Shown here: positions 1 to 64,000 of the stretch, piece after piece
How the letters are laid out: every line of letters starts with the position of its first letter
How positions within the stretch are numbered: position 1 is the stretch's first letter
From: a virus
Taxonomy: Duplodnaviria > Heunggongvirae > Uroviricota > Caudoviricetes
Strand: one strand, 5' to 3'
Virus record (IMG/VR): IMGVR_UViG_2526164631_000023
DNA length: 64,000 bases
Program-made: the position numbers and the translations under genes
The notes under the pieces: model-generated
The model's input: the letters and a program-made list of their open reading frames with translations, nothing else
Database searches by the model: none
What the model was told of the DNA's origin: nothing

Positions 1-860
1 TCCCAGCCTTCAACGTGCTTGTCGGTCACCAGCAGGTTCAGCTTACGCTTGGACATCACAGTGTATTCCAGATTCAGGCGCGAAAATTCGTACTGGCGCG
101 GGTGAACAGGAATGGTGATGTTGTCCAGTACCCAGTCATACAGACGACGGTTGTCCTGGAACTCAAGCGTACACAGAGAGTGCGTAATACCTTCCAGCGC
201 ATCGCTGATGCAGTGGGTGAAGTCGTACATCGGGTAGATGCACCACTTGTTGCCAGTCTGGTGATGTTCAGCAAACTTAATGCGGTACAGCACCGGGTCG
301 CGCATCACGATAAACGGCGAAGCCATGTCGATTTTCGCACGCAGGCAGGCTTTACCTTCTTCAAAACCACCGGCACGCATTTTTTCGAACAGCGCCAGGT
401 TCTCTTCAACGCTGCGGTCGCGGTACGGGCTGTTTTTACCCGGCTGCGTCAGGGTGCCGCGGTATTCGCGGATCTGTTCCGGCGTCAGTTCGTCAACATA
501 CGCCAGGCCTTTGTTGATCAGTTCAACAGCATAGGCATGGAGTTTGTCAAAATAATCGGAGGAGTAACGGATGTTGCCAGACCAGTGAAAACCTAACCAT
601 TCAACGTCGTTTTTAATCGACTCGACGTACTCGATATCTTCTTTTACCGGGTTAGTGTCGTCGAAACGCAGGTTGCACTGGCCTTTATAGTCCTGGGCGA
701 TCCCGAAGTTCAGGCAGATAGATTTCGCATGACCAATATGCAGATAGCCATTCGGTTCCGGCGGGAAACGGGTATGTACTGTGGTGTGCTTACCACTGGC
801 CAGATCTTCATCGATGATCTGACGAATAAAGTTAGTCGGGCGGGCTTCTGCCTCACTCAT
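1..860 (-). CDS. glnS: Glutaminyl-tRNA synthetase, N-terminal ~286 codons; gene continues beyond window start
   Basis: Reverse-strand translation from ATG (complement of 858-860) reads [47 protein letters not shown]... with class I HIGH motif; recognised from memory as enterobacterial GlnS. Absent from ORF track because there is no stop inside the window. Confidence 0.85.
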
Positions 861-1015
861 TGTGGATTCCTCAAAGCGTAAACAACGTATAACGGCGTAT
901 GATCTTATAAGCAGAATAGGCTGACAACCACTAGTTGGTTAGAAATTACTTTCTATAGTTGTTTCAATAATGAGCTTTTTCATCAAGCCCACTTCTGCTC
1001 ATAAGTAAACCAGTG

Positions 1016-1095
1016 CTAAATGGTACACAATTGGCACCAAAAAGGATGTAAAGGTGCACCAAATCGGTGCTACATTGGTACACCTTTGGTTCAAT
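1016..1095. repeat. Cluster of degenerate GGTRCA / GGYACC hexamer repeats between glnS start and the small partition gene
   Basis: tGGTACAcaattGGCACCaaaaaggatgtaaaGGTGCACCaaatcGGTGCtacattGGTACACCtttGGTTCa; related motifs recur upstream of parA (2086-2260) and at 5026-5046. Confidence 0.3.
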
Positions 1096-1128
1096 AATTT
1101 TTAAGTTCTAAAACCAACCTGAAAGACA

Positions 1129-1413
1129 TTATTTTGCTTCCTCAGACTCCGCTAACATGAGGATTGCATGCCGAATCAAGTTCAATTTGCTGCGGTTCAG
1201 TTTTTTGCTTAAATCATCGAGTACGCCGTACTCATATTCATTAAAGCTCACGCGTATGGATTTAAAGTCACGCGGCGCATCTTTATCTGGAGTTTGAGTT
1301 GCAGCCTCAACGCCCGGCACCAAATCGGCTTTAATGGCGAACTCTTCAATGCGGCGCTCTAGTTCAGGGTCTTTTACAGCTTGTGCATTCACTGGCTCAC
1401 GGCGCTTAATCAC
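1129..1413 (-). CDS. Small partition protein, ParG-like ribbon-helix-helix centromere-binding partner of ParA
   Basis: 94 aa, immediately downstream of and overlapping (4 bp) the ParA gene; C-terminal KSIRVSFNEYEYGVLDDLSKKLNRSKLNLIRHAILMLA resembles RHH fold. Confidence 0.55.
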   Translation of the reverse strand: MIKRREPVNAQAVKDPELERRIEEFAIKADLVPGVEAATQTPDKDAPRDFKSIRVSFNEYEYGVLDDLSKKLNRSKLNLIRHAILMLAESEEAK

Positions 1414-2042
1414 GATAACAACTCCTTAATCAACATCTGGATCTCGCCCTTTGCTTTCCCGTTGTCCATTTCAACAACCCCCTTCCCTTCTGCCATGCAG
1501 TCACGATAAATCTTACGGTCACGGACGACAGTTTTCAGGAGTTCAAGTTGCGGGTATTCAGCAAGATATTCCCTTGCCTCATTGGCTTCGTTAACGACCG
1601 GGTTGGATGGTGCCATAGTCAGCATGGCATACGCCTTAAGTTTAGGGTTGAAATCCATCGCCTCAGCTATAACCTCAACAAGGTGCGGTAGAGTATCCAG
1701 ATCCGGCTGGGAAGGACGGAACGGCACCAGAAGCACATCTGCCGCTGTCATGCCTGTACGCATCTCACGACTGTCGCGACCAGCAGTATCGACGACAACG
1801 TACTCGTAACGTTTATCCAGATCGAGCAGCGTCTCACGAATATTATCGAACTTCTGCACGCAGTGAATGACAGGGGCAACCTCACCTGCATTACGGTCTG
1901 ACGCCCATCGAGCTGCCGTTCCCTGCTTATCAGCATCAATCAAGACGACATCTTTGTTTTTTCGGGCCAGCTCGGCACAAATATTGACGCTGGTGGTTGA
2001 CTTGCCACAGCCTCCCTTTTGACTTGCTACCAGGATAATCAT
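1410..2042 (-). CDS. parA: ParA/ParF-family partition ATPase (small type Ib, 210 aa)
   Basis: N-terminal deviant Walker A MIILVASQKGGCGKSTT; size and operon arrangement typical of type Ib partition ATPases. Confidence 0.85.
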   Translation of the reverse strand: MIILVASQKGGCGKSTTSVNICAELARKNKDVVLIDADKQGTAARWASDRNAGEVAPVIHCVQKFDNIRETLLDLDKRYEYVVVDTAGRDSREMRTGMTAADVLLVPFRPSQPDLDTLPHLVEVIAEAMDFNPKLKAYAMLTMAPSNPVVNEANEAREYLAEYPQLELLKTVVRDRKIYRDCMAEGKGVVEMDNGKAKGEIQMLIKELLS

Positions 2043-2280
2043 GTCCGCACCTCGGCTTTATTACGGCTCTATTTTCACACTAAAACGGTACCGATTTAAC
2101 ACATCAACGGTACAGCAATAGCACCATTCTTAATGCCGGGAGTATAACATCAAATCAGATGGATGCTGGTACACGTTTTGCGCCTGAATAGCACTAAATT
2201 AGTACCAAATATATACCAGTACATTAACAACACCAATTCGGCGTTGTTTTGGTGCCACTTCAACACCATTTTGACACCAA
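2043..2280. promoter_or_regulatory. parA upstream region with repeated GGTAC / TGGTGCC motifs: probable promoter-operator and/or centromere
   Basis: ggtaccg, ggtacag, gctggtacacg, agtaccaaa, ccagtacatt, tggtgccac within 240 bp; type Ib centromeres usually lie upstream of the ATPase gene. Confidence 0.35.
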
Positions 2281-2288
2281 ATTTGAAC

Positions 2289-2313
2289 AAAAAAGGCTGC
2301 AATTTGCAGCCTT
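2289..2313 (-). terminator. Intrinsic terminator downstream of parR
   Basis: Perfect 9-bp stem aaggctgca/tgcagcctt with 3-nt loop; on the minus strand followed by TTTTGTT. Confidence 0.55.
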
Positions 2314-2331
2314 AAGATAGAGTATGAACCG

Positions 2332-2676
2332 TCAATCAGGTAGAGAGTCAGCCAGATTGCGCGCCGACGCGCTTTTGGCAACAACTTGCTCCTTCACTGG
2401 CTCAATGGAGGCAGGTCGCTCTTCAACCGCAGCAGGTAGTTCCAGGAAGGATGCCAGCATTTTTCGGATCAGCTCCGGGTTATTGTCTTCGGTCAGCAGG
2501 GAAGCCAGTAATCCTGGAAGCCTGCTATCGACTTCTCCCAGCGCAAGCCCTGCCAACAATGCAGTTCTTGCCATATCGCTATGTTTTTTTATCTTCTCGC
2601 TCGCCGCCTTTTCATTGGCATAAGCCTCTGGGCGAAGATAAATCATCACTTTCTTACGTTCCTGAGACATGGACAT
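2332..2676 (-). CDS. parR: ParR/StbB-like centromere-binding adaptor of the ParM system
   Basis: 114 aa directly downstream of parM; segment HSDMARTALLAGLALGEVDSRLPGLLASLLT resembles R1 ParR as remembered. Confidence 0.6.
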   Translation of the reverse strand: MSMSQERKKVMIYLRPEAYANEKAASEKIKKHSDMARTALLAGLALGEVDSRLPGLLASLLTEDNNPELIRKMLASFLELPAAVEERPASIEPVKEQVVAKSASARNLADSLPD

Positions 2677-2682
2677 ACCTCG

Positions 2683-3663
2683 TTAACCGATTGCTTTCAG
2701 GCCATGAACAAGAGCAAGTTGCGGGTCATCCGCCACGAAGAAACGGTCATCACGAATATTAACTTGCTCGCGAATTGCATCTGCCACCAGCGGTGCGCCA
2801 CCACCGATCACCATGACATGCGTATATCCTTTAAAGTCGCCAATCACATCAAGAACGCGGGTACGCAGACGGTCAATGCTTGCGGCAATGGCCTTTTTCA
2901 CATCACCAATCGCTGATGGGTCATTGATATTGTCGTTCAGATAATCTTCATCGTGGCGGTTAATAATGAGCTGATCAACATTGTAATTTGACGTTTCGGT
3001 ATTGGCTCTGGCAAGTGCTTGCCTTACTTCCCTGGTAACCAGAGAGACGCCAAGATTCGAATCGCCAAAAACACGGGAAACTGCCGTCATTTGCCCGGCG
3101 ACCATTGAAACATCAAGGGTAGTTCCACCCAAATCGACGATAAGAACAGAATGGGCAGGGTTCAGATTGTCGCACAGGCCAATTCCTGCCGGAATAGACT
3201 CCGGGCGTACCGTAACTTTCTTAATCGTGAACACATTGCCTTTATTCAGCGTGACGGGGCGCATAAGGCTGGCTTTCTTGCGCTCGATGTTATCGAGATT
3301 GTATTGCGCGTCGTCGTCGTAAAACTCCGCCAGAGGCAGCGTGACCACAATTTCTACTTCCTGCGGCTCAATGCCACTTGTCAGCAGGGCATGGTGAACA
3401 GCCAGGACGTTAAGCGGGCTGTATTGCCATTCCACGTTATTCGTCGGCAGAACATCTGGCGAGATCAAATCATACGAATACTTTTCGTCGTCAATGACAT
3501 AGTTAAACGGCTTGCCAGCACAAAATGTTGCTGACCATCCGCGCTTAAAGCTGTTAGGGCTGATGTGAGTGCGAGTTTCCCCGTCGTGCTCCCACAGCAT
3601 TTTGATATTGGTTGAACCATCATCGATAAAAATGCGCATCTTCTTGCTCCACTTCTGAGACAC
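2683..3663 (-). CDS. parM: ParM/StbA actin-like plasmid segregation ATPase (type II partition)
   Basis: MRIFIDDGSTNIK..HISPNSFKR..WQYS..NVLAVHHALLTSG..ESIPAG..DLGGTTLD..YGDSNLGVSLVT..THVMVIGGGA: actin-fold phosphate and adenosine motifs closely matching R1 ParM as remembered. Confidence 0.85.
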   Translation of the reverse strand: MSQKWSKKMRIFIDDGSTNIKMLWEHDGETRTHISPNSFKRGWSATFCAGKPFNYVIDDEKYSYDLISPDVLPTNNVEWQYSPLNVLAVHHALLTSGIEPQEVEIVVTLPLAEFYDDDAQYNLDNIERKKASLMRPVTLNKGNVFTIKKVTVRPESIPAGIGLCDNLNPAHSVLIVDLGGTTLDVSMVAGQMTAVSRVFGDSNLGVSLVTREVRQALARANTETSNYNVDQLIINRHDEDYLNDNINDPSAIGDVKKAIAASIDRLRTRVLDVIGDFKGYTHVMVIGGGAPLVADAIREQVNIRDDRFFVADDPQLALVHGLKAIG

Positions 3664-3825
3664 ATTTGAGAATCAAAATGCAATTTTAAAAGAGAAGCAC
3701 CCAAAAATCCACACCAAAAGAGATAAAAAAGAGTGATTATTGAGTTCATTTTGAGAATATCTTAATCACCCAATGAATGATGGTCTGACAGTGAGATTTA
3801 TTTGAGAATGAATTGAGAATACAAA
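3664..3825. repeat. parC-like centromere: iterated TTGAGAAT repeats upstream of parM
   Basis: TTGAGAAT at 3666, 3751, 3802 and 3813 plus a degenerate copy near 3740, in AT-rich DNA immediately upstream of parM. Confidence 0.45.
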
Positions 3826-3905
3826 AATATTCCGAAATTTAACTCTCAGTTTGAATGACGAAATAACAAAGTGATGACAATAGGAGGATAACCAGGAGGT
3901 GAAGA

Positions 3906-4190
3906 ATGAGCGCAATAGCCACCAGCGACACCCTTTGTTCTGGTCACGGAGGATTTCCGCCGCGACTGGTAGCTGAAACTGTTCCCTGGTTCACCGTTAA
4001 CGGTAAGCCAATTGTTGTAGATGGTGCCATGTTTCCCAGTCACACTGACGGTAACAGTGCACATCCAGGGGCAGCTGTATCGACGCGAGTATGGTTTTCG
4101 ATAGGTGGAAAGGGAGTTGTCTGTGTAGGCGATCCGCTTTCTTGTGGTTCTGTTATCGCCAACGGCGAGGATATTTTTCAGGTTGCATAA
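3906..4190 (+). CDS. PAAR-like domain protein (spike-tip type)
   Basis: 94 aa with CSGHGG, VNGKPIVVDG, IGGKGVVCVGDPLSCGS repeats typical of PAAR domains; good SD aggagg upstream. Confidence 0.5.
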   Translation: MSAIATSDTLCSGHGGFPPRLVAETVPWFTVNGKPIVVDGAMFPSHTDGNSAHPGAAVSTRVWFSIGGKGVVCVGDPLSCGSVIANGEDIFQVA

Positions 4191-4993
4191 TGCTTGATTC
4201 AATAGGTGAAGTTAAAGCCTTCAAAATTCTGTCAGATGCCGGTATCTCTACACCAGAATCTATAACCATAAGCCGGGCAGCGTCTGTAAAAGCCTCATCA
4301 CTCGCCAGCGCCATACAGGGAATAGTTCACGCCGATAAAACCTATCCTGATTCTGTTTCGGCCTGGACTACTCAATTGCTTGGCTTTTCTGAACAGCTAA
4401 ATGAGGCCAGCAAAGCGTCTTCATTACTGGCTGATTCTCTTTCCCCATACACCAAGCCATCAGAGCTGTTACAGATGAAGATTGGCTGGGAATGCTACGT
4501 AAAAGGTAACGAGCTGACCCCCATACCTGCTTTCGCCCTTGTTGAGGGGATGGGGAATGTTTCCATTCCGCAATCTCTAACGGACGCATTGACGGCGCTA
4601 AAACTTGATGCTCTGAAAACCGCCATGAACGCCATTAACGCAAAAATAGAAGCTGCTGGAAGTGCTGGTGGTGATAGCAATGGTGGACAGGGTGGTGCTG
4701 GGGGCGCTCAGGCTCCAGTCATTACTCAGGATGAAATTGAAGCTTTACGGGAAGCAGTGACAGCCGCCGAAGTTTTACTCTCCGAAATTAACTCAGCAAG
4801 TGAGAGTGTCGTAGCCCTTACAGGTCGCATTAAAACGTCAACCACTCAGGCAACCAAAGGTTTAGAGAACGCTGTCGCCATCACGTTAACTGGTTCTCTA
4901 CTGGATGATGCAGTAATGAGTCCGGCAATCAGTTTAATCATGCCACAAGGCGTTATCGATGCGCTCCAAAAGAACACCAAAAAGGAACCATAG
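4190..4993 (+). CDS. Hypothetical protein with Gly-rich linker, translationally coupled to the PAAR gene
   Basis: ATG overlaps the PAAR stop (TAATG at 4188-4192); 267 aa; GSAGGDSNGGQGGAGGAQAP linker; the track start at 4091 is an upstream alternative. Confidence 0.45.
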   Translation: MLDSIGEVKAFKILSDAGISTPESITISRAASVKASSLASAIQGIVHADKTYPDSVSAWTTQLLGFSEQLNEASKASSLLADSLSPYTKPSELLQMKIGWECYVKGNELTPIPAFALVEGMGNVSIPQSLTDALTALKLDALKTAMNAINAKIEAAGSAGGDSNGGQGGAGGAQAPVITQDEIEALREAVTAAEVLLSEINSASESVVALTGRIKTSTTQATKGLENAVAITLTGSLLDDAVMSPAISLIMPQGVIDALQKNTKKEP

Positions 4994-5018
4994 CAACACC
5001 ACTTAGGAACACAAAAGG

Positions 5019-5522
5019 ATGCGAATTGGTACATGTTTAACACCAAAAATGAACCTGGAGAGGATGGTTTTGAAAAAGATAATTTTGATTGTAATTGCGC
5101 TTTTAGCCATTTCTGGAATTTACCGAACAACGACGGCAGTTATCGAACACATCAGGTATGTCCGATCGCTTGAAGACTCAAAATCACAACTGGAAAGCAC
5201 GAACAACACGCTTTCTACCGCATTACAGTTAAGTGAGAACGCTCGCTCAGCCATGCTGACCGAAAACGAAAGAATTAAAGCACTGGAAAAGGAGTACCAG
5301 CGCAAAACAGCAGAACTGAATGCCAACCTAATCAAACAACGAGAGGAAAGCCAGAATGAAATCACTCGCCTTGAAAATGCGTTGCGCCGTGCTGGGATTA
5401 ACGATGTGCGTGTGCCTGATGACGTTATCAGGATGCAGCGGGAACGGGCAAAAGCCATCAACCAGCGTGCCAGTGAAAATTACCGTAGAAGCCACCAGCA
5501 AGCCGCAGGCAAATCTGATTGA
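5019..5522 (+). CDS. i-spanin (Rz-like): N-terminal membrane anchor plus periplasmic coiled coil
   Basis: Hydrophobic KKIILIVIALLAISGIY followed by charged heptad-rich region; true start may be an internal ATG (5049 or 5064). Confidence 0.5.
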   Translation: MRIGTCLTPKMNLERMVLKKIILIVIALLAISGIYRTTTAVIEHIRYVRSLEDSKSQLESTNNTLSTALQLSENARSAMLTENERIKALEKEYQRKTAELNANLIKQREESQNEITRLENALRRAGINDVRVPDDVIRMQRERAKAINQRASENYRRSHQQAAGKSD

Positions 5523-5688
5523 TTACTCCCCTTGTTTAGTGCCAGAAGACACGCCAGTGCTGTTAAACAAGTATCCGACATACGCTGAACAGTTATTCAG
5601 CACGATCGACGAATGCAACCAACGAAACGCACTGAATAACCAAAGAAACAGGGAGATTTGGGAAGGGAAGGGGGATCAAGGCTCCTGA
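5356..5688 (+). CDS. o-spanin (Rz1-like) outer-membrane lipoprotein, out of frame within and beyond the i-spanin 3' end
   Basis: Signal peptide with lipobox LMTLSGC; SD gaggaaag 8 nt upstream of ATG; overlaps 5356-5522 of the i-spanin gene in another frame. Confidence 0.5.
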   Translation: MKSLALKMRCAVLGLTMCVCLMTLSGCSGNGQKPSTSVPVKITVEATSKPQANLIDYSPCLVPEDTPVLLNKYPTYAEQLFSTIDECNQRNALNNQRNREIWEGKGDQGS

Positions 5689-6134
5689 AGCCAGATGTCC
5701 TGGCTGTCAGCTTCTTCGAAACCGTGACAGACGTTAAAGTCACTCAAACGATACTGACGCTGACGGCCCCTATTTCGCTCATGCCAATGCATATATCCAC
5801 CAGCAAATGCCAGCGGACAATCGCTATAGTCTATGTAACCAATACCATTCCCCAAACGTGCTTCGCGCGCACCAGCTTTCCAGGACAGTAGAAAAGAGTC
5901 ACGATCCGCCAGCATAACAACAAAATCGTCCGGATCTCCGATACAGTGAAGAATACCTGCCTTACATAACTGCTTGAGCGCTTTTGACTGGCTCAGGATG
6001 TCTTCTCCGTAATACTGAAAACAATCATCAACAACAGCGGGATAGCCTGTCGGGGGATTCAGGCTGGTTGGTATAGCTGACGCGATCGCCAGCATTAAGC
6101 GATATTGTGTTTTTGATGGGTTGACGTGACTCAT
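5676..6134 (-). CDS. Hypothetical protein (152 aa, Cys/His-rich)
   Basis: ORF only; second gene of a leftward two-gene unit downstream of operator-like site at 6557. Confidence 0.3.
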   Translation of the reverse strand: MSHVNPSKTQYRLMLAIASAIPTSLNPPTGYPAVVDDCFQYYGEDILSQSKALKQLCKAGILHCIGDPDDFVVMLADRDSFLLSWKAGAREARLGNGIGYIDYSDCPLAFAGGYMHWHERNRGRQRQYRLSDFNVCHGFEEADSQDIWLQEP

Positions 6135-6150
6135 TTTGTCCCTTGTTTAC

Positions 6151-6543
6151 TCATTGTCGCCATGCATTTTTTAACTCAGGAATATCTGCCATTTCAATTA
6201 ACTTGCGAAGTCCAGCACTGACTTTCCCATTGCCAACCATAGCAAGCCAATCTCTTACAGCTTTCGGCATGTAGAGCGTTGCAGTTACCGGCTCTTCAAC
6301 CCTGGCAGGACATCCGCATACAGGCCATTTAATTGATTCCATAACTTCGGATGCCGGGGTGAGGGCGGGGACATTGAGTATATCTCTACCAGAAAACTGG
6401 ATAACGATCCGTTCAGCGAGCGAGAGTATCTCACTTTCGGCAAGAATTGATGCCAACTGCGCCTCAACAAGAAAGCGACTTGTTGTGTTCAGAGAGTGGC
6501 TCTTAGCGCCATTTTTATACGAAACAAAGATTCGATACGCCAT
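6151..6543 (-). CDS. Hypothetical protein (130 aa)
   Basis: ORF only; first gene of the leftward unit; operator-like motif just upstream of its start. Confidence 0.3.
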   Translation of the reverse strand: MAYRIFVSYKNGAKSHSLNTTSRFLVEAQLASILAESEILSLAERIVIQFSGRDILNVPALTPASEVMESIKWPVCGCPARVEEPVTATLYMPKAVRDWLAMVGNGKVSAGLRKLIEMADIPELKNAWRQ

Positions 6544-6556
6544 AACTCTAATGATT

Positions 6557-6575
6557 TGTGTTAGAAAACTAAAAT
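6557..6575 (+). promoter_or_regulatory. Operator-like motif copy a (TGTGTTAGAAAACTAAAAT)
   Basis: Member of a dispersed family of asymmetric ~19-bp sites, consensus tGTGTTAGAAA(a/t)(c/t)TAA(a/t)T. Confidence 0.45.
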
Positions 6576-6701
6576 TAAATCACATAACAACATGAGTGTT
6601 AATATATTTTATTTTACTAAACCTATTGACTAAATCACAAAGTAGGTATTGTTAGCCCGTCAAAAGAACCTTCACGCCGCGCCCGAATTTAGGGCTTAAC
6701 C

Positions 6702-8399
6702 GTGAATAAAAACATTCAGCCAGCTCGTGATCGCGAGCGCGAGATTATGAATCGGGCGGCAAGCGTCATGGCTATGACCGTCGATCCGACCACCGATGCA
6801 GCAGGCAACATGATTGCTGACCAGGCAGTAATGATGGAAAACCTGGATAAAGCAATCCAGAAAGTGCCTATGTTTGAAGGCGTAAATCCAGAGGTCGCTC
6901 GTCAGATCACTGGTGGGTGGGCTATGTCTCTGCATGAGTATAAACGTCAACATGGTCATTACCCGGCAAGTGACATCCTGGCGAACGCACACATGGCTCT
7001 TGAGCGCCTGATGACTGAATGTGCCAGTGATACCCATGAAGGCACGGGTAAGGCAATGTTTGAGTCTGTCGCGCAATCAATGCGTAGCTCTGACGGCGTA
7101 ATGAAAGTTGCTCAATATGCTGCTCTAATTCTGCCTGCCTCTCTGGGCGCTGCTACCAGTGATGCCTGTACTTTTGTTCCTTGTGATCGTGACGAGTCAA
7201 ATATTTATGAACTGGTCAACGTAGCAGGCACAAAATTCGGCACCTTCAACCAAGGTGACGAACTGAATATGCAGTCAGCTGGTGTTTATTCTCAAATGAA
7301 GCGCCTGTATGCCCTTTCCACTAAAGGGGATGGCAGCACCAAAACCTTCCAGTTCAACATCCAAAATTTTGAGGGACAATCCTGCCCGCTTCGCGCTGGT
7401 TATAACAAACTGCTGATCAACCGCAAACCGTCCAAAGTTGACGACGGCGATGGCAACCTTTATTTCAATGCTAAAGACAGCAAAGGTAATGCTTTCTCAG
7501 CGACTGCCAAAGTTGCCTATGACACTGGTGTCATTGACATTACATTTACCCAGGCTCCGCCAGAAGGTACTGAAATTGCTGTTCAGGTCGAAATTAACAT
7601 CGAGCGCAATCCAAGCCTGATTCCGGTGATCAACCAGGCTATGCGTAAGTACGAAGTTCGTCCGTCCCAGTACGTACTTGCTTCCGAACACACGGTAATG
7701 TCCGCATCCGATTTAAGCCGTGAGCACGGCCTTGAATTAGCGGCACTTCAGTTCTCCGCGATGCGCAACTGGATCTCCCATGAAACCGACATCATGCGTC
7801 TGCGCACCCTGGTATTCCATACCGTTTATGGTCGTGAATTTGATGTGGCTCTGCCGGAAGCTCAAAACTATGAGTCCTGGGTCGGTCTCCTGCGTCACGT
7901 AGTAAACGCTCTGTCTCAAGAAATGGCAAATCGTACCCTGACAACGGGTATTCGTGGCGGCTTTGCTGGTAGTGACGCCGCGAACTTCCTGCGCTCTCTG
8001 CCTCCACAGCACTTCCAGATCGCACCAGGTTACGTTCAGTCGCCGTATGTACAGTACATCGGCACCCTGTTTGGCACGATTCGTATTTACGAAGTGCCGC
8101 AACCTGTCTGTGAGCAATTCCAGGCACAGGGATATGACTTCGGGCTGGATGACATCTTCTTCTATGGGCGTGGCGAAGGCATCGGTAAAGCCGGTCTGAT
8201 TGCTGGTGATGCAGTCCCAGCAATCCCTTACGTTCACGAAACCAATCCGTCTCTCGTTAACCGTACCACTCTCTGGGGCAGTGCCATCAACGAAGTACAT
8301 CCTCGCAACGGTGAAAACTACTTCACCCGCCTGCGTCTGACTCGTGCCAAAGAAGGTGCTATCGACATGCTGACAGGCAAGGTTAACGAAAAAAAGTGA
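6702..8399 (+). CDS. Virion structural protein, candidate major head protein (565 aa)
   Basis: Large ORF opening the structural block; size close to the P1 major head protein as remembered; assignment by size and context only. Confidence 0.35.
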   Translation: MNKNIQPARDREREIMNRAASVMAMTVDPTTDAAGNMIADQAVMMENLDKAIQKVPMFEGVNPEVARQITGGWAMSLHEYKRQHGHYPASDILANAHMALERLMTECASDTHEGTGKAMFESVAQSMRSSDGVMKVAQYAALILPASLGAATSDACTFVPCDRDESNIYELVNVAGTKFGTFNQGDELNMQSAGVYSQMKRLYALSTKGDGSTKTFQFNIQNFEGQSCPLRAGYNKLLINRKPSKVDDGDGNLYFNAKDSKGNAFSATAKVAYDTGVIDITFTQAPPEGTEIAVQVEINIERNPSLIPVINQAMRKYEVRPSQYVLASEHTVMSASDLSREHGLELAALQFSAMRNWISHETDIMRLRTLVFHTVYGREFDVALPEAQNYESWVGLLRHVVNALSQEMANRTLTTGIRGGFAGSDAANFLRSLPPQHFQIAPGYVQSPYVQYIGTLFGTIRIYEVPQPVCEQFQAQGYDFGLDDIFFYGRGEGIGKAGLIAGDAVPAIPYVHETNPSLVNRTTLWGSAINEVHPRNGENYFTRLRLTRAKEGAIDMLTGKVNEKK

Positions 8400-8544
8400 T
8401 GGTGGCGAACGTGTCGGTATCACCAACGTCACTTGACGTAGATGAAGGTGAAACTATCGCCGCGAACACTTCAAAGGCACAGAAAAAACAAAGCAGAAGT
8501 AAGGCAAAAACACGCCCCTGATTAAGGGGCGTTCAGGAGAAAAA

Positions 8545-8823
8545 ATGGCAAACATTCAAGTAACTATCACGCCATCTGACGCAACAGACAAATCTTTCAC
8601 TGTTGAGTCAGATCACCCTGATATTGTCCGGGTTGATGGCACTACATGTACCGCTCTTAAGGTCGGGCAGGCAGTGCTGACAATCAAAACAAATGACGGC
8701 AATAAAACCGCACAGTGCACAGTCACTGTTAGGGAGGCACATAAAAGCGTAAGCACCGTCAGTGTTGAACCAACTACGAAAGAAGTTACCGTAGGCGATA
8801 ACTTCACGGTAAGCCAATCCTGA
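8545..8823 (+). CDS. Bacterial Ig-like (Big_2-type) domain protein, probable virion decoration
   Basis: 92 aa with beta-rich ITPSDAT..FTV..DIVRVDGTT.TALKVGQAVLTIKT..GNKTAQCTVTV pattern typical of phage Ig-like domains. Confidence 0.5.
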   Translation: MANIQVTITPSDATDKSFTVESDHPDIVRVDGTTCTALKVGQAVLTIKTNDGNKTAQCTVTVREAHKSVSTVSVEPTTKEVTVGDNFTVSQS

Positions 8824-8890
8824 TCAGAGGCTGCCCATTAACCGTGGGTAGCCTTGCCTCGTTCTCTCGCTTTAGAGGATAAGAACCAGC

Positions 8891-10549
8891 ATGAATAAGA
8901 TTAGTTTTTCGGTAGGGCAGGCAGCTGGCGTTGCTGTAATGTCAGTAAATGCTGACGCTACCCTCACCAATACCAGCGGTGGCGCATCCGTCTTTGCTGG
9001 GCTTGTAATATCGCGTCGTGGCGCACCGGGTAAGGTACTGAAAGTTGACGATACGACTTATCAAAGCGTATTAGGTTCACCGATTCACCCTCGCCAGGGC
9101 GCGGCATTTGAACCATATCGCCACGTGGAGCGTGCAGTAAAAGGCGGCTCTGGATATGTCGTTCGAGTTTGCGCTAAAGACATGAAGGTGCCGGGTATTT
9201 CTGTTTCCGTTGTGGGCAAAGCAAAAGCGGCAAAGGCGAGCAAAGAACTTTCCGTTGAACCTACTGAAACCACAGTAAATCCAGGTGACACATTAAGCGT
9301 TGGTGTTGCTTCAACTGCAACGACTCAATCAGTGACCTTCACACCCAAAGAGACGCCCCAGATTAAAGGTGGAGAGAAGGCATTATTCTTCATCAAAGAT
9401 GGTGATGCATCTCAAAATCGCACGTTATCACTAACTCGCGATGATGAAGAAAGCGAACTCTTTACGCTGACGCTGAAAGAAAAACAAACCGATGGGTCCA
9501 TTGAGGTGCTGGAAAGCCACCAAGTGTCTTTCAATCCAGAAGGCACCAACGACATGGGCCAACCAGCATGGATTCCGACACTGCTTGAAAGCCAGTCCTC
9601 TCGCATTGGTGCCGTACTGGCAGATAATGCAGAAGCATCCGCTGCTCAACTCATTTTTGAGGATGTAGCTTTTGAAGGTGGTACTGATGGAAATCTGTCC
9701 GAAATTAACGCTGCAGACTATCTGGAAGCATTAAAGGTTCTCGAAGCTTCAGAGGTTAATTACACCGCATTGCTGTCATTGGGTTGTTATGACGCATCCG
9801 CCTTAGCCGCAATCAAAAAGCTGGCTGAAGATGTTCGCGTAGACATGTTCTATGACCTGAAGGGCAACCAGACACCTGAAAACGCTATTTCAGAAGCGAA
9901 AAGCCATAGTTTTGGCGGCTCACATCAACCAAGCCGTTACTACTTCCCGCTCTCCTGCCGAGATACCTTCACTGGGATGAATGTCGTCTATGGCATTAGT
10001 TGCGACGCATTCGTAGCAAAAGCAAAAGGGGTAGCGCTGGTACCGGATGTTGGTGGTTGGCATTACGCACCGGCAGGTATATCACGCGCGATTATTGATC
10101 GACAGAACATTGCCCGAATTCCAAATATCGGTGCAGTTGATCGTGAAGCGTTCGTTCTTGCGCGCATTAATCCGGTTTCAGTTGCTGCTGATGGGTCCGT
10201 TTACATTGACGACTCTTTAACAACTTACAGCAAAAACAACTATCTGCGATTCCAGCATGTGTCTTCCTTGATGAACGCCATCGCCAGAGATTTCTATGAA
10301 GTAGCTCAGGCGATTAAGCACGAACCGGATGGCATTACCAAAGAAACGCTAATGAAAGCAATGACTGAATTGCTTGACCGTTACGTTGCAGCCGGTGCGC
10401 TGGTTACTCCACGTGACAAGTCCCAGGGTGAAGATCCATACGTTGTTCAGGTTGTCCAAAAGGACATCGATCTGTGGGAAGTGTCCTGGTCTGTTTGTCC
10501 GACCGGTACAGCTCGCCGAATCGTCGGTAAGCCAATTCTGATGCGCTGA
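8891..10549 (+). CDS. Candidate tail sheath protein (552 aa)
   Basis: Size and position beside candidate tube gene; C-terminal ARINPVSV..SVYIDDS segment sheath-like; unverified. Confidence 0.35.
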   Translation: MNKISFSVGQAAGVAVMSVNADATLTNTSGGASVFAGLVISRRGAPGKVLKVDDTTYQSVLGSPIHPRQGAAFEPYRHVERAVKGGSGYVVRVCAKDMKVPGISVSVVGKAKAAKASKELSVEPTETTVNPGDTLSVGVASTATTQSVTFTPKETPQIKGGEKALFFIKDGDASQNRTLSLTRDDEESELFTLTLKEKQTDGSIEVLESHQVSFNPEGTNDMGQPAWIPTLLESQSSRIGAVLADNAEASAAQLIFEDVAFEGGTDGNLSEINAADYLEALKVLEASEVNYTALLSLGCYDASALAAIKKLAEDVRVDMFYDLKGNQTPENAISEAKSHSFGGSHQPSRYYFPLSCRDTFTGMNVVYGISCDAFVAKAKGVALVPDVGGWHYAPAGISRAIIDRQNIARIPNIGAVDREAFVLARINPVSVAADGSVYIDDSLTTYSKNNYLRFQHVSSLMNAIARDFYEVAQAIKHEPDGITKETLMKAMTELLDRYVAAGALVTPRDKSQGEDPYVVQVVQKDIDLWEVSWSVCPTGTARRIVGKPILMR

Positions 10550-10592
10550 TTTATAACCCCCGCTAAATGATGCGGGGGAGAGAGGTTTGAAT

Positions 10593-11327
10593 ATGAAAAA
10601 TTATACTGCTGATCCTTTTATGCGTGCGATTTTCGGTTCTGGCTGCTTTGAAAGCGGTGATAAATCCACGCAGGACAATAATGATAACGCCATGCTGGAA
10701 AGCGCAGGACAGAAAGGAAAGGACACTCAACCAAAGCCCAAAGACGACATTGAAACCGCGATGATGGAAGCGGTTGAATCCCGTGCACAAGGTGATATGC
10801 GCAGCCTGGCAGCTTCCATGCTTGCTGGTTGGGTTGAAGATGGTGATCCGGAGGCTGACTCATTTGATGCATTAGCAATCACTATGGCTGGCCTGGCTGA
10901 TATCGATGAAGACACCGATTTCACCGATGAGCAAATCGATGCTTATAATGATGCACTCGCAGCTCTTGCTGATGCAGCTGTTGCGCTTGGCGCTGATCAG
11001 GATGATGTAACCGAAATGATCGACGATGAAGATGACTCAGCTGCCGAACGTGTTTATGACGCTCTTTCCGAAAGCGACACCGACATGATGGAAACAGCTA
11101 TTGCCATTTACACCGTTGCTGGTGGTGATAGCGCAATGCTGGAAGCGGTACGTAAAAAAGTGGTTCGTGATGGCAAGGTAACCATCATCCGTAAACGCCC
11201 GCGTCCTCGCCGCATGACGTCATTGCAAAAACAGGCGCTGAAAAAAGCACGCCGCAAAGCACATACATCCGTAGCGAATATCAACCGCAAAAAATCAATG
11301 CGCATTCGCAAAAAACGCGGTTTGTAA
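10593..11327 (+). CDS. Strongly acidic protein with a basic C-terminal tail
   Basis: ATG at 10593 with SD ggagagagg; Asp/Glu-rich body and C-terminal RKRPRPRR..KKARRK..RKKSMRIRKKRGL; hairpin cccccgc/gcggggg just upstream. Confidence 0.35.
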   Translation: MKNYTADPFMRAIFGSGCFESGDKSTQDNNDNAMLESAGQKGKDTQPKPKDDIETAMMEAVESRAQGDMRSLAASMLAGWVEDGDPEADSFDALAITMAGLADIDEDTDFTDEQIDAYNDALAALADAAVALGADQDDVTEMIDDEDDSAAERVYDALSESDTDMMETAIAIYTVAGGDSAMLEAVRKKVVRDGKVTIIRKRPRPRRMTSLQKQALKKARRKAHTSVANINRKKSMRIRKKRGL

Positions 11328-11376
11328 GTGACATAGGCCGTCTGCAAAGGTGGCCTCTACCTGGGAGAAATAGCGT

Positions 11377-11967
11377 TTGATTTGCGGCGCGATAATGCCT
11401 GACGGAATAAGTCCGTTAATGAAGGTTTATATCCTCTCTTCAGAGGATATGGTCGTCGGTTATATCGGTGAAGGATCTACCGCAGAACTGTCATCAATGT
11501 GGCAATCACCATTTGAAAACCAGTCAGTAGGAGGTTTGCTTGGTGGTATTAGCGCTGCGGCTGGCTCTCTTGCAGATACGCTTCAGACCGCAACCGGCGT
11601 AACAACAAAAACCCTCTTCAACTCAATGCTTGTTTGGGAAGGTCAGCAACCGCCTGAATTTAATCTGGTAATTGATTTCATGGCGACAACGAACGCGCAA
11701 CTTGAAGTGAACGCAGCCATTACAGCATTGCTGAAGATGGAATCGCCGGAACTGAACAATGTAGCGCCATTCGGTCGTCGCCCGGAGACAGTAACGTTAA
11801 ACATAGGTAGGAACATAGCCCTTACCGACGTTGTTATCAAAAGCGTGAGTTACCAACTGGACGCCCCACGCACACCGGAAGGCTATTTCACTCATAACAC
11901 GGTAACCCTGCAATGCAGCGGAAACACCTCGATTAACCGTAGCAACATATCATCTGTTTTTGTGTAG
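11377..11967 (+). CDS. Hypothetical structural-module protein (start uncertain)
   Basis: ORF in structural block; several possible starts. Confidence 0.3.
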   Translation: MICGAIMPDGISPLMKVYILSSEDMVVGYIGEGSTAELSSMWQSPFENQSVGGLLGGISAAAGSLADTLQTATGVTTKTLFNSMLVWEGQQPPEFNLVIDFMATTNAQLEVNAAITALLKMESPELNNVAPFGRRPETVTLNIGRNIALTDVVIKSVSYQLDAPRTPEGYFTHNTVTLQCSGNTSINRSNISSVFV

Positions 11968-11975
11968 GAGTATTT

Positions 11976-12467
11976 ATGTCCGGTTTTGCAAATACAAAAG
12001 CCGATATCGCTTTTCTGAAATCCCGGTTGAACAAAAACCTGGCAGCGGGCGAAAAACTTATTGGTTCAGAATTCTGGATGACTATTAAAGGTTACGAAAA
12101 ACTATCTGTACTTGTTCGTACCACTCAGTTGCCGGAAATGACTCGCGAAGACGTGGAAGACTATGGTCCTGGCGGCATGAAGATCAACCAGCACGGGCCA
12201 TTGCGTAACTCAGGTGAATTCCAGGTTACCTGCTCTGAAACCATCGAAGGGGATGTTCTGGCCGCCGTAAAACAAATGGTATATGGCAAAGAATATCTGG
12301 AAATTACCTTACAGGCAGCGGCTGAATCCAATAGCGGTAACCATAAAGGTCTGATCCGCACATATTATCACTGCAAAGTGTATTCCGACGCAGTGGACTT
12401 CTCCACCGAAGACGTAACAGCAGTCGTTAAGCCTTCCCTGCGTATTGTTTACAACTGGGTAGAGTGA
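11976..12467 (+). CDS. Candidate tail tube protein (163 aa)
   Basis: Size and position after candidate sheath; SD aggag upstream of ATG. Confidence 0.35.
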   Translation: MSGFANTKADIAFLKSRLNKNLAAGEKLIGSEFWMTIKGYEKLSVLVRTTQLPEMTREDVEDYGPGGMKINQHGPLRNSGEFQVTCSETIEGDVLAAVKQMVYGKEYLEITLQAAAESNSGNHKGLIRTYYHCKVYSDAVDFSTEDVTAVVKPSLRIVYNWVE

Positions 12468-12519
12468 TCTCTTTCCCGCCCTTGTGGCGGGAACTCCTTG
12501 TATTTGAGTTGTAGGTACG

Positions 12520-13071
12520 ATGACACCAACCGAATTATTAGAAAGCGTTAAAGCACGATTTAATCCACTGCTTGTGCGTGAAGAAGAAACGCTGAAAGCC
12601 TTCCTGATCAAAGCTCTGACCACGTATCAGGACAGGGCAGGGGTAGTGAAAACGTTAAAACTTGAAAAAGCTGGTGGTACTGCAATCCCATTACCAGAAG
12701 ATTATCTCTCTCTGGTTCATGTTACCGACAACAATGGCCTGTTGGTCTATTCGGATGAATTATCCGGATTTATTGAATTAGAGCTAACAGGTTCAGAGCG
12801 CTGGCCTTTTCGAATGCTGTATCTGGTTAATCTACACGACAGAAAGCTGGATGAATGGCAAGTGCCTCCTGCAATCATTGGAATGCTGGAGGAATATCTA
12901 GAGGCGCTTATCAATGTAAGAAATGTCGCCCGGCAGCGTAGAGCGTCCATCGACGGGAAATTTGACTACTCCGATCTGCCCGATGAAGCCACGCTATATG
13001 CCCGCGTGCAGGAGATTGAGGAAAAAATGTCCTCAAACCGGGCCATTATTCCGGGGGCTACCATTTTTTAA
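12520..13071 (+). CDS. Hypothetical protein (183 aa)
   Basis: ORF only. Confidence 0.3.
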   Translation: MTPTELLESVKARFNPLLVREEETLKAFLIKALTTYQDRAGVVKTLKLEKAGGTAIPLPEDYLSLVHVTDNNGLLVYSDELSGFIELELTGSERWPFRMLYLVNLHDRKLDEWQVPPAIIGMLEEYLEALINVRNVARQRRASIDGKFDYSDLPDEATLYARVQEIEEKMSSNRAIIPGATIF

Positions 13072-13086
13072 CGCTGGAGGCGCAGA

Positions 13087-13794
13087 GTGAGTATTTTCAG
13101 CAGCGTTGGTAGAACGTTGACCACCGCATTGTCATTTAACACGAAATCATTCACCAGCAACCTCATTAGCGACATTCTTGATAAAGCCATATCAGGCGGC
13201 GGGGTAAGCGGGAATTACAGTAGCGATATTGCCTACGGGAAAAATATTGTTGCTGCCGCTATGCGTATCCGTTACGCCCAGGGGTGGCAGTGGACCGTTG
13301 AAGTGGATGGCCTGAACGGCTTCGATATGTTCGTGAAGGATATCACCTACAGCAGTGGAAACATTGAGACAGAAAGCAAGGTGATCGGCAGCGTAGAATT
13401 CAGCAAGCCAACCTATGTTAGCGCCGGACCGGTCACTATGACCGTGAGGGATACCGAAGATGGCAAGATCATGGACTGGTTCAAAGAGCGTCGTTCTCGT
13501 GTAACAAATCCTGATGGAACAATAAACCTTCCTCCGGAATATCTGATGAAAATCCGTGTCTACCGGGTAACTCAGGACGGCGGAAAAGAACTGGAAGAAG
13601 AAATGCGCGTATTTCCTACACAACTTGGGGAAATCACTCGCTCACGTGATCAGGTGTCAGAGTTCTTGTCATACCCAATCACTTTCCAGAAATACACATC
13701 TGCAGGCTCAGGTGTTTCTGCTTTGGTCAACGGTGCCGCTGGCATGGCTACAAGTGCGTTAAAGGGGGCTATCAGTGGAGTGATCAAATTCTGA
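13087..13794 (+). CDS. Hypothetical protein (235 aa)
   Basis: GTG start with SD ggagg; ORF only. Confidence 0.3.
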   Translation: MSIFSSVGRTLTTALSFNTKSFTSNLISDILDKAISGGGVSGNYSSDIAYGKNIVAAAMRIRYAQGWQWTVEVDGLNGFDMFVKDITYSSGNIETESKVIGSVEFSKPTYVSAGPVTMTVRDTEDGKIMDWFKERRSRVTNPDGTINLPPEYLMKIRVYRVTQDGGKELEEEMRVFPTQLGEITRSRDQVSEFLSYPITFQKYTSAGSGVSALVNGAAGMATSALKGAISGVIKF

Positions 13795-13805
13795 AATGCT
13801 TTAAT

Positions 13806-14028
13806 TATGTGTGCTGTAGGGAAAGGTTTACGTTAAATGTGTGCTGCCGGGAAACCCCATTGCTCAAGATGTGTTGTAGAGGGAATGGTAATGGCAACAT
13901 GTGTGCTGGAGGGGAATTTCGCATGTAAAGAGCGTCATTTATCCCTCCAGCACACATCTGAAATAAGCAATCCTCTGAAATTCCCTCCACCACACATCCA
14001 GACATGAAACTATCCCTTCAGCACACAT
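13806..14028. repeat. incA-like iteron array downstream of repA: ~7 RepA iterons in both orientations
   Basis: ATGTGTGCTG(t/c/g)(a/c)GGGAA copies at 13807, 13836, 13869, 13899 and reverse copies CAGCACACAT at 13948, 13989, 14020. Confidence 0.8.
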
Positions 14029-14892
14029 TTAATCTGTTGGTTTAAGTTTCGGATTCCGAGAGTGAACGATAATGAAGTTTTCACGACCTTGCTTTTCAAT
14101 GGTGCAATCGAGATAACCTATTGTTTTTAACTGGTCTATAGCTTTTTTTATCGTTCTGTTTTGCTCACTTACCGATGACATCAAGGCTAATCTTTCACGT
14201 ATTCTGGCAAATGAAATAGGTATTGGACGTGCCGGGAGGCTTTCTATAAAGGTATATATGGCCTGGGCTGCTTCTTTTTTAGGTAAAGCGCGAAGTGCGT
14301 GTTGCTGTAGAAGCACCCGATAGTCTAGCTGGAAGATTTCCCATAACTTGGAATCAGCCTCCAGTTCAACGACATCTGTTTCAAAGTCAAAATATCCCGT
14401 TTTAAGCAGGCCAGTATTGTAGCTTCCACGAGCACTTTTCCCTCTTTTGAATGAGATGCCTTTGTTGCGTAACCGACCTAAAGAATCGTGGATCGTGTTT
14501 CTTAATTTCCCATCAAGTCGCTTAGATGGAAATCCGCACGCCTTTGCAAATTCTTGAAAAGAAAGGCGAATTGTATTCGATGATAAGCCATACTTGCTAA
14601 ATGAGTAGATTACCCCAATCCAGACTTTGAAATCAGTATCCATGTCCAAGCGAGGGCCAGTGATCTTGATGTTGTCGTAGCCTTCTGCTTGAGCTATTTC
14701 CAATTTGGAAAAAACAGATGATGCATCTATCTCGTTGTTTTCACCCTGTTTTTTAGTTGGTTTAGGGACGAAAACACCAAGCCGCATAAGTGCGACAGGT
14801 TGAACAGTATTGTTCGAATTAACTGTTAATTCTTTAGCCTTGCTTTCAATGTCAGCATAAAGAATATCAGAGATAAATGACTTATCCATCAA
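14029..14892 (-). CDS. repA: Plasmid replication initiator RepA (P1 R-replicon type)
   Basis: 287 aa beginning MMDKSFISDILYADIESKAKELTVNSNNTVQPVALMRLGVFVP, closely matching P1 RepA as remembered; flanked by cognate iterons. Confidence 0.85.
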   Translation of the reverse strand: MMDKSFISDILYADIESKAKELTVNSNNTVQPVALMRLGVFVPKPTKKQGENNEIDASSVFSKLEIAQAEGYDNIKITGPRLDMDTDFKVWIGVIYSFSKYGLSSNTIRLSFQEFAKACGFPSKRLDGKLRNTIHDSLGRLRNKGISFKRGKSARGSYNTGLLKTGYFDFETDVVELEADSKLWEIFQLDYRVLLQQHALRALPKKEAAQAIYTFIESLPARPIPISFARIRERLALMSSVSEQNRTIKKAIDQLKTIGYLDCTIEKQGRENFIIVHSRNPKLKPTD

Positions 14893-14949
14893 TAAGTTAC
14901 CGTCATGTTGTGAATAAAGTTTACGACAGTGGATATCCGGCTTTTTTTC

Positions 14950-15050
14950 CCATCAGCACACATCCTACATCCCGCCAGCACACATGTAAAACCCTCCAGC
15001 ACACATATTTTTCCCGTCAGCACACATCGTTCTCCCTCCAGCACACATCT
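14950..15050. repeat. incC-like iterons: five direct CAGCACACAT-containing repeats at ~21-bp spacing upstream of repA
   Basis: Copies at about 14954, 14976, 14997, 15019 and 15039. Confidence 0.8.
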
Positions 15051-15089
15051 GAATAGTGGTTAAAGCCTTATGTGGCGCGGCCTGAAGAG

Positions 15090-15160
15090 CTACGGGATCT
15101 ATTTGGTACTATATGGATCTAATCAGGATCTATATATTGGATCTATCCTGTGGATAAAAA
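15090..15160. promoter_or_regulatory. oriR core: GATC repeats and a DnaA box
   Basis: gggATCTatttggtactatatgGATCTaatcagGATCTatatattgGATCTatcc then TGTGGATAA (reverse complement TTATCCACA) at 15149-15157. Confidence 0.65.
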
Positions 15161-15243
15161 AGAAGAATTACAAAGCTCCACCCAATTTCACACACTACCT
15201 ATCCTCCAACGAATAAACAGACATCTGCTTATCGGAGGAATAC

Positions 15244-16065
15244 TTGAACATTCCAAAATTCCCATTGCCTTCCCGTCCTGAGACAGAAATTCAGTTCCAC
15301 GCCCCTACCGTGAAGGATGCGCTGAAATATTCTGACCTGAACCCGGCAGAAGATGAGGCAACTACTACAGAGTACCTTAACTCTATGCAGGATGGTGAAA
15401 TTAACGACAGTGCTTACTGGACAGTCCAAGATCGCAGAACTGCCCTTTGGTGGATATTTGTTAATTCGCGCCCCGATGCAGTAATGACCTACTCCTATGA
15501 GTGCAGTCACTGCGGTAATACGCATCATGCAGATATTAACCTGAGCGACCTGGCCCAAACAGTAGAAATACTCACTGTACCTCCTTACGTGAAAACCAAC
15601 GTACCAGTAAATGGAGTACCAACTGACTGGATACTTAAACCATTAACCGGGAAAGGTGTGGAACTCCTTGAACGAATGCGAGCGTCACTTCCTGATATGA
15701 AAAGTCCCGAATACAGTGCTGGCGTAGCACGGATGCGAATTGCTGAACTCGCTTTATGCACGGCGCTTGAAGACGATCCGGAGGACTTCACGCAGGCCGC
15801 TAACCGACGCTTTGACATCATTGAAAGCATGGCGCTTGAAACCGAATTTACTCCGCTTGTGGCTCGCATACAGCTTATGCAAAAAGACCTACGCCACGGC
15901 CTGAAAATGTCTATTGAGAGAGGCTCAAGCCGACTGATCCTGCCTCCGCAACATTGCAAAAACGCTAAGGAGGGTGCAGATGTGACAACCACACTGTACG
16001 TCCCCTTTCTCAATAGAGAGTTTATCCCATCAATTAGATCTGAATGGATGGCTAACCATTATTAA
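15244..16065 (+). CDS. Hypothetical protein with Cys/His cluster (CSHCGNTHH)
   Basis: TTG start 6 nt after strong SD ggagg; 273 aa. Confidence 0.35.
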   Translation: MNIPKFPLPSRPETEIQFHAPTVKDALKYSDLNPAEDEATTTEYLNSMQDGEINDSAYWTVQDRRTALWWIFVNSRPDAVMTYSYECSHCGNTHHADINLSDLAQTVEILTVPPYVKTNVPVNGVPTDWILKPLTGKGVELLERMRASLPDMKSPEYSAGVARMRIAELALCTALEDDPEDFTQAANRRFDIIESMALETEFTPLVARIQLMQKDLRHGLKMSIERGSSRLILPPQHCKNAKEGADVTTTLYVPFLNREFIPSIRSEWMANHY

Positions 16066-16079
16066 CAACCTGACTCTGT

Positions 16080-19000
16080 ATGGATATCAGCCCGTTAGTG
16101 ACGTTGAACAATTGCCACAATGGCGAGCACTCCATATGTCAAAAGCCCTGGAAGAAAAATACAAAGCTCAAGCCGGGAAACGTTGTCGCCGCTGGTAAAA
16201 GAGAGGTTATTTTGAAAGAGAATAAAGACCGTATCGCAATAATTGACGCTATTCAGGGGGCGAGCACAAACGAACTTAAGGCTCTTGCTGAGATCAAAGA
16301 CGCCATTCTCTCTGGTAGAGGGTCTATAACTCAACTTGGTGAAAATCAAGGTAAAGTAAGTCAAAGACTATCCCGTAGACTCATAGCAAGCGAACCCTAT
16401 GTCTCTGGTGATGCCAAGAATACCCAACCTAACCCATATATAAAACGCCTTCCGATGAAAAAAGGGAGGAAGCAGGTCAACAACGGAGAAGAACGTCTCA
16501 TTGTTGCAACCAACACATCAGAGCGCGTTCATTTTGCGTCATCACTCCAGTCCGCCCAAAAGTTGAAAGGTTCTGTGCCAGTAGCCGCTAATTCTGCTCC
16601 TCTTGAACCACAATCCCCCCAAAGCCAAAAAGGACCGCTTCGGGATAGTAATGGACGCTTTGTATCCCAGAAAAACAACGAAGATATAGCCAGAAAAAAA
16701 GAATGGCAGAACGCACGTAAGGCCGACGCCAAACTACAAGAAGGCTTCCTCCGGAAATTAGGCTCCATTATAGGGGTAGATGGCAATCAGTCTTCCAGTG
16801 AAGAGTCTTTAACAGATGCCGCAGGTATCGGCGCTGGTGGTCCGTTGTGGATAGCTGCTCGCGGCATGTACGACATTACTAAAGAGATCACAGGTAAAGC
16901 AGAATCTCTTAAAGAATGGATAGAAAAGGGGAAAGGTGAGGCTTCATCTTCGAAAGCGACATCACCAGCTATCACTTATCCGGCGGTGGTGAATACTCAA
17001 AAAGCAACCTCTGCAACAGCATTTAATAATGCTGTTGAGACAAAATCAGCACAAGCAGTAGAAGAGCAAACAAAAATTCTTCAGACCAATGACAACAAAA
17101 TAATTGATGGTCTGGAAAATGTCTCCGACGAAGTAGTTAAGCTACGCAAATCAGTATCTTCTGGAAATAAGTTCGGCTTAAGTGATCTCTGGAGAAATCG
17201 AGCAAGCAGAAGAAATAAAATCAATATTGGCGATCAGGCTGGTAAAAATAAACGGAACAAACCGAAAAGGAAAGGTCGCAATCTGGGGAAAAAAGCCCTT
17301 TCTGTTGGTGAAAAAGCCGCTGCCGGAAGCGCTGCTGCTGGAGCTGGTGCCGGAGCTGCAAAGACTGTTAAAACAAAGGTTAGTAAAGCCAAAGACATCA
17401 GCACCACAAGCGACGCATCTAAGGGTATTGCTAAAGAAACAAAAAACACAGCAAAGGCAGTTAAGCCAGCAGGTGTTGTTGCCGAAGAGGCCACAATTAA
17501 AACAGGTGAAACTGTTGCAAAGAAAAAAACCGAATCCGTAGCCCTCAAAAGTGCTGCAAAAATAGGTGTTAAATCAGCGGCTTCTACAGCTGCAAGAGCT
17601 ATCCCGATCATCGGATCGCTGGCTATGGCGGGATATGACGCTATAGATGGTTACACTGATACAGATGCGCAAAAGGCAGCCTTTGGATTAAGTGACGATG
17701 ATGCTGTATCCGAACAGCAAAAAACGGCTTACGCAACAGCTAATGTGCTCGATATGGGGGGCTTGGTGTCGGGCACAACGAACTTGATAGGGAAAGGAAT
17801 TTCTGCGCTAGGATTTGAAAGAGCAGGTGAAAAACTTCAGAATTTTGATACCGGAGATATTGCTCGTGGTGTTAACGGCGCGGTAGATATCAACAAATCT
17901 GTTTTTGGTAGCCTTAAGGATACATTTTTATCCACTGACGAAAACACGAAACAAGTAAAAAAAGCTGTTGAAGACGGCACCAAAAAAACTGTCGATGCGA
18001 TTCATTCTCTTGGTGAACAATTACAAGGTGGGCGTAATGGCGAGGATGGAGTTGGTGAGCACGGGTATACTTCTCCAACTGAATTTAGTGCACCTGCCAA
18101 CAACACCATTGCAGCGGATCTGAATATTGGCGGCAGCAACGCTAAAAACCGCAATTACCGAAATAATAATCTCGGCAATCTTGTTTTTGCCAACCAGGAA
18201 GGGGCGACGCTGGAATCGCCAAATGTAAAAGGTGAACAACGTTTTGCGCGATTTAACACACCTGAAGAAGGGATCAGGGCACTGGCAAACCAGGTTTCCA
18301 GCTATTACAACGGCACCAGTGCCGCAGCGGGATATCAGAAGTTACAGACGGTATCCAGCATCATTTCAAAATGGGCACCGCCAAATGAGAACAATACTAA
18401 CCAATATATTGATAACGTCAGTAAATATCTTGGTGTATCGCCTAATGAAAAAATAGATGTCAGCAAACCAGAGGTTATGACGCAATTAGTTCGTGCAATT
18501 GCGACGAAAGAAGGCGGAAATCCGGCAGTTAATAATGAGTTCATTAAGAACGCACTTGGAGCATTTAACACAAACACTGGTCGATGGGAGGGACAATTCT
18601 CTGACGAAACATTGGCGCGGATTAATAAAATTCAGAAAGAAAATGGTGGTCAGCTAATTGCCCGCGATTCGCAATATAGTGTTGGTCGCAAGGTAAAATA
18701 TGCTAATGGAAAATCTCCAGCTCAACCAGTTTTGAATGCCGTTCCGACAGCAACACAACAGCCAATTGAGGTTGCACAACATGCCCAGGCAGTCAAAAAG
18801 CCACAAAAAACAGGTAACCAACCACAACCGATTAATCCAGAGAACGCTGATGTTAATACCGGCTCTCCATCGAGTTTGCTTGAGCGGTTAATCGCAATAA
18901 ATGAAAGCGGAATCAGTGGTGCAAGTAATTTATTTGGCGGCGCGGCTACCAGCCTTGCTGGAACAAGTCTGGACCTGGTAAAGGATTTTGCGTTAGCTAC

Positions 19001-19949
19001 TTCGTTTGGTTCTATATCTTCGCTTTCCGAAAAAGCGAAAGGAATGGATCAGGCTCTTACTGAAAAGATATCCGGCTTAACCGGTAAATCTTTTGGATTT
19101 AAAAAAGCTTCTCAAGTGGCTGATATCGCAACAGCCATACAACAAAAACGCGCTGTTAATCGTGATACAGAAATCATTGATCTACTTCCGGGAGATCAAG
19201 TATCCCCTTCTACTCCGAAAACTCCACAGCAGGAGCAGGCTCTAGCAATCAGCCAGGCTATAGAGGGAGCTGCGCCAGTAGTTGCCTCTGGAAAACGAAC
19301 TATCACGGCACCAAGTGATGTGCAGATTTATGACAACGGCTACAAGGTGGTTACAGGTGAGGATAAGAGCTTCTTTGGTTCGCTATTTGATTCCACGGTG
19401 TCAGGGATTAAACAGACAGGAACCGCAGCAATTCCTGCCGTTGGCGATAACCTTTCACGACTTGTTGGGGGGATTGATAGTACAGGGATATTGAACGATC
19501 TTGTAATGCAGTCTACTGGGCAGAATAGTGCGATTGCGCGAGCTATTAGCCCATTAACAAGAAATGTTGGAGACTGGCTGAATGGGGGGATTCAACAAAC
19601 CGCTAATAGCATTAGGGGAATAGCAACTGGTGCCAATAACGCCATATTTGGCTCTGCTTCAGCTGTGCAAGAACCTTTTCTTGCTATGCCGCCACAACTC
19701 CCTACTGTAACCGATCTCGCACGAAGCGGAATAAGACAACCATTAACTACTGACACTATAAATAACGATCCTGCTATGTTGAAGGCGCTGGATAACATCT
19801 GCTCTATCCTGAACGATCTGCTGAATGTGAGCAAGAACAATACAAAAGGCGATCCGGATAATGTTGTCAAAACATCGCAGCCGCAGCCGCGACCACGTGC
19901 GAGCACAACTATTAATGACCAGTCGCTGGATGCTCTGCTTGAGGATTAA
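16080..19949 (+). CDS. Tail tape-measure / virion injection protein (P1 Sit-like), 1289 aa
   Basis: Very long low-complexity Ala/Gly/Lys-rich protein upstream of baseplate and fibre genes; start uncertain. Confidence 0.5.
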   Translation: MDISPLVTLNNCHNGEHSICQKPWKKNTKLKPGNVVAAGKREVILKENKDRIAIIDAIQGASTNELKALAEIKDAILSGRGSITQLGENQGKVSQRLSRRLIASEPYVSGDAKNTQPNPYIKRLPMKKGRKQVNNGEERLIVATNTSERVHFASSLQSAQKLKGSVPVAANSAPLEPQSPQSQKGPLRDSNGRFVSQKNNEDIARKKEWQNARKADAKLQEGFLRKLGSIIGVDGNQSSSEESLTDAAGIGAGGPLWIAARGMYDITKEITGKAESLKEWIEKGKGEASSSKATSPAITYPAVVNTQKATSATAFNNAVETKSAQAVEEQTKILQTNDNKIIDGLENVSDEVVKLRKSVSSGNKFGLSDLWRNRASRRNKINIGDQAGKNKRNKPKRKGRNLGKKALSVGEKAAAGSAAAGAGAGAAKTVKTKVSKAKDISTTSDASKGIAKETKNTAKAVKPAGVVAEEATIKTGETVAKKKTESVALKSAAKIGVKSAASTAARAIPIIGSLAMAGYDAIDGYTDTDAQKAAFGLSDDDAVSEQQKTAYATANVLDMGGLVSGTTNLIGKGISALGFERAGEKLQNFDTGDIARGVNGAVDINKSVFGSLKDTFLSTDENTKQVKKAVEDGTKKTVDAIHSLGEQLQGGRNGEDGVGEHGYTSPTEFSAPANNTIAADLNIGGSNAKNRNYRNNNLGNLVFANQEGATLESPNVKGEQRFARFNTPEEGIRALANQVSSYYNGTSAAAGYQKLQTVSSIISKWAPPNENNTNQYIDNVSKYLGVSPNEKIDVSKPEVMTQLVRAIATKEGGNPAVNNEFIKNALGAFNTNTGRWEGQFSDETLARINKIQKENGGQLIARDSQYSVGRKVKYANGKSPAQPVLNAVPTATQQPIEVAQHAQAVKKPQKTGNQPQPINPENADVNTGSPSSLLERLIAINESGISGASNLFGGAATSLAGTSLDLVKDFALATSFGSISSLSEKAKGMDQALTEKISGLTGKSFGFKKASQVADIATAIQQKRAVNRDTEIIDLLPGDQVSPSTPKTPQQEQALAISQAIEGAAPVVASGKRTITAPSDVQIYDNGYKVVTGEDKSFFGSLFDSTVSGIKQTGTAAIPAVGDNLSRLVGGIDSTGILNDLVMQSTGQNSAIARAISPLTRNVGDWLNGGIQQTANSIRGIATGANNAIFGSASAVQEPFLAMPPQLPTVTDLARSGIRQPLTTDTINNDPAMLKALDNICSILNDLLNVSKNNTKGDPDNVVKTSQPQPRPRASTTINDQSLDALLED

Positions 19950-19954
19950 TACTG

Positions 19955-20329
19955 ATGCTTTACGAAATAGACGCAAGACTTCAAACGAATGAGAGCGGTG
20001 TCATTATTGCAGAAGGAAGTACCGCAGCATGGATGGCCCGACTTGAGGAGTGGCTACGAACCCCTGAAGGGAGTGTTTATGGTTTACCCTCTTGGGGGAG
20101 TCCAATGGAAGAATTTAAGCATGAACCATTCGGCTCTGAAACTTCGCACATAGTTGAAGTGGCTATTGAAGGGAGAATGATGAAAAAACTACGACAAGAC
20201 TTGCCAGGTTTGGATGTGCAGGGGATTCGTTGCACATCAATTTCTGAAGATTCTTTATTAATTAGTTTTTATGCGAAAGGTGGGAGCATGGATATTGTTA
20301 TGCAGAAATCAAGTGGGGTGGGCGCGTGA
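19955..20329 (+). CDS. Small baseplate protein (gpW/gp25-like size)
   Basis: 124 aa, SD gagga; overlaps next gene by 4 bp. Confidence 0.3.
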   Translation: MLYEIDARLQTNESGVIIAEGSTAAWMARLEEWLRTPEGSVYGLPSWGSPMEEFKHEPFGSETSHIVEVAIEGRMMKKLRQDLPGLDVQGIRCTSISEDSLLISFYAKGGSMDIVMQKSSGVGA

Positions 20330-21756
20330 CGATTACAGAATTACTGGACAAATTTAACGCCAAGTTAAATGAAAACACATGGTGGTCACGATTTGTAAAT
20401 AGTCAGTTTGTGCAGATGCACGCTATATTCGGATCGCAGCTTATTTATATTGCCCGTACATTTGCAAGCCGCGGCCTCACTGAGGGACTTATTTCAACGG
20501 CAACGCGTCGCTCAAGTATTTTAGCGGTTGCTGAAGACCGTAGCTACGTAGGGCGATTTGTTAGTGCTTCATACGGAACAACGTCTATAACCAATAAAAC
20601 TGATCGGGATATTACGTTACCAGCCGGGGCTGAATTGCTTGCCAATGACCAAACACCTTTGGCAATTATTAACAGTGTTGTAATTCCTGCTGGAGGAACT
20701 GTTTCTGGCGTAGAAACTAAACAGCATGAAGCTGTTAGCATTACATTTGATATTGAGAAGGAAACTTTATTTCTGACATTGTTGCTTTCCAGAGAGTTAA
20801 CAAAAGAAGTCTCTAGCCTGGATGTTTATGTTATTACAGATGGAGTAGAAGAAAAATGGACATATAACCCATTATTTAGAATGTCCAGAGACAAGAGTAA
20901 GCACTATTCATTGGCATATAAACCTACAGAACAACTTGGAGTCAAGTTTGGTGATGGTTCTATGGGTATGATGCCTCCAGCAGGCTGTCAGGTTCGAATC
21001 GATGTTATGGCTAGCCTTGGCGACTATACTTTGGCTGAAGGACAAAAGTTAGAACCGGCTGGAAATATCGCTCAATATGTGGAGTCACTAGAGTTTAAAA
21101 CTGATTCGATCATTACCGGTGGTAGTGGTATGGAAACTACAGAAGAAACTCGAAATCGTGCTCAGTATTATGTTGCATACGATGAACAAGTGGTATGGGG
21201 CGGTGATTATCGCCAATTCATTCAGAATGTTGTTCATGGAACTTCATGGTTGAACGTTTGGGGCGAAGCGTTGCAAGAGAAAATAACTGGGTTTGACGTT
21301 CGAAACATAAACAAGATTTTCTTTTGCGGACATAAGCCAGGTGTAAGCCAGGCTCAGCTAAAATCAGAAATACTGAAAGCTCTAGAGAATGTTCCAAATG
21401 AGTTGAACAAGCGGTTTGAGTATGTAGATACAAATGAACAACCATTTACTATAAAATTTACAGGTATTGCACGTAAAAATGTTCTGATAGACGACGCTCA
21501 AAATGCTATTAAAGCAGCGTTGGAAGATAATTTTGGTCGTGATTCGTCATCATTCAGTTTATTACTACAGAGTGATGATGATTCTCAGCAATGTTATGCA
21601 CAGGTAAAAGTTAAAGATATTTGGCGAGTAATAGAGTCGCTGGATATGTTTCTCTCTTATGACATAACAATACAAAATATGAAAGATGCAGTTTACTTTA
21701 ATGACTTCATTTATCTTGACGTGAAATCTTCAACGTTCAGCATTTCTTACCCGTAA
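20326..21756 (+). CDS. Candidate baseplate wedge protein (476 aa)
   Basis: Position and size within baseplate operon. Confidence 0.3.
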   Translation: MTITELLDKFNAKLNENTWWSRFVNSQFVQMHAIFGSQLIYIARTFASRGLTEGLISTATRRSSILAVAEDRSYVGRFVSASYGTTSITNKTDRDITLPAGAELLANDQTPLAIINSVVIPAGGTVSGVETKQHEAVSITFDIEKETLFLTLLLSRELTKEVSSLDVYVITDGVEEKWTYNPLFRMSRDKSKHYSLAYKPTEQLGVKFGDGSMGMMPPAGCQVRIDVMASLGDYTLAEGQKLEPAGNIAQYVESLEFKTDSIITGGSGMETTEETRNRAQYYVAYDEQVVWGGDYRQFIQNVVHGTSWLNVWGEALQEKITGFDVRNINKIFFCGHKPGVSQAQLKSEILKALENVPNELNKRFEYVDTNEQPFTIKFTGIARKNVLIDDAQNAIKAALEDNFGRDSSSFSLLLQSDDDSQQCYAQVKVKDIWRVIESLDMFLSYDITIQNMKDAVYFNDFIYLDVKSSTFSISYP

Positions 21757-21766
21757 TGAGGTTAGC

Positions 21767-22612
21767 ATGAAAGATAATTGGCTTAAGGAACGATTAACTA
21801 AAGTAAAACAGGATTCACATCTCTGGAGTGCATTTATAGACGCTTTACAGGATGTCTGGAATGAGGCAGTAGAACCAATATTAACAAGAATAAGTAACAG
21901 AAAATCCTTCTTCACTATGGACAGTGAGGACATGGATGCCCGCATTGCTGAATACGGGCGTTTTTTCGTTATCACTGAAAAAGATAAGGACCGTAGGCCA
22001 ATGCTGCTGGCGCAACGTTTAGATGAAGTGCACTTTAAAGGCACTATCTTGCCTATTGAGCAGACATTCTGGCGTGAATTCGGTTGTATTCCTGTTAGTT
22101 GGGAACCGCTGTATGCACCTGTAAATATAGAAAAACACCCCTATGGTTCATATTTTGCGACCGAAATAGAAATACCTACGGCACAGGCTCAATTCGGTGA
22201 GTTCTTCCTGACATCAAGGGGGCTGGTCGTTGTTGATCAGAACAAGCTATATCGCTCATATGGAGAGCAGGATAAAGAAGCCGCTGTGCAGAAATTGTTA
22301 TCTGACTTCGAAACAGTAATAGCCCCTTTGTTGCCATTGCATATTGTTTTTGATGGCGTCTCGTTTCGGCTTAGTGCTGTATTCCCTGAAGTGGCAGAAA
22401 TACTAAATTGCTTGTCTACGGATGTTTCGGTAATTGAAGGTGTTTATGTTACTGAGAGTATGGCTGATATGCTATCCCGTAGTGATACCTCCTGCCAGGT
22501 AAACAATATTTCTCTTAACGCCATACCGAACAGAACGGCAGAAAAGCAATTACATCTTGATGTAACCCCACTCGATGCGTGGCCTTTGGATTACCACCTT
22601 CAACCTGTTTAA
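21767..22612 (+). CDS. Candidate baseplate/tail protein (281 aa)
   Basis: Position only; followed by hairpin cttccccc/gggggaag at 22618-22640. Confidence 0.3.
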   Translation: MKDNWLKERLTKVKQDSHLWSAFIDALQDVWNEAVEPILTRISNRKSFFTMDSEDMDARIAEYGRFFVITEKDKDRRPMLLAQRLDEVHFKGTILPIEQTFWREFGCIPVSWEPLYAPVNIEKHPYGSYFATEIEIPTAQAQFGEFFLTSRGLVVVDQNKLYRSYGEQDKEAAVQKLLSDFETVIAPLLPLHIVFDGVSFRLSAVFPEVAEILNCLSTDVSVIEGVYVTESMADMLSRSDTSCQVNNISLNAIPNRTAEKQLHLDVTPLDAWPLDYHLQPV

Positions 22613-22706
22613 TAATTCTTCCCCCAAATGCGGGGGAAGAACAACGGAAATCACAAACTGAGCATACTCTCCTTTGGTTCATTGCTTATGAAGGGGCTAT
22701 GTTCGT

Positions 22707-23153
22707 ATGGCTGAAAATTTAAAGGCAAGAGATGGTAACCGCCTGTATAAGGCGCAATTGCTTTCCTACTATTATTCACGCCGCGCTGAGTCGGCGATCG
22801 GCAAAGGTGCGCGTTTTGTTATCTCTAAGGCGTATTGGTGCAAATCTAGTCTGGTAACTGCTAATGGTGCAGGAGGCTGGAATATAGCGGACATTCCACT
22901 CGATTTTAAATTGAGAAACGCTCAGCAGTTTGCTGTGTCCGATCTGATATTGTCCAGTGTGGATGGGATTATCACTATCAATGCAGCCTTCCCTCAAGAA
23001 AGAATGCCGGATAACACGCCTTACGACTTTAACACGCTTGTGCTTGTTGATGCTGAGGAACAGGCTTTTGCTGTGCTTTGCACCCAGCAAGACACCCTCT
23101 ATAAAGGTAAACGTTACAGTATTCTCATGACAATCGAGCAAGTTGAGGGTTGA
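22707..23153 (+). CDS. Tail-fibre operon protein (R-position), 148 aa
   Basis: Immediately upstream of and overlapping the tail-fibre gene. Confidence 0.35.
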   Translation: MAENLKARDGNRLYKAQLLSYYYSRRAESAIGKGARFVISKAYWCKSSLVTANGAGGWNIADIPLDFKLRNAQQFAVSDLILSSVDGIITINAAFPQERMPDNTPYDFNTLVLVDAEEQAFAVLCTQQDTLYKGKRYSILMTIEQVEG

Positions 23154-26100
23154 TTATGGGTGCTGATAAAACGAACAACATAATGACACTATCCTCTGGT
23201 GTCTCACAGCCGTTGCTTGCTGATGTTCAATATTTCGAACTCTATAGTAGTTCGGCTCTTAACAGAAAACTTAAAAATATTGTTTTGCCGGGCTTTTACT
23301 GTGGATTTGAACCAGTTCCCGGCGCAGGGTTGAGAGTCCGTATAACTTCTGAAAACTCAGAAGGTAAAGGGGCTGCTTCAGTAGATGTAAATAATGTTCA
23401 GATATCCGTTCAGCAAATAGAAGATGTGACTGTCTCGGTAAAGGCTGGGGCTACCAACATTATTGTGCTAGAAGCCAATTTTGAACATGGTGTAAAAACG
23501 ACACAGGTAGAGAGCGCATCTTCTGTCAGTGCTGCAAGAATTTACGCGCGTACGGACAATACTATTGGGCAGAATCAAATTGAATTATGTCGAGTTATCG
23601 TGCCTAACGGCGCAACGGCTGTGACGAAAGAAATGATTGTGCTTAAATACCGGGTTAACCGTGCTGTTGGTGTCGAATTCTCTAATGAAATAAGCAGTAC
23701 AGAAGAAAGAAAAGCGGCTACACCTCTGGCTGTCAAAACTCTCCATGATTTGGTTGATACAAAAGCTCCGCTCGATAGTCCACATCTGTCAGGTACGCCG
23801 ACAGCACCTACGGCCTCACAAGGCACAAATAGCACGCAGATTGCAAATACAGCCTTTGTTAAGGCAGCTATAACTGCACTTATCAACGGTGCACCTGGCA
23901 CACTGGATACGCTGAAAGAAATAGCGGCTGCGATCAATAACGACCCGAATTTCAGCACAACTATCAACAATGCCCTGGCTCTCAAAGCGCCTTTGGCAAG
24001 CCCGGCGTTCACAGGTACGCCGACAGCACCTACGGCCTCACAAGGCACAAATAGCACGCAGATTGCTACGACCGCTTATGTAAGAGCTGCCATATCCGCA
24101 TTGGTTGGTTCATCACCAGAAGCTCTTGATACCCTGAATGAGCTTGCCGCAGCACTTGGTAATGACCCGAACTTTGCGACAACAATGACAAATGCGCTGG
24201 CAGGCAAACAGCCTCTGGATGCAACTTTAACCGCTCTTGCTTCCCTTGCGACTGGTGCAAACAAACTGCCTTATTTCACGGGTAAGGATACGGTAGCTCA
24301 GACTGATTTAACGTCAGTCGGTCGCGATATTCTGGCTAAAACAAGCATACTGGCCGTTATCCAATACCTTGGTTTAAGAGAACTCGGTACCAGCGGTGAA
24401 AAGATCCCCCTGTTAAGCACAGCTAACACATGGAGTGCGCGCCAGACTTTCAACGGCGGGATCACCGGGGCGCTGACAGGGAACGCCGACACCGCGACGA
24501 AATTGAAAACCAAAAGGTCGCTTCAAGTTGACCTCCAAAGTGATAACGCCATCGACTTTGATGGTTCATCAAATGCTCTTCTGGGCATAAAAGGTATTTT
24601 ACCAATTACTCATGGGGGATTAGGTGCATCCAGCGTCTCTGGAGGGCGTACTAATCTTGGATTAGGTGTTGCGGACGTCCCCCAATTTAAGGGTATCAAT
24701 CTTGTTAACTCAACAGACGCTGATTTAGCCGCGTCAGGGATTGTAAGTGGTTATCTGAATAATTCAGCTGGGGTACAGAGGAGTCGTTTCAGAATTTATT
24801 CAGAGATAAGGAGTGGCAACCGCTCATGGCTGACGTTACATCTACAATCTGATACCAACACCAATAAATATGCCGGATTAGACATTGACGGTAACTTTCT
24901 GATTACCGGAGATAGCAAATGCCGAGCATTAGAACCAACTGATGCAGCGTTAACAAGAAAAAATATTGATGTTTACAGCAAAGCCGAAGTAGACCTTAAA
25001 AAAGGGATGAAATTCACCAGAGTCAATGCTCCTTCTGGAGCTGAAGAGGGTAAATTCTATCCTGTAGTCATCAAGAGATCTGCAACGAGCAATGGTGAAC
25101 TTGCTTCTCGGGTTATTATTTCCACTGCGTCGCGCCAAGCTGCACATCGCATGAACAACTGCGAATTCAATGGTTTTGTGATGCCTGCTGGTTGGAGTGA
25201 CAGAGGGCGGTACGCATACGGGATGTTCTGGCAATATCAGGATGCAGAACGGGCGATTCATTCTATTGCGATGAGCAATAAAGACGATGAAGTTAGCTCA
25301 GTTTTTTATATTGAAGGCGGAGCATTTCCAGTATGCGTTCTTGTGGAGGAGGGGCTTTCTGTTGTTGTCCCTACAACGGATTATATTGTTGGACAAACCA
25401 CATACAAATGGGGGGCTACCAACCCTAAAGCTGAATGTATAGCTGCCGACATAATTATTGATTTTAGCAATGGTCGTGGTTTCTATAGCTCTGGAAACCT
25501 CAATGGTAATGCTGCAACAGCAACTAAATTACAGACCGCCAGAACAATCAACGGAGTAACCTTCGATGGCACTACTGATATTTCGTTGACACCAGAGAAC
25601 ATTGGCGCGCTGTCTCTATCCGGAGGCACATTATTAGGAGGTCTGACAGCTCCATTACTTACCACTAAAAGCGATCTTATTTTTAGTAGCCATACAAGCC
25701 GTCATATCCGCTTTACATATACGAAAAATGACGGCACAACACTAACTGATGGGTACATATTTAAAGATGGCGTCGATAACCCTAACAGACGACCAGGCAT
25801 CCGGATAAATTGTGCTGCGCCGAATAAAGAAACCGGCAATGGTACTAATTCAGGTGATTGGATATTCGGTGAAGATGGCATTTTTACCATGCCGGGTGGC
25901 ACTGTTCTTCGGGGAGGAATCAATAGCAATGGCGTGCCGCAAAGTGAGTATAAACATGACATGCTCACGTCAGTTGTTGACGATGCAAAAATGTATCTGC
26001 GACGTTTCCGCTCCAGCACAGGTGCAAGCATATGGCATGAAACAATAGAGAATAATGTTTATCGCTTATGCACAGGAACAACTGACGCTCAGGAAGAGTT

Positions 26101-27475
26101 AGTCTTGAGGACTGGTTCCTATGCGAAATTCGCTGGCGAGATTATTTCCAAATCGGCGAATGGTCTGCGCATTGTCTATGGCAACTATGGATTCTTTATC
26201 CGAAACGATGGTTCAAGCACATACTTCATGTTGACCGATTCGGGTAACAGCCTAGGAACCTATAATAGGTTAAGGCCGCTTATCATTAACAATGCCAATG
26301 GTGCTGTTACGATCGGTAATGGACTCAATGTTACTGGCGGCATCAATGGTAGTTTGAACGGTAATGCTGCAACTGCAACAAAACTGCAAACAGCACGCAC
26401 AATAGGCGGTGTGTCATTCGATGGCTCCGCCAATATCAACCTGCCGGGTGTAAACATTGCTGGTAACCAGAACACAACCGGTAATGCAGCGACAGCGACC
26501 AAGTTGCAGACAGCATGTACTATCAACGGCGTCTCGTTTGATGGTTCTAAAGATATTGAACTTAACCCACGGTCTATAGGCACGATCAACTCCACAACAA
26601 TGTCTTTTAGTGGTGGTGCTGGATGGTTCAAGCTAGCAACTGTAACCATGCCACAGGCCAGTTCCGTGGTTTACATAAGCCTGATTGGTGGTGCAGGGTA
26701 TAACGTTGGCTCCCCGCATCAAGCAGGCATCTCTGAGCTGGTTCTGCGTGCCGGAAATGGAAATCCAAAAGGTATTACTGGTGCATTATGGCGACGGACC
26801 TCGGTTGGATTTACTAATTTTGCATGGGTGAATACATCTGGTGATACCTATGATGTTTATGTTGAAATAGGTAATTACGCCACAGGTGTTAATATTCAGT
26901 GGGATTATACCAGTAACGCCAGCGTAACGATTCATACATCACCAACTTATACAGCGAATAAACCAACAGGCCTGACAGATGGAACTGTATATGTAATTTA
27001 CAGTTCGCACATTAAACCGACTGCTGCTGATGTTGGGGCGTTGTCATTATCTGGAGGTCAATTGAATGGTGCACTGGGCATCGGAACATCCAGTGCTCTT
27101 GGCGGTAACTCGATTGTTTTGGGTGATAATGACACGGGCTTTAAACAAAATGGCGACGGTAATCTGGACGTTTATGCTAATAACGTCCATGTTATGCGCT
27201 TTGTCTCCGGCAGCATTCAAAGTAATAAAACCATAAATATTACAGGGCGTGTTAACCCCTCGGATTACGGTAACTTTGATTCCCGTTATGTGAAAGATGT
27301 TCGCCTGGGTACGCGTGTTGTTCAATTGATGGCGCGTGGTGGTCGTTATGAAAAAGCCGGACACGCAATTACCGGATTAAGAATCATTGGTGAAGTAGAT
27401 GGCGATGATGAAGCCATCTTCAGACCAATACAAAAATACATCAATGGCACATGGTATAACGTCGCACAGGTGTAA
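23150..27475 (+). CDS. Tail fibre protein S: constant N-terminal part fused to the currently expressed variable C-terminal cassette
   Basis: 1441 aa with repeated GNAATATKLQTARTI(N/G)GV(S/T)FDGS motifs and C-terminal ..INGTWYN; shares internal segments with reverse-strand cassette. Confidence 0.8.
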   Translation: MIMGADKTNNIMTLSSGVSQPLLADVQYFELYSSSALNRKLKNIVLPGFYCGFEPVPGAGLRVRITSENSEGKGAASVDVNNVQISVQQIEDVTVSVKAGATNIIVLEANFEHGVKTTQVESASSVSAARIYARTDNTIGQNQIELCRVIVPNGATAVTKEMIVLKYRVNRAVGVEFSNEISSTEERKAATPLAVKTLHDLVDTKAPLDSPHLSGTPTAPTASQGTNSTQIANTAFVKAAITALINGAPGTLDTLKEIAAAINNDPNFSTTINNALALKAPLASPAFTGTPTAPTASQGTNSTQIATTAYVRAAISALVGSSPEALDTLNELAAALGNDPNFATTMTNALAGKQPLDATLTALASLATGANKLPYFTGKDTVAQTDLTSVGRDILAKTSILAVIQYLGLRELGTSGEKIPLLSTANTWSARQTFNGGITGALTGNADTATKLKTKRSLQVDLQSDNAIDFDGSSNALLGIKGILPITHGGLGASSVSGGRTNLGLGVADVPQFKGINLVNSTDADLAASGIVSGYLNNSAGVQRSRFRIYSEIRSGNRSWLTLHLQSDTNTNKYAGLDIDGNFLITGDSKCRALEPTDAALTRKNIDVYSKAEVDLKKGMKFTRVNAPSGAEEGKFYPVVIKRSATSNGELASRVIISTASRQAAHRMNNCEFNGFVMPAGWSDRGRYAYGMFWQYQDAERAIHSIAMSNKDDEVSSVFYIEGGAFPVCVLVEEGLSVVVPTTDYIVGQTTYKWGATNPKAECIAADIIIDFSNGRGFYSSGNLNGNAATATKLQTARTINGVTFDGTTDISLTPENIGALSLSGGTLLGGLTAPLLTTKSDLIFSSHTSRHIRFTYTKNDGTTLTDGYIFKDGVDNPNRRPGIRINCAAPNKETGNGTNSGDWIFGEDGIFTMPGGTVLRGGINSNGVPQSEYKHDMLTSVVDDAKMYLRRFRSSTGASIWHETIENNVYRLCTGTTDAQEELVLRTGSYAKFAGEIISKSANGLRIVYGNYGFFIRNDGSSTYFMLTDSGNSLGTYNRLRPLIINNANGAVTIGNGLNVTGGINGSLNGNAATATKLQTARTIGGVSFDGSANINLPGVNIAGNQNTTGNAATATKLQTACTINGVSFDGSKDIELNPRSIGTINSTTMSFSGGAGWFKLATVTMPQASSVVYISLIGGAGYNVGSPHQAGISELVLRAGNGNPKGITGALWRRTSVGFTNFAWVNTSGDTYDVYVEIGNYATGVNIQWDYTSNASVTIHTSPTYTANKPTGLTDGTVYVIYSSHIKPTAADVGALSLSGGQLNGALGIGTSSALGGNSIVLGDNDTGFKQNGDGNLDVYANNVHVMRFVSGSIQSNKTINITGRVNPSDYGNFDSRYVKDVRLGTRVVQLMARGGRYEKAGHAITGLRIIGEVDGDDEAIFRPIQKYINGTWYNVAQV
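24357..24382. other. gix/cix-like 26-bp recombinase crossover site (site A), in frame inside the fibre gene
   Basis: TTATCCAATACC TT GGTTTAAGAGAA matches remembered Gin-site TTATCCAAAACCTCGGTTTACAGGAA at ~20/26; encodes VIQYLGLRE. Confidence 0.5.
26132..26365. repeat. 234-bp inverted repeat, copy 1 (inside S), ~98% identical to reverse complement of 29167-29400
   Basis: Both copies encode EIISKSANGLRIVYGNYGFFIRNDGSSTYFMLTDSGNSLGTYNRLRPLIINNANGAVTIGNGLNVTGGINGSLNGNA. Confidence 0.8.
26196..26221. other. Candidate crossover site B inside the inverted repeat
   Basis: TTATCCGAAACG AT GGTTCAAGCACA; left half fits Hin-family half-site; inverted copy at 29310-29335. Confidence 0.3.
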
Positions 27476-27478
27476 ATT

Positions 27479-28006
27479 ATGCAGCATTTAAAAAATATTA
27501 AGTCAGGAAATCCAAAAACAAAAGAGCAATATCAGCTAACAAAGAATTTTGATGTTATCTGGTTATATACAGAAGACGGTAAAAACTGGTATGAGGAAGT
27601 AAATAACTTTCAGGACGACACCATAAAGATTGTTTACGATGAAAATAATATTATTGTCGCCATCACCAAAGATGCATCCACGCTTAACCCTGAAGGTTTT
27701 AGCGTCGTTGAGGTTCCCGATATTACAGCCAACCGCCGCGCTGATGATTCAGGAAAGTGGATGTTTAAGGATGGAGCTGTAGTTAAACGGATTTATACGG
27801 CAGACGAGCAACAACAACAGGCCGAATCACAAAAGGCCGCATTGCTTTCCGAAGCTGAATCAGTCATCCAACCGCTGGAACGCGCTGTCAGGCTGAATAT
27901 GGCAACAGACGAGGAACGCACACGACTGGAAGCATGGGAACGCTACAGTGTTCTGGTCAGCCGTGCGGATACGGCAAATCCTGAATGGCCACAAAAACCA
28001 GAGTAA
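27479..28006 (+). CDS. Tail fibre assembly chaperone (U/Tfa) for the current cassette
   Basis: 175 aa; N-terminal half ~70% identical to reverse-strand paralog 28035..28568; starts 4 nt after S stop. Confidence 0.8.
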
Positions 28007-28010
28007 AAAT

Positions 28011-28030
28011 TAAGGCCCGATAGCGGGCCT
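28011..28030. terminator. Bidirectional hairpin between convergent U and U' genes
   Basis: aaggcccgatagcgggcctt: 7-bp stem aggcccg/cgggcct. Confidence 0.45.
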
Positions 28031-28034
28031 TCTC

Positions 28035-28568
28035 TCATTCTGGTTGTTCGGGAAACGTTACTGGCAGGCCGGAAGTGTCTGTAGATTCGACTTTCTGCGC
28101 ATAGAGCATCCACTCGGTTAATTTTTGTTTATTCTCGTCGGAAATGATGCCCAGCCGTAGCTGTGAGTCCCATAGCTGGGTTTTATCCCTGACAAGTTGC
28201 AACAGGCTTTGCTTTTCATTTTCCGCTTGTTGCCTCTGCTCTTCCTCGGTATAAGTTCGCTTTATCACTACGCCATCTTTGAACATCCATTTCCCCGAAA
28301 TATCAGCCCGGCGATTTGCTGTAATATCAGGTAATTCAACGACGCTTGCACCCTCTGGATTAATTGCTGAAACATCCTTTTCAATACAAATAATAACGCC
28401 GTTATGGTCATAGACCATTTTCAAAGTGTCTGGCTGGAAATTCTTTTGTTCCTCATACCAGTTTTTTCCATCATCTGAATAAAGCCATTTGATGTTAAAT
28501 TGCTTTGTTAGCTGGTATTGCTCTTTTGTTTTAGGGTTGCCAGCAGTAATGTTTTTTAAGTGCATCAT
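28035..28568 (-). CDS. Alternative tail fibre assembly chaperone (U')
   Basis: 177 aa paralog of U on the opposite strand, directly downstream of the alternative fibre cassette. Confidence 0.8.
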   Translation of the reverse strand: MMHLKNITAGNPKTKEQYQLTKQFNIKWLYSDDGKNWYEEQKNFQPDTLKMVYDHNGVIICIEKDVSAINPEGASVVELPDITANRRADISGKWMFKDGVVIKRTYTEEEQRQQAENEKQSLLQLVRDKTQLWDSQLRLGIISDENKQKLTEWMLYAQKVESTDTSGLPVTFPEQPE

Positions 28569-28570
28569 CG

Positions 28571-30241
28571 TTAAATACTCCCCGCGTTATACCACGTCCC
28601 ATTAATGCAATACTGAATTGGCCTTGCCTGAGTTGTATCAATTAATTCATCACGGTTTCCGTTAACTGAACCCGTAACGACATAACCTGACCTGTCAGAC
28701 CAGCCGGGACCATTCCATGTCTGAACAGATGACAGACCGCCAAGGCGAATACCTGTAATAAACCTTGAGTTACATTCTGCCTGCGTGTATGCACCAACAT
28801 CTCCCGCAGAGGGTTTGCGGGTCGTGGTGTAAAACTCTGACCAGTCAGCCTCAAATCCATAACCATCACGCGCTGAACGATAAAAGATACCGCCGTTTTT
28901 ATAATTCACGCGGAACTGTACAGCAGGGCAACTCCCCGCATTCATATTAAAGTGGAGGATTAATGTCGATGCGCCACCAATGTTTGCGTTATAGACCCCG
29001 CTATTCCAGTTCCAGCCAACAGCTTTATCATTTGCGACCCTGCTTCCTGTTTGCCCTAGAGCAAACGCACCTACATGACTTGCTTTTAATGTGATATCGG
29101 AGGAACCATCAAAAGCCACGCCACTTATTTTTCTGGCAGTTTGTAACTTTGTAGCCGTAGATGCATTACCGTTCAAACTACCATTGATGCCGCCAGTAAC
29201 ATTGAGTCCATTACCGATCGTAACAGCACCATTGGCATTGTTAATGATAAGCGGCCTTAACCTATTATAGGTTCCTAGGCTGTTACCCGAATCGGTCAAC
29301 ATGAAGTATGTGCTTGAACCATCGTTTCGGATAAAGAATCCATAGTTGCCATAGACAATACGAAGACCATTCGCCGATTTGGAAATAATCTCGCCAGCAG
29401 CAGTTAATCCGCCAGTTAACGCTCCTCCAGATAGTGGTAAAGCTCCGACATCAGCCGCAGTAGGCTTGTTTTTAGTGTTATACGCTCTGCGCCATCCTGG
29501 TGAATAACTTGTGCCATTAGACACATAGATAAATTCAGCATTAGTGAGTGCGCCAGATACACTTGTCATCGTTGCCGTTGTTATTCGAATGGTGTAATTG
29601 TTGGTATTATTGCTGAATACTTCTATCACAGCACCCGCCAGTGGAATAATGCCACAACCAGTTTCACTGTCTGGTATGGATGCACTATTTGCATACGCCC
29701 AAGCACAACGAGCGAACCATGCTTTCGTATTGAATGCCCCGTTATTTTGCAACAAAGTAACTAACTGGGCTGTCGTTATTGACTCACCGTTATTACCTGT
29801 TGTTAACCAACCAGTAGGAGATGCCGGGCAACCAATATTTGCTGGTGACAGTGAAATATTCGCAGAACCGTCAAATGAAACCCCATTAATGGTACGTGCT
29901 GTTTGTAATGTCGTGGCAGACGCCGCATTTCCTGTTGTGTTCTGGTTGCCCGTTGTATTTACGCCCGGTATGGAGTCTTTCGATGTATAGACCTGTGCCC
30001 ACTCAGACCATGCCGCACCTGTGTAATCTCTTCGGGAGCGAATGAAAACTGGCGCATGTGCACCGCTCGTACCACTCCAGCCAATAAGCAACTCGCCCTC
30101 ACCAGCAGCACTCGCACCTTTCATGTGCAATACGTTGCCATACGTGGTCGGGTAGCTATTGTTGTACGCCTCGTACATTTGAATGCCAGCAGCGCCTTGA
30201 GTAGAGCCGCTTAACGCCGTAACTCGGCCACGAGATACCAA
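28571..30241 (-). CDS. Alternative tail fibre C-terminal cassette (Sv'): promoterless, no credible start
   Basis: Track start is TTG without SD and frame closes 15 codons upstream; fibre repeats (GNQNTTGNAASATTLQTARTINGVSFDGS) and C-terminal ..INGTWYNAGSI. Confidence 0.7.
   Translation of the reverse strand: MVSRGRVTALSGSTQGAAGIQMYEAYNNSYPTTYGNVLHMKGASAAGEGELLIGWSGTSGAHAPVFIRSRRDYTGAAWSEWAQVYTSKDSIPGVNTTGNQNTTGNAASATTLQTARTINGVSFDGSANISLSPANIGCPASPTGWLTTGNNGESITTAQLVTLLQNNGAFNTKAWFARCAWAYANSASIPDSETGCGIIPLAGAVIEVFSNNTNNYTIRITTATMTSVSGALTNAEFIYVSNGTSYSPGWRRAYNTKNKPTAADVGALPLSGGALTGGLTAAGEIISKSANGLRIVYGNYGFFIRNDGSSTYFMLTDSGNSLGTYNRLRPLIINNANGAVTIGNGLNVTGGINGSLNGNASTATKLQTARKISGVAFDGSSDITLKASHVGAFALGQTGSRVANDKAVGWNWNSGVYNANIGGASTLILHFNMNAGSCPAVQFRVNYKNGGIFYRSARDGYGFEADWSEFYTTTRKPSAGDVGAYTQAECNSRFITGIRLGGLSSVQTWNGPGWSDRSGYVVTGSVNGNRDELIDTTQARPIQYCINGTWYNAGSI
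29167..29400. repeat. 234-bp inverted repeat, copy 2 (inside Sv')
   Basis: Reverse complement nearly identical to 26132-26365. Confidence 0.8.
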
Positions 30242-30265
30242 TGTATTAATGTTGGTTTAAGAGAA
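30240..30265. other. Second gix/cix-like site (site C), same orientation as site A
   Basis: AATGTATTAATG TT GGTTTAAGAGAA; right half and next ~130 bp identical to site A flank. Confidence 0.4.
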
Positions 30266-30568
30266 CTCGGTACCAGCGGTGAAAAGATCCCCCTGTTGAG
30301 TACGGCTAACACATGGAGTGCACGCCAGACTTTCAACGGCGGGATCACCGGGGCGCTGACAGGGAATGCCGACACCGCGACGAAATTGAAAACAGCACGC
30401 ACGATTGGCGGTGTGGTATTTGATGGCTCGGCCAATATCAACCTTCCAGGTGTAAATACAACAGGTAACCAGAACACCACCGGGAATGCTGCTACCGCGA
30501 CAAAACTTGCGACGGCAAGAAACATCAACGGTGTTAAGTTTGATGGCTCAGGCGATATCAAGGTTTAG
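30252..30568 (+). pseudogene. Third, short tail-fibre 3' cassette (S'') lacking a start codon; possible remnant
   Basis: First 142 bp ~96% identical to 24369-24510; encodes ..GLRELGTSGEKIPLLSTANTWSARQTFNGGITGALTGNADTATKLKTARTIGG..GDIKV; stop overlaps invertase stop. Confidence 0.5.
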
Positions 30569-31125
30569 GATTGAAATGATGACGCCGGAAACTTCTTATA
30601 AAGCGTGGAAACAGCCACATCATAGATGATTGCAACCTGCTTACGGGGGATGCCCTTCTCCAGCAATCGCCGCATTTGCTGCCATGTTTCTTCTTGGTAT
30701 TTAGGCCGACGCCCACCTATACGACCTTCTGCGCGAGCTGCATCAAGTCCAGCGCGTGTACGTTCAACGATAAGCTCGCGTTCCATTTCTGCCAGCGCCC
30801 CCATTACGTGAAAGAAAAAGCGCCCCATTGGTGTACTGGTGTCGATGGAGTCAGTGAGACTCCGGAAGTTAATGCCTTTGTCACGAAGCTCTTCCACCAG
30901 CACAACCAAGTGACGCATGCTGCGCCCAAGACGATCTAACTTCCATACGACTAGGGTGTCACCTCTGGAAAGCATACGGAGAACCTTTTTTAACCCAGGG
31001 CGTTCAGCCTTTTTGCCGCTCGCCTTATCCTCAAAAATTAGCTCACATCCTGCGCTTTCAAGGGCGTTTCGTTGTAAAGCTGTGTTTTGGTCATTAGTTG
31101 ATACGCGAATGTATCCAATAAGCAT
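30565..31125 (-). CDS. Serine DNA invertase, Hin/Gin/Cin/Min family
   Basis: From ATG (complement 31125) MLIGYIRVSTNDQN..GDTLVVWKLDRLGRS..MGALAEMERELIVERT.. with catalytic Ser in the YxRVST motif and C-terminal HTH; SD aagggg upstream; track start 31185 is an in-frame upstream extension. Confidence 0.9.
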   Translation of the reverse strand: MLIGYIRVSTNDQNTALQRNALESAGCELIFEDKASGKKAERPGLKKVLRMLSRGDTLVVWKLDRLGRSMRHLVVLVEELRDKGINFRSLTDSIDTSTPMGRFFFHVMGALAEMERELIVERTRAGLDAARAEGRIGGRRPKYQEETWQQMRRLLEKGIPRKQVAIIYDVAVSTLYKKFPASSFQS

Positions 31126-31229
31126 ATGTCCCCCTTGTATGTTAAGGAGGGAGATTTTAGAAGATGTCCTGTAAGGAAATAACAAACTGACTAAGTTAGT
31201 GGCGCATTAGATGTTATTTCTGGAGGGGT

Positions 31230-31556
31230 ATGTTTGCAGATTATGAAAATCTGGCTGTAGTAGTCATAACATCCCTACTAAGTGGAACCGGCGTATTCCT
31301 TCTCGGAGTTAGAGACGGGCGCATTTCTGCGTCCCTGCTCAATCTTGCGAGTGAATTGTTTACTGCGGTAACAGCCGGGCTTGCGGGGTATGGGGTGGCG
31401 GTTAGCCAAGAATGGCCTGAAGGTATCATTTTCTGCGTTGTTCTGATTGCCAGTAACAACGGTAGTGAAATTTTACAGGGCTTAAAGTCCAGAGCTAGTA
31501 ACGTCTTGAATCTCTTAAGCGTAATAGCGAATGGGGGAAAAGGTGGAGAGAAATAA
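31230..31556 (+). CDS. Holin-like small membrane protein (P1 LydA position)
   Basis: 108 aa with hydrophobic segments; SD ggagggg; first gene of a long rightward operon. Confidence 0.4.
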   Translation: MFADYENLAVVVITSLLSGTGVFLLGVRDGRISASLLNLASELFTAVTAGLAGYGVAVSQEWPEGIIFCVVLIASNNGSEILQGLKSRASNVLNLLSVIANGGKGGEK

Positions 31557-32002
31557 TGGGTAACTTTGGAAATTATTTCATTTTTATCATGGCATTTGTT
31601 GCCATCATTGACCGTTTCATTTTTCGTCGCAAGAGTGTTGAGATTTTGAGTATTGGTGACGCTGTAGTGAAAGAATCCGCTATAGCATTTCCTGTTTCGC
31701 TACGTGTTAAGCGAAGCTGGGTCAGCAATGCTCAAATCGAATATTGGTTGCAAGACCTGAAAAATCCATCTGTGGTTATTTCAGGGAAAACGCGACCAGT
31801 TGACGCCTCAAAACGCGGTGAGAGAGAAGAGTATTTGCTCATCGATACGAAATATCTTGAGCCAACGAAGTGGGATCTGAAAGTCACATTGACTAACGGT
31901 AACTGTCGACTGAATCCGCTTTATCGCATTTTCCCTATCAATGACTGCATAGAGCGCCAGTTTACGATCGAAAAGCGTGAAGGAGACTGGGATGTCAAAT
32001 AA
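31556..32002 (+). CDS. Membrane-anchored protein (P1 LydB position; possible antiholin)
   Basis: 148 aa, N-terminal hydrophobic FIFIMAFVAIIDRFIF; start overlaps previous stop. Confidence 0.35.
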   Translation: MGNFGNYFIFIMAFVAIIDRFIFRRKSVEILSIGDAVVKESAIAFPVSLRVKRSWVSNAQIEYWLQDLKNPSVVISGKTRPVDASKRGEREEYLLIDTKYLEPTKWDLKVTLTNGNCRLNPLYRIFPINDCIERQFTIEKREGDWDVK

Positions 32003-32612
32003 GAATAATTATGTTCTTCTTAATTATGATGAGTTAAACGAAAAGGGGCTGTCAAAACTCGTCAAAGAAATCAGCAAAGGTGGTTACAAGATAGCGAGGG
32101 TGATCCCTGCAAGTAATGGCAGGAAGAAAGATGGGATCATGACGCGCACGTTTACCCTTATTGGTATTGATGAACAGACAATGGAAGTTCAGGTTAACGA
32201 TACCGGTGATATATCTGGGATCAAACTGAATGGTAAAACAGTACCGTTCAAGCCAGTAAAAACAATGTCGGCTTTGGGGCAATCTCTTGCGGCTTTATTT
32301 AATCGCGGAGCAACTTCTTTCCAGAAGTCATTAGCTCGAAAACTTGCTCGTGCAGCAAAAAATATTGATGACGGAAATAAGAAGCGGCAGGGAGTTAAAT
32401 CTAACGCTCAGAAATTAGCTGAAGCGAAAGAATCACGTGATGCACTCCGTGAAGATATCGCTAATGCTAACGACAAACTGTCTAAACTCCAGAGCAAGTC
32501 AGACAAAGTAATGCAAGATACGGGTAATGTTAAAGCTGCCTTGTCTCAGGAAGTAGCTAAGACACGTGCTCTTAAAGAAGAAATCGCGCGCCTGGAGGAT
32601 GAGCATGATTAA
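31992..32612 (+). CDS. Coiled-coil protein (P1 Hdf position)
   Basis: About 206 aa from internal ATG (MSNKNNYVLL); track ORF starts 31977. Confidence 0.3.
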   Translation: MSNKNNYVLLNYDELNEKGLSKLVKEISKGGYKIARVIPASNGRKKDGIMTRTFTLIGIDEQTMEVQVNDTGDISGIKLNGKTVPFKPVKTMSALGQSLAALFNRGATSFQKSLARKLARAAKNIDDGNKKRQGVKSNAQKLAEAKESRDALREDIANANDKLSKLQSKSDKVMQDTGNVKAALSQEVAKTRALKEEIARLEDEHD

Positions 32613-34541
32613 CAATCCTTTACGAATTAATATTCAGTCTACTTTTGCTGATACGATCCCCGGCTATATGCCAAGTCGCTGGTCTTCAGAAGAATTAAGC
32701 GAAGATGACCTGATTTTTGAGGCGGCGACCTTAGAAGATATTGAGCTTGCCTATATGGGCAATGAAATTCTGGTTGTGTCTGACGAAGCTATGTTTGAGT
32801 CCATAACTACAACCAGAATTCGGTTAGCTCAAACAATGCGAGCTTTCGTCCGTGCGCTGAATCGTGGCCTGAATGGTACGAATATTATGGCAGGGACTGA
32901 TGAAGCCGGGACCGATGAAAATGGACGTAATTGTATTGGTGGTGCGATTATCGGTCGTGTACGTCGGGTAGCTAATATCCCTGTTTTGACCGCGCAGATA
33001 CCGCTTACTGACGGGCAGAGTACAAGCATAATTTTCCACTCTCCAACAGCTGACGGGGCAAAAATAAAGAGTAACGACGAGCTTGTTGCATTTCAGTTTT
33101 TACTTAATAAGCGTAACGTAACTCACGTTGTCGCCCCGATTGGTGGGAGAGATGTTTCTTTAAGCCAGGTATGCCAGGCGCTATCTAATTTGATTGAGCG
33201 TAACAGCGAAAAATTTAAGAAGGCAAAAGAGCGCCAGGACAAAATGAAGGCAGATATTGAGAGTTATCTCAATGAAGCAGATAAACTGGCAGAAGAACGG
33301 TCAATAATGATTGATCAGGTGGACGTTGCGCAACGTGGGCTGACTGAAAAGCGTGCTGCTCTTACGGAGATGCAAAAAAACTTGATGCCCAGAAAGCCAT
33401 CAACGAGGAATTACAAGCAAAACGCGATAAATTGTTGTCTGCTAAAGGTGAAAAAACGAAAGAACGAGCGTTTAGCGACCAGCTGCGACATGTAAAACAT
33501 AATCTTGCCATTGACGGAAAAACAGTGCTGGATAATGGCGCTGAAGTTAATTATGTCACGTCCGGCAGTGACAATTTCGTTACGATAGTAGCACCTGAAG
33601 GTAAATTCAGTATTGATGCCAGTGCTGTCAAAGGAGGCAGTTTGGCAGATGCTGCAACCAAATTACTTAAAGCCTACCGAGAGCATAACGCAGATAAATA
33701 TAAAGTTGATGTGTTACCAGGCCAGCAGGAAGACCCCGAACCACCACAGACAGACCCCGAGACGAACCCAGTATCACAACCAGAGAGCCAGGATGTAGGT
33801 AAATACCACTATGCACTTCAATCTCGCCCGGCTGGTGTTGGTGCTGTGCCGGATGGAAATAAAGCCGTGCTTGATCGTCCTGACCAGGCTGATCAGTATT
33901 ACGAATATGCTCGTCACGGTATCATTACGTATGACCGTAAACTGACAGATGAAGAAGTCAGCCAGTACGAGTTGCTCTATCTTCCTGATGAAGATGAGCT
34001 GAAAGATTTTGCAGGCCAATTGGTTGTGTCCAGCATGTCGAAACATATTGATGGCTATGTAGACCTGTTTGGCAGTGACCTGAAAACATTCAAGGCGCAA
34101 GTGAAAATTCTTTTCCGCAAAGCGTTTCCAAACGTGGCGTATCCACTTGGTGATGGGGAGAACCTTTTCATTATGGACGTATATAACGCCCTTCAAAATC
34201 ATTCAAACGAAGTAACGCCAGAGCCTGAATTAGCACCTGTAGTTGAGCCAGAATCACACCCACAAACAGCACCAGAGCAACAGCCAACGCCGGAAGACGC
34301 TGAAGAAGCGGCAACTGAAGCTGATCAGGAAGCAGATAAAGCACTGGAGTACCTAAAATCCGTCCCGGTGCAGTTTACATCTCGCGATCTGACGGTAATC
34401 AGTGCCGAACTTGACCATGTGCAGGAAGCTGCAAACGCTCTTATCAGTGCTGGTCGATACGACGAGAACGAATCAACGGTTGGCGCAGCAGTTGACTACC
34501 TGATCAACATTCTGGCTGAAATTCAGCAGGGAGGTGCTTAA
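32604..34541 (+). pseudogene. darA-like virion antirestriction/head gene split by +1/-2 frameshift in an A7 tract (33374-33380)
   Basis: ORFs 32566..33495 and 33432..34541 overlap in different frames; one extra A gives a continuous ~645-aa protein (..TEMQKKLDAQKAINEELQAKRDKLLSAKGEK..), size close to P1 DarA as remembered. Confidence 0.5.
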
Positions 34542-34915
34542 TGACTATCTCTGTTTTAGACCGTCTGAAATTGGGTAAAGAGCTATCAGATTTAATGCAG
34601 GCGCAGAAAACCGCGCCAGTATTACAACGCGTCGCCATTGGTAAGCAGATTGTTGATCTGATGCTTAAACTGGGGTTGGGTACTGCCGCTCAACCGATGT
34701 CGGAACCGCAACCACAACCACAGTCTGATCCTGTTGCAGATGAAGTTCCTAAGATAGTGACTGACTTCCTGGGCGGCGTGTTCACAAAGTCCACACAAAT
34801 GGAATTTATTGATGCGCTGCGTGGGATCTCAAACTATGTTGGCGAGTTCCTTACGTTGGAGCAGGCTAAAGAACAGACCATAAGCTGGGTGAAAGCCAAC
34901 GGTTATGCCGGGTAA
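34541..34915 (+). CDS. Hypothetical protein (P1 DdrA position), 124 aa
   Basis: ATG overlaps upstream stop; followed by a terminator. Confidence 0.3.
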   Translation: MTISVLDRLKLGKELSDLMQAQKTAPVLQRVAIGKQIVDLMLKLGLGTAAQPMSEPQPQPQSDPVADEVPKIVTDFLGGVFTKSTQMEFIDALRGISNYVGEFLTLEQAKEQTISWVKANGYAG

Positions 34916-34918
34916 TCA

Positions 34919-34941
34919 AAAGGGGGCGAAATGCCCCTTTC
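34919..34941 (+). terminator. Intrinsic terminator after the holin/darA-like operon
   Basis: aagggggc gaaat gccccctt then T-rich tcacttctctgttctc. Confidence 0.5.
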
Positions 34942-34997
34942 ACTTCTCTGTTCTCACATAAATCACACTCTTTTTACACTCACAGCTTTCTCTATAG

Positions 34998-36395
34998 TTG
35001 GAGTGTATTTTGAACAAATCAGTTACTTCTGCGCTTTCCGAGGCCGCAGATATTAACAGCGTCATTGCTCTGGTTTCTTCATTAGAGAGGAAAGAAACAC
35101 GCCTGGGGCGAAGTAGCTACGTAGTCACCAGCAAAGGTGCAGAGGTAAAGACGGCTTTTAAGGTCGTTGATGCCAGCAGTCTGATCATTTCGAACAACCT
35201 TGACGGTATGATTAACCCGGCCTTCCCGGAAGAACTCCAACCACGAGATCGTACCCGGCTATCCAGCAAACTCCAGGTTAACCGTATTGCCTCCAATTTA
35301 CGCCCGGCACAATTAACGGATTCCGGTATGAGCAGCCACGGAGCGCCGATAGTTGGTCCGGACAACGTTGTTGAATCCGGCAACGGAAGGAGTATGGGTA
35401 TCTGGCGTGCCTATGAGCAAGGACAGGCGGATGAGTATCGCCAGTACCTGATCGACCATGCGAAAGAGTTTGGTCTGAATCCTGACGAAATTTCGCAAAT
35501 GTCTATGCCCGTACTAGTGCGAGAAAGACTCACAGATGTAGACCGCGCTCAATTTGCCCGCGATTCAAACATTAGCGATCTGCAAGAGATGGCAGCAAGT
35601 GAAAAAGCGTATGCGGATGCGCAATTTCTCACTGAGAGCGTCATGGCGCTATTTAATCCTTCAGATGATGGAAATCTGCTGGCGCGGTCCAATGATGCGT
35701 TTATTCGTGCGTTTTTGCGCGAAATTGGCGATACAGCGACGGCAGGCTTGCTTACTGCCGATGGGCGTCCCACGAAACAGCTTATCGATCGCATCCAGAA
35801 TGCAATTTTTGCCAAAGCGTACAAGGATGAAAGGCTTGTTCGGCTAGTGTCGGAAGAGCCAGATCCGGAAATGCGTAATATCCTGACCGCATTAAATACG
35901 GCAGCCAGCGATTTTGCGCAAATGCAGTCGCTGTCTGGCGACGCTCACCATGACGCAGTAACAGGCTTAGTGGACGGTATAGAGCAGGTTAATGGCCTGG
36001 ATACACAGGCGATAGCAGCACTCCAGGAAGCAATTAATCTTGTACGTGAAGCCAAAGACAACGGTCAGGCCGTTGAAGAAGTGATCGCCCAAAGGGGGTT
36101 ATTCGGCGACAGTACACCGGAAGCTGAGGCATTGGCGTTATTCATCGTAGCAAATAATCGCAGTGCGAAGCGTATGGGGGCAGCATTCAAAAAAATGGCG
36201 CAAAAAATCAACGACGAGCTGACTCATAAACAACAGGCATTGGGCGATATGTTCGGCGGTGGCGATGTTGATCTGCGTCGTATTTTGTCTGCTGTATCTG
36301 ATGAAATTGAGGGTGAATTTGGCGAAGGGAAAGGTCTGAACTTTGCTATGTTTGAAAATTCTACAGATCTAAATAATTGCCGTACGGAAAACTAA
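34998..36395 (+). CDS. Hypothetical protein, 465 aa (start uncertain)
   Basis: ORF only; upstream AAATCACA late-promoter-like motif. Confidence 0.3.
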   Translation: MECILNKSVTSALSEAADINSVIALVSSLERKETRLGRSSYVVTSKGAEVKTAFKVVDASSLIISNNLDGMINPAFPEELQPRDRTRLSSKLQVNRIASNLRPAQLTDSGMSSHGAPIVGPDNVVESGNGRSMGIWRAYEQGQADEYRQYLIDHAKEFGLNPDEISQMSMPVLVRERLTDVDRAQFARDSNISDLQEMAASEKAYADAQFLTESVMALFNPSDDGNLLARSNDAFIRAFLREIGDTATAGLLTADGRPTKQLIDRIQNAIFAKAYKDERLVRLVSEEPDPEMRNILTALNTAASDFAQMQSLSGDAHHDAVTGLVDGIEQVNGLDTQAIAALQEAINLVREAKDNGQAVEEVIAQRGLFGDSTPEAEALALFIVANNRSAKRMGAAFKKMAQKINDELTHKQQALGDMFGGGDVDLRRILSAVSDEIEGEFGEGKGLNFAMFENSTDLNNCRTEN

Positions 36396-36459
36396 ACCAA
36401 CCGCTGAAATCACATACTGATTATGCTGCCGCAAAACTGGAAACAATTTGCGGTGATTC

Positions 36460-38142
36460 ATGGCAACGAAAGACAAAAACAAAGGCTTTCTGTCAGCATT
36501 GAAGAAAGCCTTCAACGGTGGTGATGTTACGCCCGCCGATCCGGTCGTTTTTACGAGCGGACATAGTGTCGTTGCTCGTTCCGGCCTGTCTGCTTTACGT
36601 CCAGGCATCCTGGGGAGCAATGGCGATGGCATTACGAGTGAAGCAGATTCAATTTCTTTATCCGCTGAACTGCCCGGCGAGCGCCTGCAAAAGTACAACA
36701 TCCTGGAAACGATGGCTAAAAGCCCGACTATCTCGACGGCTTTAAACATTCACATTGCACATGCGCTTGCGCCTTCAAAAAAAACCGGACAAGCATTTAT
36801 CCTTTCGCCAAAGGATGGTTCCGATGCCGAGGCAGTAAGTAGATGTGAAGAGTTAACCGCTGATTTGGGGGCGATGATTAATGACGGACTTCCTTCATGG
36901 GCCATGATTATGGCGATCTTTGGGGTGTCTTATGTCCGACCTTATGCTGAACAGGGCAGGGGGATAACAGGCATTGAGTCCAGTTATTACACTCTGCCAC
37001 ACTTCGTCCAGGAGTTTTATCGTGGTAGCCAGCTGGTAGGTTTCAGTGGTGATTACATTCTGGATACGCATAGTTTGCGCAGAGTAATAACCGAACCGTG
37101 GAATCTGGTTTCCATGAAAAATCCCTATTGGACGCCACAGCATAAAGTTATTCCGGTTAGCTACGGCACAAAAGGGTACTCACTGTTAAGTGATCAGGCT
37201 GATAAGCCGTTAATGGAGACGCAGAATTACGGAACTTCATTCCTGGAATACAGCTATGAACCTTACCTTAATTTATGTGCTTCGCTCGCCGCGCTGAAAT
37301 CAACGCGAAATAATGCAGCCAAAATTGACCGCCTGATTGCTCTTACGACGAACACACTGGACCCGGTTAATGCGGCGAACTATACGCGTGGCGTCAGCCA
37401 GGCATTGAAGCGTCATAGTGACCTGGTGGCGCAAAGGTCGATTAATGCCAACGCTATTCCGACTGTGCTTAACCATCTGATACCTGTTATGGGAGACGGG
37501 AAGAACGGCATCACCATTGATACGCAATCCATACCCGCAGATATCAGTGGTATCGAAGACGTTATGTTTCACCTCCGGCAGCTTGCTGCAAGCCTCGGCA
37601 TTGACGCAACAATGCTTGGCTGGGCTGATCAGATGAGCGGAGGGCTTGGAGAAGGCGGCTGGCAGCAAACTGCTATCCAGGCTGCATTGCGTGCGAACTG
37701 GATCAGACAGGCCGCCCAGCGAACTATTTATCGGCTTCTGGACATTCACCTCGCTTATAAATACGGCAAGGTTTACACCGAAACAAACCGCCCTTATGAC
37801 GTGCAATTCAACTCAATGAACACAGCTATCCAGGAAGAGGAAAACCGAGAACTGGATGCACGCGCCAACTTTGTTGCTGTCATCTCCCAAATTATGGACC
37901 AGATCCAGAACAACCCGAAACTGGCTGGTAGCGACGCGTTTATGCGTTATCTGTTCACTGAGCAGTTGCACATCGACGATGACACTCTCAACACCATGAT
38001 CAAAGAGTTTAAGGCGAATGAATCAGAGCAAAACAACGAGCATGGTATGTACGAATCCGCGCCGTTGTCGTCCGGTGACGATCCGGAAAACTGGACGCCA
38101 GAACAGTTAATAAACTTTGCAAAATTTGTGATGAGCAATTAA
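36460..38142 (+). CDS. Candidate portal protein (560 aa)
   Basis: Size and position immediately upstream of candidate protease/scaffold gene, as in P1 prt-pro; unverified. Confidence 0.4.
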   Translation: MATKDKNKGFLSALKKAFNGGDVTPADPVVFTSGHSVVARSGLSALRPGILGSNGDGITSEADSISLSAELPGERLQKYNILETMAKSPTISTALNIHIAHALAPSKKTGQAFILSPKDGSDAEAVSRCEELTADLGAMINDGLPSWAMIMAIFGVSYVRPYAEQGRGITGIESSYYTLPHFVQEFYRGSQLVGFSGDYILDTHSLRRVITEPWNLVSMKNPYWTPQHKVIPVSYGTKGYSLLSDQADKPLMETQNYGTSFLEYSYEPYLNLCASLAALKSTRNNAAKIDRLIALTTNTLDPVNAANYTRGVSQALKRHSDLVAQRSINANAIPTVLNHLIPVMGDGKNGITIDTQSIPADISGIEDVMFHLRQLAASLGIDATMLGWADQMSGGLGEGGWQQTAIQAALRANWIRQAAQRTIYRLLDIHLAYKYGKVYTETNRPYDVQFNSMNTAIQEEENRELDARANFVAVISQIMDQIQNNPKLAGSDAFMRYLFTEQLHIDDDTLNTMIKEFKANESEQNNEHGMYESAPLSSGDDPENWTPEQLINFAKFVMSN

Positions 38143-38155
38143 CCGGAGGGAAATA

Positions 38156-39154
38156 ATGCAATCACTGAATACTGTTACGGATCGCTTCTCCCTGGTAGAG
38201 AAAATCCGCAAACACACACCGCAGAACAACCGAAATTACGTCATTCAGTCGGTACGAGACACATTCAACTCGCCAGAAACAAAAGAGCGTATCGCGCTGG
38301 GTGAGATGTATGGTTATTACGGTCATGGTCGCCGGGCGATGCACTATAACAAAACGAAAAGCCTGAACTTGCCGGAAGTCTCTGTTGTGATGGTAGATGG
38401 GAAGCCTGTTGTATTGGAGAACGTGCCGTCAAACAGGACTATCGACATTTCGATTGACGACAACGGCATTGTTACTCATACGCAGGAAATACTGAATACA
38501 GACACCGGGCATATTGTTCAGGGCATGATTAATTCTGGTGCTGGTGGTTGGTCGTGGGCTACATCTGGTCCAGATTCATCGGTATCCCTGGTAAAGTCTT
38601 TCCACGGCTTTGATTACGTAACTGTGCCTAACTATATCAGCCTCGACAAGAAAAGCCTGATGCTTGAATCAGCAGAAGAGCGCGATGCGGCTATTCATGC
38701 AGCACTTATCGAACAAGGTTTTACCGATAACGCTGCTACGGATCTGGTTCACCACTTTTCAGCAATGAAAAATCAGCAAGCCATGCTCGAATCTGCACAT
38801 CGTGAAGCCCTGGAATCAGAATTGATGCTCCTTGAAGTGGAAAACATACAGCTTCGAGATAAGCTGCGCGCTCAAACAGCGATGATGGAAAGCCAGGGGG
38901 AAAATGCAAAGCAATGCCGCCGGATTTTGCGTGAAGCTATCCAGGAAATGCCTGTTTTTATCAGCGCAGAACAGCGCCGGGCGCTCTGCCGTATGCAGTC
39001 TGAAGATGATGCCCGCATAGTGGCTGCGATGCTTGAATCTCTTGGGGCAAATGCTACTTATGGCTTACCGGTATCAGGCAAGAAAGAACCAGAGTTATCA
39101 CCGAAGGAGAACAAAAACACTACCCCGTTACTCTTCGTTTCCAGAAGGGGGTAA
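38156..39154 (+). CDS. Candidate prohead protease/scaffold protein (332 aa)
   Basis: Globular N-terminal domain (GYYGHG, GGWSWATSG) plus long C-terminal coiled coil; position after candidate portal. Confidence 0.35.
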   Translation: MQSLNTVTDRFSLVEKIRKHTPQNNRNYVIQSVRDTFNSPETKERIALGEMYGYYGHGRRAMHYNKTKSLNLPEVSVVMVDGKPVVLENVPSNRTIDISIDDNGIVTHTQEILNTDTGHIVQGMINSGAGGWSWATSGPDSSVSLVKSFHGFDYVTVPNYISLDKKSLMLESAEERDAAIHAALIEQGFTDNAATDLVHHFSAMKNQQAMLESAHREALESELMLLEVENIQLRDKLRAQTAMMESQGENAKQCRRILREAIQEMPVFISAEQRRALCRMQSEDDARIVAAMLESLGANATYGLPVSGKKEPELSPKENKNTTPLLFVSRRG

Positions 39155-39164
39155 TCGCCTTGTT

Positions 39165-39184
39165 AAGTTAAATTTCTAACATAG
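39165..39184 (-). promoter_or_regulatory. Operator-like motif copy g (reverse: CTATGTTAGAAATTTAACTT)
   Basis: Matches dispersed operator consensus. Confidence 0.4.
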
Positions 39185-39269
39185 TGTATTTATATACACT
39201 GTTGATCCTGGTGGATGGGATCGAGTAGGATCGCGGTCACTGCTCCGGTAGCGACTGCCAAAAAAGCAA

Positions 39270-39292
39270 AAGCCGCTGAGAAGCGGCTTTTT
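39270..39292 (+). terminator. Intrinsic terminator after candidate protease gene
   Basis: aagccgct gaga agcggctt followed by TTTT. Confidence 0.6.
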
Positions 39293-39354
39293 GGGTGTAT
39301 AAATCCACTGCCATAGATTTATACGGTAGATAGATTTTTTCACGGAACTATCTG

Positions 39355-39843
39355 GTGAGTATTTTAAATTCAGTTTCAGTAACTTTCAACACTTCTGAGT
39401 ATAAAAACAACACTGAATACCACAAAAAAATCAAAGGTCATCAGTTGAGTTTTTTTGCTCGTCATAGCGGTCTTCTTTCCCCTTCACATAGCGCCATTAT
39501 TGCCGAGTTCGCCAACCTGGCAGGGTCTACCGATGAATACATGATCCGTCGCTCATATGCTGATATGTCCGAGATTACAGGACGCAGTATTTCTACTGTG
39601 CGCCGGGCATTTGCTGAAGCGACGAAGTGCGGAATGCTTGTTAAGCAACATCAGGTAGCGAATAACAATGCCCAGGTGTGTAACGTATATCGGTTTACGA
39701 CACAATTTCTCCACTTCATTCATGTAGCAATGGAGATAGGGGGTAAGCAGGGCATCAAATTTGCCAACGCCACAAAACTGGTTAAGCAGTTGATTTCAAA
39801 GGTTCGTTATTTTTTGAAACTGGGACCCCCCTGTTCAAATTGA
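39355..39843 (+). CDS. Helix-turn-helix DNA-binding protein (162 aa)
   Basis: MSEITGRSISTVRRAFAEATKCGML resembles an HTH. Confidence 0.4.
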   Translation: MSILNSVSVTFNTSEYKNNTEYHKKIKGHQLSFFARHSGLLSPSHSAIIAEFANLAGSTDEYMIRRSYADMSEITGRSISTVRRAFAEATKCGMLVKQHQVANNNAQVCNVYRFTTQFLHFIHVAMEIGGKQGIKFANATKLVKQLISKVRYFLKLGPPCSN

Positions 39844-40316
39844 ACAAGTCCCCCCATGTTCAAAATGAACAGCCAATAGAAAATAAGAGTCACTCTATAG
39901 CCAAAAGAAGAGAAAGATCATGCGCGGTTCAGCCAAAGGCTTCACCAGCAGATAGTTCTCAAACGGCTAACGTGGTGCTGGATAAAAAACCAGTAATCAG
40001 GGAAGAACATACCAACCACTGCCTGGCGGCGGCAAAAGCGAGAGCTGCAAAGCGTCGTTCAGACGAGGGGCACGCAAAACGGCAGGCTCTGTATCGTACC
40101 GCTGAAAAGCTGGCAAAAAAATTTGCATGGATACGTAGTGCCGCTACCGCAGTGAATAAGCCTAAACAATCCAGTGCCCTGGATTTCTCAATGGATTATT
40201 CTGGCTCCCAGGGGTGTGCAACCATTGGTGAAGCCTTTGACCTGATGAAACAGCGTGGCTATCGGTCTGAATTTGACCGTGAGGATTGGTCAATCCCGGC
40301 TGGCTTTAGGGGATGA
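39840..40316 (+). CDS. Hypothetical basic protein (158 aa)
   Basis: ORF overlapping previous stop. Confidence 0.3.
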   Translation: MNKSPHVQNEQPIENKSHSIAKRRERSCAVQPKASPADSSQTANVVLDKKPVIREEHTNHCLAAAKARAAKRRSDEGHAKRQALYRTAEKLAKKFAWIRSAATAVNKPKQSSALDFSMDYSGSQGCATIGEAFDLMKQRGYRSEFDREDWSIPAGFRG

Positions 40317-40368
40317 CCTGTGCGTCTACAAAACATCCCAATGATCGGAAAATGCTCGCTCAATAATT

Positions 40369-40387
40369 TGTGTTAGAAAATTAATTT
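40369..40387 (+). promoter_or_regulatory. Operator-like motif copy b (TGTGTTAGAAAATTAATTT)
   Basis: Heads a ~400-bp non-coding leader upstream of the small ORF and Rha-like gene. Confidence 0.45.
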
Positions 40388-40731
40388 GATGTTTCTAAAT
40401 CGGAATGTATGATCTGCATCATCGACTGAAGTCATCCATTGCTGAAATTTTTAGTTGATCTTCCATGTTTTCAGGCTTATATTCATGTCGTCGTAGCAAA
40501 TTCTGCGACCGGGTTTAGCAGCCTGAATACGAATGCGGACAACCGCAGATATCCGATATTGCGGTATTTTTGTGTCCGTAAAACCACGTTACGCCCGAAT
40601 TATGGTGGGGCGTGATGGGGAGGCTTCGGCCTGCTGGTTTCATTCGTGCCAGTCTGCTAACCCCGTCACGTCCTGCCACCCGTTTAGCAGCGGGTGCGCA
40701 GGTTGTTAAACCTACGAATGAGGCCGTAACT

Positions 40732-40956
40732 ATGGTTAATGCCAATCCTTGCTCGCGCCCGGAATTTATCTGGCGTTTCCACTCCCTGCAAAAACACTGC
40801 GATCACTTCGCAATTGCCGCAACTGAAAAAGAAGCCCGTTCTCTGATCCCTGATCAACATGGCGTCCTGACTGGCCGTTTCTCTACTTCATCACAACCAA
40901 ACACTAATCCTTGGTATCGCAATATTACCAATCCCGGAATTGCGGAGGCACACTGA
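40732..40956 (+). CDS. Small ORF (~74 aa) whose stop overlaps the start of the Rha-family gene (P1 icd-like arrangement)
   Basis: ATG at 40732 with SD gagg; TGATG overlap at 40954-40958. Confidence 0.3.
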   Translation: MVNANPCSRPEFIWRFHSLQKHCDHFAIAATEKEARSLIPDQHGVLTGRFSTSSQPNTNPWYRNITNPGIAEAH

Positions 40957-41663
40957 TGGATATCTGCATTCTTGAAAAGCCATCAATGACCAGCATTGAG
41001 ATCGCGGAGCTGGTGGGAAAACGTCATGACAATGTGAAGCGTACCATTGAAACATTAGCCGAATCCGGCGTTATTGTTCGTCCTCAAATTGAGGATGAAC
41101 CAAAAATAGATGTAATGGGGCGTTCTCGATTAATTCAGGTGTTCCGATTTAGCGACGAGCAAGGCAAACGAGACAGTATCATTGTAGTCGCACAGCTTTG
41201 TCCTGAGTTTACTGCCCGGCTGGTGGACCGCTGGCGCGAACTGGAAGAACAAGCACGCCAGCCGTTGACCGAAATAGAGATGATCGCCGCAATGGCTGCA
41301 AATGCAGTTCAGCAGCAAAAGCGGCTTCATGTTGTTGAGTCAAAGGTTAGCCAGGTGGTAGAAACCGTCGAGCAAATCAAGAAGGGCAACATGCCGGAAG
41401 GTTACATTGGCTACCGCCAGCTGGCGGCAAAATGCGGCCTGACCGAAGCCAAATGTCGCAACCTGGTTAACGCTTACCGGATTCCCACCGATACACATGA
41501 GTTTTTAACTCCAGAGGGGGTATTGTCGCGTCGTTCCATCGTGGCCTTATCTCCCTTCATGAATGCTTTTAACCGGATGATGTCGGAGGCTGAACACCGA
41601 GGAAAACGCTGGTATCACCCCAAAATGGGGCAATTCCAGGTGATCGGTTGGGGAGGTGAGTGA
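40956..41663 (+). CDS. Rha-family phage regulatory protein / antirepressor-like
   Basis: N-terminal MTSIEIAELVGKRHDNVKRTIETL typical of Rha domain; ATG at 40956 with SD ggagg. Confidence 0.6.
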   Translation: MDICILEKPSMTSIEIAELVGKRHDNVKRTIETLAESGVIVRPQIEDEPKIDVMGRSRLIQVFRFSDEQGKRDSIIVVAQLCPEFTARLVDRWRELEEQARQPLTEIEMIAAMAANAVQQQKRLHVVESKVSQVVETVEQIKKGNMPEGYIGYRQLAAKCGLTEAKCRNLVNAYRIPTDTHEFLTPEGVLSRRSIVALSPFMNAFNRMMSEAEHRGKRWYHPKMGQFQVIGWGGE

Positions 41664-41860
41664 TGGACATCATGCAGGCGGTAAAAAAAATCAGGGAAGG
41701 ACATGCTGAAGTGTGCCGCCGTAAAGCATGGAGTGTTGGTGTATGGGCCTGGCCTGATAATTACTCTACTACCGGATGGTTTTGTATTAATGGACTCCAG
41801 ATCCGGGAAGTTGATTTATCGACGGCTGATATAGTCGGTAATGATTGGATCGTGACTTGA
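41660..41860 (+). CDS. Small hypothetical protein (66 aa)
   Basis: ORF overlapping previous stop. Confidence 0.25.
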   Translation: MMDIMQAVKKIREGHAEVCRRKAWSVGVWAWPDNYSTTGWFCINGLQIREVDLSTADIVGNDWIVT

Positions 41861-41892
41861 AGCGTGATGCCCCGGCCTGGCCGGGGCTTTTT

Positions 41893-42378
41893 TCATGCCT
41901 CATTAGTTGAGGTTGCTGCGTCTCCGACTGGTAACAGAGCGGTATTGCGTGGTTCGCCAGCAGGCCAGCGATAGCCAGACACTCTTGATGTTGGGAATGC
42001 GCGAATATTAACCGCATCCCCCTGGTTCCCACCCAGGACAAGCAGATCGCCATTGGCGCGGCGTCCGACAACGAAGCCTACGTGCCCACCGCCTACGCGG
42101 GTAAATACAACGATACATCCGTATGCCGGTGTATCTAATTTCTCGCCCCAATCCAGATAGGATTTTGCCGACTCAAATCTTGTTGAGCGGATGCCTACAC
42201 GTTCCAGCATTGCACCGACAAATGCTGCGCACCACGGCGTTTCATCGTCTTTAATTCCGCCGCGCTTGATGTCGCGCCAGAACTGAACGATTTCAGGGTT
42301 GTGTTTAGCGCCTTTTATTTCAGTCAGGCCAATGTGCTTACGGGCTTCAATTAGCCAGCGAGGTTCAATGTTTGCCAT
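41893..42378 (-). CDS. CHAP/NlpC-P60-like Cys-His peptidase domain protein
   Basis: ETPWCAAFV (Cys) and GGHVGFVV (His) spacing typical of CHAP-type hydrolases; divergent from the DarB-like gene. Confidence 0.45.
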   Translation of the reverse strand: MANIEPRWLIEARKHIGLTEIKGAKHNPEIVQFWRDIKRGGIKDDETPWCAAFVGAMLERVGIRSTRFESAKSYLDWGEKLDTPAYGCIVVFTRVGGGHVGFVVGRRANGDLLVLGGNQGDAVNIRAFPTSRVSGYRWPAGEPRNTALLPVGDAATSTNEA

Positions 42379-42453
42379 ATTTTTCTCCCGGTCATGGGTT
42401 AATAAGTAGGCAAACTATGGGGAGTATGTGATTTTGACGGTAGTATCGTCCCC

Positions 42454-45400
42454 GTGAAAATAACATTCTCCATACCCTCTCAACCGTACCGCATAGCGGA
42501 ATTTTTACGGTTTAGAGGGGGAAATCCTTTGGACAAACTACTTCATTCAATCAGTGAAGCCTCCAGCTTAGGCGAACTGATTGAAATTGTTAGTCGGTTG
42601 CATAAATTACGAGCTGTTGCGACCTTTGGCGTCAGGAAAGCCGATGGCGTCAGTATTCAGAAAACACGCCGGGCAGCAAACAATGCCGCAGTAAATCTTC
42701 TTAATTCCCTTCCGCCCGGCTTCGATGGGGCGAAATTAACTGACGAACAACGTCAGATTCTTGCCGGGTATACCGGTGAAGGCGGCCTGACAGATGGTGA
42801 GGGCAGCCAATACGAATACTACACGCCACAGTTTATGGCTGAAGGTATATGGGATCTGTTTGCTGGCTACGGTATTGATGGCGGGCACGTACTGGAACCA
42901 TCAGCGGGCACAGGTATTTTCCAGGAGACAAAACGACAGGGCATGATAATGACCAGCGCCGAACTGTCTCCGATTTCCGGTCGAATAAACCAGCTTTTGC
43001 ACCCGGAAGACGATGTGAATATCGGGGCGTTTGAGGCGCTGGCGGCGAAAGACGCAATGTATGATCACGCTGTTGGTAACGTACCGTTTGGTGAAGGGCG
43101 TTCCGGTGTCGCCGGGCTTGATCCGGCATATGCAAACGAGAAGAACGTTGGCAATTACTTTGTGCTGCGCACGATCGACAAGGTTAAGCCTGGTGGGCTT
43201 ATCGTATTGGTGGTGCCGAATGGCATGACCGATGGTGCGAAATATAAAAAATTGCGCGATAAAGTCAGCCGTAAAGCGGAATTTTTGGGCGCGCATCGTA
43301 TGCCTTCCGGTACGTTCAGTGAATCAGGTACAGATACCGTGGTGGACGTATGGGTATTGCGTAAACACCCGGAAGCCTTCCTGGAGATGATCCCCGATAC
43401 GGATGATTCGACGCTCAAATCGGCAAACGTCCTTTGGGATACCTTCCTCAAAGGAAAATGGTTTACAACCGAAGGGAAGCGATTTGTTTACGGCGACATG
43501 GAACGTACCAGCTTCCGCAATACCCTGGTGGTGAAAAAAGACGGTCGTGTATCCAATGAGTCGATGAAAACCGCGCTATCTCGTCGCTTTGATAGTCGCA
43601 TCAATTGGGATTTGCTCGGCGTAACTACTCAGGCATGGCAGGGCGCGAAAGTGGGCGATAAACGCCTTGTAGGCGGTATCTGGCATGAGTTTGATGGTCT
43701 GAAATGGGTTAAGGACACGACAACCAAATCCTCCGCGCTTGATGTAAGTCGATATGGTGTTTCGACGTTTGGCGATCTGCAGATCGCGTTTCAGTCAACA
43801 AATGGCATTCTGGCTTTGTCATGGGACCAGATATCGGCGATCGCGTCTGACTATCCATCGGTTGTCAGTGATGAAGTGGCAGCAATGATTCGCTTTGCTG
43901 GCAAGCAGCGAGAAAAAGACAGGGAGCGCGTTATGCGCGGTGCACTGATAGGTCAGTTGATCAACAAGGCACTTGATTTGCGTAACCTGGGGGTGAACGT
44001 TGATGACAAACTGGCAGATGCATCCCGCCTGGCGGCAGCAGAAGTTGCGAAGTATGGACCACCGCACGCGATTAAGCTGAATGGGCTTGCTGAAGCTGGC
44101 GCTAAAAACTGGATGACGTTCACTGGCAATGTGAAACAGGATGGTTCCACTTCTGACCTTCTGGCAGGGCGACTTGATGTAACGGATGGTGCTGCCGGTA
44201 TTGACTTTACGCGTCCTGAACAAGTGATAGCACATCTTTTTAGTGATGTAGCCCTTAATCCTATAACGCTGGGCGACTTTCGTGAGGCGTTTGCTGGTGA
44301 ACTGCCAGAGGACGACGACGCGGCCCTTGAATACCTGGCGAAATTTGATGATATCGCTATTGATGGGTATGGCTGTCTGCTGCCGATGGACCGCGCCACC
44401 AGCGGCGATGTTGCAACCAAAACAGCACTGCTGATGGGCTGGCGTGATGCGTCAACAGGTGAGCAGAAAGCGAACTTTGAGCGTCAGTTGGCGAAAATCG
44501 AAGAGAAACGTATTTTCACGCCACTAAATAAAGTCACCGTTAATCTGAATGCCCGCTGGCTGGATCGCCGCTTGATAAAAGAGTTCCTGGCAGAGCAGGG
44601 CTATGACGAGTTTAAGTACACTGAACCTGATCTGAAGGTCGTCGATGGCATTCTGGTATCTCCGGACGATTACGAAGGTAAGGACGGGGTATTTACCGGC
44701 TATCAGCTACGAACCGTAAACGGCAAAAACGGGAATGAGTTCAAGAAGGCCAACAATAAAGACGGCTTCCTGAACCAGTTAGAAAACTACCTGAACGGTG
44801 TTAAACCGCGTGGGCAGAACGCTAACGAGTACCTGGATAAAATTGCTCAACTGGAAGTTAGTTTTAACGACTGGTTACGCACTCACCCGCAGGCTGATCA
44901 GATAGCCCGCGAGTATAACGACGCATTCAATGGTTTCATTCCGTTCACGCATTCTGACGCACCGCTTGGCCTGGAAGGGCTTAGTGGAAAGCGCATTCCT
45001 CTTACTTATCAGAATGAAGAAGTTCGGCGCTTGTCAGAAGATGGGCGCGGCATCATGGGATTTGGTACCGGGCTGGGTAAAACCACGACCGCGCTTGCGC
45101 TTGAGGCGTATAACTTCGAAACAGGTCGCACTAAACGCACGTGTATTGTTGTTCCGAAGGCGGTTTATCAGAACTGGTATCACGAGGCACAGAGTTTCTA
45201 CAGTGCTGATGCCTTCGCCAATATGATGTTTATCGGTTTGGATGAAGTTCGTGATGACAGCGGAAATATTCTGACCGCGCCGGTGCTTGATGAAAATGGC
45301 GAACCACGCCTCGACAGTAACGGGCAGCCTCTTACCAGAAATGTTGTGAAAGAGTCCGCCAGCGCCGTTATCGTTCAGCGTATGAACATGATCCCGTCGT

Positions 45401-48400
45401 CAAATTGGCGAACGGTCATCATGACAAAAGAACAATTCGCGTCTATCCCGCTACGAGAAAAAACCATCGAGGAGAACTCACAGCAAGCTGTCTTTAATGC
45501 TGTGGAAATGGGGCGTCTTGACCTGGCGTCCGGTAAACACCGTGATGCGCAGAAGAAGAACAAGATTAAGGATCAGGCCGCGAATACCGGTACAACGAAG
45601 AAGCAGAATATCCCGTACTTTGAGGATATGAACTTCGATAGCGTGATTGCCGACGAGGGGCATAATTACCGCAACTCCTTTAATGCCGGGCGTGAAGCGG
45701 GACAACTGGCATATTTGCCTAACCCGGCAGTATCCAAGATGGCCCGCGACATGGCTGTAAAAGCTGCGTACATGATGAAACGCAACAACGGGCGTGGTGT
45801 AGTCATGCTGACGGCAACTCCGCTGGTGAACAGTCCGATTGATGCCTTCAACATGCTGTCTACTGTCATTCCGCAGGAAGAGTGGATGCGCATGGGTATT
45901 GTTACGCCGGATGATTTCGTTCGCGTGTTCGGCAAAACAGCCACAGTTCAGGTTCAGAAAATTTCCGGTGAGGTGGAAGAGAAGCAGGGGCTGGTGGGCT
46001 TCCAGAACCTTGATGGTCTGCGTGGTATTTTCCACCGTTGGACCACTCTGAAGACTGCCGCAGATGTCGGAGCGACGGTTAAAATTCCCGATATCATCGA
46101 GAACACCTTGCAGATCCCGATGACAGGGGAGCAGGAGGCTGCTTATGAAGAGCTTCGTAAGCGTGCTCAGGAGTTAAGTCGCAATGATGAGCTGACAGTC
46201 GATGAAAACGGGCATATCACTAACGACAAACCGGATGATTTCATCTTCTCCATCATCCGCGACATGGATAAGGTTGCTATAGATCCGGATCTGTATGCCA
46301 GTGCGATTACATTCCAGTTCCCCGTTGAGCTTGCAGACAAGGTAAAAGCTATTGCTGATGCCCTGCCAAAAGTCGCAGGCGGTAAAGTGGCAGATGATGC
46401 AGACGAGGCCGAAGAAGACGGCGCTGGTGGACTGGTCAGTACGCGTACCAGCAAGGTAGTGAAGACCACCTTTAGTGAACATCCGGCGCATGTTGAAATA
46501 CGCGCCAGCATTGAACTGGAAGCTGAAATACTGAAGGCCATTGCTGCCGCCGGGATTGATCTGCAGCAGGTATCACACCCCATCCCACCGAAGTATGCCG
46601 CGCTGATCGAAAACCTTCGTGAAGGTCTGAAGAACGGTAAACAAATTGTCTTCATTGATGAAAAAGCCCAGCACCAGAAGCTGCGCCGTATTATCGCCAG
46701 TGCACTGCAAATGCCGGAGCAGGAGATAGGCATTATCAATGCGACGACCGTTAGCCAAGCTGGCGGCATCAAGCTGAAGAAGGTGAATAAACCGACTGAA
46801 CCTACTCCGAATAAAAACGGTGAATACAAAGAAGGGGCATGGGAAACCTACTACAGCAAACTTGCCCAATATGAGGATTATCTCTCAGCTAAAAATGATG
46901 CTGGCCTTGAGGGCATGGAAGGTATTGCCGCCGACTATAACGAAGGTCGCACGCGCATCATAATCTGTAACAAGAAGGCTGAAGTAGGTATTAACCTGCA
47001 CATCGGGACAACCGATATCCACCACCTGACACTACCCTGGACACCAGCCAGTATCGACCAACGAAATGGGCGCGGTGCGCGCGTAGGGTCACCGCAAGAG
47101 AAGGTCAATGTTCACTACTATTGTGGCAAAGGCACATTCGATGACTTCCGTCTGGATACGCTTAAACGTAAGAAAGACTGGATCAAGATGGTGATGACCT
47201 CCGACATGTCAGAGATCGCCAATGGTGATGCGGATGATGCTGATGAACGCGCCATTATGCTGGCGGCAAACCCGGAAGAACGCCGCGCAATCATGGCTCG
47301 CCAGGCGCAAGAGCGTGAAGAACGTCTGAAACTGAAAGCACAGCGCGAGGCCAACAATGCTCTCGATATCTACCTGAAAGCGGCAAACGCCGCCGGAAAA
47401 GATATCGGCATGATGGAGACAGAACTGAAAAGCGCGATGGAACAGATAGAGTATTACCAGCGAAATCTTGACGACCTGATAAAAGCGGGTACGAACAGGA
47501 ATGGGCAAAAATACGCGCTTGAGCAGTTGAGTAGCTACAGAAAACGTGCGCGGGTGCTGCGGTTTGCGATCACCAGGGCAAAAGACGCGGATACCATAAT
47601 GAAACGCTCTCGTGGTGATGTGGAGCGCGCTATTAAGTCTGGTGTGCTGGATATCAGTATCGATGTTATTCAGAACCCACAGGAATATATGCGCACTGAC
47701 AAGAATATCCTGTTGCATAAAGGTAGTTATTACCGTGCAGTCATTGATGATCGCGAAACAACAGCGATTGTCCGGGTGGAAAAAATTGACGGTGAAAAAG
47801 CACAATACCTCTGCCGTATCGCCTGGCTGGATAGAGCAAGTCGTTACGCTCGAGCACCGGGGTCAATCATTACATTGCCGTTTGACTCTGTGATTGAAGC
47901 GGTAACTTTTGAAGAGGGGGTAGCTGAATCGCGCGCAACGGCTGCGCGAGGTGTTCAGTGCCACCAGCTATCAACAATACTTACTCGCGATCAGTTCTAT
48001 GATGCTATTCGCAATGGGGTAATGAATGTTATTGCTGGTAAACCTGGTAATGCATGGGGCGGTGGGTCAGCTATTAAATACTGGGCATATCGCACAGATG
48101 ATGGTCAGATCGCGCTGTCATCGGCCTATGATGGCGTGATAGGCCAAAAAATCGGGCGAGCATCGGATATAGCACCTGAGCGATGGATATATCCTGATGG
48201 CAACGACGAGGCGCTGAAGCGTGAAGTGGCAAAAATACAAGCCAGTGATAACCCGCTGAATATCGTGGACGGCGAGGGATTCCTCCAGGCATTGTATGGG
48301 TATGATTACATCCAGGGAATGCAGGCATGGGGCGCACAGGCAACGATGGATGATGTTGCCCAGGAGTTCGAAAACTGGATGGCTGGGCGTGGTCTGTCAG

Positions 48401-49365
48401 GTCGTTCGCTTAATAAAGTCACTTCTGAAGATATTCTTAGCTTGTTCCGCAAACCGTCCGGAGAAGGTCTGGAATCATTCTGGAGGACCGTGCTGGCATA
48501 CCGTTTATTCCAGGGCAGGATGAAAGCCTTTAGCAATATCGATGATATTGAACGGATGTTTAATCAGGTCAAGATCGCGAAAATTAAGGCGAAGATCGAA
48601 AAAACACGTTCTGCGCTGGTGGCCTGGCGCGATGCATTGTTTGAGCAATATAAATCACTCAGTGATGCAGATGGATGGGCGGCATTGGAACAGCTGGCGA
48701 ATAATGGGGTAGATGGAGCGAAACTCGCCATTGTTCAGGCTGATAACCCCCTGGAATCACCGGCAGCACAGTGGATTAAGGTGGGGGCTGTCATCAATGC
48801 ATTTGATGAAAAACACATTAGTAAGGACGATTTTGCTGATGCTGTTTCTGTTAATCGCCTGGTAGAAATGGCTACCCGCCGCGCCCGTGAGTTGAAAGAC
48901 GGCGACTATGTGAATGAGTTGCCGGATACGCTCAAATCGGCAACGTGGCAGGACTATGTATCGCTGAAAAACGGCGGGGCCACTGAATCAGAGATCGCGG
49001 AAAGGCTTGAGCAGGCTGAAAGCAAAAGAGAAGAGCAGGCGGCAGTGGCTGAAGCCAGAGCTGATGAAGCGGCGAATGATGACTATATCATTGTGGTTAA
49101 TGATAAGCCGATTCGCGCTAAGGCGCGTGTTCGCGGGCGCTGGTGGAGCGTCAGCGAGGACGTTGGCGCGGTTTATCTCATTGCCGACCAACCAGGTTCC
49201 TCGACAATACGGAACGCCAAAGACGCGATTAAGAAGATTGGCGGGCGTTTCTGGAATTTTGAAGCAAACCCGGTTGCTGATGTGAACTTTGACCGTCCTG
49301 CATGGATGGTATCTACGCGTTACTCGGTAGATGAACTGCGTAAAATAATCGCCGATGCGGCCTAA
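42454..49365 (+). CDS. darB: DarB-like giant antirestriction protein: N6-adenine methyltransferase plus SF2 helicase (2303 aa)
   Basis: MTase motifs VLEPSAGTGIF and VGNVPFGE; helicase GFGTGLGKTT and DEGHNYRN; size close to P1 DarB as remembered; start uncertain. Confidence 0.75.
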   Translation: MKITFSIPSQPYRIAEFLRFRGGNPLDKLLHSISEASSLGELIEIVSRLHKLRAVATFGVRKADGVSIQKTRRAANNAAVNLLNSLPPGFDGAKLTDEQRQILAGYTGEGGLTDGEGSQYEYYTPQFMAEGIWDLFAGYGIDGGHVLEPSAGTGIFQETKRQGMIMTSAELSPISGRINQLLHPEDDVNIGAFEALAAKDAMYDHAVGNVPFGEGRSGVAGLDPAYANEKNVGNYFVLRTIDKVKPGGLIVLVVPNGMTDGAKYKKLRDKVSRKAEFLGAHRMPSGTFSESGTDTVVDVWVLRKHPEAFLEMIPDTDDSTLKSANVLWDTFLKGKWFTTEGKRFVYGDMERTSFRNTLVVKKDGRVSNESMKTALSRRFDSRINWDLLGVTTQAWQGAKVGDKRLVGGIWHEFDGLKWVKDTTTKSSALDVSRYGVSTFGDLQIAFQSTNGILALSWDQISAIASDYPSVVSDEVAAMIRFAGKQREKDRERVMRGALIGQLINKALDLRNLGVNVDDKLADASRLAAAEVAKYGPPHAIKLNGLAEAGAKNWMTFTGNVKQDGSTSDLLAGRLDVTDGAAGIDFTRPEQVIAHLFSDVALNPITLGDFREAFAGELPEDDDAALEYLAKFDDIAIDGYGCLLPMDRATSGDVATKTALLMGWRDASTGEQKANFERQLAKIEEKRIFTPLNKVTVNLNARWLDRRLIKEFLAEQGYDEFKYTEPDLKVVDGILVSPDDYEGKDGVFTGYQLRTVNGKNGNEFKKANNKDGFLNQLENYLNGVKPRGQNANEYLDKIAQLEVSFNDWLRTHPQADQIAREYNDAFNGFIPFTHSDAPLGLEGLSGKRIPLTYQNEEVRRLSEDGRGIMGFGTGLGKTTTALALEAYNFETGRTKRTCIVVPKAVYQNWYHEAQSFYSADAFANMMFIGLDEVRDDSGNILTAPVLDENGEPRLDSNGQPLTRNVVKESASAVIVQRMNMIPSSNWRTVIMTKEQFASIPLREKTIEENSQQAVFNAVEMGRLDLASGKHRDAQKKNKIKDQAANTGTTKKQNIPYFEDMNFDSVIADEGHNYRNSFNAGREAGQLAYLPNPAVSKMARDMAVKAAYMMKRNNGRGVVMLTATPLVNSPIDAFNMLSTVIPQEEWMRMGIVTPDDFVRVFGKTATVQVQKISGEVEEKQGLVGFQNLDGLRGIFHRWTTLKTAADVGATVKIPDIIENTLQIPMTGEQEAAYEELRKRAQELSRNDELTVDENGHITNDKPDDFIFSIIRDMDKVAIDPDLYASAITFQFPVELADKVKAIADALPKVAGGKVADDADEAEEDGAGGLVSTRTSKVVKTTFSEHPAHVEIRASIELEAEILKAIAAAGIDLQQVSHPIPPKYAALIENLREGLKNGKQIVFIDEKAQHQKLRRIIASALQMPEQEIGIINATTVSQAGGIKLKKVNKPTEPTPNKNGEYKEGAWETYYSKLAQYEDYLSAKNDAGLEGMEGIAADYNEGRTRIIICNKKAEVGINLHIGTTDIHHLTLPWTPASIDQRNGRGARVGSPQEKVNVHYYCGKGTFDDFRLDTLKRKKDWIKMVMTSDMSEIANGDADDADERAIMLAANPEERRAIMARQAQEREERLKLKAQREANNALDIYLKAANAAGKDIGMMETELKSAMEQIEYYQRNLDDLIKAGTNRNGQKYALEQLSSYRKRARVLRFAITRAKDADTIMKRSRGDVERAIKSGVLDISIDVIQNPQEYMRTDKNILLHKGSYYRAVIDDRETTAIVRVEKIDGEKAQYLCRIAWLDRASRYARAPGSIITLPFDSVIEAVTFEEGVAESRATAARGVQCHQLSTILTRDQFYDAIRNGVMNVIAGKPGNAWGGGSAIKYWAYRTDDGQIALSSAYDGVIGQKIGRASDIAPERWIYPDGNDEALKREVAKIQASDNPLNIVDGEGFLQALYGYDYIQGMQAWGAQATMDDVAQEFENWMAGRGLSGRSLNKVTSEDILSLFRKPSGEGLESFWRTVLAYRLFQGRMKAFSNIDDIERMFNQVKIAKIKAKIEKTRSALVAWRDALFEQYKSLSDADGWAALEQLANNGVDGAKLAIVQADNPLESPAAQWIKVGAVINAFDEKHISKDDFADAVSVNRLVEMATRRARELKDGDYVNELPDTLKSATWQDYVSLKNGGATESEIAERLEQAESKREEQAAVAEARADEAANDDYIIVVNDKPIRAKARVRGRWWSVSEDVGAVYLIADQPGSSTIRNAKDAIKKIGGRFWNFEANPVADVNFDRPAWMVSTRYSVDELRKIIADAA

Positions 49366-49401
49366 CAGATAAGGAGCGGCCCCAACCGGGGCCGAATTTG
49401 A

Positions 49402-49836
49402 ATGACGACATTAATTGACACTGTAAAACCGACGGAATCCTACCTTGATGACAATTTGCCGCAGGCGCTCAATGGCAGGAGTGAAGAGGCGTTTCTGGAT
49501 GCATATCTGAATGGCATGGTGGAAAGGCTGAAACGAGATCCACAGCTTTATCACCTTTATGGGCCGTGGTGGCCTGCGCTTAAAACGTTATTGCTGGAGC
49601 GCGGCGACATATCATTTGGACAAGTTGTAGATAGTGATGTGGCAGAGATCTACAAAATGAGTCGCCCGGCGCTTACGGTTTTGGCTGGGCATCTGTATTC
49701 GAGCGATCGCCTGGAAAATGACGCGGTATACAATCCTGTTCATGCTCTGGAAGTCGCACCTTATGCCGATGATACAGAGCCATACGTGTACACAAGTTAC
49801 GACGAGTCTATAGAGAAATATCGAATCATGGGGTAG
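49402..49836 (+). CDS. Hypothetical protein (144 aa)
   Basis: ORF only. Confidence 0.3.
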   Translation: MTTLIDTVKPTESYLDDNLPQALNGRSEEAFLDAYLNGMVERLKRDPQLYHLYGPWWPALKTLLLERGDISFGQVVDSDVAEIYKMSRPALTVLAGHLYSSDRLENDAVYNPVHALEVAPYADDTEPYVYTSYDESIEKYRIMG

Positions 49837-49838
49837 CC

Positions 49839-50099
49839 ATGCGAAAGAATCGTAGGTTTACGGTCGAAGACCTAAAGGAATATTCCATATCGAAGGGGTA
49901 TATCCTTGAGTTCCACCGATACAAGAAGGTTTTTACGCTGCGAAAAGCAGAAAACCCTGCGAACTGGAGCTGGATATACTTTCCTCACACCGATGATAAG
50001 TTGGTAGAACTTGTTGATGATTTAACCTATGAAGGTTGGTTGATCGCAATCGACAAGACAATCAAAGAATTATCCGAACAGGATAAAATAACCCTTTAA
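49839..50099 (+). CDS. Hypothetical protein (86 aa)
   Basis: ORF only. Confidence 0.3.
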   Translation: MRKNRRFTVEDLKEYSISKGYILEFHRYKKVFTLRKAENPANWSWIYFPHTDDKLVELVDDLTYEGWLIAIDKTIKELSEQDKITL

Positions 50100-50270
50100 A
50101 AATAACAGGTTGGGTAAATGCCATGCGATTTACCCTCCTTGTTGATTAAGGTCACTCTTTACTCTAAAAGCAAATCCGACCTGTTGCATATAGACCATCC
50201 TTGAGTAGTATCTCTCTTGTTTTACAAATCTAACGTTGTTGTTATTATTTCGCATATTTACTATCAATGA

Positions 50271-50287
50271 GTGTGTTAGAAAAATAG
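50271..50287 (+). promoter_or_regulatory. Operator-like motif copy c (GTGTGTTAGAAAAATAG)
   Basis: Upstream of the VRR-NUC gene. Confidence 0.4.
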
Positions 50288-50433
50288 CGCGAAAGAGAAG
50301 GCGTCGCAGTGAATATTCTGAAACATCCCCACATGCCGCAGCTCTTAGAGAACTGGAGAAAAACCCAGATCTAATCAAAAGGAACCATGAGCATTACGAG
50401 CAGGTTCGCGTCCTGGACTGGTTGTATCGCAAT

Positions 50434-50730
50434 ATGCGTTATGTGTATGAGCATACTCACGCCACTCCAAACGGTGGTCTGCGAGGCATAAGGACGGCAA
50501 TAAAAATGGTGGCAGAGGGCCAAAAGAAGGTATATCCCGATCTTTCTATAGACCTTGCTTGTGGGGGATACCACGGAATGCGCATTGAGATGAAACATGG
50601 GAGAAATCGCCTGACTCCCGAACAACTCGTCTGGATGACTCGCCTCACTGAAGCCGGTTACTACTGCTTTGAGGCGCGCAGTGCCGCTGAAGCCATAAAA
50701 GCTATCACGGAGTATGTTTGTCTTGATTAA
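50434..50730 (+). CDS. VRR-NUC domain nuclease (PD-(D/E)xK superfamily)
   Basis: YPDLSIDL..GMRIEMKHGRNRLTPEQLVWMTRL matches VRR-NUC pattern; the 5' part of track ORF 50236..50730 covers the operator, so start likely internal. Confidence 0.45.
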   Translation: MRYVYEHTHATPNGGLRGIRTAIKMVAEGQKKVYPDLSIDLACGGYHGMRIEMKHGRNRLTPEQLVWMTRLTEAGYYCFEARSAAEAIKAITEYVCLD

Positions 50731-50744
50731 ACGGAGAAATCGTT

Positions 50745-50945
50745 TTGCGTTTACTTAACGTGGCAGAACTTATCCCTGCAGGAACTAATGCTATCGCTCG
50801 TCGTCGCTCATGGCAGCAGGCTCTATGTATTGAGATCTCGAAACGTATCAATGGAAGTTTTGAAGCTCGCAATATTGTTACTGGCGATAAGGTTCACATA
50901 ACCCCGGAAAGTGCAAGCGCTGATGATTGGGAGTTTGTACATTGA
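50745..50945 (+). CDS. Small hypothetical protein (66 aa)
   Basis: ORF only. Confidence 0.25.
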   Translation: MRLLNVAELIPAGTNAIARRRSWQQALCIEISKRINGSFEARNIVTGDKVHITPESASADDWEFVH

Positions 50946-51241
50946 GCAAAAAATATTATGTGAGTCTGGCGTTCGCTGACGATGCGGGGAGGACGCGGAG
51001 TATCACGTTGAGCACACCGGTTAAGGCTGTGACAGCGCCGTTAATCCGTGAAGCTCTCAGAGAGCTGGAATTGGGGGAAAACTCGGCACTGTTGTCGGTT
51101 AGTTGGTTCGGGAAAATGTCAGAGAAACAATACGTGGATGGAGTTACCCCAATAACAGTAATGAGGCTACTTTCATTGCTGCAATGGGCCATCGTACCTG
51201 TATTTATCGCGTATCTTATTTATCAGGCTGCAACACAGTAA
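50927..51241 (+). CDS. Small membrane protein (104 aa, C-terminal TM)
   Basis: C-terminal VMRLLSLLQWAIVPVFIAYLIY hydrophobic segment. Confidence 0.3.
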   Translation: MGVCTLSKKYYVSLAFADDAGRTRSITLSTPVKAVTAPLIREALRELELGENSALLSVSWFGKMSEKQYVDGVTPITVMRLLSLLQWAIVPVFIAYLIYQAATQ

Positions 51242-51248
51242 TTGCATA

Positions 51249-51275
51249 AAAACCCGCCAATTAGCGGGTTTTTTG
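51249..51275 (+). terminator. Intrinsic terminator
   Basis: aacccgc caatta gcgggtt followed by TTTTGTTT. Confidence 0.7.
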
Positions 51276-51315
51276 TTTATTGCATCTTCCGATACCGTCA
51301 TCAAACTAATAAAAT

Positions 51316-51333
51316 ATGTTAGAAAACTAATTT
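51316..51333 (+). promoter_or_regulatory. Operator-like motif copy d (ATGTTAGAAAACTAATTT)
   Basis: Immediately upstream of gene at 51340. Confidence 0.4.
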
Positions 51334-51339
51334 AAAAAA

Positions 51340-52563
51340 GTGACGGGAACAGCAATGAGTCAACACACTGATACTTCTAATCTGGAAATTATCTCGACAG
51401 CAATTGAAACGCTGCGCACACAAATCGCTCTTATACAGAAACGGAATCCGGGTGATGACCTGTCAAAGCGACTGCACGAGAGTGTCATTGCCACTACAGA
51501 TAACCTGGTGGCGGAAATCAACAAGCTGCTTGATGATGGGGCAGTTGATTACAATAAGCTGGTGGATCAGTTTGAGGAATACCAACAAGCAGTTAATGAT
51601 GGCTTGATCCGTTTTTCACAAGTCACAGGCGTATCAGCGACAGTTGAAAGCCTGGGTGATGCAGTTAATCAATTTGCCGCGAATATGCGTAATGAGATCG
51701 GCAATCTGGAAGCGCGTCTTGAACAGGCAAATACACTGCGTAAATCTGCCGAAGCCGATTTGAACCGTTACAAAAAAGACTATCCGCCAAGCCTGACAAA
51801 GCGGCTGGATGTTGCGGAGAAGGATAACCGCACGCTGAAAAGAGAGCGCCGGGAACTAAAAGAGCGTTTAACCAAGCTCAATCAGCAATGCATTGATTAT
51901 CAAGGCGAAGGCGTCACACTGCGTAAAAAGTTGGCTACAGCGCAGAGCATTATCGAAACATTAAAGCGAGAGTGCTCACAGCTTGGTCACGATCTGAACC
52001 GTGCTTGTGGCATGGGACAAAGACCAGAGACATTTCCACTTATGTATGATGGAAGGGATGCCATTGCCTACATCCATGAGTATCCGCACGGCCTGGTTGC
52101 GGAAACTGGGCAGCGTGGCGAAGCACTGCTGACGGCTAATTACCATCAACAAATCAGAACCAATCGCCTGTTAACGATGGATGTGATCCCATCGGTATGG
52201 GGAACGCCGCTTTACTATCGCCTGCCGGGCTTCGAAAAGGACTGGAATACCGACATAGACGAATGTCTCGCAGATAAAATTATGGCGTACCTGGAGACGG
52301 ATTTTCCGCGCTTATATCGCCGGATTATGGACTCTAAGGATGCGCCAATCGATGAATTAAAAATGCGTCCGGAGACGCTGGAGGCAATCAAGCAGACGGA
52401 GTTTGATACTGTATTCAGTGTGGCCTGCATTCCAAGCTGTTTCCATGAAAGCATCCCGTTCATGCAAGGAGATCGTCGTCAGGAAATCATTGACGCTTGC
52501 CGGGTATGGGCGAACGAATGGGATAAGAAGAATGGGGGTGTAGAAGATCTTTATGGGAAATAA
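51340..52563 (+). CDS. Hypothetical protein, N-terminal coiled coil plus C-terminal globular domain (407 aa)
   Basis: GTG start; alternative ATG at 51355. Confidence 0.3.
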   Translation: MTGTAMSQHTDTSNLEIISTAIETLRTQIALIQKRNPGDDLSKRLHESVIATTDNLVAEINKLLDDGAVDYNKLVDQFEEYQQAVNDGLIRFSQVTGVSATVESLGDAVNQFAANMRNEIGNLEARLEQANTLRKSAEADLNRYKKDYPPSLTKRLDVAEKDNRTLKRERRELKERLTKLNQQCIDYQGEGVTLRKKLATAQSIIETLKRECSQLGHDLNRACGMGQRPETFPLMYDGRDAIAYIHEYPHGLVAETGQRGEALLTANYHQQIRTNRLLTMDVIPSVWGTPLYYRLPGFEKDWNTDIDECLADKIMAYLETDFPRLYRRIMDSKDAPIDELKMRPETLEAIKQTEFDTVFSVACIPSCFHESIPFMQGDRRQEIIDACRVWANEWDKKNGGVEDLYGK

Positions 52564-52564
52564 T

Positions 52565-52582
52565 GTGTTAGAAATCTAAAAT
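52565..52582 (+). promoter_or_regulatory. Operator-like motif copy e (GTGTTAGAAATCTAAAAT)
   Basis: Start of the non-coding region upstream of the tRNA cluster. Confidence 0.4.
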
Positions 52583-52720
52583 CACAATTCGAATGTATTG
52601 ATTGTGAAGATAACTTAACATAGAATTTTCCTTGCTGGTGGGCGGTACCCACGTTTCGCTTGCTGGGCTTGATAGTCACTTATTGGTTATTGTTCGCCCA
52701 CCAGCATTTAACAAATTAAA

Positions 52721-52737
52721 GTGTTAGAAATGTATAG
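52721..52737 (+). promoter_or_regulatory. Operator-like motif copy f (GTGTTAGAAATGTATAG)
   Basis: Second copy in the same non-coding region. Confidence 0.4.
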
Positions 52738-53798
52738 TAATGCAAGAGCACGCTTTGGCACCGTGCAGGCCAAAGTTCAGCAGGTTTAGTGCGGAAAGTG
52801 GTTTCAGAGAGAGCACTTTGCGGAGTAAACGACAATACATGTTGAGCCACGGAAGGTCTTTTTAAGGTGTTCATTGATGATGGTCCGGCAGAGAGTAACG
52901 GTACATGCTGCATCTAATCATCAATGCACATCTTCAACATTAAGGAGGCATAGGGATTTTTGTGGCGGTTACCTTTTGCCCTGAGTCTCCTTAATGTTGC
53001 GGTAATGCACCTATGCGGATGTGGCCTTGCATTGTGTCTTGAAAGAATGGGGTAAGGCCGGGGATATCCCCAGGGGGAGGCACCCCCGCTGCAACGAACA
53101 GCCACAGACGGCAGTCGAGTGATGGAAACGTGTAAAGACTTTAAACCTCGTTACGGCTGGCGTGGCAAACGCGACAACCGAGACAGAGCGGTGACGGGCG
53201 GAGAGAGTGCCGCATCAAGAAAGAAGCCGACTTGTGATCCCTTTCAGCGGGCATTTGAAAGTGAATCCAGCTCAGGCAGTCGGCTTCTTTCTTGTGTGAG
53301 ATGTAGCGTATTTGCCCATCTTCGGGTGGGCTTTTTTAGGGTTTTCGTCATGGTTAGCGACTTTGCGGCGGTTTAGAAACTGACCATTAAAGTAAATGCA
53401 AACGATGATCTGATGATGGTAGCGGCCTAAGAAGCCAGACGCCACGGGGTATGAGTCGTCCCCCGTCAAAAAAATCGACCGCAGAGTGTCCCCGTCTGTG
53501 TATTAGGGAACGGGGAGGCATAACAGGCAAGGGCGCTGGTGTGATTAACCAGATGAATGAGAAGGGTCAGGTCTTTCTGGTCAGCGCCCTTACCTGTTGC
53601 GTCCTTCCCGCGTAACAGCCATTGCTTAATGGCATCCTGGGAGAACTTCTTGTAACGGGTATATCCCGTCATGCTGAAGGCGCTAATCACGCTGGAAGCC
53701 AGGGTTGTGCATCCCCTGTTACCGAATTGCAGCCAGGGCGCGGTGCGCCGAAAAGCATACGGAGGTGGAAGCCCTCGCCGGAGACGTACCCGGCAAGT

Positions 53799-53874
53799 GA
53801 TGGTGTAGCTCAGTAGGATAGAGCAGCAGCCTTCTAAGCTGTCGGTAGGTGGTTCGAATCCACCCACCATCGCC
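53799..53874 (+). tRNA. tRNA-Arg (anticodon TCT)
   Basis: Hand-folded cloverleaf: acceptor gatggtg/caccatc, T-arm ggtggTTCGAATccacc, anticodon loop cTTCTAa, 3' CCA encoded. Confidence 0.65.
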
Positions 53875-53879
53875 AATTT

Positions 53880-53967
53880 AGGGGAGTTAGTCCGTAGGGG
53901 TAGCGGGGTAGACTGTAAATCTACTGTCATTGCGACTCGGGTGGTTCGACTCCATCACTCCCCACCA
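53880..53967 (+). tRNA. tRNA-Tyr (anticodon GTA), long variable arm
   Basis: Acceptor ggggagt/actcccc, anticodon stem-loop gtaga-cTGTAaa-tctac as in E. coli tRNA-Tyr, T-loop TTCGACT, CCA encoded; D-arm irregular. Confidence 0.55.
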
Positions 53968-53971
53968 AATT

Positions 53972-54047
53972 GCCGGTTTAGCTCAGTTGGTAGAGCAGTC
54001 GCTTTGTAAGCGAATGGTCAGCGGTTCGATCCCGTTAACCGGCACCA
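53972..54047 (+). tRNA. tRNA-Thr (anticodon TGT)
   Basis: Acceptor gccggtt/aaccggc, D-arm gctcAGTTGGTAgagc, anticodon loop tTTGTaa, T-loop TTCGATC, CCA. Confidence 0.65.
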
Positions 54048-54501
54048 ACACAACAGGTAAGAGCATTTGTAGAGTTCGACTCTCTACCGTGGGCTTTTTC
54101 CCGCGATGCGAGCCATAAATGCTCTTACCGTTGTGATGAAGTGCAGCTCTTTGAAGCAACCAGAAGATAAGCATCTGGCTTCACAACATAAACCGCAGGA
54201 ACGACCAATAAACGGTAGTCCGTATGGAGAACACCCCGTTGAGGAAGAGGTCTGGCCGGAACCGTAACCGGCACTACAACGTTGAGAACACTGGCGTAAC
54301 GGGGTCATATCCCAATCTACGAATAAATGTTGCGTTGCAGCGTGACAACCAGTGTTCTCAACATTGTGGTGAATGCGCAGGCTGATGCGCGAAAGACATT
54401 GCAGCTATTGCGGAAAAGAGCTGTTCGGCGGGGCAATTAAACGCCCGTGAGAGTCTGAAATAACCGCAAGCCGGAGATCAGCACCGGTCGCCACAATAAC
54501 G

Positions 54502-54588
54502 GGAGAGTAGGGAGCATGGTGCTCAAGCGGTCTTGAAAACCGTCCCATTGCGCAAGCGATGATGGTTCGATTCCATTACTCTCCGCCA
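54502..54588 (+). tRNA. tRNA-Ser (anticodon TGA), long variable arm
   Basis: Acceptor ggagagt/actctcc, anticodon stem-loop gcggt-cTTGAaaa-accgt (as in E. coli serT), T-loop TTCGATT, CCA. Confidence 0.55.
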
Positions 54589-54879
54589 GTGCAACGTTAA
54601 GAGTATTTGGCTAATTAAGCGAATGCCGGAAGCAGAACCGGATCACCAAATGCGTACAGGCGTCATCGCCGCCCAGCCAGCCAAGTGCTCTTACCATTGC
54701 GGTGAATGCGGCTAAGCGCACGCGGAACAGTTAAAACAGTAAAGGTGGTCTTTTTACTGGCGTAACGAGAATCCATAAGTGATCCGGCGTTAATTGTTAA
54801 CTGGTTAACGTCACCGGGAGGCACCCGGCACCGCAACCTAACAGCAATGGCGTTTTGTCTTAAAAGGTGGCTGCAAGTG

Positions 54880-55008
54880 ATGGATTTTTGGGCGTTTGCC
54901 GATAAAAACCCGGAGTGGACATTATTGTTTCTGCTGGTGGTTGCATACGGGGTAGAGCAAGCGGCAAAAGCCTTACGCGGTTCTGGCAAAAAGCGTAAGC
55001 GTAATTAA
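54880..55008 (+). CDS. Candidate small hydrophobic peptide (42 aa) between tRNA-Ser and tRNA-Ile
   Basis: SD aaggtgg 9 nt upstream of ATG; MDFWAFADKNPEWTLLFLLVVAYGVEQAAKALRGSGKKRKRN. Confidence 0.25.
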   Translation: MDFWAFADKNPEWTLLFLLVVAYGVEQAAKALRGSGKKRKRN

Positions 55009-55017
55009 CAGTAATCT

Positions 55018-55093
55018 GGCCCTTTAGCTCAGTGGTTAGAGCGGGCGACTCATAATCGCACGGTCACCGGTTCAAGTCCGGTAGGGGCCACCA
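55018..55093 (+). tRNA. tRNA-Ile2 type (anticodon CAT, ileX-like)
   Basis: ggccctttagctcagtggttagagc..gactCATAAtcgc..ggttcaagtcc..aggggccacca is near-identical in layout to E. coli ileX as remembered. Confidence 0.7.
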
Positions 55094-55545
55094 CATTTGG
55101 TTGTAACACGGCGTATGGCACATGCGTCGTTAGCGGTCTGGTGTAGCTGTTAGGTACCTTTTACTAACACTGCATGGGCACACCAGGTAGCCGGAATGTG
55201 CAAGCCCCGTTCATAGCGTCGGACTGCGGATTCACCATCCTGGCGATTCGGTGTGACAGCCGGAAGAGCACGGCGCACAACAGGAAAAGGCGTTTAATTA
55301 GCGTGAGCGCCGTTTCCGTTGTGGTAATTGCGGCTATGCGCTCGTGACGAAGCCATTTTCATTCACTACGTTCTGATAAGTGACGTCGCCAGGAGTGGCT
55401 AACCTGGCAGGTGGAGGCACCACCGCCACAACTCCTTTCAATTCATCATATAGCCGCTCAGGCTGTACCCCTTAATTAATACGAAGTTACGACATCACTA
55501 CCGGTACTTCCGGGGGATAGTCGCGCGTGTAAAAAAGGAGACGTT

Positions 55546-56121
55546 ATGTTAATGGCGAACGATAACGCATATGCAGAAGAAGATCTCATTTTGAGTGACT
55601 TCATAGGGAAGCGGGAACGCTGGACCAAAAAGCGAGAGGAACTTTACGCCTCATTAGTTCGCAAAGGCGTCAATATCGAAACCGCACAGAGCGGTGATAT
55701 GACAGTGGTAAGCGTGGATTTGCACGGTGTAAGCGTGTCAGCAATCAATCATGAGCCATACGTTGCGTTATCCGAGTCAATGGTAAGGTTAGTTAAGTTC
55801 CTGAAGTACACAGAAGCGAATAATGTAATCATTGGCAAAAAGAATATCCCTTTTTCCTCGGCTTTTTACTGGATGATGAAAGGGCTTGATGCCCGGCGGA
55901 CATCATGGCCTAAAGGGAGCTATATATCGATGTTCCGTGGCAGCATTGGCAGCAAAGAAAAGCTCTTCGAATTCTTGCCGGAAGAGGCATTCGATATTGT
56001 GGAAGGGTGCGATGTGATGGTGATGCCTCGCCTGGTAATGATGAATGGTGATTTACAGGCGCAGACAGACTGGTTTGCAACTGGTGTGGATATTATCGCG
56101 ACTGACTGGGAGGCTTTCTGA
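55546..56121 (+). CDS. Hypothetical protein (191 aa), C-terminal ..ATDWEAF
   Basis: ORF; C-terminus resembles small phage DUF-type domains. Confidence 0.3.
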   Translation: MLMANDNAYAEEDLILSDFIGKRERWTKKREELYASLVRKGVNIETAQSGDMTVVSVDLHGVSVSAINHEPYVALSESMVRLVKFLKYTEANNVIIGKKNIPFSSAFYWMMKGLDARRTSWPKGSYISMFRGSIGSKEKLFEFLPEEAFDIVEGCDVMVMPRLVMMNGDLQAQTDWFATGVDIIATDWEAF

Positions 56122-56513
56122 TGTACGGGACTACCAAATTAAGCACTCAACAGGCCACCAATATGGAGTGGTCTATCGCTAACTGTAAGATCGTGTCATG
56201 CAATGCCACGCGTACTGATGTGGGCCATAAAAGCACTATAACAGGCTATCTAGTAATGACCACCAGGGGGATGAGGGTTAGATTTCGCTGGAAAGCAGAG
56301 CAAGTAACGCCATTCAGAGAGCCATCAATGCCGCTGCAGGTTGAGCAGGATTATCTATGTTTACCAGAAATAGATGGAGGAATGCTGGTGGAGTCTGATG
56401 GTAGTAAGGCTGATTTTGAAGCCAATTTGAAGCTGGCACAGGCCGTAATCAATAGTTATCGCGGACAGTGGATCGCAAAAGTGAAACATGTTGTTCGTTT
56501 GTCTCGCTGGTAG
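56121..56513 (+). CDS. Hypothetical protein (130 aa)
   Basis: ATG overlaps previous stop. Confidence 0.3.
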   Translation: MYGTTKLSTQQATNMEWSIANCKIVSCNATRTDVGHKSTITGYLVMTTRGMRVRFRWKAEQVTPFREPSMPLQVEQDYLCLPEIDGGMLVESDGSKADFEANLKLAQAVINSYRGQWIAKVKHVVRLSRW

Positions 56514-56620
56514 TGTTAGGTATTTAATATTAATTTTCTAATATAATCATCTTTTTACCAGTCTATACAGTTTTAACATTCTCATTATCATCCCCTCGGT
56601 CATTTCCTGCCGGGGGATTA

Positions 56621-57013
56621 ATGGAACAAATCAGCAGCGCAGAAATTGCGGATATCATGATCAGGGCTGACTGCTATCTGACAGTCACTGAAATTACCAC
56701 TCTCGCCAAAGAAAAATACCCTCATCTCCATGTTTCACGAGTAAGTGTAACTAACATCATTCGTCATTTTGTTCGTTCAAGCAGGGCAATCTGTGAGCTT
56801 GATGATCGTGTTTACCCACGAAAATACTGGTTGCATGGCCTGAACGGATATCAGTTCAAGGTGCGTGGGCGAACCCCTGAATACGGCAGTTTACTGGTTA
56901 AAAACTGTAGCAGGAAATCAGTCGAACAGGCGCGAAAAGAGCAACGAGAGCTGGTGGACATGGCGAATAAGCTGTGGAATGCCGCCGTTAAAAAGCGTGG
57001 TGTTGCTTTATGA
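56621..57013 (+). CDS. Hypothetical protein (130 aa), possibly DNA-binding
   Basis: ORF upstream of and overlapping (ATGA) pacA start; degenerate operator-like sequence at 56511-56550. Confidence 0.3.
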   Translation: MEQISSAEIADIMIRADCYLTVTEITTLAKEKYPHLHVSRVSVTNIIRHFVRSSRAICELDDRVYPRKYWLHGLNGYQFKVRGRTPEYGSLLVKNCSRKSVEQARKEQRELVDMANKLWNAAVKKRGVAL

Positions 57014-58374
57014 GTCTGGTTAATTGGGAGGAGCACCGCGCCCGCTTTATAGCGTTGCGTGAAGAAAAAGGGATCACTGTAAAGGAATACTGTGAGGAGC
57101 ATGGCCTTAGCTTCAATACAGCCAGAAAGCATCTCAATATGAAAAAAAATGAGGTGCGGTCGCAGGTAAAGACAACAAAAAAAAGCACCAAATCACCTGA
57201 AAAAAAACGGGCAGGAAGAGCAACAAAAAAGCAGGAAGAGGGTGCAGAAAAAACAAAATTTACAGAAATTGACAATTCGCAGGGCGCAGGTTCTTTCCGA
57301 AGTATGCCGAGAAAGAAAACTTCGGATCATGAAAATAATTTAAATAATAACAATGAGATAAAAGAATCCGTCAGGAGATCATTGCGCGAAAAAATGGCGA
57401 AAATGATCCCCGAAGAAGATAAAAGTGCCCCAAAAATTGAGGGATCTTCTGCAATGATCCCTGACGGTGCTGTGCAGCGTGCCACATTGCCAACTACGAA
57501 TGTGGCTCGCGATATGATGAAGAACGGCGCAGAAGAACACCTGCGGTTAGCAATTCAAATGGCGCAAGAGCGCGCACTTCAGTATCAAAGCATTGTTGAT
57601 CAGGAGGCCGAACGTCTACAGGCGGAAATAGACACCTTGGGCGATAAAGAGCCAGAAGGAATGCACCCTGGGCAGCGCCTTCTCGGTCTAATCAGTGACG
57701 CGGCCTACTACATGAATGATTTTATCAGTAGGTTGGCAGCTATATATCAGTCCGAACAAAAGCTGCGACAGGGGGATGAAAAGCTTCGTCAGAGCGCTCG
57801 CCAGCAAGCATTCAAAGAGGCTGAGGCCAGAGAAAAACTCGAATTAGCACGCCTACAGGCCGAACAGCGTGGCAAAGAGATTGAATATCGCATTGGCGCT
57901 GACGCACGCGCAGCCAGAGTTATCGCCGCCGCTATACGTATGCGTGAGCGCGAGGAACTGGATGATATCGGTGTTGCTGAATACATCGAGCGCCAGGGTG
58001 TCAGCGTCCCGGCTATCCTCGCGGCGCGCGCGGCGAAAGCTATCACTCTTCTCGAACCACCTGTTTCTGACGTCAATGATGTTGATGATGAACAGCTGGA
58101 CAAAGAGGCAAGGGAGTTTGCAACGCTTCAGGCTAACCATCCGCTATGGCTGGCAGAGCGCCGGGCGGATGTGGCAACCATTGTTGAAGAATTGGGTTGC
58201 GGAGATTACGACCGCAATGGCGAGCGTAAAGCTGGAGAATTCGAGGCCAACGACGAAGAGCTGGATATTGACCCTTCGGCAACGGCTGAAATTTACGGTG
58301 ATTATGATGCATCTGATGCAGGGTATGACGCCGGAGATGATGATATCGCGATAGAACCGCCGGAGGATGATTAA
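57010..58374 (+). CDS. pacA: Terminase small subunit, PacA-like (454 aa)
   Basis: Directly upstream of and overlapping the large terminase gene; N-terminal HTH-like region, acidic C-terminus; contains a GATC cluster. Confidence 0.5.
   Translation: MSLVNWEEHRARFIALREEKGITVKEYCEEHGLSFNTARKHLNMKKNEVRSQVKTTKKSTKSPEKKRAGRATKKQEEGAEKTKFTEIDNSQGAGSFRSMPRKKTSDHENNLNNNNEIKESVRRSLREKMAKMIPEEDKSAPKIEGSSAMIPDGAVQRATLPTTNVARDMMKNGAEEHLRLAIQMAQERALQYQSIVDQEAERLQAEIDTLGDKEPEGMHPGQRLLGLISDAAYYMNDFISRLAAIYQSEQKLRQGDEKLRQSARQQAFKEAEAREKLELARLQAEQRGKEIEYRIGADARAARVIAAAIRMREREELDDIGVAEYIERQGVSVPAILAARAAKAITLLEPPVSDVNDVDDEQLDKEAREFATLQANHPLWLAERRADVATIVEELGCGDYDRNGERKAGEFEANDEELDIDPSATAEIYGDYDASDAGYDAGDDDIAIEPPEDD
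57320..57605. other. Candidate pac site: cluster of six GATC-containing repeats inside pacA
   Basis: GGATCATG, AGATCATT, TGATCCCC, GGATCTTC, TGATCCCT, TGATCAGG within ~280 bp. Confidence 0.3.
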
Positions 58375-59882
58375 TGGCTGGCGGGCGCAAGGTTAAATGC
58401 GTCACCAGAGATCCACGCTGGCGCGATATGGTAATCAAATACCGCTACAACTTTACCCAGGCTGTTGTCGATATTTTTGGGATGTTCCCCTCCCACCAGC
58501 AGCAGCAGATCATTCAGTCCGTACAGGAAACGGGGAGTAGGACTACCGTCACGTCCGGACACGGAACGGGGAAGTCGTCCCTTACCGCGATGTTGCTGTT
58601 GATTTTTATGATCCTGTTCCCCGATGCCCGTGTCATCATTGTTGCTAACAAGATAGGCCAGGTAAAAACAGGCGTATTCAAATACGTTAAACAGTATTGG
58701 GCGAATGCAGTTAAGCGTCATGGGTGGTTGCAGACCTATTTTGTCCTCTCTGACACCATGTTTTATGAGCGCTCCCGTAAGGGGATTTGGGAAGTTCTCT
58801 GCAAAGGTTATCGACTCGGCAACGAAGAAGCGCTGGCGGGGGAACACGCGGCACATTTGCTTCTAATTCTGGATGAAGCATCTGGTATATCTGATAAGGC
58901 GATCGGCGTAATGACCGGTGCTCTTACTGAAGAAGATAACCGGATGTTGATGCTATCCCAGCCAACAAGGCCAAGTGGTTATTTCTACGATTCGCACCAT
59001 TCTCGAGCAAAAACCCCAGGCAACCCGAAAGGGATCTGGACAGCAATTGTTCTTAACTCGGAAGAATCACCGTTCGTCACACCACAATTCATCAAGGAGA
59101 AGCTTCTGGAATATGGCGGGCGCGATTCTATTGAGTACATGGTCAAGGTGCTTGGTCAGTTCCCACGAGAAATTAACGGCTATTTGCTTGGTCGTGATGA
59201 ATGCGATCGCGCTGCTCGCCGCAAGGTGTTGTTGGAGAAAAACTGGGGATGGGTGGCAACGGCTGACGTTGGTAATGGGCGAGATAAGTCGGTCCTCAAC
59301 ATCTGCAAGGTATCAGGTCACAGGGATAAGCGGCGCGTTGTTAACTTTAAGGTAATGGAGATGCCTGGCACTATGGACCCATTGGCCTTTGCTGACTTCA
59401 TATATAACGAATGTACGCCGGAAAAATACCCGAATATAACAATCGCGGTTGATGCTGATGGTTTTGGTTCTGATACGTGTGCGCAGTTGGTGCGTCGTGG
59501 TGCGAACCCGGTACGTATTCGGTGGGGAAAACCCATGTTTGCGAACAAAGACAGGGAGCGATTTGTTAATCAGCGTGCCTACGCAAATATTATGGCGCGT
59601 GATGCCATAAAGTCAGGGCGTATGCGGATAGACAGTGACCCTAAAACGGCAGAGCAAGCGTCAAAAATCCCCTTTTTACTGAATGAAGAGGGGAAAATGG
59701 CGATGATGCGCAAAGAGCACATGCGGCAAAAGCTAAACATCAAATCGCCTGACCGATGGGATACCTACTGCTTCACTATGCTGGTGGACTATGTGCCTGC
59801 TAATGAAGATATTGGTGCCGAAATGGCAACTTTCCGAGATCAGGTTCTGGCGGATATCGAAATGCCGGATCTGGATATATAA
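58374..59882 (+). CDS. pacB: Terminase large subunit, PacB-like (502 aa)
   Basis: Walker A TSGHGTGKSS, Walker B LLILDEASGI, C-terminal nuclease region with acidic residues (AVDADGFG). Confidence 0.8.
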   Translation: MAGGRKVKCVTRDPRWRDMVIKYRYNFTQAVVDIFGMFPSHQQQQIIQSVQETGSRTTVTSGHGTGKSSLTAMLLLIFMILFPDARVIIVANKIGQVKTGVFKYVKQYWANAVKRHGWLQTYFVLSDTMFYERSRKGIWEVLCKGYRLGNEEALAGEHAAHLLLILDEASGISDKAIGVMTGALTEEDNRMLMLSQPTRPSGYFYDSHHSRAKTPGNPKGIWTAIVLNSEESPFVTPQFIKEKLLEYGGRDSIEYMVKVLGQFPREINGYLLGRDECDRAARRKVLLEKNWGWVATADVGNGRDKSVLNICKVSGHRDKRRVVNFKVMEMPGTMDPLAFADFIYNECTPEKYPNITIAVDADGFGSDTCAQLVRRGANPVRIRWGKPMFANKDRERFVNQRAYANIMARDAIKSGRMRIDSDPKTAEQASKIPFLLNEEGKMAMMRKEHMRQKLNIKSPDRWDTYCFTMLVDYVPANEDIGAEMATFRDQVLADIEMPDLDI

Positions 59883-59884
59883 AA

Positions 59885-59901
59885 GCCCCGCGGTGCGGGG
59901 C
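59885..59901. terminator. Hairpin between convergent pacB and repressor-position gene
   Basis: gccccgc ggtg cggggc. Confidence 0.4.
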
Positions 59902-59910
59902 CGGTGGTGA

Positions 59911-60948
59911 TTACCAGAGCTTTGCGGCGTGCTGCGTTTGGGGGAATGTGTATCCGTAACGTTCTTCGATTGCTTTGCCGTATTTTTTACGCGCTTCATT
60001 CAGTTTGATGCCGGTCAGGTCGTCTCCAGAGGCCATCATTACGTCTAACAATTCCAGATCCATTTTATCCAGCCTTGCCATTGCTTCACGCGATGTACGA
60101 ATCTTACGTTCAATGATATGGCGAATGGCCGGATCGGCATCCTCCAGCATCTTAGCGGATTTCTGCTTAAGGTTTTCGTTGCGAATATCGATGTTCCTTA
60201 AGATGTACGACTTCGCAACGTAGCTTGGCTGGTGTTTTTCCAGGTCACGAACACGATATAAGTTAAAATCGCCGAGAAGGCTGCAAGGTACCGATTCGAC
60301 GCCAGAATAAATTGTAATGCTCCGGCGTTCACCAACATTATTGACAACGGGGATCGTTGTCTTCGGTAGTCTTGCGAAAACCAATGCGCCATGTGCGCCA
60401 ACTCTAAAGCGAGAAAGGGCATTGCTGCCTTCGATGTTTGTTGTCAGCACAACATCTGTATATGCCTCTTTACGCGCCCGGTAGATCTCGCCTTCAGGCT
60501 CAGCTTCAAAGAAGCGCTGTTCTTCTTCAAGAGCACCTACGATTTGAGAAAAAACCCTATTTTTCAGGCTTTTCTTTATGATTTTGTCGTATTTTTTGAG
60601 CAATTGCTCACGTGTAAATGTACGTGTTGTTGTAGCGCTTTGCACAACAACATGCGTGCTTTGATTGGTGTCCTCAATGATGAATGGGATCGGAGAATAT
60701 ACAGACTCAACAATGTTCGACGCTTTGCCGTCGGCATCGCGACACATGTCAACGAAGGCTTTCCATTCAGCAAGACATTTTTCAGCTTCTTCTAATATGT
60801 TTTGGTCATGCGTTAATGCAACATGGCGGAATTCCTCGCCAGCATAACTGGTATCATGGAAAACAGAGTTTGCGACCACCAGCTCTTTCCACCGTTCAGC
60901 GGTTTGCAGGAACCGTTTGTACTCTTTCTCGATCGACTTCTTACTCAT
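59911..60948 (-). CDS. Protein at the P1 c1 position (345 aa): candidate master repressor
   Basis: Divergent from the recombinase across the rox region; operator-like motif overlaps its upstream region; no sequence-level confirmation. Confidence 0.3.
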   Translation of the reverse strand: MSKKSIEKEYKRFLQTAERWKELVVANSVFHDTSYAGEEFRHVALTHDQNILEEAEKCLAEWKAFVDMCRDADGKASNIVESVYSPIPFIIEDTNQSTHVVVQSATTTRTFTREQLLKKYDKIIKKSLKNRVFSQIVGALEEEQRFFEAEPEGEIYRARKEAYTDVVLTTNIEGSNALSRFRVGAHGALVFARLPKTTIPVVNNVGERRSITIYSGVESVPCSLLGDFNLYRVRDLEKHQPSYVAKSYILRNIDIRNENLKQKSAKMLEDADPAIRHIIERKIRTSREAMARLDKMDLELLDVMMASGDDLTGIKLNEARKKYGKAIEERYGYTFPQTQHAAKLW

Positions 60949-60960
60949 TATTCCTACTCG

Positions 60961-60980
60961 ATTTAGTTTTCTAACATAAA
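60961..60980 (-). promoter_or_regulatory. Operator-like motif copy h (reverse: TTTATGTTAGAAAACTAAAT)
   Basis: 13 bp upstream of the repressor-position gene start. Confidence 0.45.
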
Positions 60981-61157
60981 ATTACTATGACAAATTTATG
61001 TCGAATAACAGAGTGAGTAAAGGATAGAGCTGTGATTTTTTGTCATCAATTTTAGAAAACCAACTGTATAAACCACACTTCGCAAATTAAAGACCATGAA
61101 GGCAACGTGTTACTGGTCAGAATCAATCTGTGATGGATTAAAAAAATCGCCATTTTA

Positions 61158-61189
61158 TAACTTTAAATAATTGGCATTATTTAAAGTTA
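61158..61189. other. rox-type recombination site (Cre/lox-like 14-4-14 palindrome)
   Basis: TAACTTTAAATAAT TGGC ATTATTTAAAGTTA: perfect 14-bp inverted arms around 4-bp spacer; reverse complement of the rox sequence as remembered. Confidence 0.8.
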
Positions 61190-61341
61190 GGCTATAATCA
61201 TGTGTAGATGAACAGTGTTGACATCACTGAAAATACGTGCCTCGAATCAAAGGCTTGTATTTTGAAAATTAACTTATAGCTACCCTGTCATTTTTATATT
61301 TTTCGCGTAGCGTCATCTGTATATAGAGGTCAAATAGTTTC

Positions 61342-62370
61342 ATGAGTGAATTAATTATCTCTGGCAGTTCCGGTGGTTTTCTGCGCAACATTGGCAAAGA
61401 GTACCAGGAAGCCGCAGAAAACTTTATGCGGTTCATGAATGACCAGGGGGCTTATGCGCCGAATACTCTGCGCGACCTCCGGTTGGTGTTTCATTCCTGG
61501 GCGCGCTGGTGTCACGCTCGCCAGCTTGCCTGGTTTCCGATCTCACCAGAAATGGCCCGCGAGTATTTTCTTCAGCTGCATGATGCCGATCTGGCTTCGA
61601 CCACCATTGATAAGCACTACGCCATGCTGAACATGCTGCTTTCGCATTGTGGCCTTCCGCCACTTTCGGATGATAAAAGTGTTTCTCTGGCTATGCGGCG
61701 CATCCGGCGCGAAGCGGCAACTGAAAAAGGCGAACGAACAGGCCAGGCTATACCGCTTCGGTGGGACGATCTGAAACTGCTCGACGTCCTGTTGTCCAGG
61801 TCAGAACGGCTGGTAGACCTGCGCAACCGGGCTTTTCTCTTTGTTGCATACAATACGCTGATGCGTATGTCGGAAATATCGCGTATTCGTGTAGGTGATC
61901 TGGACCAAACAGGTGACACTGTCACGCTACATATTTCACACACGAAGACAATAACGACCGCCGCCGGGCTTGATAAGGTGCTTTCCCGTCGCACTACTGC
62001 TGTGCTGAATGACTGGCTGGATGTTTCCGGGCTTCGTGAACATCCTGACGCGGTGCTGTTCCCGCCGATACACCGTAGCAATAAGGCCAGGATTACGACA
62101 ACGCCCCTTACTGCACCTGCAATGGAGAAAATATTCAGCGACGCCTGGGTGTTGCTGAATAAAAGGGATGCCGCGCCAAACAAAGGGAGATACCGGACGT
62201 GGACCGGGCATAGTGCTCGTGTCGGGGCCGCTATCGATATGGCTGAAAAGCAGGTGTCTATGGTGGAGATCATGCAGGAAGGAACCTGGAAGAAACCGGA
62301 AACACTTATGCGGTATCTGCGCCGTGGCGGTGTGTCTGTGGGGGCTAATAGCCGCTTGATGGATTCGTAA
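61342..62370 (+). CDS. dre: Tyrosine site-specific recombinase of the Cre family (Dre-like)
   Basis: 342 aa with Cre-like blocks VSLAMRRIRRE, AFLFVAYNTLMRMSEISRIRVGDL, WTGHSARVGAAIDMA, LMRYLR (catalytic R..HxxR..Y); adjacent to rox-type site. Confidence 0.85.
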   Translation: MSELIISGSSGGFLRNIGKEYQEAAENFMRFMNDQGAYAPNTLRDLRLVFHSWARWCHARQLAWFPISPEMAREYFLQLHDADLASTTIDKHYAMLNMLLSHCGLPPLSDDKSVSLAMRRIRREAATEKGERTGQAIPLRWDDLKLLDVLLSRSERLVDLRNRAFLFVAYNTLMRMSEISRIRVGDLDQTGDTVTLHISHTKTITTAAGLDKVLSRRTTAVLNDWLDVSGLREHPDAVLFPPIHRSNKARITTTPLTAPAMEKIFSDAWVLLNKRDAAPNKGRYRTWTGHSARVGAAIDMAEKQVSMVEIMQEGTWKKPETLMRYLRRGGVSVGANSRLMDS

Positions 62371-62371
62371 A

Positions 62372-62389
62372 TTAAATTTCTAACACATC
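62372..62389 (-). promoter_or_regulatory. Operator-like motif copy i (reverse: GATGTGTTAGAAATTTAA)
   Basis: Immediately downstream of recombinase stop. Confidence 0.4.
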
Positions 62390-62431
62390 TTTTTAGATTG
62401 ATATCTTTGCTGTAAAGTACCCTCGCCTATT

Positions 62432-62788
62432 TTGGAGGGTGCTTTGCAGAGTCAAATCACGGAATCAAGACGCTTCACGGTGGATGGTTACACCGTAACC
62501 TTCGCCGCTGGTGTTAAGAACAGTCATGCTGTCGTTGTATTCGGCATCATGACCGGGCTTGAGGCCGTCACTGTGTTTACCCTCGAAAAAAACTGGCGAA
62601 ATCTGGAGGAAGCAGAAAGCTACGTCCGGAAAGTAACCATCATTGCCGCCGAAAAACTCCTGGCCCACTATCAGGAAAATTATCGCACTATGGTCGAGAA
62701 GATTAATCTCGCTTTCACTCGCCCCACTACCGGCTTTATTGCACCGGATACTAATGCAGGTCGCTATCCTGCAAGGGGGCGTCGGTGA
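62432..62788 (+). CDS. Hypothetical protein (118 aa)
   Basis: ORF only. Confidence 0.3.
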   Translation: MEGALQSQITESRRFTVDGYTVTFAAGVKNSHAVVVFGIMTGLEAVTVFTLEKNWRNLEEAESYVRKVTIIAAEKLLAHYQENYRTMVEKINLAFTRPTTGFIAPDTNAGRYPARGRR

Positions 62789-63261
62789 AAACTTATTACA
62801 CATCTCTGAATTGTTACCCGTCTTCCTATCCAGAATTGTCCGGGAAGCTGTTAGCTCTATTAGCTAAAGCACCTACGGAATGGTTTAAGCCAGTCATTAT
62901 CAATCCACACTTCCTGGATTACGGATCTGTTCGCACTCGTAACGAACTCAAAAACCTACTGGCGCATGGATTCATTCGACACCGTGCCGGGAAAGGCTAT
63001 CAGTTAGCGATTGCGCCAGAAGAGGCCGTGCGGCTATTCGCATATCGTGACAGCCAGACAAAAGCTCGGGTAATAGCTCAAATACTTCATAACGGCAGCA
63101 CCTATGCCCGCCAGTTTGGCGGCGATACGTCGCAGTTCTTGCGGGCGGTGCGATCGCTGGAGGAGCAAGGGGTTATTGAAAGTTCCTGTCTTCCTGTTCC
63201 TACCGTTCCACATATCAAACGTCGGGTTTACACCTTCACGCAGAGAGCTAAAAAACAATGA
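62785..63261 (+). CDS. Hypothetical protein (158 aa)
   Basis: ORF only. Confidence 0.3.
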   Translation: MKTYYTSLNCYPSSYPELSGKLLALLAKAPTEWFKPVIINPHFLDYGSVRTRNELKNLLAHGFIRHRAGKGYQLAIAPEEAVRLFAYRDSQTKARVIAQILHNGSTYARQFGGDTSQFLRAVRSLEEQGVIESSCLPVPTVPHIKRRVYTFTQRAKKQ

Positions 63262-63752
63262 TTTACGTAAAAGTGAAACGCCTACATCCGGCAGCAAAAC
63301 TTCCAGCTTATGCCACCTCCGGATCGGCGGCGATGGATTTTGAGGCTGTTGAAATAAAACCATGCGTCGATAGCAATGGTGCAATTTCCTCAAGCTGGTG
63401 GGTGTATACCGGACTGGCTATGGAGATCCCGCCCGGCTGGTGTCTGAAACTCTATCCGCGATCCGGATTGGGCTGCAAAAAACATACTCGCCTGGCTAAC
63501 TGCGTAGGAATTATCGACTCCGATTATCGCGGCGAAATCATGGCAAAACTGATTACTGATCCCGGCGGGGAAGGCGTTTGTCTCAAGCCTGGAATGGCTG
63601 TCATGCAAGGAATTTTTGAGCGTGTTGAACAAGTCTCACTAGTCGAGGTTGAGGAACTCAACGAAACGGAACGTGGTGCTGGTGGCTTTGGTAGCACATC
63701 GGAAGGCCACTTTGAAATTAAGCGTTCACCGCTTCAGTACGAAAAGTTATAA
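63258..63752 (+). CDS. dut: dUTP diphosphatase (trimeric dUTPase)
   Basis: Motifs AMDFEAV, PRSGLG, GIIDSDYRGE, RGAGGFGSTS. Confidence 0.8.
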   Translation: MIYVKVKRLHPAAKLPAYATSGSAAMDFEAVEIKPCVDSNGAISSSWWVYTGLAMEIPPGWCLKLYPRSGLGCKKHTRLANCVGIIDSDYRGEIMAKLITDPGGEGVCLKPGMAVMQGIFERVEQVSLVEVEELNETERGAGGFGSTSEGHFEIKRSPLQYEKL

Positions 63753-63765
63753 GCAGAGAAAAGAC

Positions 63766-64000
63766 TATGAATAACATGGCAACGAAAGAGCTTTTTAAGC
63801 TCCTTCCCAAATACAAAGCTCACAAAAACGTTAGTGCATCGAAAATCAAAAATGTTGTTATTTTCGGAGTAACTGATGCCCCACTTTGGGGCAGCATCGA
63901 ACTCGTTGAACCTAAAGGGGCAACAGTTTGTGTTGACGCAATGTTTTTACAAAAACACCGACCAAAAACTGGCGGGTATCTGATCGTTTATGAAAACGGT
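63766..64000 (+). CDS. Hypothetical protein, 5' part (runs off window end)
   Basis: ATG at 63766, open to window end. Confidence 0.25.

Follow-up and report, generated by a model that had tools for sequence, protein, structure and literature searches.

A two-tier nested tail-fibre switch in a D6/P1-like phage-plasmid, probably driven by Cin and caught in a rare isomer

How many segments invert in the tail-fibre locus of the 64,000-nucleotide viral sequence analyzed here (hereafter, the window), and is the short coding piece lying between its silent fibre cassette and its invertase gene a third alternative end of the fibre? Resistance genes of Enterobacteriaceae are widely carried by P1-like phage-plasmids, which also serve as vehicles for DNA delivery and whose host range this locus determines. 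The first-pass annotation proposed an arrangement exceeding the two-site layout of P1 and Mu and described it as a multi-site shufflon. Our analysis indicates that the locus is probably a Cin-driven host-range switch of a D6/P1-like phage-plasmid, with a two-tier nested layout and caught in a rare isomer. The window is 100% identical to CP077480.1, a plasmid of the E. coli O111:H2 strain 12A, and its source is a D6/P1-like phage-plasmid of E. coli.

The elements listed by the first-pass annotation (fibre gene, U, U', Sv', short piece, invertase and sites) are all where it had placed them. Upstream of S in the tail-fibre operon, the top strand carries the R ORF (22707–23153), whose product matches PF26881 (Phage_P1_tail_fiber_R) and which the D6 annotation gives as similar to P1 gene R. 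In the isomer found in the window, the tail-fibre gene S (23156–27475, top strand) is composed of Sc, segment 1 and tip A and encodes a protein of 1439 aa matching the Pfam families Phage_fiber_2 and Gp34_trimer; an alternative TTG start at 23150 would give 1441 aa. The constant 5′ part of S, Sc (23156–24369, top strand), is 100% identical and occupies the same position in all isomers. Downstream are the chaperone gene U (27479–28006, top strand), a bidirectional terminator (28012–28031) located between U and U' and, on the bottom strand, the chaperone gene U' (28035–28568) and the start-less silent cassette Sv' (28571–30241); both chaperones match Caudo_TAP in Pfam. The short in-frame ORF (30252–30568, top strand) begins with the inner half of a cix site in the frame of S and ends at a stop codon. 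It is followed by cin (30565–31125, bottom strand), encoding a serine DNA invertase of 186 aa. The proposed affiliation of this enzyme to the Hin/Gin/Cin family was confirmed and, as judged from its sequence, it is intact: the catalytic serine close to the N-terminus and the C-terminal HTH were both found (Pfam Resolvase, E = 2e-51; HTH_7, E = 2e-18), the protein is 98% identical to P1 Cin, and its RVS9T motif is intact with Ser9 present. The 5′ part of cin includes a putative recombinational enhancer (31036–31107, bottom strand), whose role here is assigned by homology (68 of its 72 bases are those of the annotated P1 enhancer).

Rearrangements were searched for by comparing six assemblies of one plasmid, the window and five other public ones, which differ from the window at the tail-fibre locus by rearrangement only. 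The sister plasmid CP066033.1 (97,453 bp) has the same length as the plasmid of the window and is collinear with the window over 64 kb, apart from an inserted IS100, a few indels in homopolymers and about one or two substitutions. Cutting the window at 24369/70, 26208/09, 29321/22, 30252/53 and 30560/61 and re-ordering its segments as (4,-3,2,-1) reproduces CP066033.1 across 11,036 bp with 0 mismatches. Among four further assemblies, from NCTC (GCA_900450295.1, GCA_900449905.1, GCA_900448305.1 and GCA_900449795.1), the arrangement (1,-2,3,-4) was seen three times, and two others are chimeric contigs, both from NCTC, joining different isomers, which points to mixed isomer populations inside one culture. 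Overall, the six assemblies, which are consensus assemblies and include the two chimeric ones, contain three or more complete isomers, together with portions of further ones. They display the rearrangements with their exact breakpoints, and more than one segment inverts, in agreement with the complexity initially proposed.

In the layout that we propose, Sc precedes four segments with five junctions, in place of the expected single invertible segment with two fibre variants. Segment 1 (24370–26208, top strand) is the shaft module of Sv (613 codons) and is found inverted beside cin, with 100% identity, in CP066033.1. Segment 2 (26209–29321) is nested and holds two opposed tip-chaperone units, tip A (26209–27475, top strand) with U and tip B (28571–29321, bottom strand) with U', on either side of the terminator; the assemblies of the plasmid show it in both orientations with respect to segments 1 and 3. 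Segment 3 (29322–30252, bottom strand) is the middle part of Sv', and segment 4 (30253–30560, top strand), flipped away from the remaining Sv' in the window, corresponds to the beginning of this cassette. Three types of inversion are documented: that of the whole 6.2-kb C segment, that of the nested 3.1-kb segment, which swaps the fibre tip and its chaperone, and that of the 308-bp segment. Because segment 4 is flipped, the window has its 142-bp terminal repeat as a direct repeat. The nested-repeat layout is also present in other plasmids with C segments of 6.2–6.9 kb, whereas ordinary C segments (3.4–4.7 kb) have terminal repeats only.

The predicted output is eight isomers producing four full-length fibres (1439, 1267, 1239 and 1067 aa) and one truncated product. 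Each of the four predicted fusions forms an open reading frame, and the one of 1239 aa is the S protein annotated in CP066033.1. Two isomers join Sc to an out-of-frame end, giving a product of 408 aa. The only in-frame partners of Sc are segment 1 or segments 4+3, which would be the two shaft modules.

Crossover sites were evaluated by scoring every 26-mer of the window against the known cix halves (out of 24). Site a (24357–24382, top strand; TTATCCAATACC TT GGTTTAAGAGAA) is the canonical Sc-side cix: it scores 24/24, has exactly the sequence annotated in P1 and D6 and is read in frame as V I Q Y L G L R E, so that its identification as an in-frame cix-like site was correct. Its crossover dinucleotide is 24369–24370, the P1 annotation placing the crossover between the two T's. 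Of the second, inverted cix next to cin, which is canonical over its whole length in the five sister assemblies, the window has only the canonical cin-side half and the core. In the window, this cin-side partner is site e (30548–30573, top strand; TCAGGCGATATC AA GGTTTAGGATTG), absent from the first-pass annotation, which combines a secondary-site half with the canonical cin-side half and is inverted relative to sites a and d. Site d (30240–30265, top strand; AATGTATTAATG TT GGTTTAAGAGAA) is indeed in direct orientation to site a, as had been noticed, but it is not a regular third site: it is a hybrid resulting from one rare crossover, in which only the core and the right (canonical inner) half are those of cix and the left half, from the secondary site, is unrelated (4/12). 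Finally, site b (26196–26221, top strand; TTATCCGAAACG AT GGTTCAAGCACA) is a cix-like candidate with a symmetric AT core and site c (29309–29334, bottom strand) is its inverted copy; both would act downstream of the Sc junction. Since about two matches at their score (17/24) are expected by chance per 64 kb, and three other matches of 17–18/24 lie elsewhere in the window, the sequence alone does not validate sites b and c.

What had been taken for a third 3′ cassette corresponds to codons 1–102 of the silent Sv', turned by what is probably a rare Cin crossover. The breakpoints of segment 4 coincide with the dinucleotide annotated in P1 as the Cin crossover point, and homologous recombination is excluded for this flip because the crossover partners share only 3 bp (CAA). 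The choice of the secondary site, which matches cix at 11/24, is not explained by its sequence since about 9% of the window positions score as well. The flipped state was seen once, in one of the six assemblies. In the other five, as well as in more than 160 other sequences (152 PLSDB plasmids, five IMG/VR loci and eight metagenome contigs), segment 4 is contiguous with segment 3; many of the 152 PLSDB plasmids carry a fixed fibre devoid of cin and this denominator therefore overstates the rarity of the flip. The junction found at site d was retrieved from none of 90 IMG/VR sites and from no JGI metagenome, and the hybrid junction of site e from none of 246 PLSDB plasmids carrying the cin-side half.

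The short piece could nevertheless be viewed as the functional third end of a designed system of the Min type, with a choice of three 3′ cassettes, in which the site at 30240 would be a regular third site, and its in-frame cix half and its terminal stop codon agree with this. We consider this very unlikely and rejected it: in five of the six copies of the plasmid and in more than 160 other sequences, the piece forms the uninterrupted 5′ portion of a longer cassette, the left half of site d is foreign to cix and its junction does not recur among the 90 IMG/VR sites or in JGI metagenomes. Furthermore, sites a and d being in direct orientation, Sc could reach the piece by deletion only, and the product, Sc followed by 104 aa, would have no tip domain and has no Pfam match. 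It is even harder to believe that the unusual arrangement arose when an ordinary two-site C segment was wrongly assembled. Invertible repeat regions are often mis-assembled, and two of the NCTC contigs are visibly chimeric. However, segment 4 is flipped without any flanking repeat that could mislead an assembler, its breakpoints lie exactly on the cix core, all segments are 100% identical in two independently finished plasmids, and three more assemblies share a third arrangement with the same breakpoints; an assembly artefact was thus also rejected.

For the whole locus, we infer catalysis by Cin, a requirement for Fis and the enhancer, and a different host range for each of the four fibres. 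Cin, presumably with host Fis and the enhancer within cin, would use the cix sites on the Sc and cin sides (core TT/AA) to flip the C segment in full (6.2 kb), thereby choosing the shaft module. The 3.1-kb segment 2 would flip between two repeats of 238–307 bp, choosing the tip and its chaperone independently of the shaft, either through the action of Cin on sites b and c, which are cix-like with an AT core, or through homologous recombination of one repeat with the other. Along the lineage leading to the window, Cin would have crossed the cin-side cix with a poor secondary site in Sv' (TCAGGCGATATC AA CATTAATACATT), inverting segment 4 (308 bp) and leaving the two partner sites as the hybrids d and e.

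The repeats bordering segment 2 are a left arm (26132–26438, top strand), a conserved block coding for part of a Gp34_trimer-type domain, and a right arm (29092–29398, bottom strand). They are 92% identical over 307 nt, near-perfect over about 238 nt and perfect over 197 nt. Arm polymorphisms map the crossover to this 197-bp stretch of perfect identity, which contains site b, and no finer. A role of sites b and c in the flip is plausible. It is possible, although somewhat less than evenly probable in our view, that one invertase runs two independent switches separated by core dinucleotides: AA/TT-core cix would flip the whole C segment and so change the shaft, while the AT-core pair would flip the tip and chaperone only. 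Since ends with mismatched cores cannot be religated, the two tiers would always remain free of cross-reaction. Such a system would be a clean 2 × 2 fibre assembly by a single enzyme and would make the conserved domain-coding block a portable docking point for new tips.

We give slightly better chances, just short of even, to a flip of segment 2 by RecA-dependent homologous recombination between the repeats, maybe aided by Ref and without Cin, in which case the cix-like sequence at 26196 and 29309 would be a coincidence of F-I-R-N-D-G-S coding. The mapping of the crossover only to the perfect repeat and the expected frequency of 17/24 matches are in keeping with this, and the plasmid encodes a Ref-family nuclease and RdgC. 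Furthermore, the repeat is a conserved domain block found in many fibres devoid of partner repeat or invertase. Among 14–22 homologous blocks, mosaic borders are located at block ends and none was found at the site core. Recombination signals are scattered across the block: the four-gamete test is violated at positions spanning the site (-8 to +21) and also away from it (+28 to +58), hence there is no site-specific signal. A single SNP, carried by both arms, separates L003 from L088, a case of concerted evolution through gene conversion. (Isomers of L003, the second nested-repeat family, were also sought and no near-identical relative was found; a whole-segment inversion is the only difference between L088 and L089.) Against homologous recombination, both orientations of segment 2 recur in six near-identical copies and apparently also within single cultures, implying a rate comparable to that of the Cin-driven flip of the whole segment. 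Moreover, sites b and c fit cix much better than the secondary site used by Cin (17/24 versus 11/24), and the chance of a 17/24 match falling inside the 238-bp repeat is about 1%.

The locus is a more elaborate version of the known P1 Cin or p15B Min kind of system. With the Cin/C segment of P1 (P7, D6), it shares a Cin 98% identical, an identical Sc-side cix, a conserved cin-side half-site and enhancer, the gene order R, Sc, Sv-U, U'-Sv', cin and, in the sister isomers, both canonical cix sites. It differs by a C segment of 6.2 kb instead of 4.2–4.3 kb, by a second, internal inverted repeat, by the flip of tip and chaperone alone and by four fibres instead of two. The P1-like plasmid literature that was covered deals with the simple C segment only. 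The Min system of p15B, studied by Sandmeier, Iida and Arber in 1990–1992, reportedly has six mix sites in 3.5 kb generating 240 isomers, with six alternative 3′ ends fused to one junction. The resemblance to Min that had been put forward holds for the P1-related plasmid host, the Din-family invertase, the presence of more than two crossover points in the tail-fibre gene, and invertible segments that nest or overlap and give many isomers. It fails for the enzyme, which is Cin and not Min, and for the organization: two tiers, shaft then tip, with eight isomers and only two good AA-core sites, instead of six competing 3′ ends. The extra sites are not all good, the secondary one giving a truncated product when joined to Sc. 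The P1 record indicates only a patchy nucleotide similarity of 83–89% between the P1 cin region and p15B.

The flip of segment 4 recalls the cixQ quasi-sites of Iida and Hiestand-Nauer (1980s), at which Cin reportedly recombines a true cix with a poor site sharing its central dinucleotide. The present event likewise involves a true cix and a poor secondary site with a shared central dinucleotide and yields two hybrid sites; it differs in being natural, fixed in a wild plasmid, located inside a silent fibre cassette and still reversible. Tip B, U and U' show about 93–94% DNA identity to the 3′ end of S', U and U' of Mu, and the switching logic is that of the Gin/G segment of Mu and of Pin of e14 and Shigella, although these are two-site systems with a single invertible segment. 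As in the R64 shufflon, multiple invertible segments choose the C-terminal end of an adhesin. However, the R64 shufflon relies on sfx sites and on the Rci tyrosine recombinase, an enzyme absent from this locus, where the sole recombinase is a serine invertase; the name shufflon can be applied only loosely here and had to be dropped in its strict sense.

A two-tier switch that draws four fibres from one gene set, with tips placed behind a conserved block, would allow fast diversification of the host range, and its layout suggests a natural design for engineered exchangeable tips. The window also provides a clean natural case of a serine invertase using a secondary site, indicating that off-pathway invertase products survive in wild plasmids, where they can put one arm of the switch silently out of action. 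It should also be emphasized that segment flips of this kind would explain fragmentary "tail protein" ORFs located beside cin, which pipelines call hypothetical or pseudogenes.

The 8-kb tail-fibre region of the window is 100% identical to that of NZ_CP077480.1, the 97,453-bp plasmid of E. coli O111:H2 strain 12A, and the closest phage relatives of the window are D6 and P1. Plasmid NZ_CP066033.1 of E. coli FDAARGOS_1059, also 97,453 bp long, is collinear with the full 64-kb window. Outside the tail-fibre locus, it differs from the window only by about one or two substitutions, a few homopolymer indels and one IS100 insertion, whereas inside this locus all segments are 100% identical and their order is changed.

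The gene order is that of the P1/D6 tail-fibre operon: baseplate genes, R, S and U, then U′ and Sv′ on the opposite strand, followed by cin, lydA/lydB and darA-like genes. All the features described in the first-pass annotation were found where it had placed them: (i) the fibre gene S (23150/23156-27475), whose constant 5′ part is called Sc, (ii) the Caudo_TAP chaperone genes U (27479-28006) and U′ (28035-28568, minus strand), (iii) the alternative 3′ cassette Sv′, devoid of its own start codon (28571-30241, minus strand), (iv) a short in-frame piece (30252-30568, plus strand) and (v) the cin invertase gene (30565-31125, minus strand; Resolvase and HTH_7 domains). The invertase shares 98% identity with P1 Cin and has the serine of the RVST motif; 68 of the 72 positions of the enhancer annotated inside P1 cin are kept (31036-31107). 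An 80-nt coding repeat (NGNAATATKLQTARTINGVxFDGS...) occurs in five copies with 61-73% identity across the fibre cassettes (25502-25581, 26357-26436, 26477-26556, 30359-30438 and 30479-30558). These are likely structural repeats that would also supply homology for module exchange.

Sites are written here as 12 + 2 + 12 bases. Site a (24357-24382, TTATCCAATACC TT GGTTTAAGAGAA) is identical to the Sc-side cix of P1 and D6, in which the P1 annotation puts the crossover between the two central T's. The directly oriented copy reported earlier at 30240 is present as site d (30240-30265, AATGTATTAATG TT GGTTTAAGAGAA); only its core and right half are those of site a, its left half being unrelated. 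Site e (30548-30573, TCAGGCGATATC AA GGTTTAGGATTG), absent from the first-pass annotation, has the canonical cin-side half, an inverted core and an unrelated left half. Candidate sites b (26196-26221, TTATCCGAAACG AT GGTTCAAGCACA) and c (29309-29334, an inverted copy of b) lie inside an inverted repeat whose arms (26132-26438 and 29092-29398) share 307 nt at 92% identity, 197 nt of these being perfect.

Cutting the window in the middle of the core dinucleotide of each site, a to e, gave segment 1 (shaft module), segment 2 (the alternative fibre ends tip A, with U, and tip B, with U′) and segments 3 and 4 (parts of Sv′). Joined as (4,-3,2,-1), a minus sign indicating inversion, they reproduce CP066033.1 across 11,036 bp with 0 mismatches. 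An exact-protein look-up with U retrieved four further assemblies of the same plasmid, three of which carry the state (1,-2,3,-4). Two contigs are chimeric, as assemblers make from mixed populations, and their halves match different isomers, one of these being the reverse complement of (4,-3,-2,-1). Therefore, these comparisons document three types of inversion: of the whole C segment (the entire invertible region), of segment 2 alone and of segment 4 alone. With inversion restricted to pairs of junctions of one class whose cores are complementary, the locus can take eight isomeric forms. Their predicted S products of 1439, 1267, 1239 and 1067 aa combine shaft 1 or 4+3 with tip A/U or tip B/U′, and two states with segment 4 backwards against Sc give a truncated 408-aa product. 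The annotated S of CP066033.1 is the predicted 1239-aa protein. A strong GC-rich hairpin with T-rich flanks (AAGGCCCGCTATCGGGCCTT, 28012-28031) separates the convergent U and U′ and is probably a bidirectional terminator ending the S operon in either orientation of segment 2.

Five of the six assemblies have segment 4 joined to segment 3 via TCAGGCGATATC AA CATTAATACATT, together with a canonical cin-side site (TTCTCTTAAACC AA GGTTTAGGATTG). The window differs from these five by a reciprocal exchange precisely at the AA core, whose partners have only CAA in common, and homologous recombination was rejected for this flip on that ground. Judged from the junctions, the exchange bears the hallmark of recombination by Cin between cix and a secondary site. 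Segment 4 is therefore the initial 102 codons of Sv′, and d and e are the two hybrid products; the latter correspond to the products described for Cin quasi-sites in the 1980s-1990s. The short piece previously proposed as a third 3′ cassette is thus the 5′ end of Sv′, contiguous with segment 3 in five of the six assemblies. Only 11 of 24 positions of the secondary site agree with cix, so that the sequence gives no reason for the choice of this site. In the window, the expressed fibre is unchanged and the silent cassette lies in two parts; from this state, inversion of the whole C segment would give the truncated fibre, and the normal layout would be regained by inversion between d and e.

The segment-4 flip is rare. 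Among 90 inner-half sites from IMG/VR contigs, the partner was Sc-type (n = 49), cin-type (n = 40) or other (n = 1), and never d-type. All cin-side sites of the fetched loci (36/36) are canonical. No e-type junction was found in 246 PLSDB plasmids and no d-type junction in metagenome contigs; the contiguous segment 4-3 junction occurs in eight metagenome contigs and 152 plasmids, many of which have a fixed fibre without cin. The sole non-standard partner among the 90 sites (IMGVR_UViG_2778261574_000004, position 4289 of locus L036) associates the canonical inner cix half with a good outer half of another sequence (TTCGCAAAAACC), and may reflect another invertase context or another secondary-site product.

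For segment 2, the crossover is confined only to the 197-bp perfect stretch holding site b, and the chances are roughly even between Cin acting at b and c and homologous recombination between the repeat arms. Cin is favored by a cix match (17/24) far above that of the secondary site demonstrably used, by the AT core common to both sites, which would make exchange productive, and by the recurrence of both segment-2 orientations in nearly identical plasmid copies, apparently within single cultures. However, about two matches at 17/24 are expected per window and three others are present. Furthermore, the repeat is a conserved Gp34_trimer-coding block also found in fibres without a partner repeat, with mosaic borders at its ends and recombination signals scattered over its whole length, and the comparison of loci L003 and L088 revealed one SNP common to both arms, which shows gene conversion between them. 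The plasmid also encodes a Ref-family nuclease, which could raise homologous recombination between short inverted repeats of the fibre locus. One reading that survives, somewhat less likely than not, is that a single invertase operates two switches, separated by different core dinucleotides. The backbone genes of NZ_CP066033.1 (79407-95393) encode, besides this Ref-family recombination enhancement nuclease, RdgC, a Dam-family methyltransferase and a glutamine-tRNA ligase.

The papers on P1-like plasmids that we examined describe the C segment as simply switching between two states. The locus shares its enzyme, two canonical sites (the cin-side one complete in the five other assemblies, the window having hybrid site e in its place), enhancer and gene order with the P1 Cin family and therefore belongs to it, but differs by its nested second tier. 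The Min system of p15B, known from the 1980s-1990s literature, has more than two junctions and nested segments. The window likewise has both, and to that extent the earlier Min-like, multi-site interpretation holds, with three inversion types documented. The system is nevertheless not Min: its invertase is Cin, and not every extra junction brings a 3′ end to Sc.

Among 17 complete C segments compared, ordinary ones (3.4-4.7 kb) have terminal repeats only, and a 6.2-6.9-kb subset (window and its sister plasmid CP066033.1, L003 and L088-L090) carries an internal 307-520-bp repeat with a b-like sequence, also found in inverted copies in L084/L085. The arms of L003 and of L088-L090 match each other perfectly over a stretch that begins 7 bp ahead of the site and reaches 387 bp into the segment, and diverge outside. 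In L088 (NZ_CP162407.1), a partial "phage tail protein" pseudogene with a frameshift (8346-9094) adjoins cin. The 1 kb nearest cin finds no match in the inverted Sc-proximal end of the sister plasmids L089 and L090, which suggests another irregular rearrangement within terminal repeats. A large group of P1-like plasmids (NZ_CP062860.1, NZ_CP062905.1, NZ_CP119737.1 and NZ_CP119743.1; locus 6372-11517) retains the cix site on the Sc side and the shaft of segments 4+3, with a fixed 1339-aa fibre, a single chaperone and a serine acetyltransferase gene. Cin and the second cassette are absent from this locus; therefore, the switch was lost and frozen in one state.

Downstream, a run of seven A's (33375-33381) splits the darA-like head gene (starting at 32605) after codon 296. 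GenBank CP077480.1 and all four other assemblies checked have eight A's and an intact 645-aa darA-like gene, this being the only difference between the window and CP077480.1 over 20.5 kb; a sequence-version error and a real frameshift are the two possible explanations of the seven-A run. IS100 (IstA/IstB) lies inside this gene at the position corresponding to 34008-34012 in three of the six assemblies of the plasmid (L002, 13951 onward; L104, L105 and L109), with a 5-bp overlap at the insertion point, and the window is without it. Since CP066033.1 carries this copy and yet equals CP077480.1 in length (97,453 bp), the window plasmid may hold about 2 kb of extra DNA outside the 64-kb window, perhaps the IS.

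Follow-up and report, generated by a model that had tools for sequence, protein, structure and literature searches.

The variable tail-fibre region of the window (the whole 64,000-nucleotide stretch that was analysed) is very probably the Cin/cix inversion switch of a P1/D6-like phage-plasmid, present in an unusual isomer in which a short module, segment D, has been flipped by Cin. A preliminary description of this DNA had suggested that S'', the reading frame corresponding to this segment, may be a remnant or else a third truncated tip, but it is not either of these. It is a silent, intact and displaced coding module, since a sibling plasmid carries it in frame and three inversions rebuild the arrangement of this sibling. 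The event would be a naturally occurring instance of an error already known for Cin and does not reveal any new system.

The window derives from a P1/D6-like phage-plasmid and is 100% identical to pDEC12A-1 (NZ_CP077480.1) over the stretch tested (29700-30900). The sibling plasmid NZ_CP066033.1 is near-identical and of equal length (97,453 bp); over 64 kb, apart from the invertible region, the window and this sibling are distinguished only by an IS100 insertion and by a few substitutions or gaps. Comparison of NZ_CP077480.1 with NZ_CP066033.1 reveals both orientations of the segment in otherwise identical DNA, and the evidence for the window isomer is one finished assembly. The locus carries the following features:

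23156-24368, plus strand: constant part (Sc) of the tail-fibre gene S, 95-96% identical to Sc of D6 and of other P1-like elements
24357-24382, plus strand: site s1 (= cixR), TTATCCAATACC-TT-GGTTTAAGAGAA, core at 24369-24370, score 24/24
24369-24510, plus strand: left repeat copy (neck), first 47 codons past the crossover point, leading into shaft A
24383-26131, plus strand: segment A, shaft module of the presently expressed fibre, from the segment map
26132-26438, plus strand: arm a of an inner 307-bp inverted repeat
26196-26221, plus strand: cix-like site in arm a, TTATCCGAAACG-AT-GGTTCAAGCACA
26439-29091: segment B (tip 1, U, U', tip 2), with Caudo_TAP and gp37_C domains
up to 27475, plus strand: tip 1, in segment B
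27479-28006, plus strand: assembly gene U, in segment B
28035-28568, minus strand: assembly gene U', in segment B
28571-29091, minus strand: tip 2, in segment B
29092-29398, minus strand: arm a', inverted copy of arm a
29309-29334, minus strand: cix-like site in arm a', same as that of arm a
29399-30253, minus strand: segment C, middle of Sv' (the alternative fibre end, which is silent), severed from its own N-terminal module
30240-30265, plus strand: hybrid site s2, AATGTATTAATG-TT-GGTTTAAGAGAA, outer half of a secondary site and inner half of cixL
30252-30393, plus strand: right repeat copy, neck of Sv', direct here and inverted in relatives
30254-30559, plus strand: segment D (= S''), 102 codons, N-terminal module of Sv', in reversed orientation to the remainder of Sv'
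30548-30573, plus strand: hybrid site s3, TCAGGCGATATC-AA-GGTTTAGGATTG, inner half of the secondary site and cin-proximal half of cixL
30565-31125, minus strand: cin, serine DNA invertase of 186 aa with Resolvase and HTH_7 domains
31036-31107, minus strand: recombinational enhancer (sis) in the 5' part of cin, by homology (68/72 with the annotated P1 enhancer)

As in the Cin/Gin/Hin/Pin systems, a small serine recombinase is associated with paired inverted 26-bp sites made of 12-bp half-sites and a 2-bp matching core. The order of the genes (R, S, U, U', Sv', cin convergent with S, lydA, lydB) is that of the P1 C segment, which is also found in D6 and P7. The window Cin matches PF00239 (3e-51) and PF02796 (3e-18) and shares 183 of its 186 residues (98%) with P1 Cin; the 26-mer of s1 is identical to that of P1 cixR and, as in P1, cixL overlaps the stop codon of cin. 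The similarity to the P1 enhancer points to an enhancer of the Fis-dependent type in the 5' part of cin. Segment B is 92-94% identical to the U/U' region of P1, D6 and Mu; reading frames, Caudo_TAP matches and homology show that the invertible segment carries two opposed fibre 3' ends and two opposed assembly genes. In the window isomer, the expressed S gene extends from 23156 (RefSeq start) to 27475; the reading frame that begins at TTG 23150 encodes a fibre of 1441 aa, whereas that of P1 has 988 aa. The window also differs from P1 by the splitting of cixL into two hybrid sites and by the additional inner inverted repeat with its cix-like site. Furthermore, the terminal repeats inside the cix sites, which are inverted and span 0.62 kb in P1, are 142 bp long and direct in the window isomer; they are inverted in NZ_CP066033.1.

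The preliminary description had drawn attention to these direct repeats (about 96% identity, spacing of about 5.9 kb, same frame relative to the recombination sites), and all of these features are confirmed. The two copies (24369-24510 and 30252-30393) lie in the same orientation, 5883 bp apart from start to start, and their gapless alignment includes 137 identical positions out of 142, a similarity far beyond chance. The mismatches, at repeat positions 47, 50, 53, 71 and 116, leave unbroken blocks of 46, 2, 2, 17, 44 and 26 bp. Both copies open with the cix half-site GGTTTAAGAGAA, are in equal frame relative to it and encode an identical 47-aa peptide (GLRELGTSGEKIPLLSTANTWSARQTFNGGITGALTGNADTATKLKT). 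All five differences being synonymous, both copies are under coding constraint. In P1 and D6, the same 142-145 bp are found with 95-97% identity at both ends of the invertible segment, one copy at cixR and the other, inverted, at cixL; about 30 IMG/VR contigs share this inverted arrangement. The canonical inner half is present in 34 of the 34 cixL matches from IMG/VR, and wherever the flanks are readable, the inverted neck comes next, except in one divergent locus (L017). Every variable fibre end of the P1-like family starts, past the crossover point, with a common 47-codon neck, so that a normal switch holds two inverted neck copies, one at cixR and one at cixL. The right-hand neck is direct in the window only because segment D has been flipped.

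The identity of S'' is given by the sibling plasmid. Over 310 bp, the module is 100% identical to that of NZ_CP066033.1, where it is found directly after Sc and before C' and reads on in frame (...FDGSGDI-N-INTLVSRGRVTAL...) into the remaining part of Sv' of a 1239-aa fibre. After three in-silico inversions (D at the cores of s2 and s3, the whole segment at s1 and cixL, and B at the inner sites), positions 22601-31400 of the window become an exact substring (8.8 kb) of NZ_CP066033.1. The restored D/C junction reads FDGSGDININTLVSRGRVTAL, as does that of P1 Sv'. The canonical cixL, which is TTCTCTTAAACC-AA-GGTTTAGGATTG in P1, D6 and the IMG/VR contigs, is regained when D is flipped back and is present in the sibling. 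These sequence relationships and the exact reconstruction of the sibling arrangement are direct observations. The stop codon of S'' (TAG, 30566-30568) does overlap that of the invertase (TAA, 30565-30567, minus strand), as noted earlier; this overlap is a by-product, because the flipped D abuts the cin-proximal half of cixL. RefSeq labels 30338-30559 as a partial tail-fibre pseudogene, and "partial tail fiber pseudogene" fragments adjoining cin deserve to be checked for a flipped module.

The breakpoints of the D flip are located exactly on the 2-bp core of cixL. As no more than about 3 bp are common to the two partners at the joints, homologous recombination was rejected as the cause of the flip. 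According to the most probable scenario, Cin would have recombined cixL (TTCTCTTAAACC-AA-GGTTTAGGATTG) with a weak secondary site (TCAGGCGATATC-AA-CATTAATACATT), located 306 bp inside the silent fibre end and having the same AA core. Such an exchange would flip the 306 bp of D (30254-30559), give the right neck the orientation of the left one, detach D from the rest of Sv' and leave two reciprocal hybrid sites. The two sites seen in the window have this structure: the core of s2 has the same orientation as that of s1, and s3, which overlaps the cin stop codon, retains the cin-proximal half of cixL with its AA core, inverted relative to s1. Thus, the locus displays the hallmarks of a secondary-site event of Cin, i.e. 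one breakpoint at a cix core and the other at a poorly matching site with an identical core, together with reciprocal hybrids and a lack of flanking homology. We infer from the positions of these breakpoints that Cin, and not another illegitimate event, was responsible for the flip. Besides its AA core, the secondary site matches the consensus of cix half-sites at 7/12 and 4/12 positions, the poor match of the second half-site counting against such an exchange. Conservation of this site does not extend to CP056796, P1 or D6.

Recombination by Cin at secondary ("quasi-cix") sites was reportedly studied in the laboratory by Iida, Hiestand-Nauer and Arber in the 1980s. As in these events, a true cix site would have been joined to a poor match sharing its core dinucleotide, with reciprocal hybrids as products and a rare occurrence. 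However, the laboratory events were selected on an engineered plasmid, whereas that of the window was not: it is natural, fixed in a wild phage-plasmid and located inside the fibre gene, 306 bp from cixL. The window would therefore provide a clean natural example, in a phage-plasmid of clinical E. coli, of the off-target recombination known from Arber's laboratory.

Cin is known to use secondary crossover sites "at rare occasions" (Arber, PMC4270481). The s2-type junction was detected in none of 529 matching plasmids. A search of the GTDB representative genomes for the exact s3 junction gave no match, nor did a search of IMG/VR for either exact junction. Among 484 E. coli genomes, one has the colinear arrangement and it is the source itself; no other plasmid among the more than 500 P1-like ones, and none of the cixL sites of IMG/VR, has D in the flipped state. 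These counts and the lack of conservation of the secondary site fit a rare accidental event.

The two sibling plasmids are three inversions apart and yet differ by very few substitutions; the D flip could be commoner in this lineage than "rare" implies.

The preliminary description instead regarded S'' as either a decayed remnant or another, truncated cassette (the third) and the direct repeat as making the 5.9-kb region prone to deletion, a reading that we consider improbable. The geometry on which it relies is right: in addition to the direct repeat, the equal frame and the overlapping stops, loss of the DNA between the copies would place S'' in frame behind the constant part, and the fusion product would have 511 aa and end with ...GDIKV*. 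RecA requires a minimum of about 25 bp of identity, which the perfect blocks of 46 and 44 bp exceed, and the 142-bp repeat is a formal substrate for RecA deletion. Moreover, seven P1-like plasmids of E. albertii have undergone a comparable natural deletion: their S gene (687 aa) runs in sense into the cin half of cixL, and everything else in the segment has been lost, both assembly genes included. However, their junction lies at a different site. Proneness to deletion is not supported either, as the predicted 24369/30252 junction is absent from PLSDB, complete E. coli genomes, GTDB representative genomes and IMG/VR records, and as the product would be devoid of a receptor-binding tip and of both assembly genes. 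Unlike at a RecA deletion hotspot, the repeat appears incidental to the inversion. Regarding S'' itself, the identity to a module that is in frame in the sibling fibre and the synonymous nature of all repeat differences lead to rejection of both a remnant and a third cassette. Furthermore, S'' breaks off within a repeat motif, lacks a tip domain (no Pfam match) and is not followed by any assembly gene, while its two-codon tail and its stop derive from a half-site of cixL. Thus, the short "third cassette" and the "deletion-prone direct repeat", however tempting this misreading, come down to a single displaced module of a P1-type switch.

The only colinear matches to the s3 region elsewhere are those of the E. 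albertii plasmids, which result from a different event. Taken together with these deletion derivatives, the window suggests that the fibre genes of phage-plasmids can indeed be remodelled, and decay, through invertase errors at look-alike sites within them.

Slightly less probable still, D could be a programmed third invertible segment of a multiple-inversion system similar to Min of p15B. The Min system includes six mix sites. Like the window, p15B is P1-related; in p15B, one Cin-like invertase acts on more than two sites and generates many isomers of a fibre gene, an arrangement that the window may share. In agreement with such a system, three separate inversions, that of D among them, distinguish two almost identical plasmids, the event is reciprocal and reversible (s2 and s3 being inverted with matching cores) and an inner cix-like pair is also present. 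However, each segment of p15B brings an alternative 3' coding end, whereas the flipped D brings none: placed in the expressed position, its reverse strand stops after three codons (...IQYLDIA*). The possible extra pair of the window, whose use by Cin is putative, also differs from the p15B sites by being nested and by its symmetric AT core. As the internal site of D is weak (7/12 and 4/12) and unconserved in relatives, the flipped state unique and the reverse strand non-coding, a programmed segment was rejected. An assembly artefact, in which mixed inversion isomers would have been collapsed into a chimeric consensus, is very unlikely: although invertible regions are known for mis-joins and a single record has this arrangement, the adjacencies of C with the start of D and of the end of D with cin are absent from both canonical isomers, have no repeat in common on which an assembler could go astray and form reciprocal joints exactly on the 2-bp cix core.

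If D was flipped by Cin at a secondary site, the following consequences can be drawn for the window isomer. The expressed 1441-aa fibre would not be affected. The ordinary switch, now between s1 and s3, would yield a 410-aa stump ending with ...IQYLDIA*, and the alternative shaft would be regained only once recombination between s2 and s3 has flipped D back. An off-target flip can thus silently disable half of a host-range switch. As s1 and s2 are in direct orientation, a deletion could also occur, catalysed either by Cin or by RecA acting on the 46- and 44-bp blocks, and its product would be a dead-end 511-aa fibre devoid of tip and assembly genes.

The window and NZ_CP066033.1 also differ by a flip of the inner segment B, which swaps the fibre tips. 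It is conceivable, albeit somewhat less than an even chance, that a single Cin shuffles the fibre of this plasmid at two nested levels. Recombination at the outer sites (TT/AA cores) would exchange shaft and tip together, that at the inner pair (symmetric AT core) would exchange only the tip with its assembly gene, and the mismatched core dinucleotides would keep the two levels apart. Two shafts combined with two tips would give four fibres of 1441, 1269, 1241 and 1069 aa (from the TTG start). The inner AT-core site scores 17/24 (0.26 such sites expected per region) and falls within the 197 bp that delimit the B crossover. These 197 bp form a perfect inverted repeat, and the B flip could equally result from RecA recombination within it.

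The 26-mer of the inner site is single-copy in 20 of the 24 IMG/VR loci that carry the cix-like version, within the locus DNA examined, so that the cix-like codon version shows no clear association with paired inverted copies. In several lineages, a step in arm identity adjoins the inner cix-like site, and this site is an island of identity in a Salmonella plasmid (L083). In P1 and D6, the inner site occurs only once and departs from the consensus by three synonymous changes.

The nearest phages to the window are D6 and P1, and its serine invertase is identical to P1 Cin at 183 of 186 residues. In region order, the locus comprises:

R-like gene, ahead of S
23150/23156-27475, tail-fibre gene S (1441 aa)
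27479-28006, assembly gene U
28035-28568, minus strand, assembly gene U'
28571-30241, minus strand, fibre 3' end (556 aa)
S'', plus strand, between this fibre 3' end and the invertase gene
30565-31125, minus strand, serine invertase
lydA and lydB, after the invertase

In P1, cin and S converge, and the cin stop is overlapped by cixL (TTCTCTTAAACC-AA-GGTTTAGGATTG), the partner of cixR (TTATCCAATACC-TT-GGTTTAAGAGAA) in Cin-mediated crossover. The locus belongs to the P1 Cin/cix family, whose defining features are matched by its recombinase, cixR, enhancer, opposed fibre ends and observed inversion. It differs from this family in being in an apparent secondary-site isomer, with cixL split and the repeat that encodes the fibre neck in direct orientation, in its longer fibre, and in having an inner inverted repeat that may hold a second pair of sites. 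Three cix-related sites are present:

24357-24382, s1, identical to P1 cixR
30240-30265, s2, in which an unrelated half (AATGTATTAATG) adjoins the inner half of cixL that s3 lacks (GGTTTAAGAGAA)
30548-30573, s3, only the cin-proximal half of cixL retained, the inner half being TCAGGCGATATC

Since each joins one cixL half to a foreign half, s2 and s3 are reciprocal hybrids, and their make-up is that expected if cixL had recombined with another site, TCAGGCGATATC-AA-CATTAATACATT. When the intervening segment (30254-30559, 102 codons; S'' or D) is turned round in silico, a perfect cixL is regained, together with an in-frame junction (...VKFDGSGDI-N-INTLVSRGRVTAL...) that reads as Sv', the silent alternative fibre 3' end, does at that position in P1.

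The sibling record NZ_CP066033.1 (E. coli FDAARGOS_1059) differs from the 64-kb window solely in the invertible region, in a few substitutions or gaps and in an inserted IS100. In this record, S'' (310/310 identical) adjoins the constant part of the fibre gene (Sc) and runs on into the rest of Sv', in a fibre annotated as 1239 aa. If A is the expressed shaft module, a and a' the inner inverted-repeat arms, B the tips with U/U' and C the middle of Sv', the order is Sc / A a B a' C / D / cin in the window and Sc / D C' a B a' A' / cin in the sibling. Window 22601-31400 becomes an exact substring of NZ_CP066033.1 after three in-silico inversions: of D between the s2/s3 cores, of the entire segment between s1 and cixL, and of B between the inner sites. 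The IS100 copy (42588-44543 of the sibling) lies within a darA-like head-protein gene and is absent at window ~34008-34012; the sibling and the plasmid record of the window are both 97,453 bp long despite this difference.

The origin of the flip can be viewed as follows: an exchange by Cin between cixL and a weak secondary site inside Sv' would have inverted D. The breakpoints fall on the 2-bp core of cixL, the products are reciprocal and no more than about 3 bp are common to the two partners. Homologous recombination is therefore excluded, and an assembly chimera is unlikely. The second site resembles a cix site only poorly (half-site matches of 7/12 and 4/12) and is not conserved in CP056796, P1 or D6. 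It has the AA core of cixL, and matching cores are needed for ligation in this invertase family (PMC4817059). The flipped arrangement is rare: colinearity with window 29700-30900 was found in 0/507 matching plasmids and, among 484 matching E. coli genomes, in one, that of the source; the s2-type junction was found in 0/529 matching plasmids. As Cin rarely uses secondary crossover sites according to Arber (PMC4270481), the flip of D, judged from its breakpoints and rarity, fits such an event. The locus is unlike the p15B-type system as regards D, because D gives no alternative coding end; it offers an instructive example, from nature, of an enzyme error already known, and no new mechanism. The flip also affects annotation. 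In pDEC12A-1 (NZ_CP077480.1; E. coli O111:H2 strain 12A), identical to the window (100%) over the tested stretch, the detached Sv' body (28571-30178) is labelled by RefSeq as a 535-aa 'hypothetical protein' with an internal start codon and 30338-30559 as a partial tail-fibre pseudogene, both labels being consequences of the flip.

The preliminary description had reported a ~96% identical direct repeat at 24369-24510 and 30252-30393, and the alignment bears this out (137/142 identical, gapless, same orientation), as it does the overlap of the TAG of the S'' frame (30566-30568) with the invertase stop codon on the opposite strand. The copies differ at repeat positions 47, 50, 53, 71 and 116, all synonymously, and share a 47-residue product, GLRELGTSGEKIPLLSTANTWSARQTFNGGITGALTGNADTATKLKT. 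Both start with TT-GGTTTAAGAGAA, the core and one half of a cix-type site. In both P1 and D6 these 142-145 bp occur twice (95-97% identity), as inverted copies just inside cixR and just inside cixL. The canonical inner half is present in 34/34 IMG/VR matches to the cin-proximal half of cixL and, where flanks are readable, an inverted neck follows, except in one divergent locus (L017). The 142-bp repeat is thus the conserved sequence with which each variable fibre end begins, and its counterpart in P1 is the start of the terminal inverted repeats of the C segment; it is direct in the window only because D flipped.

Relative to the shafts, B lies in opposite orientations in the window and NZ_CP066033.1, so that fibre tip and assembly gene are exchanged independently of the shaft. 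Arm-specific SNPs place the crossover inside a 197-bp stretch of perfect identity within the 307-bp inverted repeat (26132-26438 and 29092-29398). This interval holds TTATCCGAAACG-AT-GGTTCAAGCACA (26196-26221, plus strand; 29309-29334, minus strand), which has a symmetric AT core and is the best non-canonical cix-like 26-mer of the region (17/24, against 0.26 such sites expected per region). Site-specific exchange at these candidate sites is possible. It is favoured by a step in the arms of CP056796 and CP076307, with SNPs up to 8 nt outside the site and 0 over 388 nt inside, and by those of Salmonella pCFSAN058545_02 (NZ_CP077708.1), with ~70% identity outside the site, 100% between -12 and +27 and ~90% inside, the copies at 6373 (+) and 8873 (-) standing out as a 40-bp perfectly identical island. 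The single copies of P1 and D6 have also drifted from the cix consensus by three synonymous changes. However, the 26-mer is single-copy in 20/24 IMG/VR loci, within the locus DNA examined. RecA-mediated recombination between the arms is also possible, the 197-bp perfect inverted repeat being a good substrate.

Fibre products inferred from in-silico recombination
Present isomer: 1441-aa fibre and U
Ordinary switch (s1 x s3): 410-aa stump, ...IQYLDIA*
s2 x s3, then ordinary switch: fibre with the alternative shaft, 1241 aa with tip 1 or 1069 aa with tip 2, as set by B
B flip on its own: fibre of 1269 aa, with tip 2 and U'
Deletion between the direct repeats: 511 aa ending GDIKV*, without tip or assembly gene

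It is the cixL half-site that supplies the final two codons and stop of the deletion product. Since s1 and s2 point the same way, they are a direct pair, and the 46- and 44-bp identity blocks of the repeat could serve RecA; deletion by either invertase or RecA would leave a defective prophage, still able to persist as a plasmid. Wild-type invertases prefer inversion, owing to their enhancer-dependent synapse (PMC3798978, PMC4817059). The predicted 24369/30252 junction had no match in PLSDB, complete E. coli genomes, GTDB representative genomes or IMG/VR. While the repeat itself stands, the proposal of a third cassette and a deletion hotspot does not, S'' being a displaced Sv' module. A related outcome occurs in seven E. 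albertii P1-like plasmids (NZ_CP034164.1, 6167-8230, and six similar plasmids), whose 687-aa S consists of the constant part, the neck and ~0.69 kb of P1-like Sv' in sense, joined at ATATTCCAAACA-AA-GGTTTAGGATTG to the cin-proximal half of cixL; the remaining segment, both tips and both assembly genes are gone. This looks like a natural deletion at cixL with another internal look-alike site, a different event from the predicted one. Tipless fusions abutting cin thus occur in nature.

Other repeats were observed. An 80-nt coding motif (TGNAATATKLxTARxIxGVxFDGSxxI), found in both shafts and S'', occurs at 25502-25581, 26357-26436, 26477-26556, 30359-30438 and 30479-30558 (61-100% identical to the reference copy; tandem, 120 nt apart, in two places), and repeats might be gained or lost in frame through its copies. 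The constant part carries an 89-nt direct repeat (23790-23878 and 24012-24100; 85% identical, 222 nt apart) in the same position as the b1/b2 elements annotated in P1 Sc. Finally, a 5293-nt contig (IMGVR_UViG_3300012281_000016) has two inverted copies of the cin end and cixL, one near each end, with identical 60-nt flanks, and is probably a palindromic assembly artefact of an inverting segment.

Follow-up and report, generated by a model that had tools for sequence, protein, structure and literature searches.

An inner exchange point between fibre shafts and tips within the Cin-invertible C segment of a P1/D6-like phage-plasmid

The window analyzed here, a 64,000-nt stretch of the Caudoviricetes virus record IMGVR_UViG_2526164631_000023, is 100% identical to the D6/P1-like phage-plasmid pDEC12A-1 over the 6.4 kb compared (24300-30700). 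Its tail-fibre region has the same gene order as the C segment of P1 and D6, R-S(c)-cixR-Sv-U / U'-Sv'-cixL-cin. Gene R (22707..23153, plus strand), a tail-fibre structure/assembly gene upstream of S, was assigned from its ORF, the position of R in D6 and P1, and Pfam, an identical product carrying the family Phage_P1_tail_fiber_R. The expressed tail-fibre gene S (23156..27475, plus strand) encodes 1439 aa from its ATG, matches protein WP_000500552.1 exactly, and contains the Pfam domains Phage_fiber_2, Gp34_trimer, and gp37_trimer. In its current configuration, variant V1, S is composed of Sc, block d, repeat arm I, and SvC. The C-segment terminal repeat X (24369..24510, plus strand) is 96% identical to 30252-30393 and matches both C-segment ends of D6 and P1; in the window, its partner X' now lies in direct orientation relative to X.

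Block mapping identified block d (24511..26131, plus strand) as the proximal variable shaft module joined to Sc; in sister plasmids this block is linked to the other tip. The distal, receptor-binding fibre end now expressed, SvC (26439..27475, plus strand), was recognized by gp37_trimer and D6/P1 matches, and its last ∼210 nt (27264-27475) fall within a match at 27264-29069 that is 94% identical to D6 and 92.6% identical to P1. SvC is followed by its cognate chaperone U (27479..28006, plus strand; Caudo_TAP, E = 3.6e-36). On the minus strand lie the chaperone U' (28035..28568; Caudo_TAP, E = 2.2e-36) and its cognate, silent alternative distal end Sv'C (28571..29091), which is 94% identical to D6 Sv' and whose gp37_C match falls in a 556-aa minus-strand ORF. 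ORFs and Pfam matches place the alternative fibre C-termini and their cognate chaperones on opposite strands. The silent alternative proximal shaft module, block b (29399..30251, minus strand; block mapping), is separated in the window from its 5' part, segment a; in CP066033, a and b form one continuous ORF.

A repeat search revealed an inner inverted repeat with arms I (26132..26438, plus strand) and I' (29092..29398, minus strand), each 307 nt, 92% complementary, and separated by a 2653-nt spacer. The preliminary description had reported a ∼98% identical 234-bp inverted repeat, located in both fibre cassettes and encoding the same 78 residues in frame, and base-by-base comparison bears this out: 26132-26365 and the reverse complement of 29165-29398 are identical at 232 of 234 positions. 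The second arm, given there as 29167-29400, was off by 2 nt. One arm lies in S and the other in the alternative cassette ORF of the minus strand; both are codon aligned with their own ORFs, and their translations agree (AGEIISKSANGLRIVYGNYGFFIRNDGSS...GSLNGN, S residues 995-1072). Within the 234 nt the only two mismatches, 26167 G/T and 26170 C/T, are at third codon positions. The perfect tract between the arms covers 26171-26367 (197 nt), and identity drops to ∼70% from 26368 onward. According to Pfam the repeat encodes a Gp34_trimer-like module, the joint between shaft and tip, which is single copy in most P1-like plasmids (183 records, 223 places). The bracketed core, described earlier as ∼2.8 kb with both chaperones, measures 2799 nt (26366-29164) and indeed contains the S C-terminus, U, U', and the alternative C-terminus.

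This repeat lies inside the Cin-invertible C segment, bounded by cixR and the cin side (30565-31125), and therefore constitutes a second, inner tier of a known switch. The intact 26-bp Cin crossover site cixR (24357..24382, plus strand), TTATCCAATACC TT GGTTTAAGAGAA, is identical to the annotated cixR of P1 and D6, sits at the boundary between Sc and the variable region, and has the top score in the window with a Din-family matrix (29.4). The serine DNA invertase gene cin (30565..31125, minus strand; Resolvase and HTH_7) encodes 186 aa, 183 of which match P1 Cin and D6 Cin, or 184 of 187 when the stop is counted, and contains a recombinational enhancer (31036..31107), putative by homology, that is identical to the annotated P1 enhancer at 68 of 72 positions.

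The outer tier is broken in the window because cixL is now a hybrid site. Comparison with record L003 revealed that segment a (30252..30561, plus strand), consisting of X' and two 120-nt fibre repeats, is flipped relative to the ancestral orientation; it is 100% identical to L003 positions 3070-3379, where it is in frame after cixR. This 310-bp end segment is inverted exactly at the cixL core, while its other end shares only TT plus 1 nt, leaving two hybrid sites that were located by a Din-matrix site scan. The site at 30240..30265 (plus strand), AATGTATTAATG TT GGTTTAAGAGAA, joins a quasi-site half to the inner cix half, and its junction is unique to the window's plasmid among 5426 E. coli genomes. 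The site at 30548..30573 (plus strand), TCAGGCGATATC AA GGTTTAGGATTG, is a cixL remnant of which only the cin-proximal half is left. Intact cixL occupies the same position in all sister plasmids examined, and in silico re-inversion of segment a restored a perfect cixL. Two inverted cix sites bound the segment in CP066033, L004, and L005 but not in the window. Since cixL has been replaced by the hybrid sites at 30240-30265 and 30548-30573, we conclude that the window copy is a damaged member of the P1-type Cin/cix invertible C segments and that cixL was destroyed by an aberrant Cin event at a quasi-site. Cin recombination at quasi-cix sites was reportedly described by Iida and Hiestand-Nauer in the 1980s, and the flip of segment a, with one end at the cixL core, the other at TT plus 1 nt, and two hybrid sites, has what we take to be the signature that they described. 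In contrast to that work, it is a fixed state in a natural plasmid, and the parallel concerns the 310-bp end segment rather than the 234-bp repeat.

In silico inversion of the inner core of the window yielded a 1269-aa S followed directly by U'. When the cixR × cixL flip was combined with the inner exchange, 2 × 2 = 4 in-frame fibres of 1439, 1267, 1239, and 1067 aa resulted, twice the textbook number of fibre versions. The S protein of CP066033 is exactly the predicted V3, and a V2-like 1267-aa protein is present in the database (WP_112081593.1). In the window copy, inversion between cixR and the remaining cixL would now truncate the fibre. Because cixL is destroyed, the inner repeat is predicted to be the only one-step productive switch to the alternative tip among the exchanges modelled.

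Block-by-block comparison was extended to seven more assemblies of this plasmid family, and their junctions were typed. CP066033 and the window's plasmid are of the same size (97,453 bp) and outside the C segment differ by ∼2 substitutions and 3 indels in ∼58 kb and by a relocated IS100. Their fibre regions are arranged as Sc|a b I c I' d'|cin and Sc|d I c I' b' a|cin, respectively, with five breakpoints that require at least three inversions, one of them with both ends in I and I'. Across the family, block d is joined to either tip, SvC with U or Sv'C with U'. The d-SvC/b-Sv'C linkage was found in the window, in GCA_050054315.1 (block order only), and at one contig end of GCA_900449795.1; the b-SvC/d-Sv'C linkage was found in CP066033, GCA_900450295.1, GCA_900448305.1, and at the other end of GCA_900449795.1. 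In GCA_900449905.1, d is linked to both tips. Each of two single-culture PacBio assemblies contains both linkages; the NCTC contigs are PacBio-only, with indel errors, and chimeric (L041, L045). One sublineage carries IS100 in darA and the other lacks it; since each includes both linkage classes, at least two independent exchange events must have occurred. Given both linkages in the family, including within two PacBio assemblies, exchange between the inner-repeat copies occurs and recurs. As had been proposed, it swaps the fibre C-terminus together with its cognate chaperone, both in the in-frame in silico flip and in the natural isomers. The whole C segment is also found in both orientations in nature (L005 versus L006; CP066033 versus GCA_900450295.1). 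Weighing against the inner exchange, the sole difference between CP057851 and CP057845, a pair from another lineage whose inner repeat measures 191 nt, is a cix × cix flip, and five further matches of this plasmid have the match pattern of CP057851.

The arm-specific SNPs at 26167 and 26170 always remain with the outer block, so the crossovers fall within the 197-nt tract 26171-26367, which holds no markers for mapping them more finely. We consider homologous recombination between the arms the most likely mechanism. It is probable, though well short of certain, that the repeat is a shared joint module and that homologous recombination between its copies re-pairs shafts and tips. The coding sequence of this module (Gp34_trimer-like, 78-102 aa) is common to both alternative fibre cassettes, and recombination of arm I with arm I' would flip the 2.65- to 2.8-kb core, carrying both distal ends and both chaperones, and thereby re-pair either shaft module (d, or a+b) with either set (SvC/U or Sv'C/U'). 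General homologous recombination by host RecA would presumably carry out the exchange with no dedicated site needed, and plasmid-encoded Ref, whose gene lies outside the window, may help. The plasmid encodes a Ref-family recombination enhancement nuclease as well as RdgC; P1 Ref is a RecA-dependent nuclease whose name reflects its enhancement of recombination (PMC4330346, PMC4713147). As in homology-driven inversion, the extended identical repeats are well above the minimal pairing length, the crossovers lie inside the homology, and the products are observed. In other lineages the inner repeats range from 191 to 965 nt in length and from 95 to 99.5% in identity, and their right boundary varies; mean arm identity is higher within a plasmid (95.1%) than between plasmids (90.4%). 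A four-gamete test gave Rm = 10 across 190 nt, a value that recurrent mutation can inflate, with breakpoints on both sides of the candidate site motif considered next. Judged from these alignments, the module alleles show signs of homologous exchange. Finding both linkages in two single-culture assemblies may point to a flip rate above that usual for RecA exchange at ∼200- to 300-bp repeats, a weak argument against RecA because the culture histories are unknown.

Crossover mapping would fit either of two mechanisms, because the 197-nt tract also contains a candidate weak Din-type site (26196..26221, plus strand; mirror 29309-29334), TTATCCGAAACG AT GGTTCAAGCACA. Cin itself might flip the inner core at these identical sites, which we regard as possible but rather unlikely. 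The palindromic AT core would pair only with itself and not with the TT/AA core of cix, giving a Min-like multi-site system with two insulated switches. The left half-site, TTATCCGAAACG (26196-26207 and 29323-29334), shares its outer TTATC block and AAA tract with gix/cix half-sites, and the candidate is the best Din-like 26-mer within the crossover interval; in each examined lineage that has two arms, both carry the motif intact (≤1 mismatch). Cin, moreover, demonstrably used a far worse quasi-site (score, −17.6) for the flip of segment a, and in the window's plasmid family inner and cix flips look similarly frequent. Against this, the candidate scores 9.9, below all 13 natural Din-family sites (16.2-30.5), and ranks 6-7 in the window, where four unrelated positions score higher. 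Matches to the gix half-site (≤2 mismatches) number 10 in the window versus 7.0 ± 2.4 expected from shuffles, a chance frequency, and the Hin-family half-site noted earlier inside the repeat is not evidence of a recombination site. The right half misses 3 conserved positions, and the core is AT, whereas 13 of 13 listed natural sites have AA or GA. The same motif allele is widespread in single-copy fibres, and P1 and D6 spell the same codons as TTATTCGTAATG, so the site bears no sign of selection. Simple cut-and-rejoin, furthermore, would account neither for such long, near-perfect arms nor for breakpoints that are scattered. That one invertase drives two insulated switches, with TT-core cix sites for the whole segment and an AT-core pair for the inner one, as a programmed 2 × 2 host-range shufflon, is a shade more doubtful again; more than two consensus-grade sites with a compatible core, as in Min, were not found, the inner candidate scoring 9.9 with its AT core. 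If true, core-dinucleotide identity would be an insulation code in D6/P1-like phage-plasmids.

It is improbable that no intramolecular inversion takes place, that the linkages are old, horizontally reassorted mosaics, possibly from exchange with a chromosomal P2-like prophage carrying a homologous tip/chaperone segment, and that assembly artefacts account for the mixed contigs. In favour of this view, P1-like plasmids show strong mosaicism in the fibre region and the NCTC contigs are chimeric; one contig of GCA_900449905.1 joins plasmid Sc-d-I to a 94-96% identical copy of the tip segment that adjoins P2-type tail genes and another invertase. However, whatever their arrangement, blocks a, b, c, and d keep 99-100% identity across the family, with backbones differing by few substitutions, and a segment imported from a prophage copy of 95% identity would show up as differences within c. 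The two linkage classes also lie on both sides of a unique IS100 insertion, and the junctions span <1 kb, far below PacBio read length. Still less credible is a conserved structural domain present twice, near-identical through recent duplication and with no role in rearrangement: the repeat does encode a recognized fold module, Gp34_trimer, found as one copy in most P1-like plasmids, but rearrangement breakpoints inside it are seen repeatedly, and the isomer comparison contradicts this static reading.

Resistance genes in E. coli and Salmonella are widely carried by P1-type phage-plasmids, which also serve as delivery vectors and whose host range is generally presented as a Cin switch with two states. 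The fibre of the window adds to this known switch an inner exchange point at a structural joint. Besides Cin, cixR, and the enhancer, the likeness to P1 and D6 extends to flanks 96-99% identical to D6 and to the plain cix × cix flip between sister plasmids. In contrast, the variable arms are much longer here (S of 1439 aa versus 988 aa in P1 and 940 aa in D6), and cixL is destroyed in the window copy. Whereas the 636-bp repeat of P1 lies at the segment ends beside cix, the long repeat of the window lies 1.1-1.8 kb inside the segment, and its product therefore differs from that of a cix flip. A single replicon thus reassorts its shaft modules and receptor-binding tips, and public assemblies catch this repeatedly, with hardly any point mutations alongside. 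One assembly is therefore an unreliable basis for predicting host range, and such regions produce chimeric long-read contigs. For the engineering of chimeric P1 fibres, the Gp34_trimer-like module offers a natural splice point that keeps the reading frame, and the window preserves a natural Cin quasi-site accident that disabled the outer switch.

Other systems resemble this one in part. In R64-type shufflons, adhesin C-termini are likewise switched combinatorially by nested inversions, but by the tyrosine recombinase Rci at short, specific sfx repeats; neither Rci nor sfx is present here. In Min of p15B, a P1-related element, the fibre gene is combinatorial from several invertible pieces beside a Cin-like invertase. 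Its six consensus mix sites, all with an AA core, recombine with one another (PMC3241671, Table 3), whereas the inner pair of the window lacks a consensus-grade site and appears to rely on ∼200-300 bp of homology. The Mu G segment (Gin) has only 34-bp repeats and two states; its tip and chaperone genes are homologous to those described here, and U/U' and the S ends have 93-95% DNA identity to the Mu-like phages D108, P88, and PhiR68_1.

Between 24300 and 30700, the window is 100% identical to pDEC12A-1 (NZ_CP077480.1), a 97,453-bp plasmid from E. coli O111:H2 strain 12A. This plasmid is a D6/P1-like phage-plasmid, the flanks of its fibre operon being 96 to 99% identical to phage D6. Gene order (R, S, U / U', Sv', cin) follows the P1 C segment. 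The cin gene (30565-31125, minus strand) encodes a product identical to P1 Cin at 183 of 186 residues, the predicted enhancer region matches P1 at 68 of 72 positions, and the outer crossover site cixR (24357-24382) is intact, with the same sequence as in P1 and D6. It belongs to the P1/D6 Cin C-segment family as a damaged member: an intact cixL is the one feature found missing, with the enhancer assigned by homology. A clean natural case of the outer switch is provided by CP057851.1 and CP057845.1, 95,217-bp plasmids from one farm study that differ only by a plain cixR × cixL inversion. A shufflon or Rci-type system was ruled out, the serine recombinase Cin being the only invertase adjoining the segment; a tyrosine recombinase is annotated in the sister-plasmid record, away from the fibre region there.

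No intact cixL was found in the window. Two hybrid sites with one cix half each stand in its place, AATGTATTAATG TT GGTTTAAGAGAA at 30240-30265 and TCAGGCGATATC AA GGTTTAGGATTG at 30548-30573, at the ends of segment a (30252-30561), a 310-bp block made up of the C-segment terminal repeat and two 120-nt fibre repeats. When segment a is turned back in silico, a perfect cixL and an uninterrupted ORF reappear, and in CP066033, the plasmid of E. coli FDAARGOS_1059, block a and the adjoining shaft block b form a single continuous ORF. Because segment a is flipped, the terminal repeats X and X' (24369-24510 and 30252-30393; 142 nt, 96% identical) are now in direct orientation. Homologous recombination was ruled out for this flip, since its junctions share only three nucleotides (TTG) and fall at the cixL core dinucleotide. 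Junctions at the core dinucleotide with minimal shared bases typify Cin recombination between cixL and a quasi-site, and the flip looks like a natural accident of that kind that locked the outer switch. The quasi-site bears no likeness to cix and scores -17.6 against a Din-family matrix built from 13 published hix, gix, cix, pix, mix and bix sites (PMC3241671 Table 3). Among 5426 complete E. coli genomes, the hybrid junction was found solely in this plasmid; the draft assembly GCA_050054315.1 shares the whole window arrangement. As modelled in silico, recombination of cixR with the remnant site would yield a 410-aa truncated fibre, and a 5.9-kb deletion leaving a truncated fibre of 511 aa could result from exchange between the direct repeats X and X'. 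The quasi-site lies at the end of one unit of a 120-nt-period fibre repeat, present in five copies (25502-25581, 26357-26436, 26477-26556, 30359-30438, and 30479-30558) and encoding NGNAATATKLQTARTINGVSFDGSxDI.

A repeat search of the window returned an inverted repeat inside the segment, with arms I (26132-26438) and I' (29092-29398) of 307 nt that are 92% complementary and spaced 2653 nt apart. The preliminary description had reported a near-perfect 234-bp core encoding the same 78 residues in both fibre cassettes, and base-by-base comparison upheld this: 232 of 234 bases agree between 26132-26365 and the reverse complement of 29165-29398. The second arm, put at 29167-29400 in that description, was 2 nt off. 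The only two differences (26167 G/T and 26170 C/T) are synonymous, and a perfect tract of 197 nt (26171-26367) is bounded by a sharp drop in identity on either side. Both codon-aligned arms encode S residues 995-1072, assigned in both cassettes to Pfam Gp34_trimer, which in the proximal long-fibre subunit of T4 is the C-terminal trimerisation module. Between the arms lie both distal ends, that of S and the alternative one, together with the Caudo_TAP chaperone genes U and U'. The 234-bp repeat lies 1.76 kb from cixR, with about 1.16 kb between it and the ancestral cixL on its other side; because the locus is a P1-type C segment, it constitutes the inner repeat of an already invertible segment.

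Comparison with CP066033 revealed a natural isomer. This plasmid has the same length as that of the window (97,453 bp). Over about 58 kb outside the C segment, the two differ by about 2 substitutions and 3 indels, and IS100 is relocated. With the segment divided into blocks a, b, I, c (26439-29091), I', and d, where Sc is the constant fibre part, d and a+b are alternative shaft modules, and primes mark inversion, the window reads Sc / d I c I' b' a / cin and CP066033 reads Sc / a b I c I' d' / cin. These orders differ by five breakpoints and are therefore at least three inversions apart; like sequences are paired solely by the combination of cixR × cixL, cixL × quasi-site, and I × I'. Aligning I-c-I' between the two plasmids left four mismatches, two arm-specific SNPs per side; as these are the only mismatches, the I × I' crossover lay between 26171 and 26367.

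Additional assemblies of the family were collected by exact-protein look-ups, followed by block mapping and junction typing. Linkage of d to the distal tip SvC and of b to the alternative tip Sv'C was found in the window, GCA_050054315.1 (block order only), and one contig end of GCA_900449795.1, and the reciprocal linkage (b-SvC and d-Sv'C) was found in CP066033, GCA_900450295.1, GCA_900448305.1, and the other contig end of GCA_900449795.1. In GCA_900449905.1, d is linked to both tips on a chimeric contig. Both linkages thus coexist in each of two single-culture PacBio assemblies. The claim that exchange within the repeat would swap the tip together with its chaperone is supported, now with natural isomers behind it. 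Both linkage classes turn up in each of two sublineages, one with and one without IS100 inserted in the darA-like gene; at least two independent inner flips are therefore required. These appear to have occurred while the backbone gained almost no substitutions. Our search for further inner-flip isomer pairs in other lineages, namely L004, L007, L008, and the 95,217-bp RHB plasmids, returned mosaic relatives and plain cix flips only.

The outer and inner flips predict four fibre versions, V1 (the S of the window) to V4, all in frame (1439, 1267, 1239, and 1067 aa). Exact V1 and V3 are present in the protein collection, together with a V2-like 1267-aa protein (WP_112081593.1), and the predicted V4 is implied by an assembly junction. 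WP_112081593.1 differs from predicted V2 by 4 aa because of a join in GCA_900449905.1 (UASF01000009.1, 586880-605326), where a 700-kb NCTC contig connects plasmid R-Sc-d-I to a 94 to 96% identical tip/chaperone copy. That copy has P2-type tail genes and another serine invertase as neighbours, and the join is either an assembly chimera formed via the shared fibre module or true plasmid-prophage recombination.

How the inner flip arises can be weighed on several lines of evidence. That the linkages reflect mosaicism or artefact seems very unlikely. The NCTC assemblies are PacBio-only, with indel errors and chimeric contigs. In the two single-culture assemblies that contain both linkages, the chimerism (R Sc d c b a' Sc' R' and cin' d c d' Sc' R') is of the kind an assembler would be expected to produce from mixed inversion isomers. 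We lean toward general homologous recombination, in which the arms would pair over 197 bp of perfect homology and exchange. In other P1-like lineages, the same module likewise forms inner repeats, of 191 to 965 nt and 95 to 99.5% identity; their left boundary is usually constant (64 or 118 nt ahead of the motif of the candidate site considered below) and their right boundary varies, which fits homology-driven homogenisation rather than a point site. Mean arm identity is higher within plasmids (95.1%) than between them (90.4%), and a four-gamete test on 30 distinct alleles over the 190-nt core called for a minimum of 10 recombination events, the breakpoints lying on either side of the motif. 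Scanning IMG/VR for the motif yielded 24 fragmentary loci, three of them two-armed; this set informed on allele diversity and is biased by its selection on the motif. The plasmid also encodes, outside the window, a Ref-family recombination-enhancement nuclease and RdgC (PMC4330346, PMC4713147).

Alternatively, Cin might act at a candidate Din-type site embedded in the repeat, TTATCCGAAACG AT GGTTCAAGCACA, the best candidate within the crossover interval, although we consider this doubtful. Both arms of all two-armed lineages examined keep the site intact, pairing of its AT core would be possible with its twin only, inner and outer flips seem about equally frequent in this plasmid family, and the Cin of this plasmid has demonstrably used a far worse site in the segment-a flip. 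However, one half of the site is good and the other poor, it scores 9.9 against 16.2 to 30.5 for natural sites and is outscored by four unrelated window positions, and the same peptide is spelled TTATTCGTAATG in P1 and D6. An earlier small matrix from P1 and D6 cix halves led to the same conclusion as the 13-site matrix. The argument from a Hin-family half-site in the preliminary description is not borne out: the window contains 10 matches to the half-site versus 7.0 expected. All crossovers, like the candidate site, lie inside the 197-nt perfect tract, a position that fits homologous recombination and Cin alike.

Like p15B Min and the shufflon, the locus combines fibre parts through nested inversions. 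Unlike in Min, the inner pair has no consensus-grade site, and the locus does not classify as a Min system. In P1, the 636-bp repeats abut the cix sites, and exchange there gives the same product as Cin; here, in contrast, the repeat is internal and exchange creates new combinations. We found no description of inner-repeat exchange in P1-like C segments in the literature searched.

Other features of the plasmid were also recorded. IS100 lies in the darA-like head gene of CP066033 (record positions 42588-44543), is absent from the window counterpart (34008-34012), and in pDEC12A-1 interrupts the DUF2829/Tad2 region; that both plasmids are exactly 97,453 bp suggests intraplasmid relocation. An IS2 copy likewise differs in position or orientation between CP066033 and pDEC12A-1. 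In the sister-plasmid record, a gene for glutaminyl-tRNA synthetase is annotated, part of which falls in the window at about 1-860, as are a SNF2-related gene of 6.8 kb and Tad2, a Thoeris anti-defence gene. Five tRNA genes (Arg-tct, Tyr, Thr, Ser, and Met/Ile-cat) cluster at 53799-55093. The constant part of S contains an 89-nt direct repeat (23790-23878 and 24012-24100, 85% identical); the b1/b2 elements of 222 nt that are annotated for P1 Sc have the same 222-nt spacing and may be its counterpart.

Follow-up and report, generated by a model that had tools for sequence, protein, structure and literature searches.

The DNA analyzed here, a 64-kb stretch to which we refer as the window, carries six genes on its plus strand between positions 31230 and 36395, arranged in the order lydA-lydB-hdf-darA-ddrA-ddrB known from phage P1. 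The original prediction had claimed this order for the first five genes on the basis of P1 protein sizes, and had named an absence of detectable homology to the P1 proteins as the outcome that would speak against it. The sizes were right: in the P1 reference (NC_005856), the six proteins are 109, 147, 203, 639, 121, and 995 aa long, and open reading frames of 108, 148, 206, 124, and 465 aa are indeed present on the plus strand where they had been placed. We compared each product with its P1 counterpart by BLASTP and searched the Pfam, NCBIfam, and PHROGs families. No such absence of homology was seen, since the five products that had been named and also the last one match the P1 proteins in the same order, with E-values ranging from 2e-20 to 5e-140 (0 for the N-terminal part of DdrB). 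The first five differ from P1 by only one to six residues in size and share 33 to 43% identity with their counterparts.

The first gene, lydA (31230-31556, plus strand), encodes a 108-aa holin homologous to P1 LydA (43% identity over 106 of 108 aa, E 4e-23 in BLASTP) and matching the holin family PHROG 1527 (8e-39). While LydA scores only 18 bits against Pfam Phage_holin_3_3 (PF16083), under the 28.4 cutoff, P1 LydA itself barely passes with 30.1 bits. The protein has hydrophobic segments at residues ~6-28 and 56-74 (Kyte-Doolittle windows above 1.5), and is both a holin-family member by sequence and a small membrane protein. Immediately downstream, its start overlapping the lydA stop (TAATG), lydB (31556-32002, plus strand) encodes a 148-aa holin antagonist with a single N-terminal hydrophobic segment. 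Its membership in the LydB family is clear from Pfam LydB (PF16084, 87.4 bits for a cutoff of 28), from PHROG 1898, described as lysis determining protein (3e-69), and from 34% identity to P1 LydB (E 5e-29, BLASTP). By analogy with P1, LydA would act as a membrane holin and LydB would hold it back against premature lysis. The genetic evidence that LydB slows LydA-dependent lysis comes solely from P1 (PMC9025707). The enzyme released by LydA would be a soluble hydrolase of the CHAP/TIGR02594 type, encoded on the minus strand (41893-42378), because the plasmid carries no homologue of Lyz, the SAR endolysin of P1. This candidate thus differs in kind from the SAR lysozyme of P1. Homologues of P1 lydC, lydD, lydE, and hxr were likewise not found on the plasmid.

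The next two genes encode proteins with a DarA_N domain. The hdf gene (31992-32612, plus strand), which overlaps lydB by 11 nt, encodes a protein of 206 aa (211 from the first GTG) consisting of a solo DarA_N domain (Pfam, 6e-18). This head protein is 40% identical to P1 Hdf (E 5e-31, BLASTP) and matches the Hdf-like PHROG 1620 (2e-76). The darA gene (32605-34541, plus strand) overlaps hdf by 8 nt and, in the sequence as given, is split into two reading frames (32566-33495 and 33432-34541). Insertion of a single A at position 33381 restores a 645-aa protein, which is identical to WP_151297035, the intact DarA of the Escherichia coli plasmid pDEC12A-1. This repaired DarA is 39% identical to P1 DarA along its full length (624 aa aligned, E 5e-140), and scores 1141 bits against the NCBIfam equivalog anti_RE_DarA, for which the cutoff is 350. 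It displays the DarA_N plus DarA_C architecture that has been described for DarA, alongside a solo DarA_N in Hdf (PMC5512222). The original prediction had listed darA as a frameshifted gene of ~645 aa. The frameshift itself, as discussed below, is most likely an assembly artifact rather than biology.

The start of ddrA (34541-34915, plus strand) overlaps the darA stop (TAATG), and its 124-aa product is 33% identical to P1 DdrA over 120 aa (E 2e-20, BLASTP) and belongs to the DdrA-like PHROG 1855 (3e-49). The last gene, ddrB (35010-36395, plus strand), encodes 461 aa from a TTG at 35010 preceded, 6 nt upstream, by GGAG, which is the RefSeq start in pDEC12A-1 (465 aa from the TTG at 34998). At less than half the 995 aa of P1 DdrB, it is as unlike that protein in size as originally noted, but it is nonetheless a genuine DdrB homologue. 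It shares 64% identity with P1 DdrB residues 2-442, contains Pfam ddrB-ParB (2.6e-42), and aligns to positions 10-444 of the 995-position profile phrog_2299, a family without a function name. P1 DdrB is composed of a ParB domain and a C-terminal metallopeptidase (PMC5512222), and no homologue of its residues 443-995 was found in the window or on the whole plasmid. Since the match is limited to P1 residues 2-442, the window DdrB, judged by its sequence, is a natural short form comprising the ParB-like N-terminal half only and lacking the metallopeptidase half of a P1-type DdrB. Short DdrB proteins of ~440-480 aa are common among D6-like elements.

The element itself is, by sequence comparison, a D6-like phage-plasmid of the P1/D6 family from E. 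coli. The window shows no substitutions relative to pDEC12A-1 from E. coli O111:H2 12A (NZ_CP077480.1), with which it shares its gene content, and only four differences in total, each a one-base loss in an A/T run of 7-8; two of these lie in darA and repL, which are intact in the RefSeq record. The operon region is 97.9% identical at the nucleotide level to Escherichia phage D6 (MF356679/NC_050154), where orf30-orf25 display the same six genes with the same order and overlaps. D6 likewise has a short DdrB (454 aa), although the final ~13 codons of ddrB differ from those of the window, and it carries an additional ~1.1 kb between ddrB and prt with orf24 (a weak DUF4145 match) and orf23. The insert-free arrangement of the window is common to most related plasmids. 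The D6 record already labels these genes "similar to P1" lydA, lydB, hdf (spelled "hfd" there), darA, ddrA, and ddrB (Gilcrease and Casjens 2018, Virology 515:203). The same six-gene order, with LydB, DarA_N, DarA_N plus DarA_C, and ddrB-ParB domains, also occurs in Pantoea and Vibrio phage-plasmids. There, DarA is 737 and 1485 aa long, respectively, the 618-aa Vibrio DdrB has an additional C-terminal InPase domain, and the downstream genes are different, Pantoea having one of the DpnII/MboI-like type and Vibrio having ParAB. In P1, the operon reads LPdar-lydA-lydB-hdf-darA-ddrA-ddrB-hxr. The window and P1 share the dar gene order and its position adjoining cin and an invertible tail-fiber segment, but prt-pro directly follows ddrB in the window, while in P1 it lies beyond IS1, ssb, and lyz.

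In P1, LydA and LydB are products of the late dar operon, which also specifies anti-restriction and capsid-morphogenesis functions (PMC9025707), and several features of the window fit late cotranscription as in P1. Stop and start codons overlap from lydA through ddrA, and a terminator scan revealed no site with a convincing T tract inside this block. Upstream, a candidate late promoter (31177-31197, plus strand) ends 33 nt before the lydA ATG and consists of the box AAATAACAAACTGA, 1 nt, and a −10-like TAAGTT. The corresponding motif, AAATMACAWASTGAnTAnnnT, has eight matches in the window for 1.2 expected, all intergenic and directed at the downstream gene, an enrichment that is partly circular because the motif was derived from the same window. 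It stands before lydA, prt, darB, the endolysin candidate, and the tail, baseplate, and head operons, with a ninth match elsewhere on the plasmid. It also precedes lydA in the Pantoea relative, but was not found in the Vibrio relative. Both in sequence and in spacing, this box differs from the P1 late consensus, in which the 9-bp −22 box AAGTNACTT is separated by 4 nt from TANNNT; no match to that consensus was found upstream of lydA with up to two mismatches and 3-5 nt spacing. The presumed regulator is an Lpa-like late-promoter activator (56621-57013, plus strand; PHROG 1704, 2.8e-60). The window thus combines a lineage-specific box before late operons with an Lpa homologue, the promoter activity being putative. 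A second late-promoter-like box, AAATCACATACTGA t TATGCT (36407-36427, plus strand), is an exact motif match upstream of prt-pro, and it is exactly there that similarity to D6 picks up again past the D6-specific insert. A strong two-way terminator lies after pro (39268-39291).

Whether ddrB belongs to this transcription unit is less clear-cut, since the 94-nt ddrA-ddrB spacer contains a hairpin and a weaker box, from which a partly separate unit could follow. Transcription of ddrB outside the lydA operon in the D6 lineage, alone or with prt-pro, seems to us a minority reading, though one to be taken seriously. It would account for the GC-rich hairpin (34920-34940, plus strand; −13.5 kcal/mol, z −1.98) and for the degenerate box AAATCACACTCTTTTTACACT ~35 nt before the ddrB start, in a spacer that in P1 is merely 12 nt. 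However, the hairpin is followed by a poor T tract (UUUCACUU) and fails the terminator-scan criteria on the plus strand, the scan finding it terminator-like on the minus strand; the box is more than three mismatches from the motif; and the adjacency of ddrA and ddrB is kept in every relative examined. The hairpin is possibly a partial terminator or an RNA-stabilizing element. On the favored reading of a single operon, the Lpa-like activator would, late in lytic growth, switch on the promoter ~33 nt upstream of lydA; lydA, lydB, hdf, darA, and ddrA would then be transcribed and translated together, transcription would probably run on through the hairpin spacer into ddrB, and the second promoter-like box would drive prt-pro.

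The other feature open to competing explanations is the run of seven A residues (33374-33380, plus strand) that is the source of the apparent darA frameshift. The run is eight A residues long in D6, where darA is intact, in pDEC12A-1, in the FDAARGOS_1059 plasmid, in ~93 of 95 plasmid records, and in all 11 IMG/VR matches; an exact match to the A7 of our query occurs in 2 of the 95. The sequence comparison points to an assembly or sequencing error as the most likely origin of the missing base, because each of the four departures from pDEC12A-1 is a −1 change in an A/T run of 7-8 and A8 is found in nearly all relatives. On this account, DarA would be intact in the real element, with 645 aa. If the deletion were instead real, this copy would be a Dar-defective, decaying plasmid prophage making only a 296-aa N-terminal DarA and, by analogy with P1 darA nulls, would leave the other Dar proteins unpackaged and form more small heads. 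The given sequence does read A7, as do the two other plasmid records, long A runs are hotspots prone to replication slippage, and a sister plasmid record that is otherwise identical has darA disrupted by IS100. This last observation indicates that darA can be lost in the D6 lineage and that its loss is tolerated in the plasmid state. We nevertheless consider a real deletion unlikely. Four −1 changes without a single substitution in 64 kb, with no +1 and none in shorter runs, are a pattern typical of homopolymer under-calling, and one of the four also splits the lytic replication gene repL. Furthermore, one of the two A7 records (CP042632) is almost without annotated genes across the operon, which could mean an error-rich assembly. 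Programmed recoding at the run, with full-length DarA made by −1 ribosomal frameshifting (A AAA AAC) or transcriptional slippage and the balance of short and long DarA being regulated, is the least credible explanation, to which we give almost no weight. On paper, the zero-frame CAA AAA AAC contains a canonical X XXY YYZ heptamer, and a −1 shift regains the DarA frame with Lys-to-Asn as sole change, but in nearly all relatives the run is A8 and the 645-aa frame unbroken, and the run is missing at the homologous codons of darA in Pantoea, P1, and Vibrio. Moreover, seven A residues make a short run for RNA polymerase to slip on efficiently. Very improbable, too, is a composite scenario in which the darA A8 would be a slippage hotspot that reversibly turns the whole capsid-borne anti-restriction system and head-size control on or off, with A7 records representing real subpopulations, and the short DdrB would be a ParB-like module packaged in heads with no self-cleaving peptidase half such as P1 uses.

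With the A8 restored, the element encodes all six Dar components, Hdf, DarA, DdrA, DdrB, DarB, and Ulx. The unlinked partners DarB (2278 aa) and Ulx (144 aa) are encoded at 42529-49836 on the plus strand. In tblastn with the P1 proteins, DarB is 44% identical over 2000 aa and Ulx 46% (E 1e-37); the latter also matches the Ulx-like PHROG 1629. Directly downstream of ddrB (36460-39154, plus strand), prt and pro encode a portal (560 aa) and a prohead protease (332 aa), 50 and 44% identical to P1 Prt and Pro. In P1, DarA is a presumed processing substrate of Pro. In P1, whose virion proteome is available (PMC9024508), 55 DarA-Hdf pairs line the inner capsid, and in the absence of DarA or Hdf none of the Dar proteins remains (PMC12810830). 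P1 heads contain the Dar proteins, which leave together with the DNA on ejection and guard it in cis against type I restriction (PMC12810830, PMC12707154, PMC9024508). By analogy, Hdf and DarA of the D6-like element would attach to the inner surface of the procapsid, help determine head size, and be required for loading DdrA, DdrB, DarB, and Ulx, which would be ejected with the DNA and shield it in cis from type I restriction.

We are thus highly confident, from comparison of sequence and gene order, that positions 31177-36395 represent the D6-lineage orthologue of the P1 late dar operon, on an E. coli plasmid prophage essentially equal to pDEC12A-1. The value of this assignment lies mainly in annotation quality, as the region can be confidently labeled lydA, lydB, hdf, darA, ddrA, and short ddrB of a D6-like phage-plasmid, with the split darA and repL to be flagged as probable homopolymer errors, not pseudogenes. 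As for the lineage, D6-like elements pair a P1-type holin/antiholin with a different, soluble endolysin candidate, have a DdrB without the peptidase half, and seem to bear, in their late promoters, a box unlike the P1 −22 element.

Calling ORFs anew on the + strand of the window returned, between 31230 and 36395 (+), products of 108, 148, 211/206, 309+369 (in two overlapping frames), 124 and 465/461 aa, with coordinates and sizes as originally predicted. This six-gene block is bordered on the left by the cin invertase gene (30565-31125, − strand) and on the right by prt and pro (36460-39154), which encode portal and protease. When compared by BLASTP with the P1 reference proteins from NC_005856 (LydA 109, LydB 147, Hdf 203, DarA 639, DdrA 121 and DdrB 995 aa), the products showed 43% identity to LydA (E 4e-23), 34% to LydB (E 5e-29), 40% to Hdf (E 5e-31), 39% over 624 aa to DarA (E 5e-140, once a single A is restored to its gene) and 33% to DdrA (E 2e-20), and the 465-aa product displayed 64% identity to residues 2-442 of DdrB (E 0). 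Profile searches concur, with Pfam matches to LydB, DarA_N (in both Hdf and DarA), DarA_C and ddrB-ParB, a score of 1141 bits against a cut-off of 350 for the NCBIfam equivalog "antirestriction phage head protein DarA," and matches to the PHROGs families for holin, lysis determining protein, Hdf-like, DdrA-like and phrog_2299. The latter has no function name, and its profile of 995 positions, the length of P1 DdrB, was matched over positions 10-444. Since homology to the P1 proteins is detected both by BLASTP, with E-values from 2e-20 to 0, and by profiles, the interpretation of the first five genes as lydA-lydB-hdf-darA-ddrA stands.

The operon is the same as the orf30-orf25 block of Escherichia phage D6 (MF356679/NC_050154), whose GenBank and RefSeq records label the six genes "similar to P1 gene" lydA, lydB, hdf, darA, ddrA and ddrB; its orthologue in P1 is the dar operon. 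The prediction was thus correct for an operon that is already known, with nothing new in kind. In a megablast search with window 31000-36500, D6 showed 97.9% identity over 99% of the query, and at least 80% of the query was covered by 115 records in the plasmid collection and 95 in the E. coli genome collection. Nearly all of these records are non-mobilizable plasmids of ~90 kb, which are D6-like phage-plasmids, and the six-gene order is identical in Pantoea and Vibrio phage-plasmids. Over its full 64 kb, the window differs from pDEC12A-1 (NZ_CP077480.1), a plasmid of E. coli O111:H2 12A, by four single-base gaps and no substitutions. Among the other contents of the element, an invertible tail-fibre segment adjoins cin (23790-30400), with alternative fibre tips and assembly genes on opposite strands and with internal repeats (26132-26438 versus 29092-29398, 92%; 24369-24510 versus 30252-30393, inverted, 96%). 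A five-tRNA cluster at 53799-55093 comprises Arg-tct, Tyr, Thr, Ser and one tRNA with anticodon cat (Ile according to RefSeq), beside which lies a gene (55546-56121) named by RefSeq as a Thoeris anti-defence Tad2 family protein, and the plasmid carries glnS at the window start or just outside it.

The last gene had been set apart because its product does not match P1 DdrB in size. This mismatch is real (465 versus 995 aa), yet by sequence the product is a genuine DdrB homologue that covers just the N-terminal half of P1 DdrB, with its ParB-like domain. The more likely start is the TTG at 35010, which is preceded 6 nt upstream by GGAG, is the RefSeq start in pDEC12A-1, and gives a protein of 461 aa. 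The C-terminal half of P1 DdrB has been described as a zincin-like metallopeptidase with which DdrB probably processes itself ahead of packaging (PMC5512222), and our homology search found no counterpart of it either in the window or on the rest of pDEC12A-1. A short DdrB of ~440-480 aa is the norm on ~85-95 kb contigs from Escherichia, Pantoea, Leclercia, Vibrio and Photobacterium, and DdrB proteins of other lineages bear different C-terminal modules, such as InPase, in keeping with the "polyvalent protein" concept of PMC5512222. Of the operon products, DdrB is conserved best, with 64% identity in the N-terminal half against 33-43% for the neighboring products, which suggests either a stronger constraint on the enzymatic ParB-like domain or a past exchange between lineages. 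On the antisense strand, the frame annotated as iddB in P1 is 62% similar in the window, probably as a mere by-product of ddrB conservation.

Downstream of ddrB, the window and D6 diverge. D6 has ~1.1 kb of extra sequence between ddrB and prt (window 36355-36407 versus D6 9358-10469), consisting of orf24, with a weak DUF4145 match, and orf23; the window lacks this insert, and the 3′ end of ddrB differs between the two. The insert-free arrangement is the commoner one among related plasmids. Other relatives carry a DpnII/MboI-like gene, ParAB or IS elements at this position, which is therefore a variable cargo site. Similarity between the window and D6 restarts precisely at the beginning of a promoter-like box before prt.

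The two overlapping frames of darA result from a run of seven A residues at 33374-33380 that, in the alignment, has eight in D6, pDEC12A-1 and the FDAARGOS_1059 plasmid (NZ_CP066033.1). With one A added, darA encodes a 645-aa protein that matches the DarA of pDEC12A-1 residue for residue. The window departs from that plasmid at four sites, each a single-base loss in an A/T run of 7-8: A7 to A6 at 8489 and A8 to A7 at 61147, both in intergenic A runs, A8 to A7 at 33381 in darA, and T7 to T6 at 39816 in repL. As a result of the T-run loss, the lytic replication gene repL is split, relative to pDEC12A-1 and D6, into ORFs at 39355-39843 and 39840-40316. The A7 version was matched exactly in 2 of the 95 plasmid records containing the 71-bp stretch around the darA run, an exact search for it in genome_contigs gave no match, and in each of the 11 IMG/VR contigs that share its flanks the run is eight bases long.

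We consider it very probable that the darA frameshift reflects homopolymer under-calling in the source assembly. The main alternative, that the base was lost through a real slippage mutation, is improbable, even if genuine disruption of darA is known in the lineage: the FDAARGOS_1059 plasmid, which at 97,453 bp has the same length as pDEC12A-1 and over the compared stretch is otherwise identical to the window except for A-run length, carries IS100 in darA (6015-7968). There, the alignment pieces overlap by 5 bp (window 34008-34012), which is consistent with target duplication; the IS100 of pDEC12A-1 sits elsewhere, in a Tad2/DUF2829 gene. A programmed frameshift would find a textbook −1 slippery heptamer in the window darA (CAA AAA AAC, in frame), but at the corresponding codons of darA in Pantoea, P1 and Vibrio the run is not preserved, which argues against a recoding site, and eight A residues with an intact ORF are the norm. 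We therefore reject programmed recoding, and under-calling remains our preferred reading.

How the genes are arranged supports joint transcription of the first five, lydA to ddrA, since all of their junctions overlap: lydA/lydB and darA/ddrA through TAATG, lydB/hdf by 11 nt, and hdf/darA by 8 nt. These genes are probably translationally coupled as well. In the 94-nt ddrA-ddrB spacer, a GC hairpin (−13.5 kcal/mol) precedes a poor T tract, the ddrB-prt spacer is 64 nt long, and the first strong + strand terminator comes after pro, at 39268-39291.

The P1 late-promoter consensus, which we read from the annotated LPdar, LPpro and LPlyz sites, was not found upstream of lydA. Instead, the upstream regions of late genes share a common box, AAATMACAWASTGA, separated by 1 nt from a downstream −10-like TAnnnT. 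Allowing up to 3 mismatches, the window holds eight copies versus 1.2 expected, and none of 100 shuffles reached eight, although the motif was built from the window itself, which makes this test partly circular. All copies are intergenic and each is directed at the downstream gene: 31177 at lydA, 36407 at prt, 42458 at darB, 42414 (−) at the endolysin candidate, 3861 at the PAAR/baseplate operon, 6632 at a 565-aa head-region gene and 22648 at the tail-fibre operon, with an eighth at 61003 and a ninth on the remainder of pDEC12A-1 (25586, −, of locus L006). The Pantoea phage-plasmid, whose DdrB is 79% identical, provides an independent check: there the box lies right after a terminator, 37 nt upstream of lydA, and copies in its locus (L008) are at 2897 and 9948. 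No box was found in the Vibrio relative, where lydA begins only 17 nt after the tail-fibre gene. While it differs in sequence and spacing from the P1 −22 box, this motif may be the D6-lineage equivalent of the Lpa-dependent late promoter of P1. Given this promoter-like box and an Lpa-like activator encoded in the window (56621-57013), late, Lpa-type control of the operon is a reasonable inference.

Other motifs were also considered. The palindrome ACTAAGTTAGT at 31190 was dropped as a recurring regulatory site (9 matches versus 11 expected by chance). The motif TTAAATTTCTAACAT was rejected as a late promoter; its ~9-11 copies lie mostly beside early or immunity-type genes, for example before repL, with none within the dar operon, and it looks more like a repressor operator. 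A 15-bp motif, TTAAATTTCTAACAY, has 11 copies in the window versus 3.1 expected, including those at 6558, 39168, 40370, 51316, 52565, 52721, 56513, 56530, 60963 and 62372. One immediately precedes repL, others are close to the immunity and packaging region, and they look like putative C1-type repressor operators.

In P1, the late dar operon combines the holin LydA and antiholin LydB with anti-restriction and capsid-morphogenesis functions (PMC9025707), and Hdf, DarA, DdrA, DdrB, DarB and Ulx have all been detected in virions (PMC9024508). There, 55 DarA-Hdf pairs line the inner capsid surface at penton-hexon junctions, touching the DNA; particles made without DarA or Hdf lack all Dar proteins, which normally exit the head with the DNA and shield it from type I restriction (PMC12810830, PMC12707154). 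By homology to P1, all six have genes in the window, darB lying at 42529-49365 and ulx at 49402-49836, and so does Pro, the presumed DarA-processing protease. By analogy, LydA and LydB would act as holin and antiholin, and the Dar proteins would be loaded into the head in a DarA-Hdf-dependent manner and would counter type I restriction. Homologues of the P1 SAR endolysin Lyz and of LydC, LydD, LydE and Hxr were found neither in the window nor in the whole plasmid. In place of Lyz, the plasmid has a 161-aa TIGR02594/CHAP-domain protein (41893-42378, − strand, divergent from darB), which is likely a soluble endolysin and, having no hydrophobic N terminus, would depend on a hole-forming holin. 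The residual value of the operon is small and lies in its short DdrB, its non-P1 endolysin partner and what may be a lineage-specific late-promoter box.
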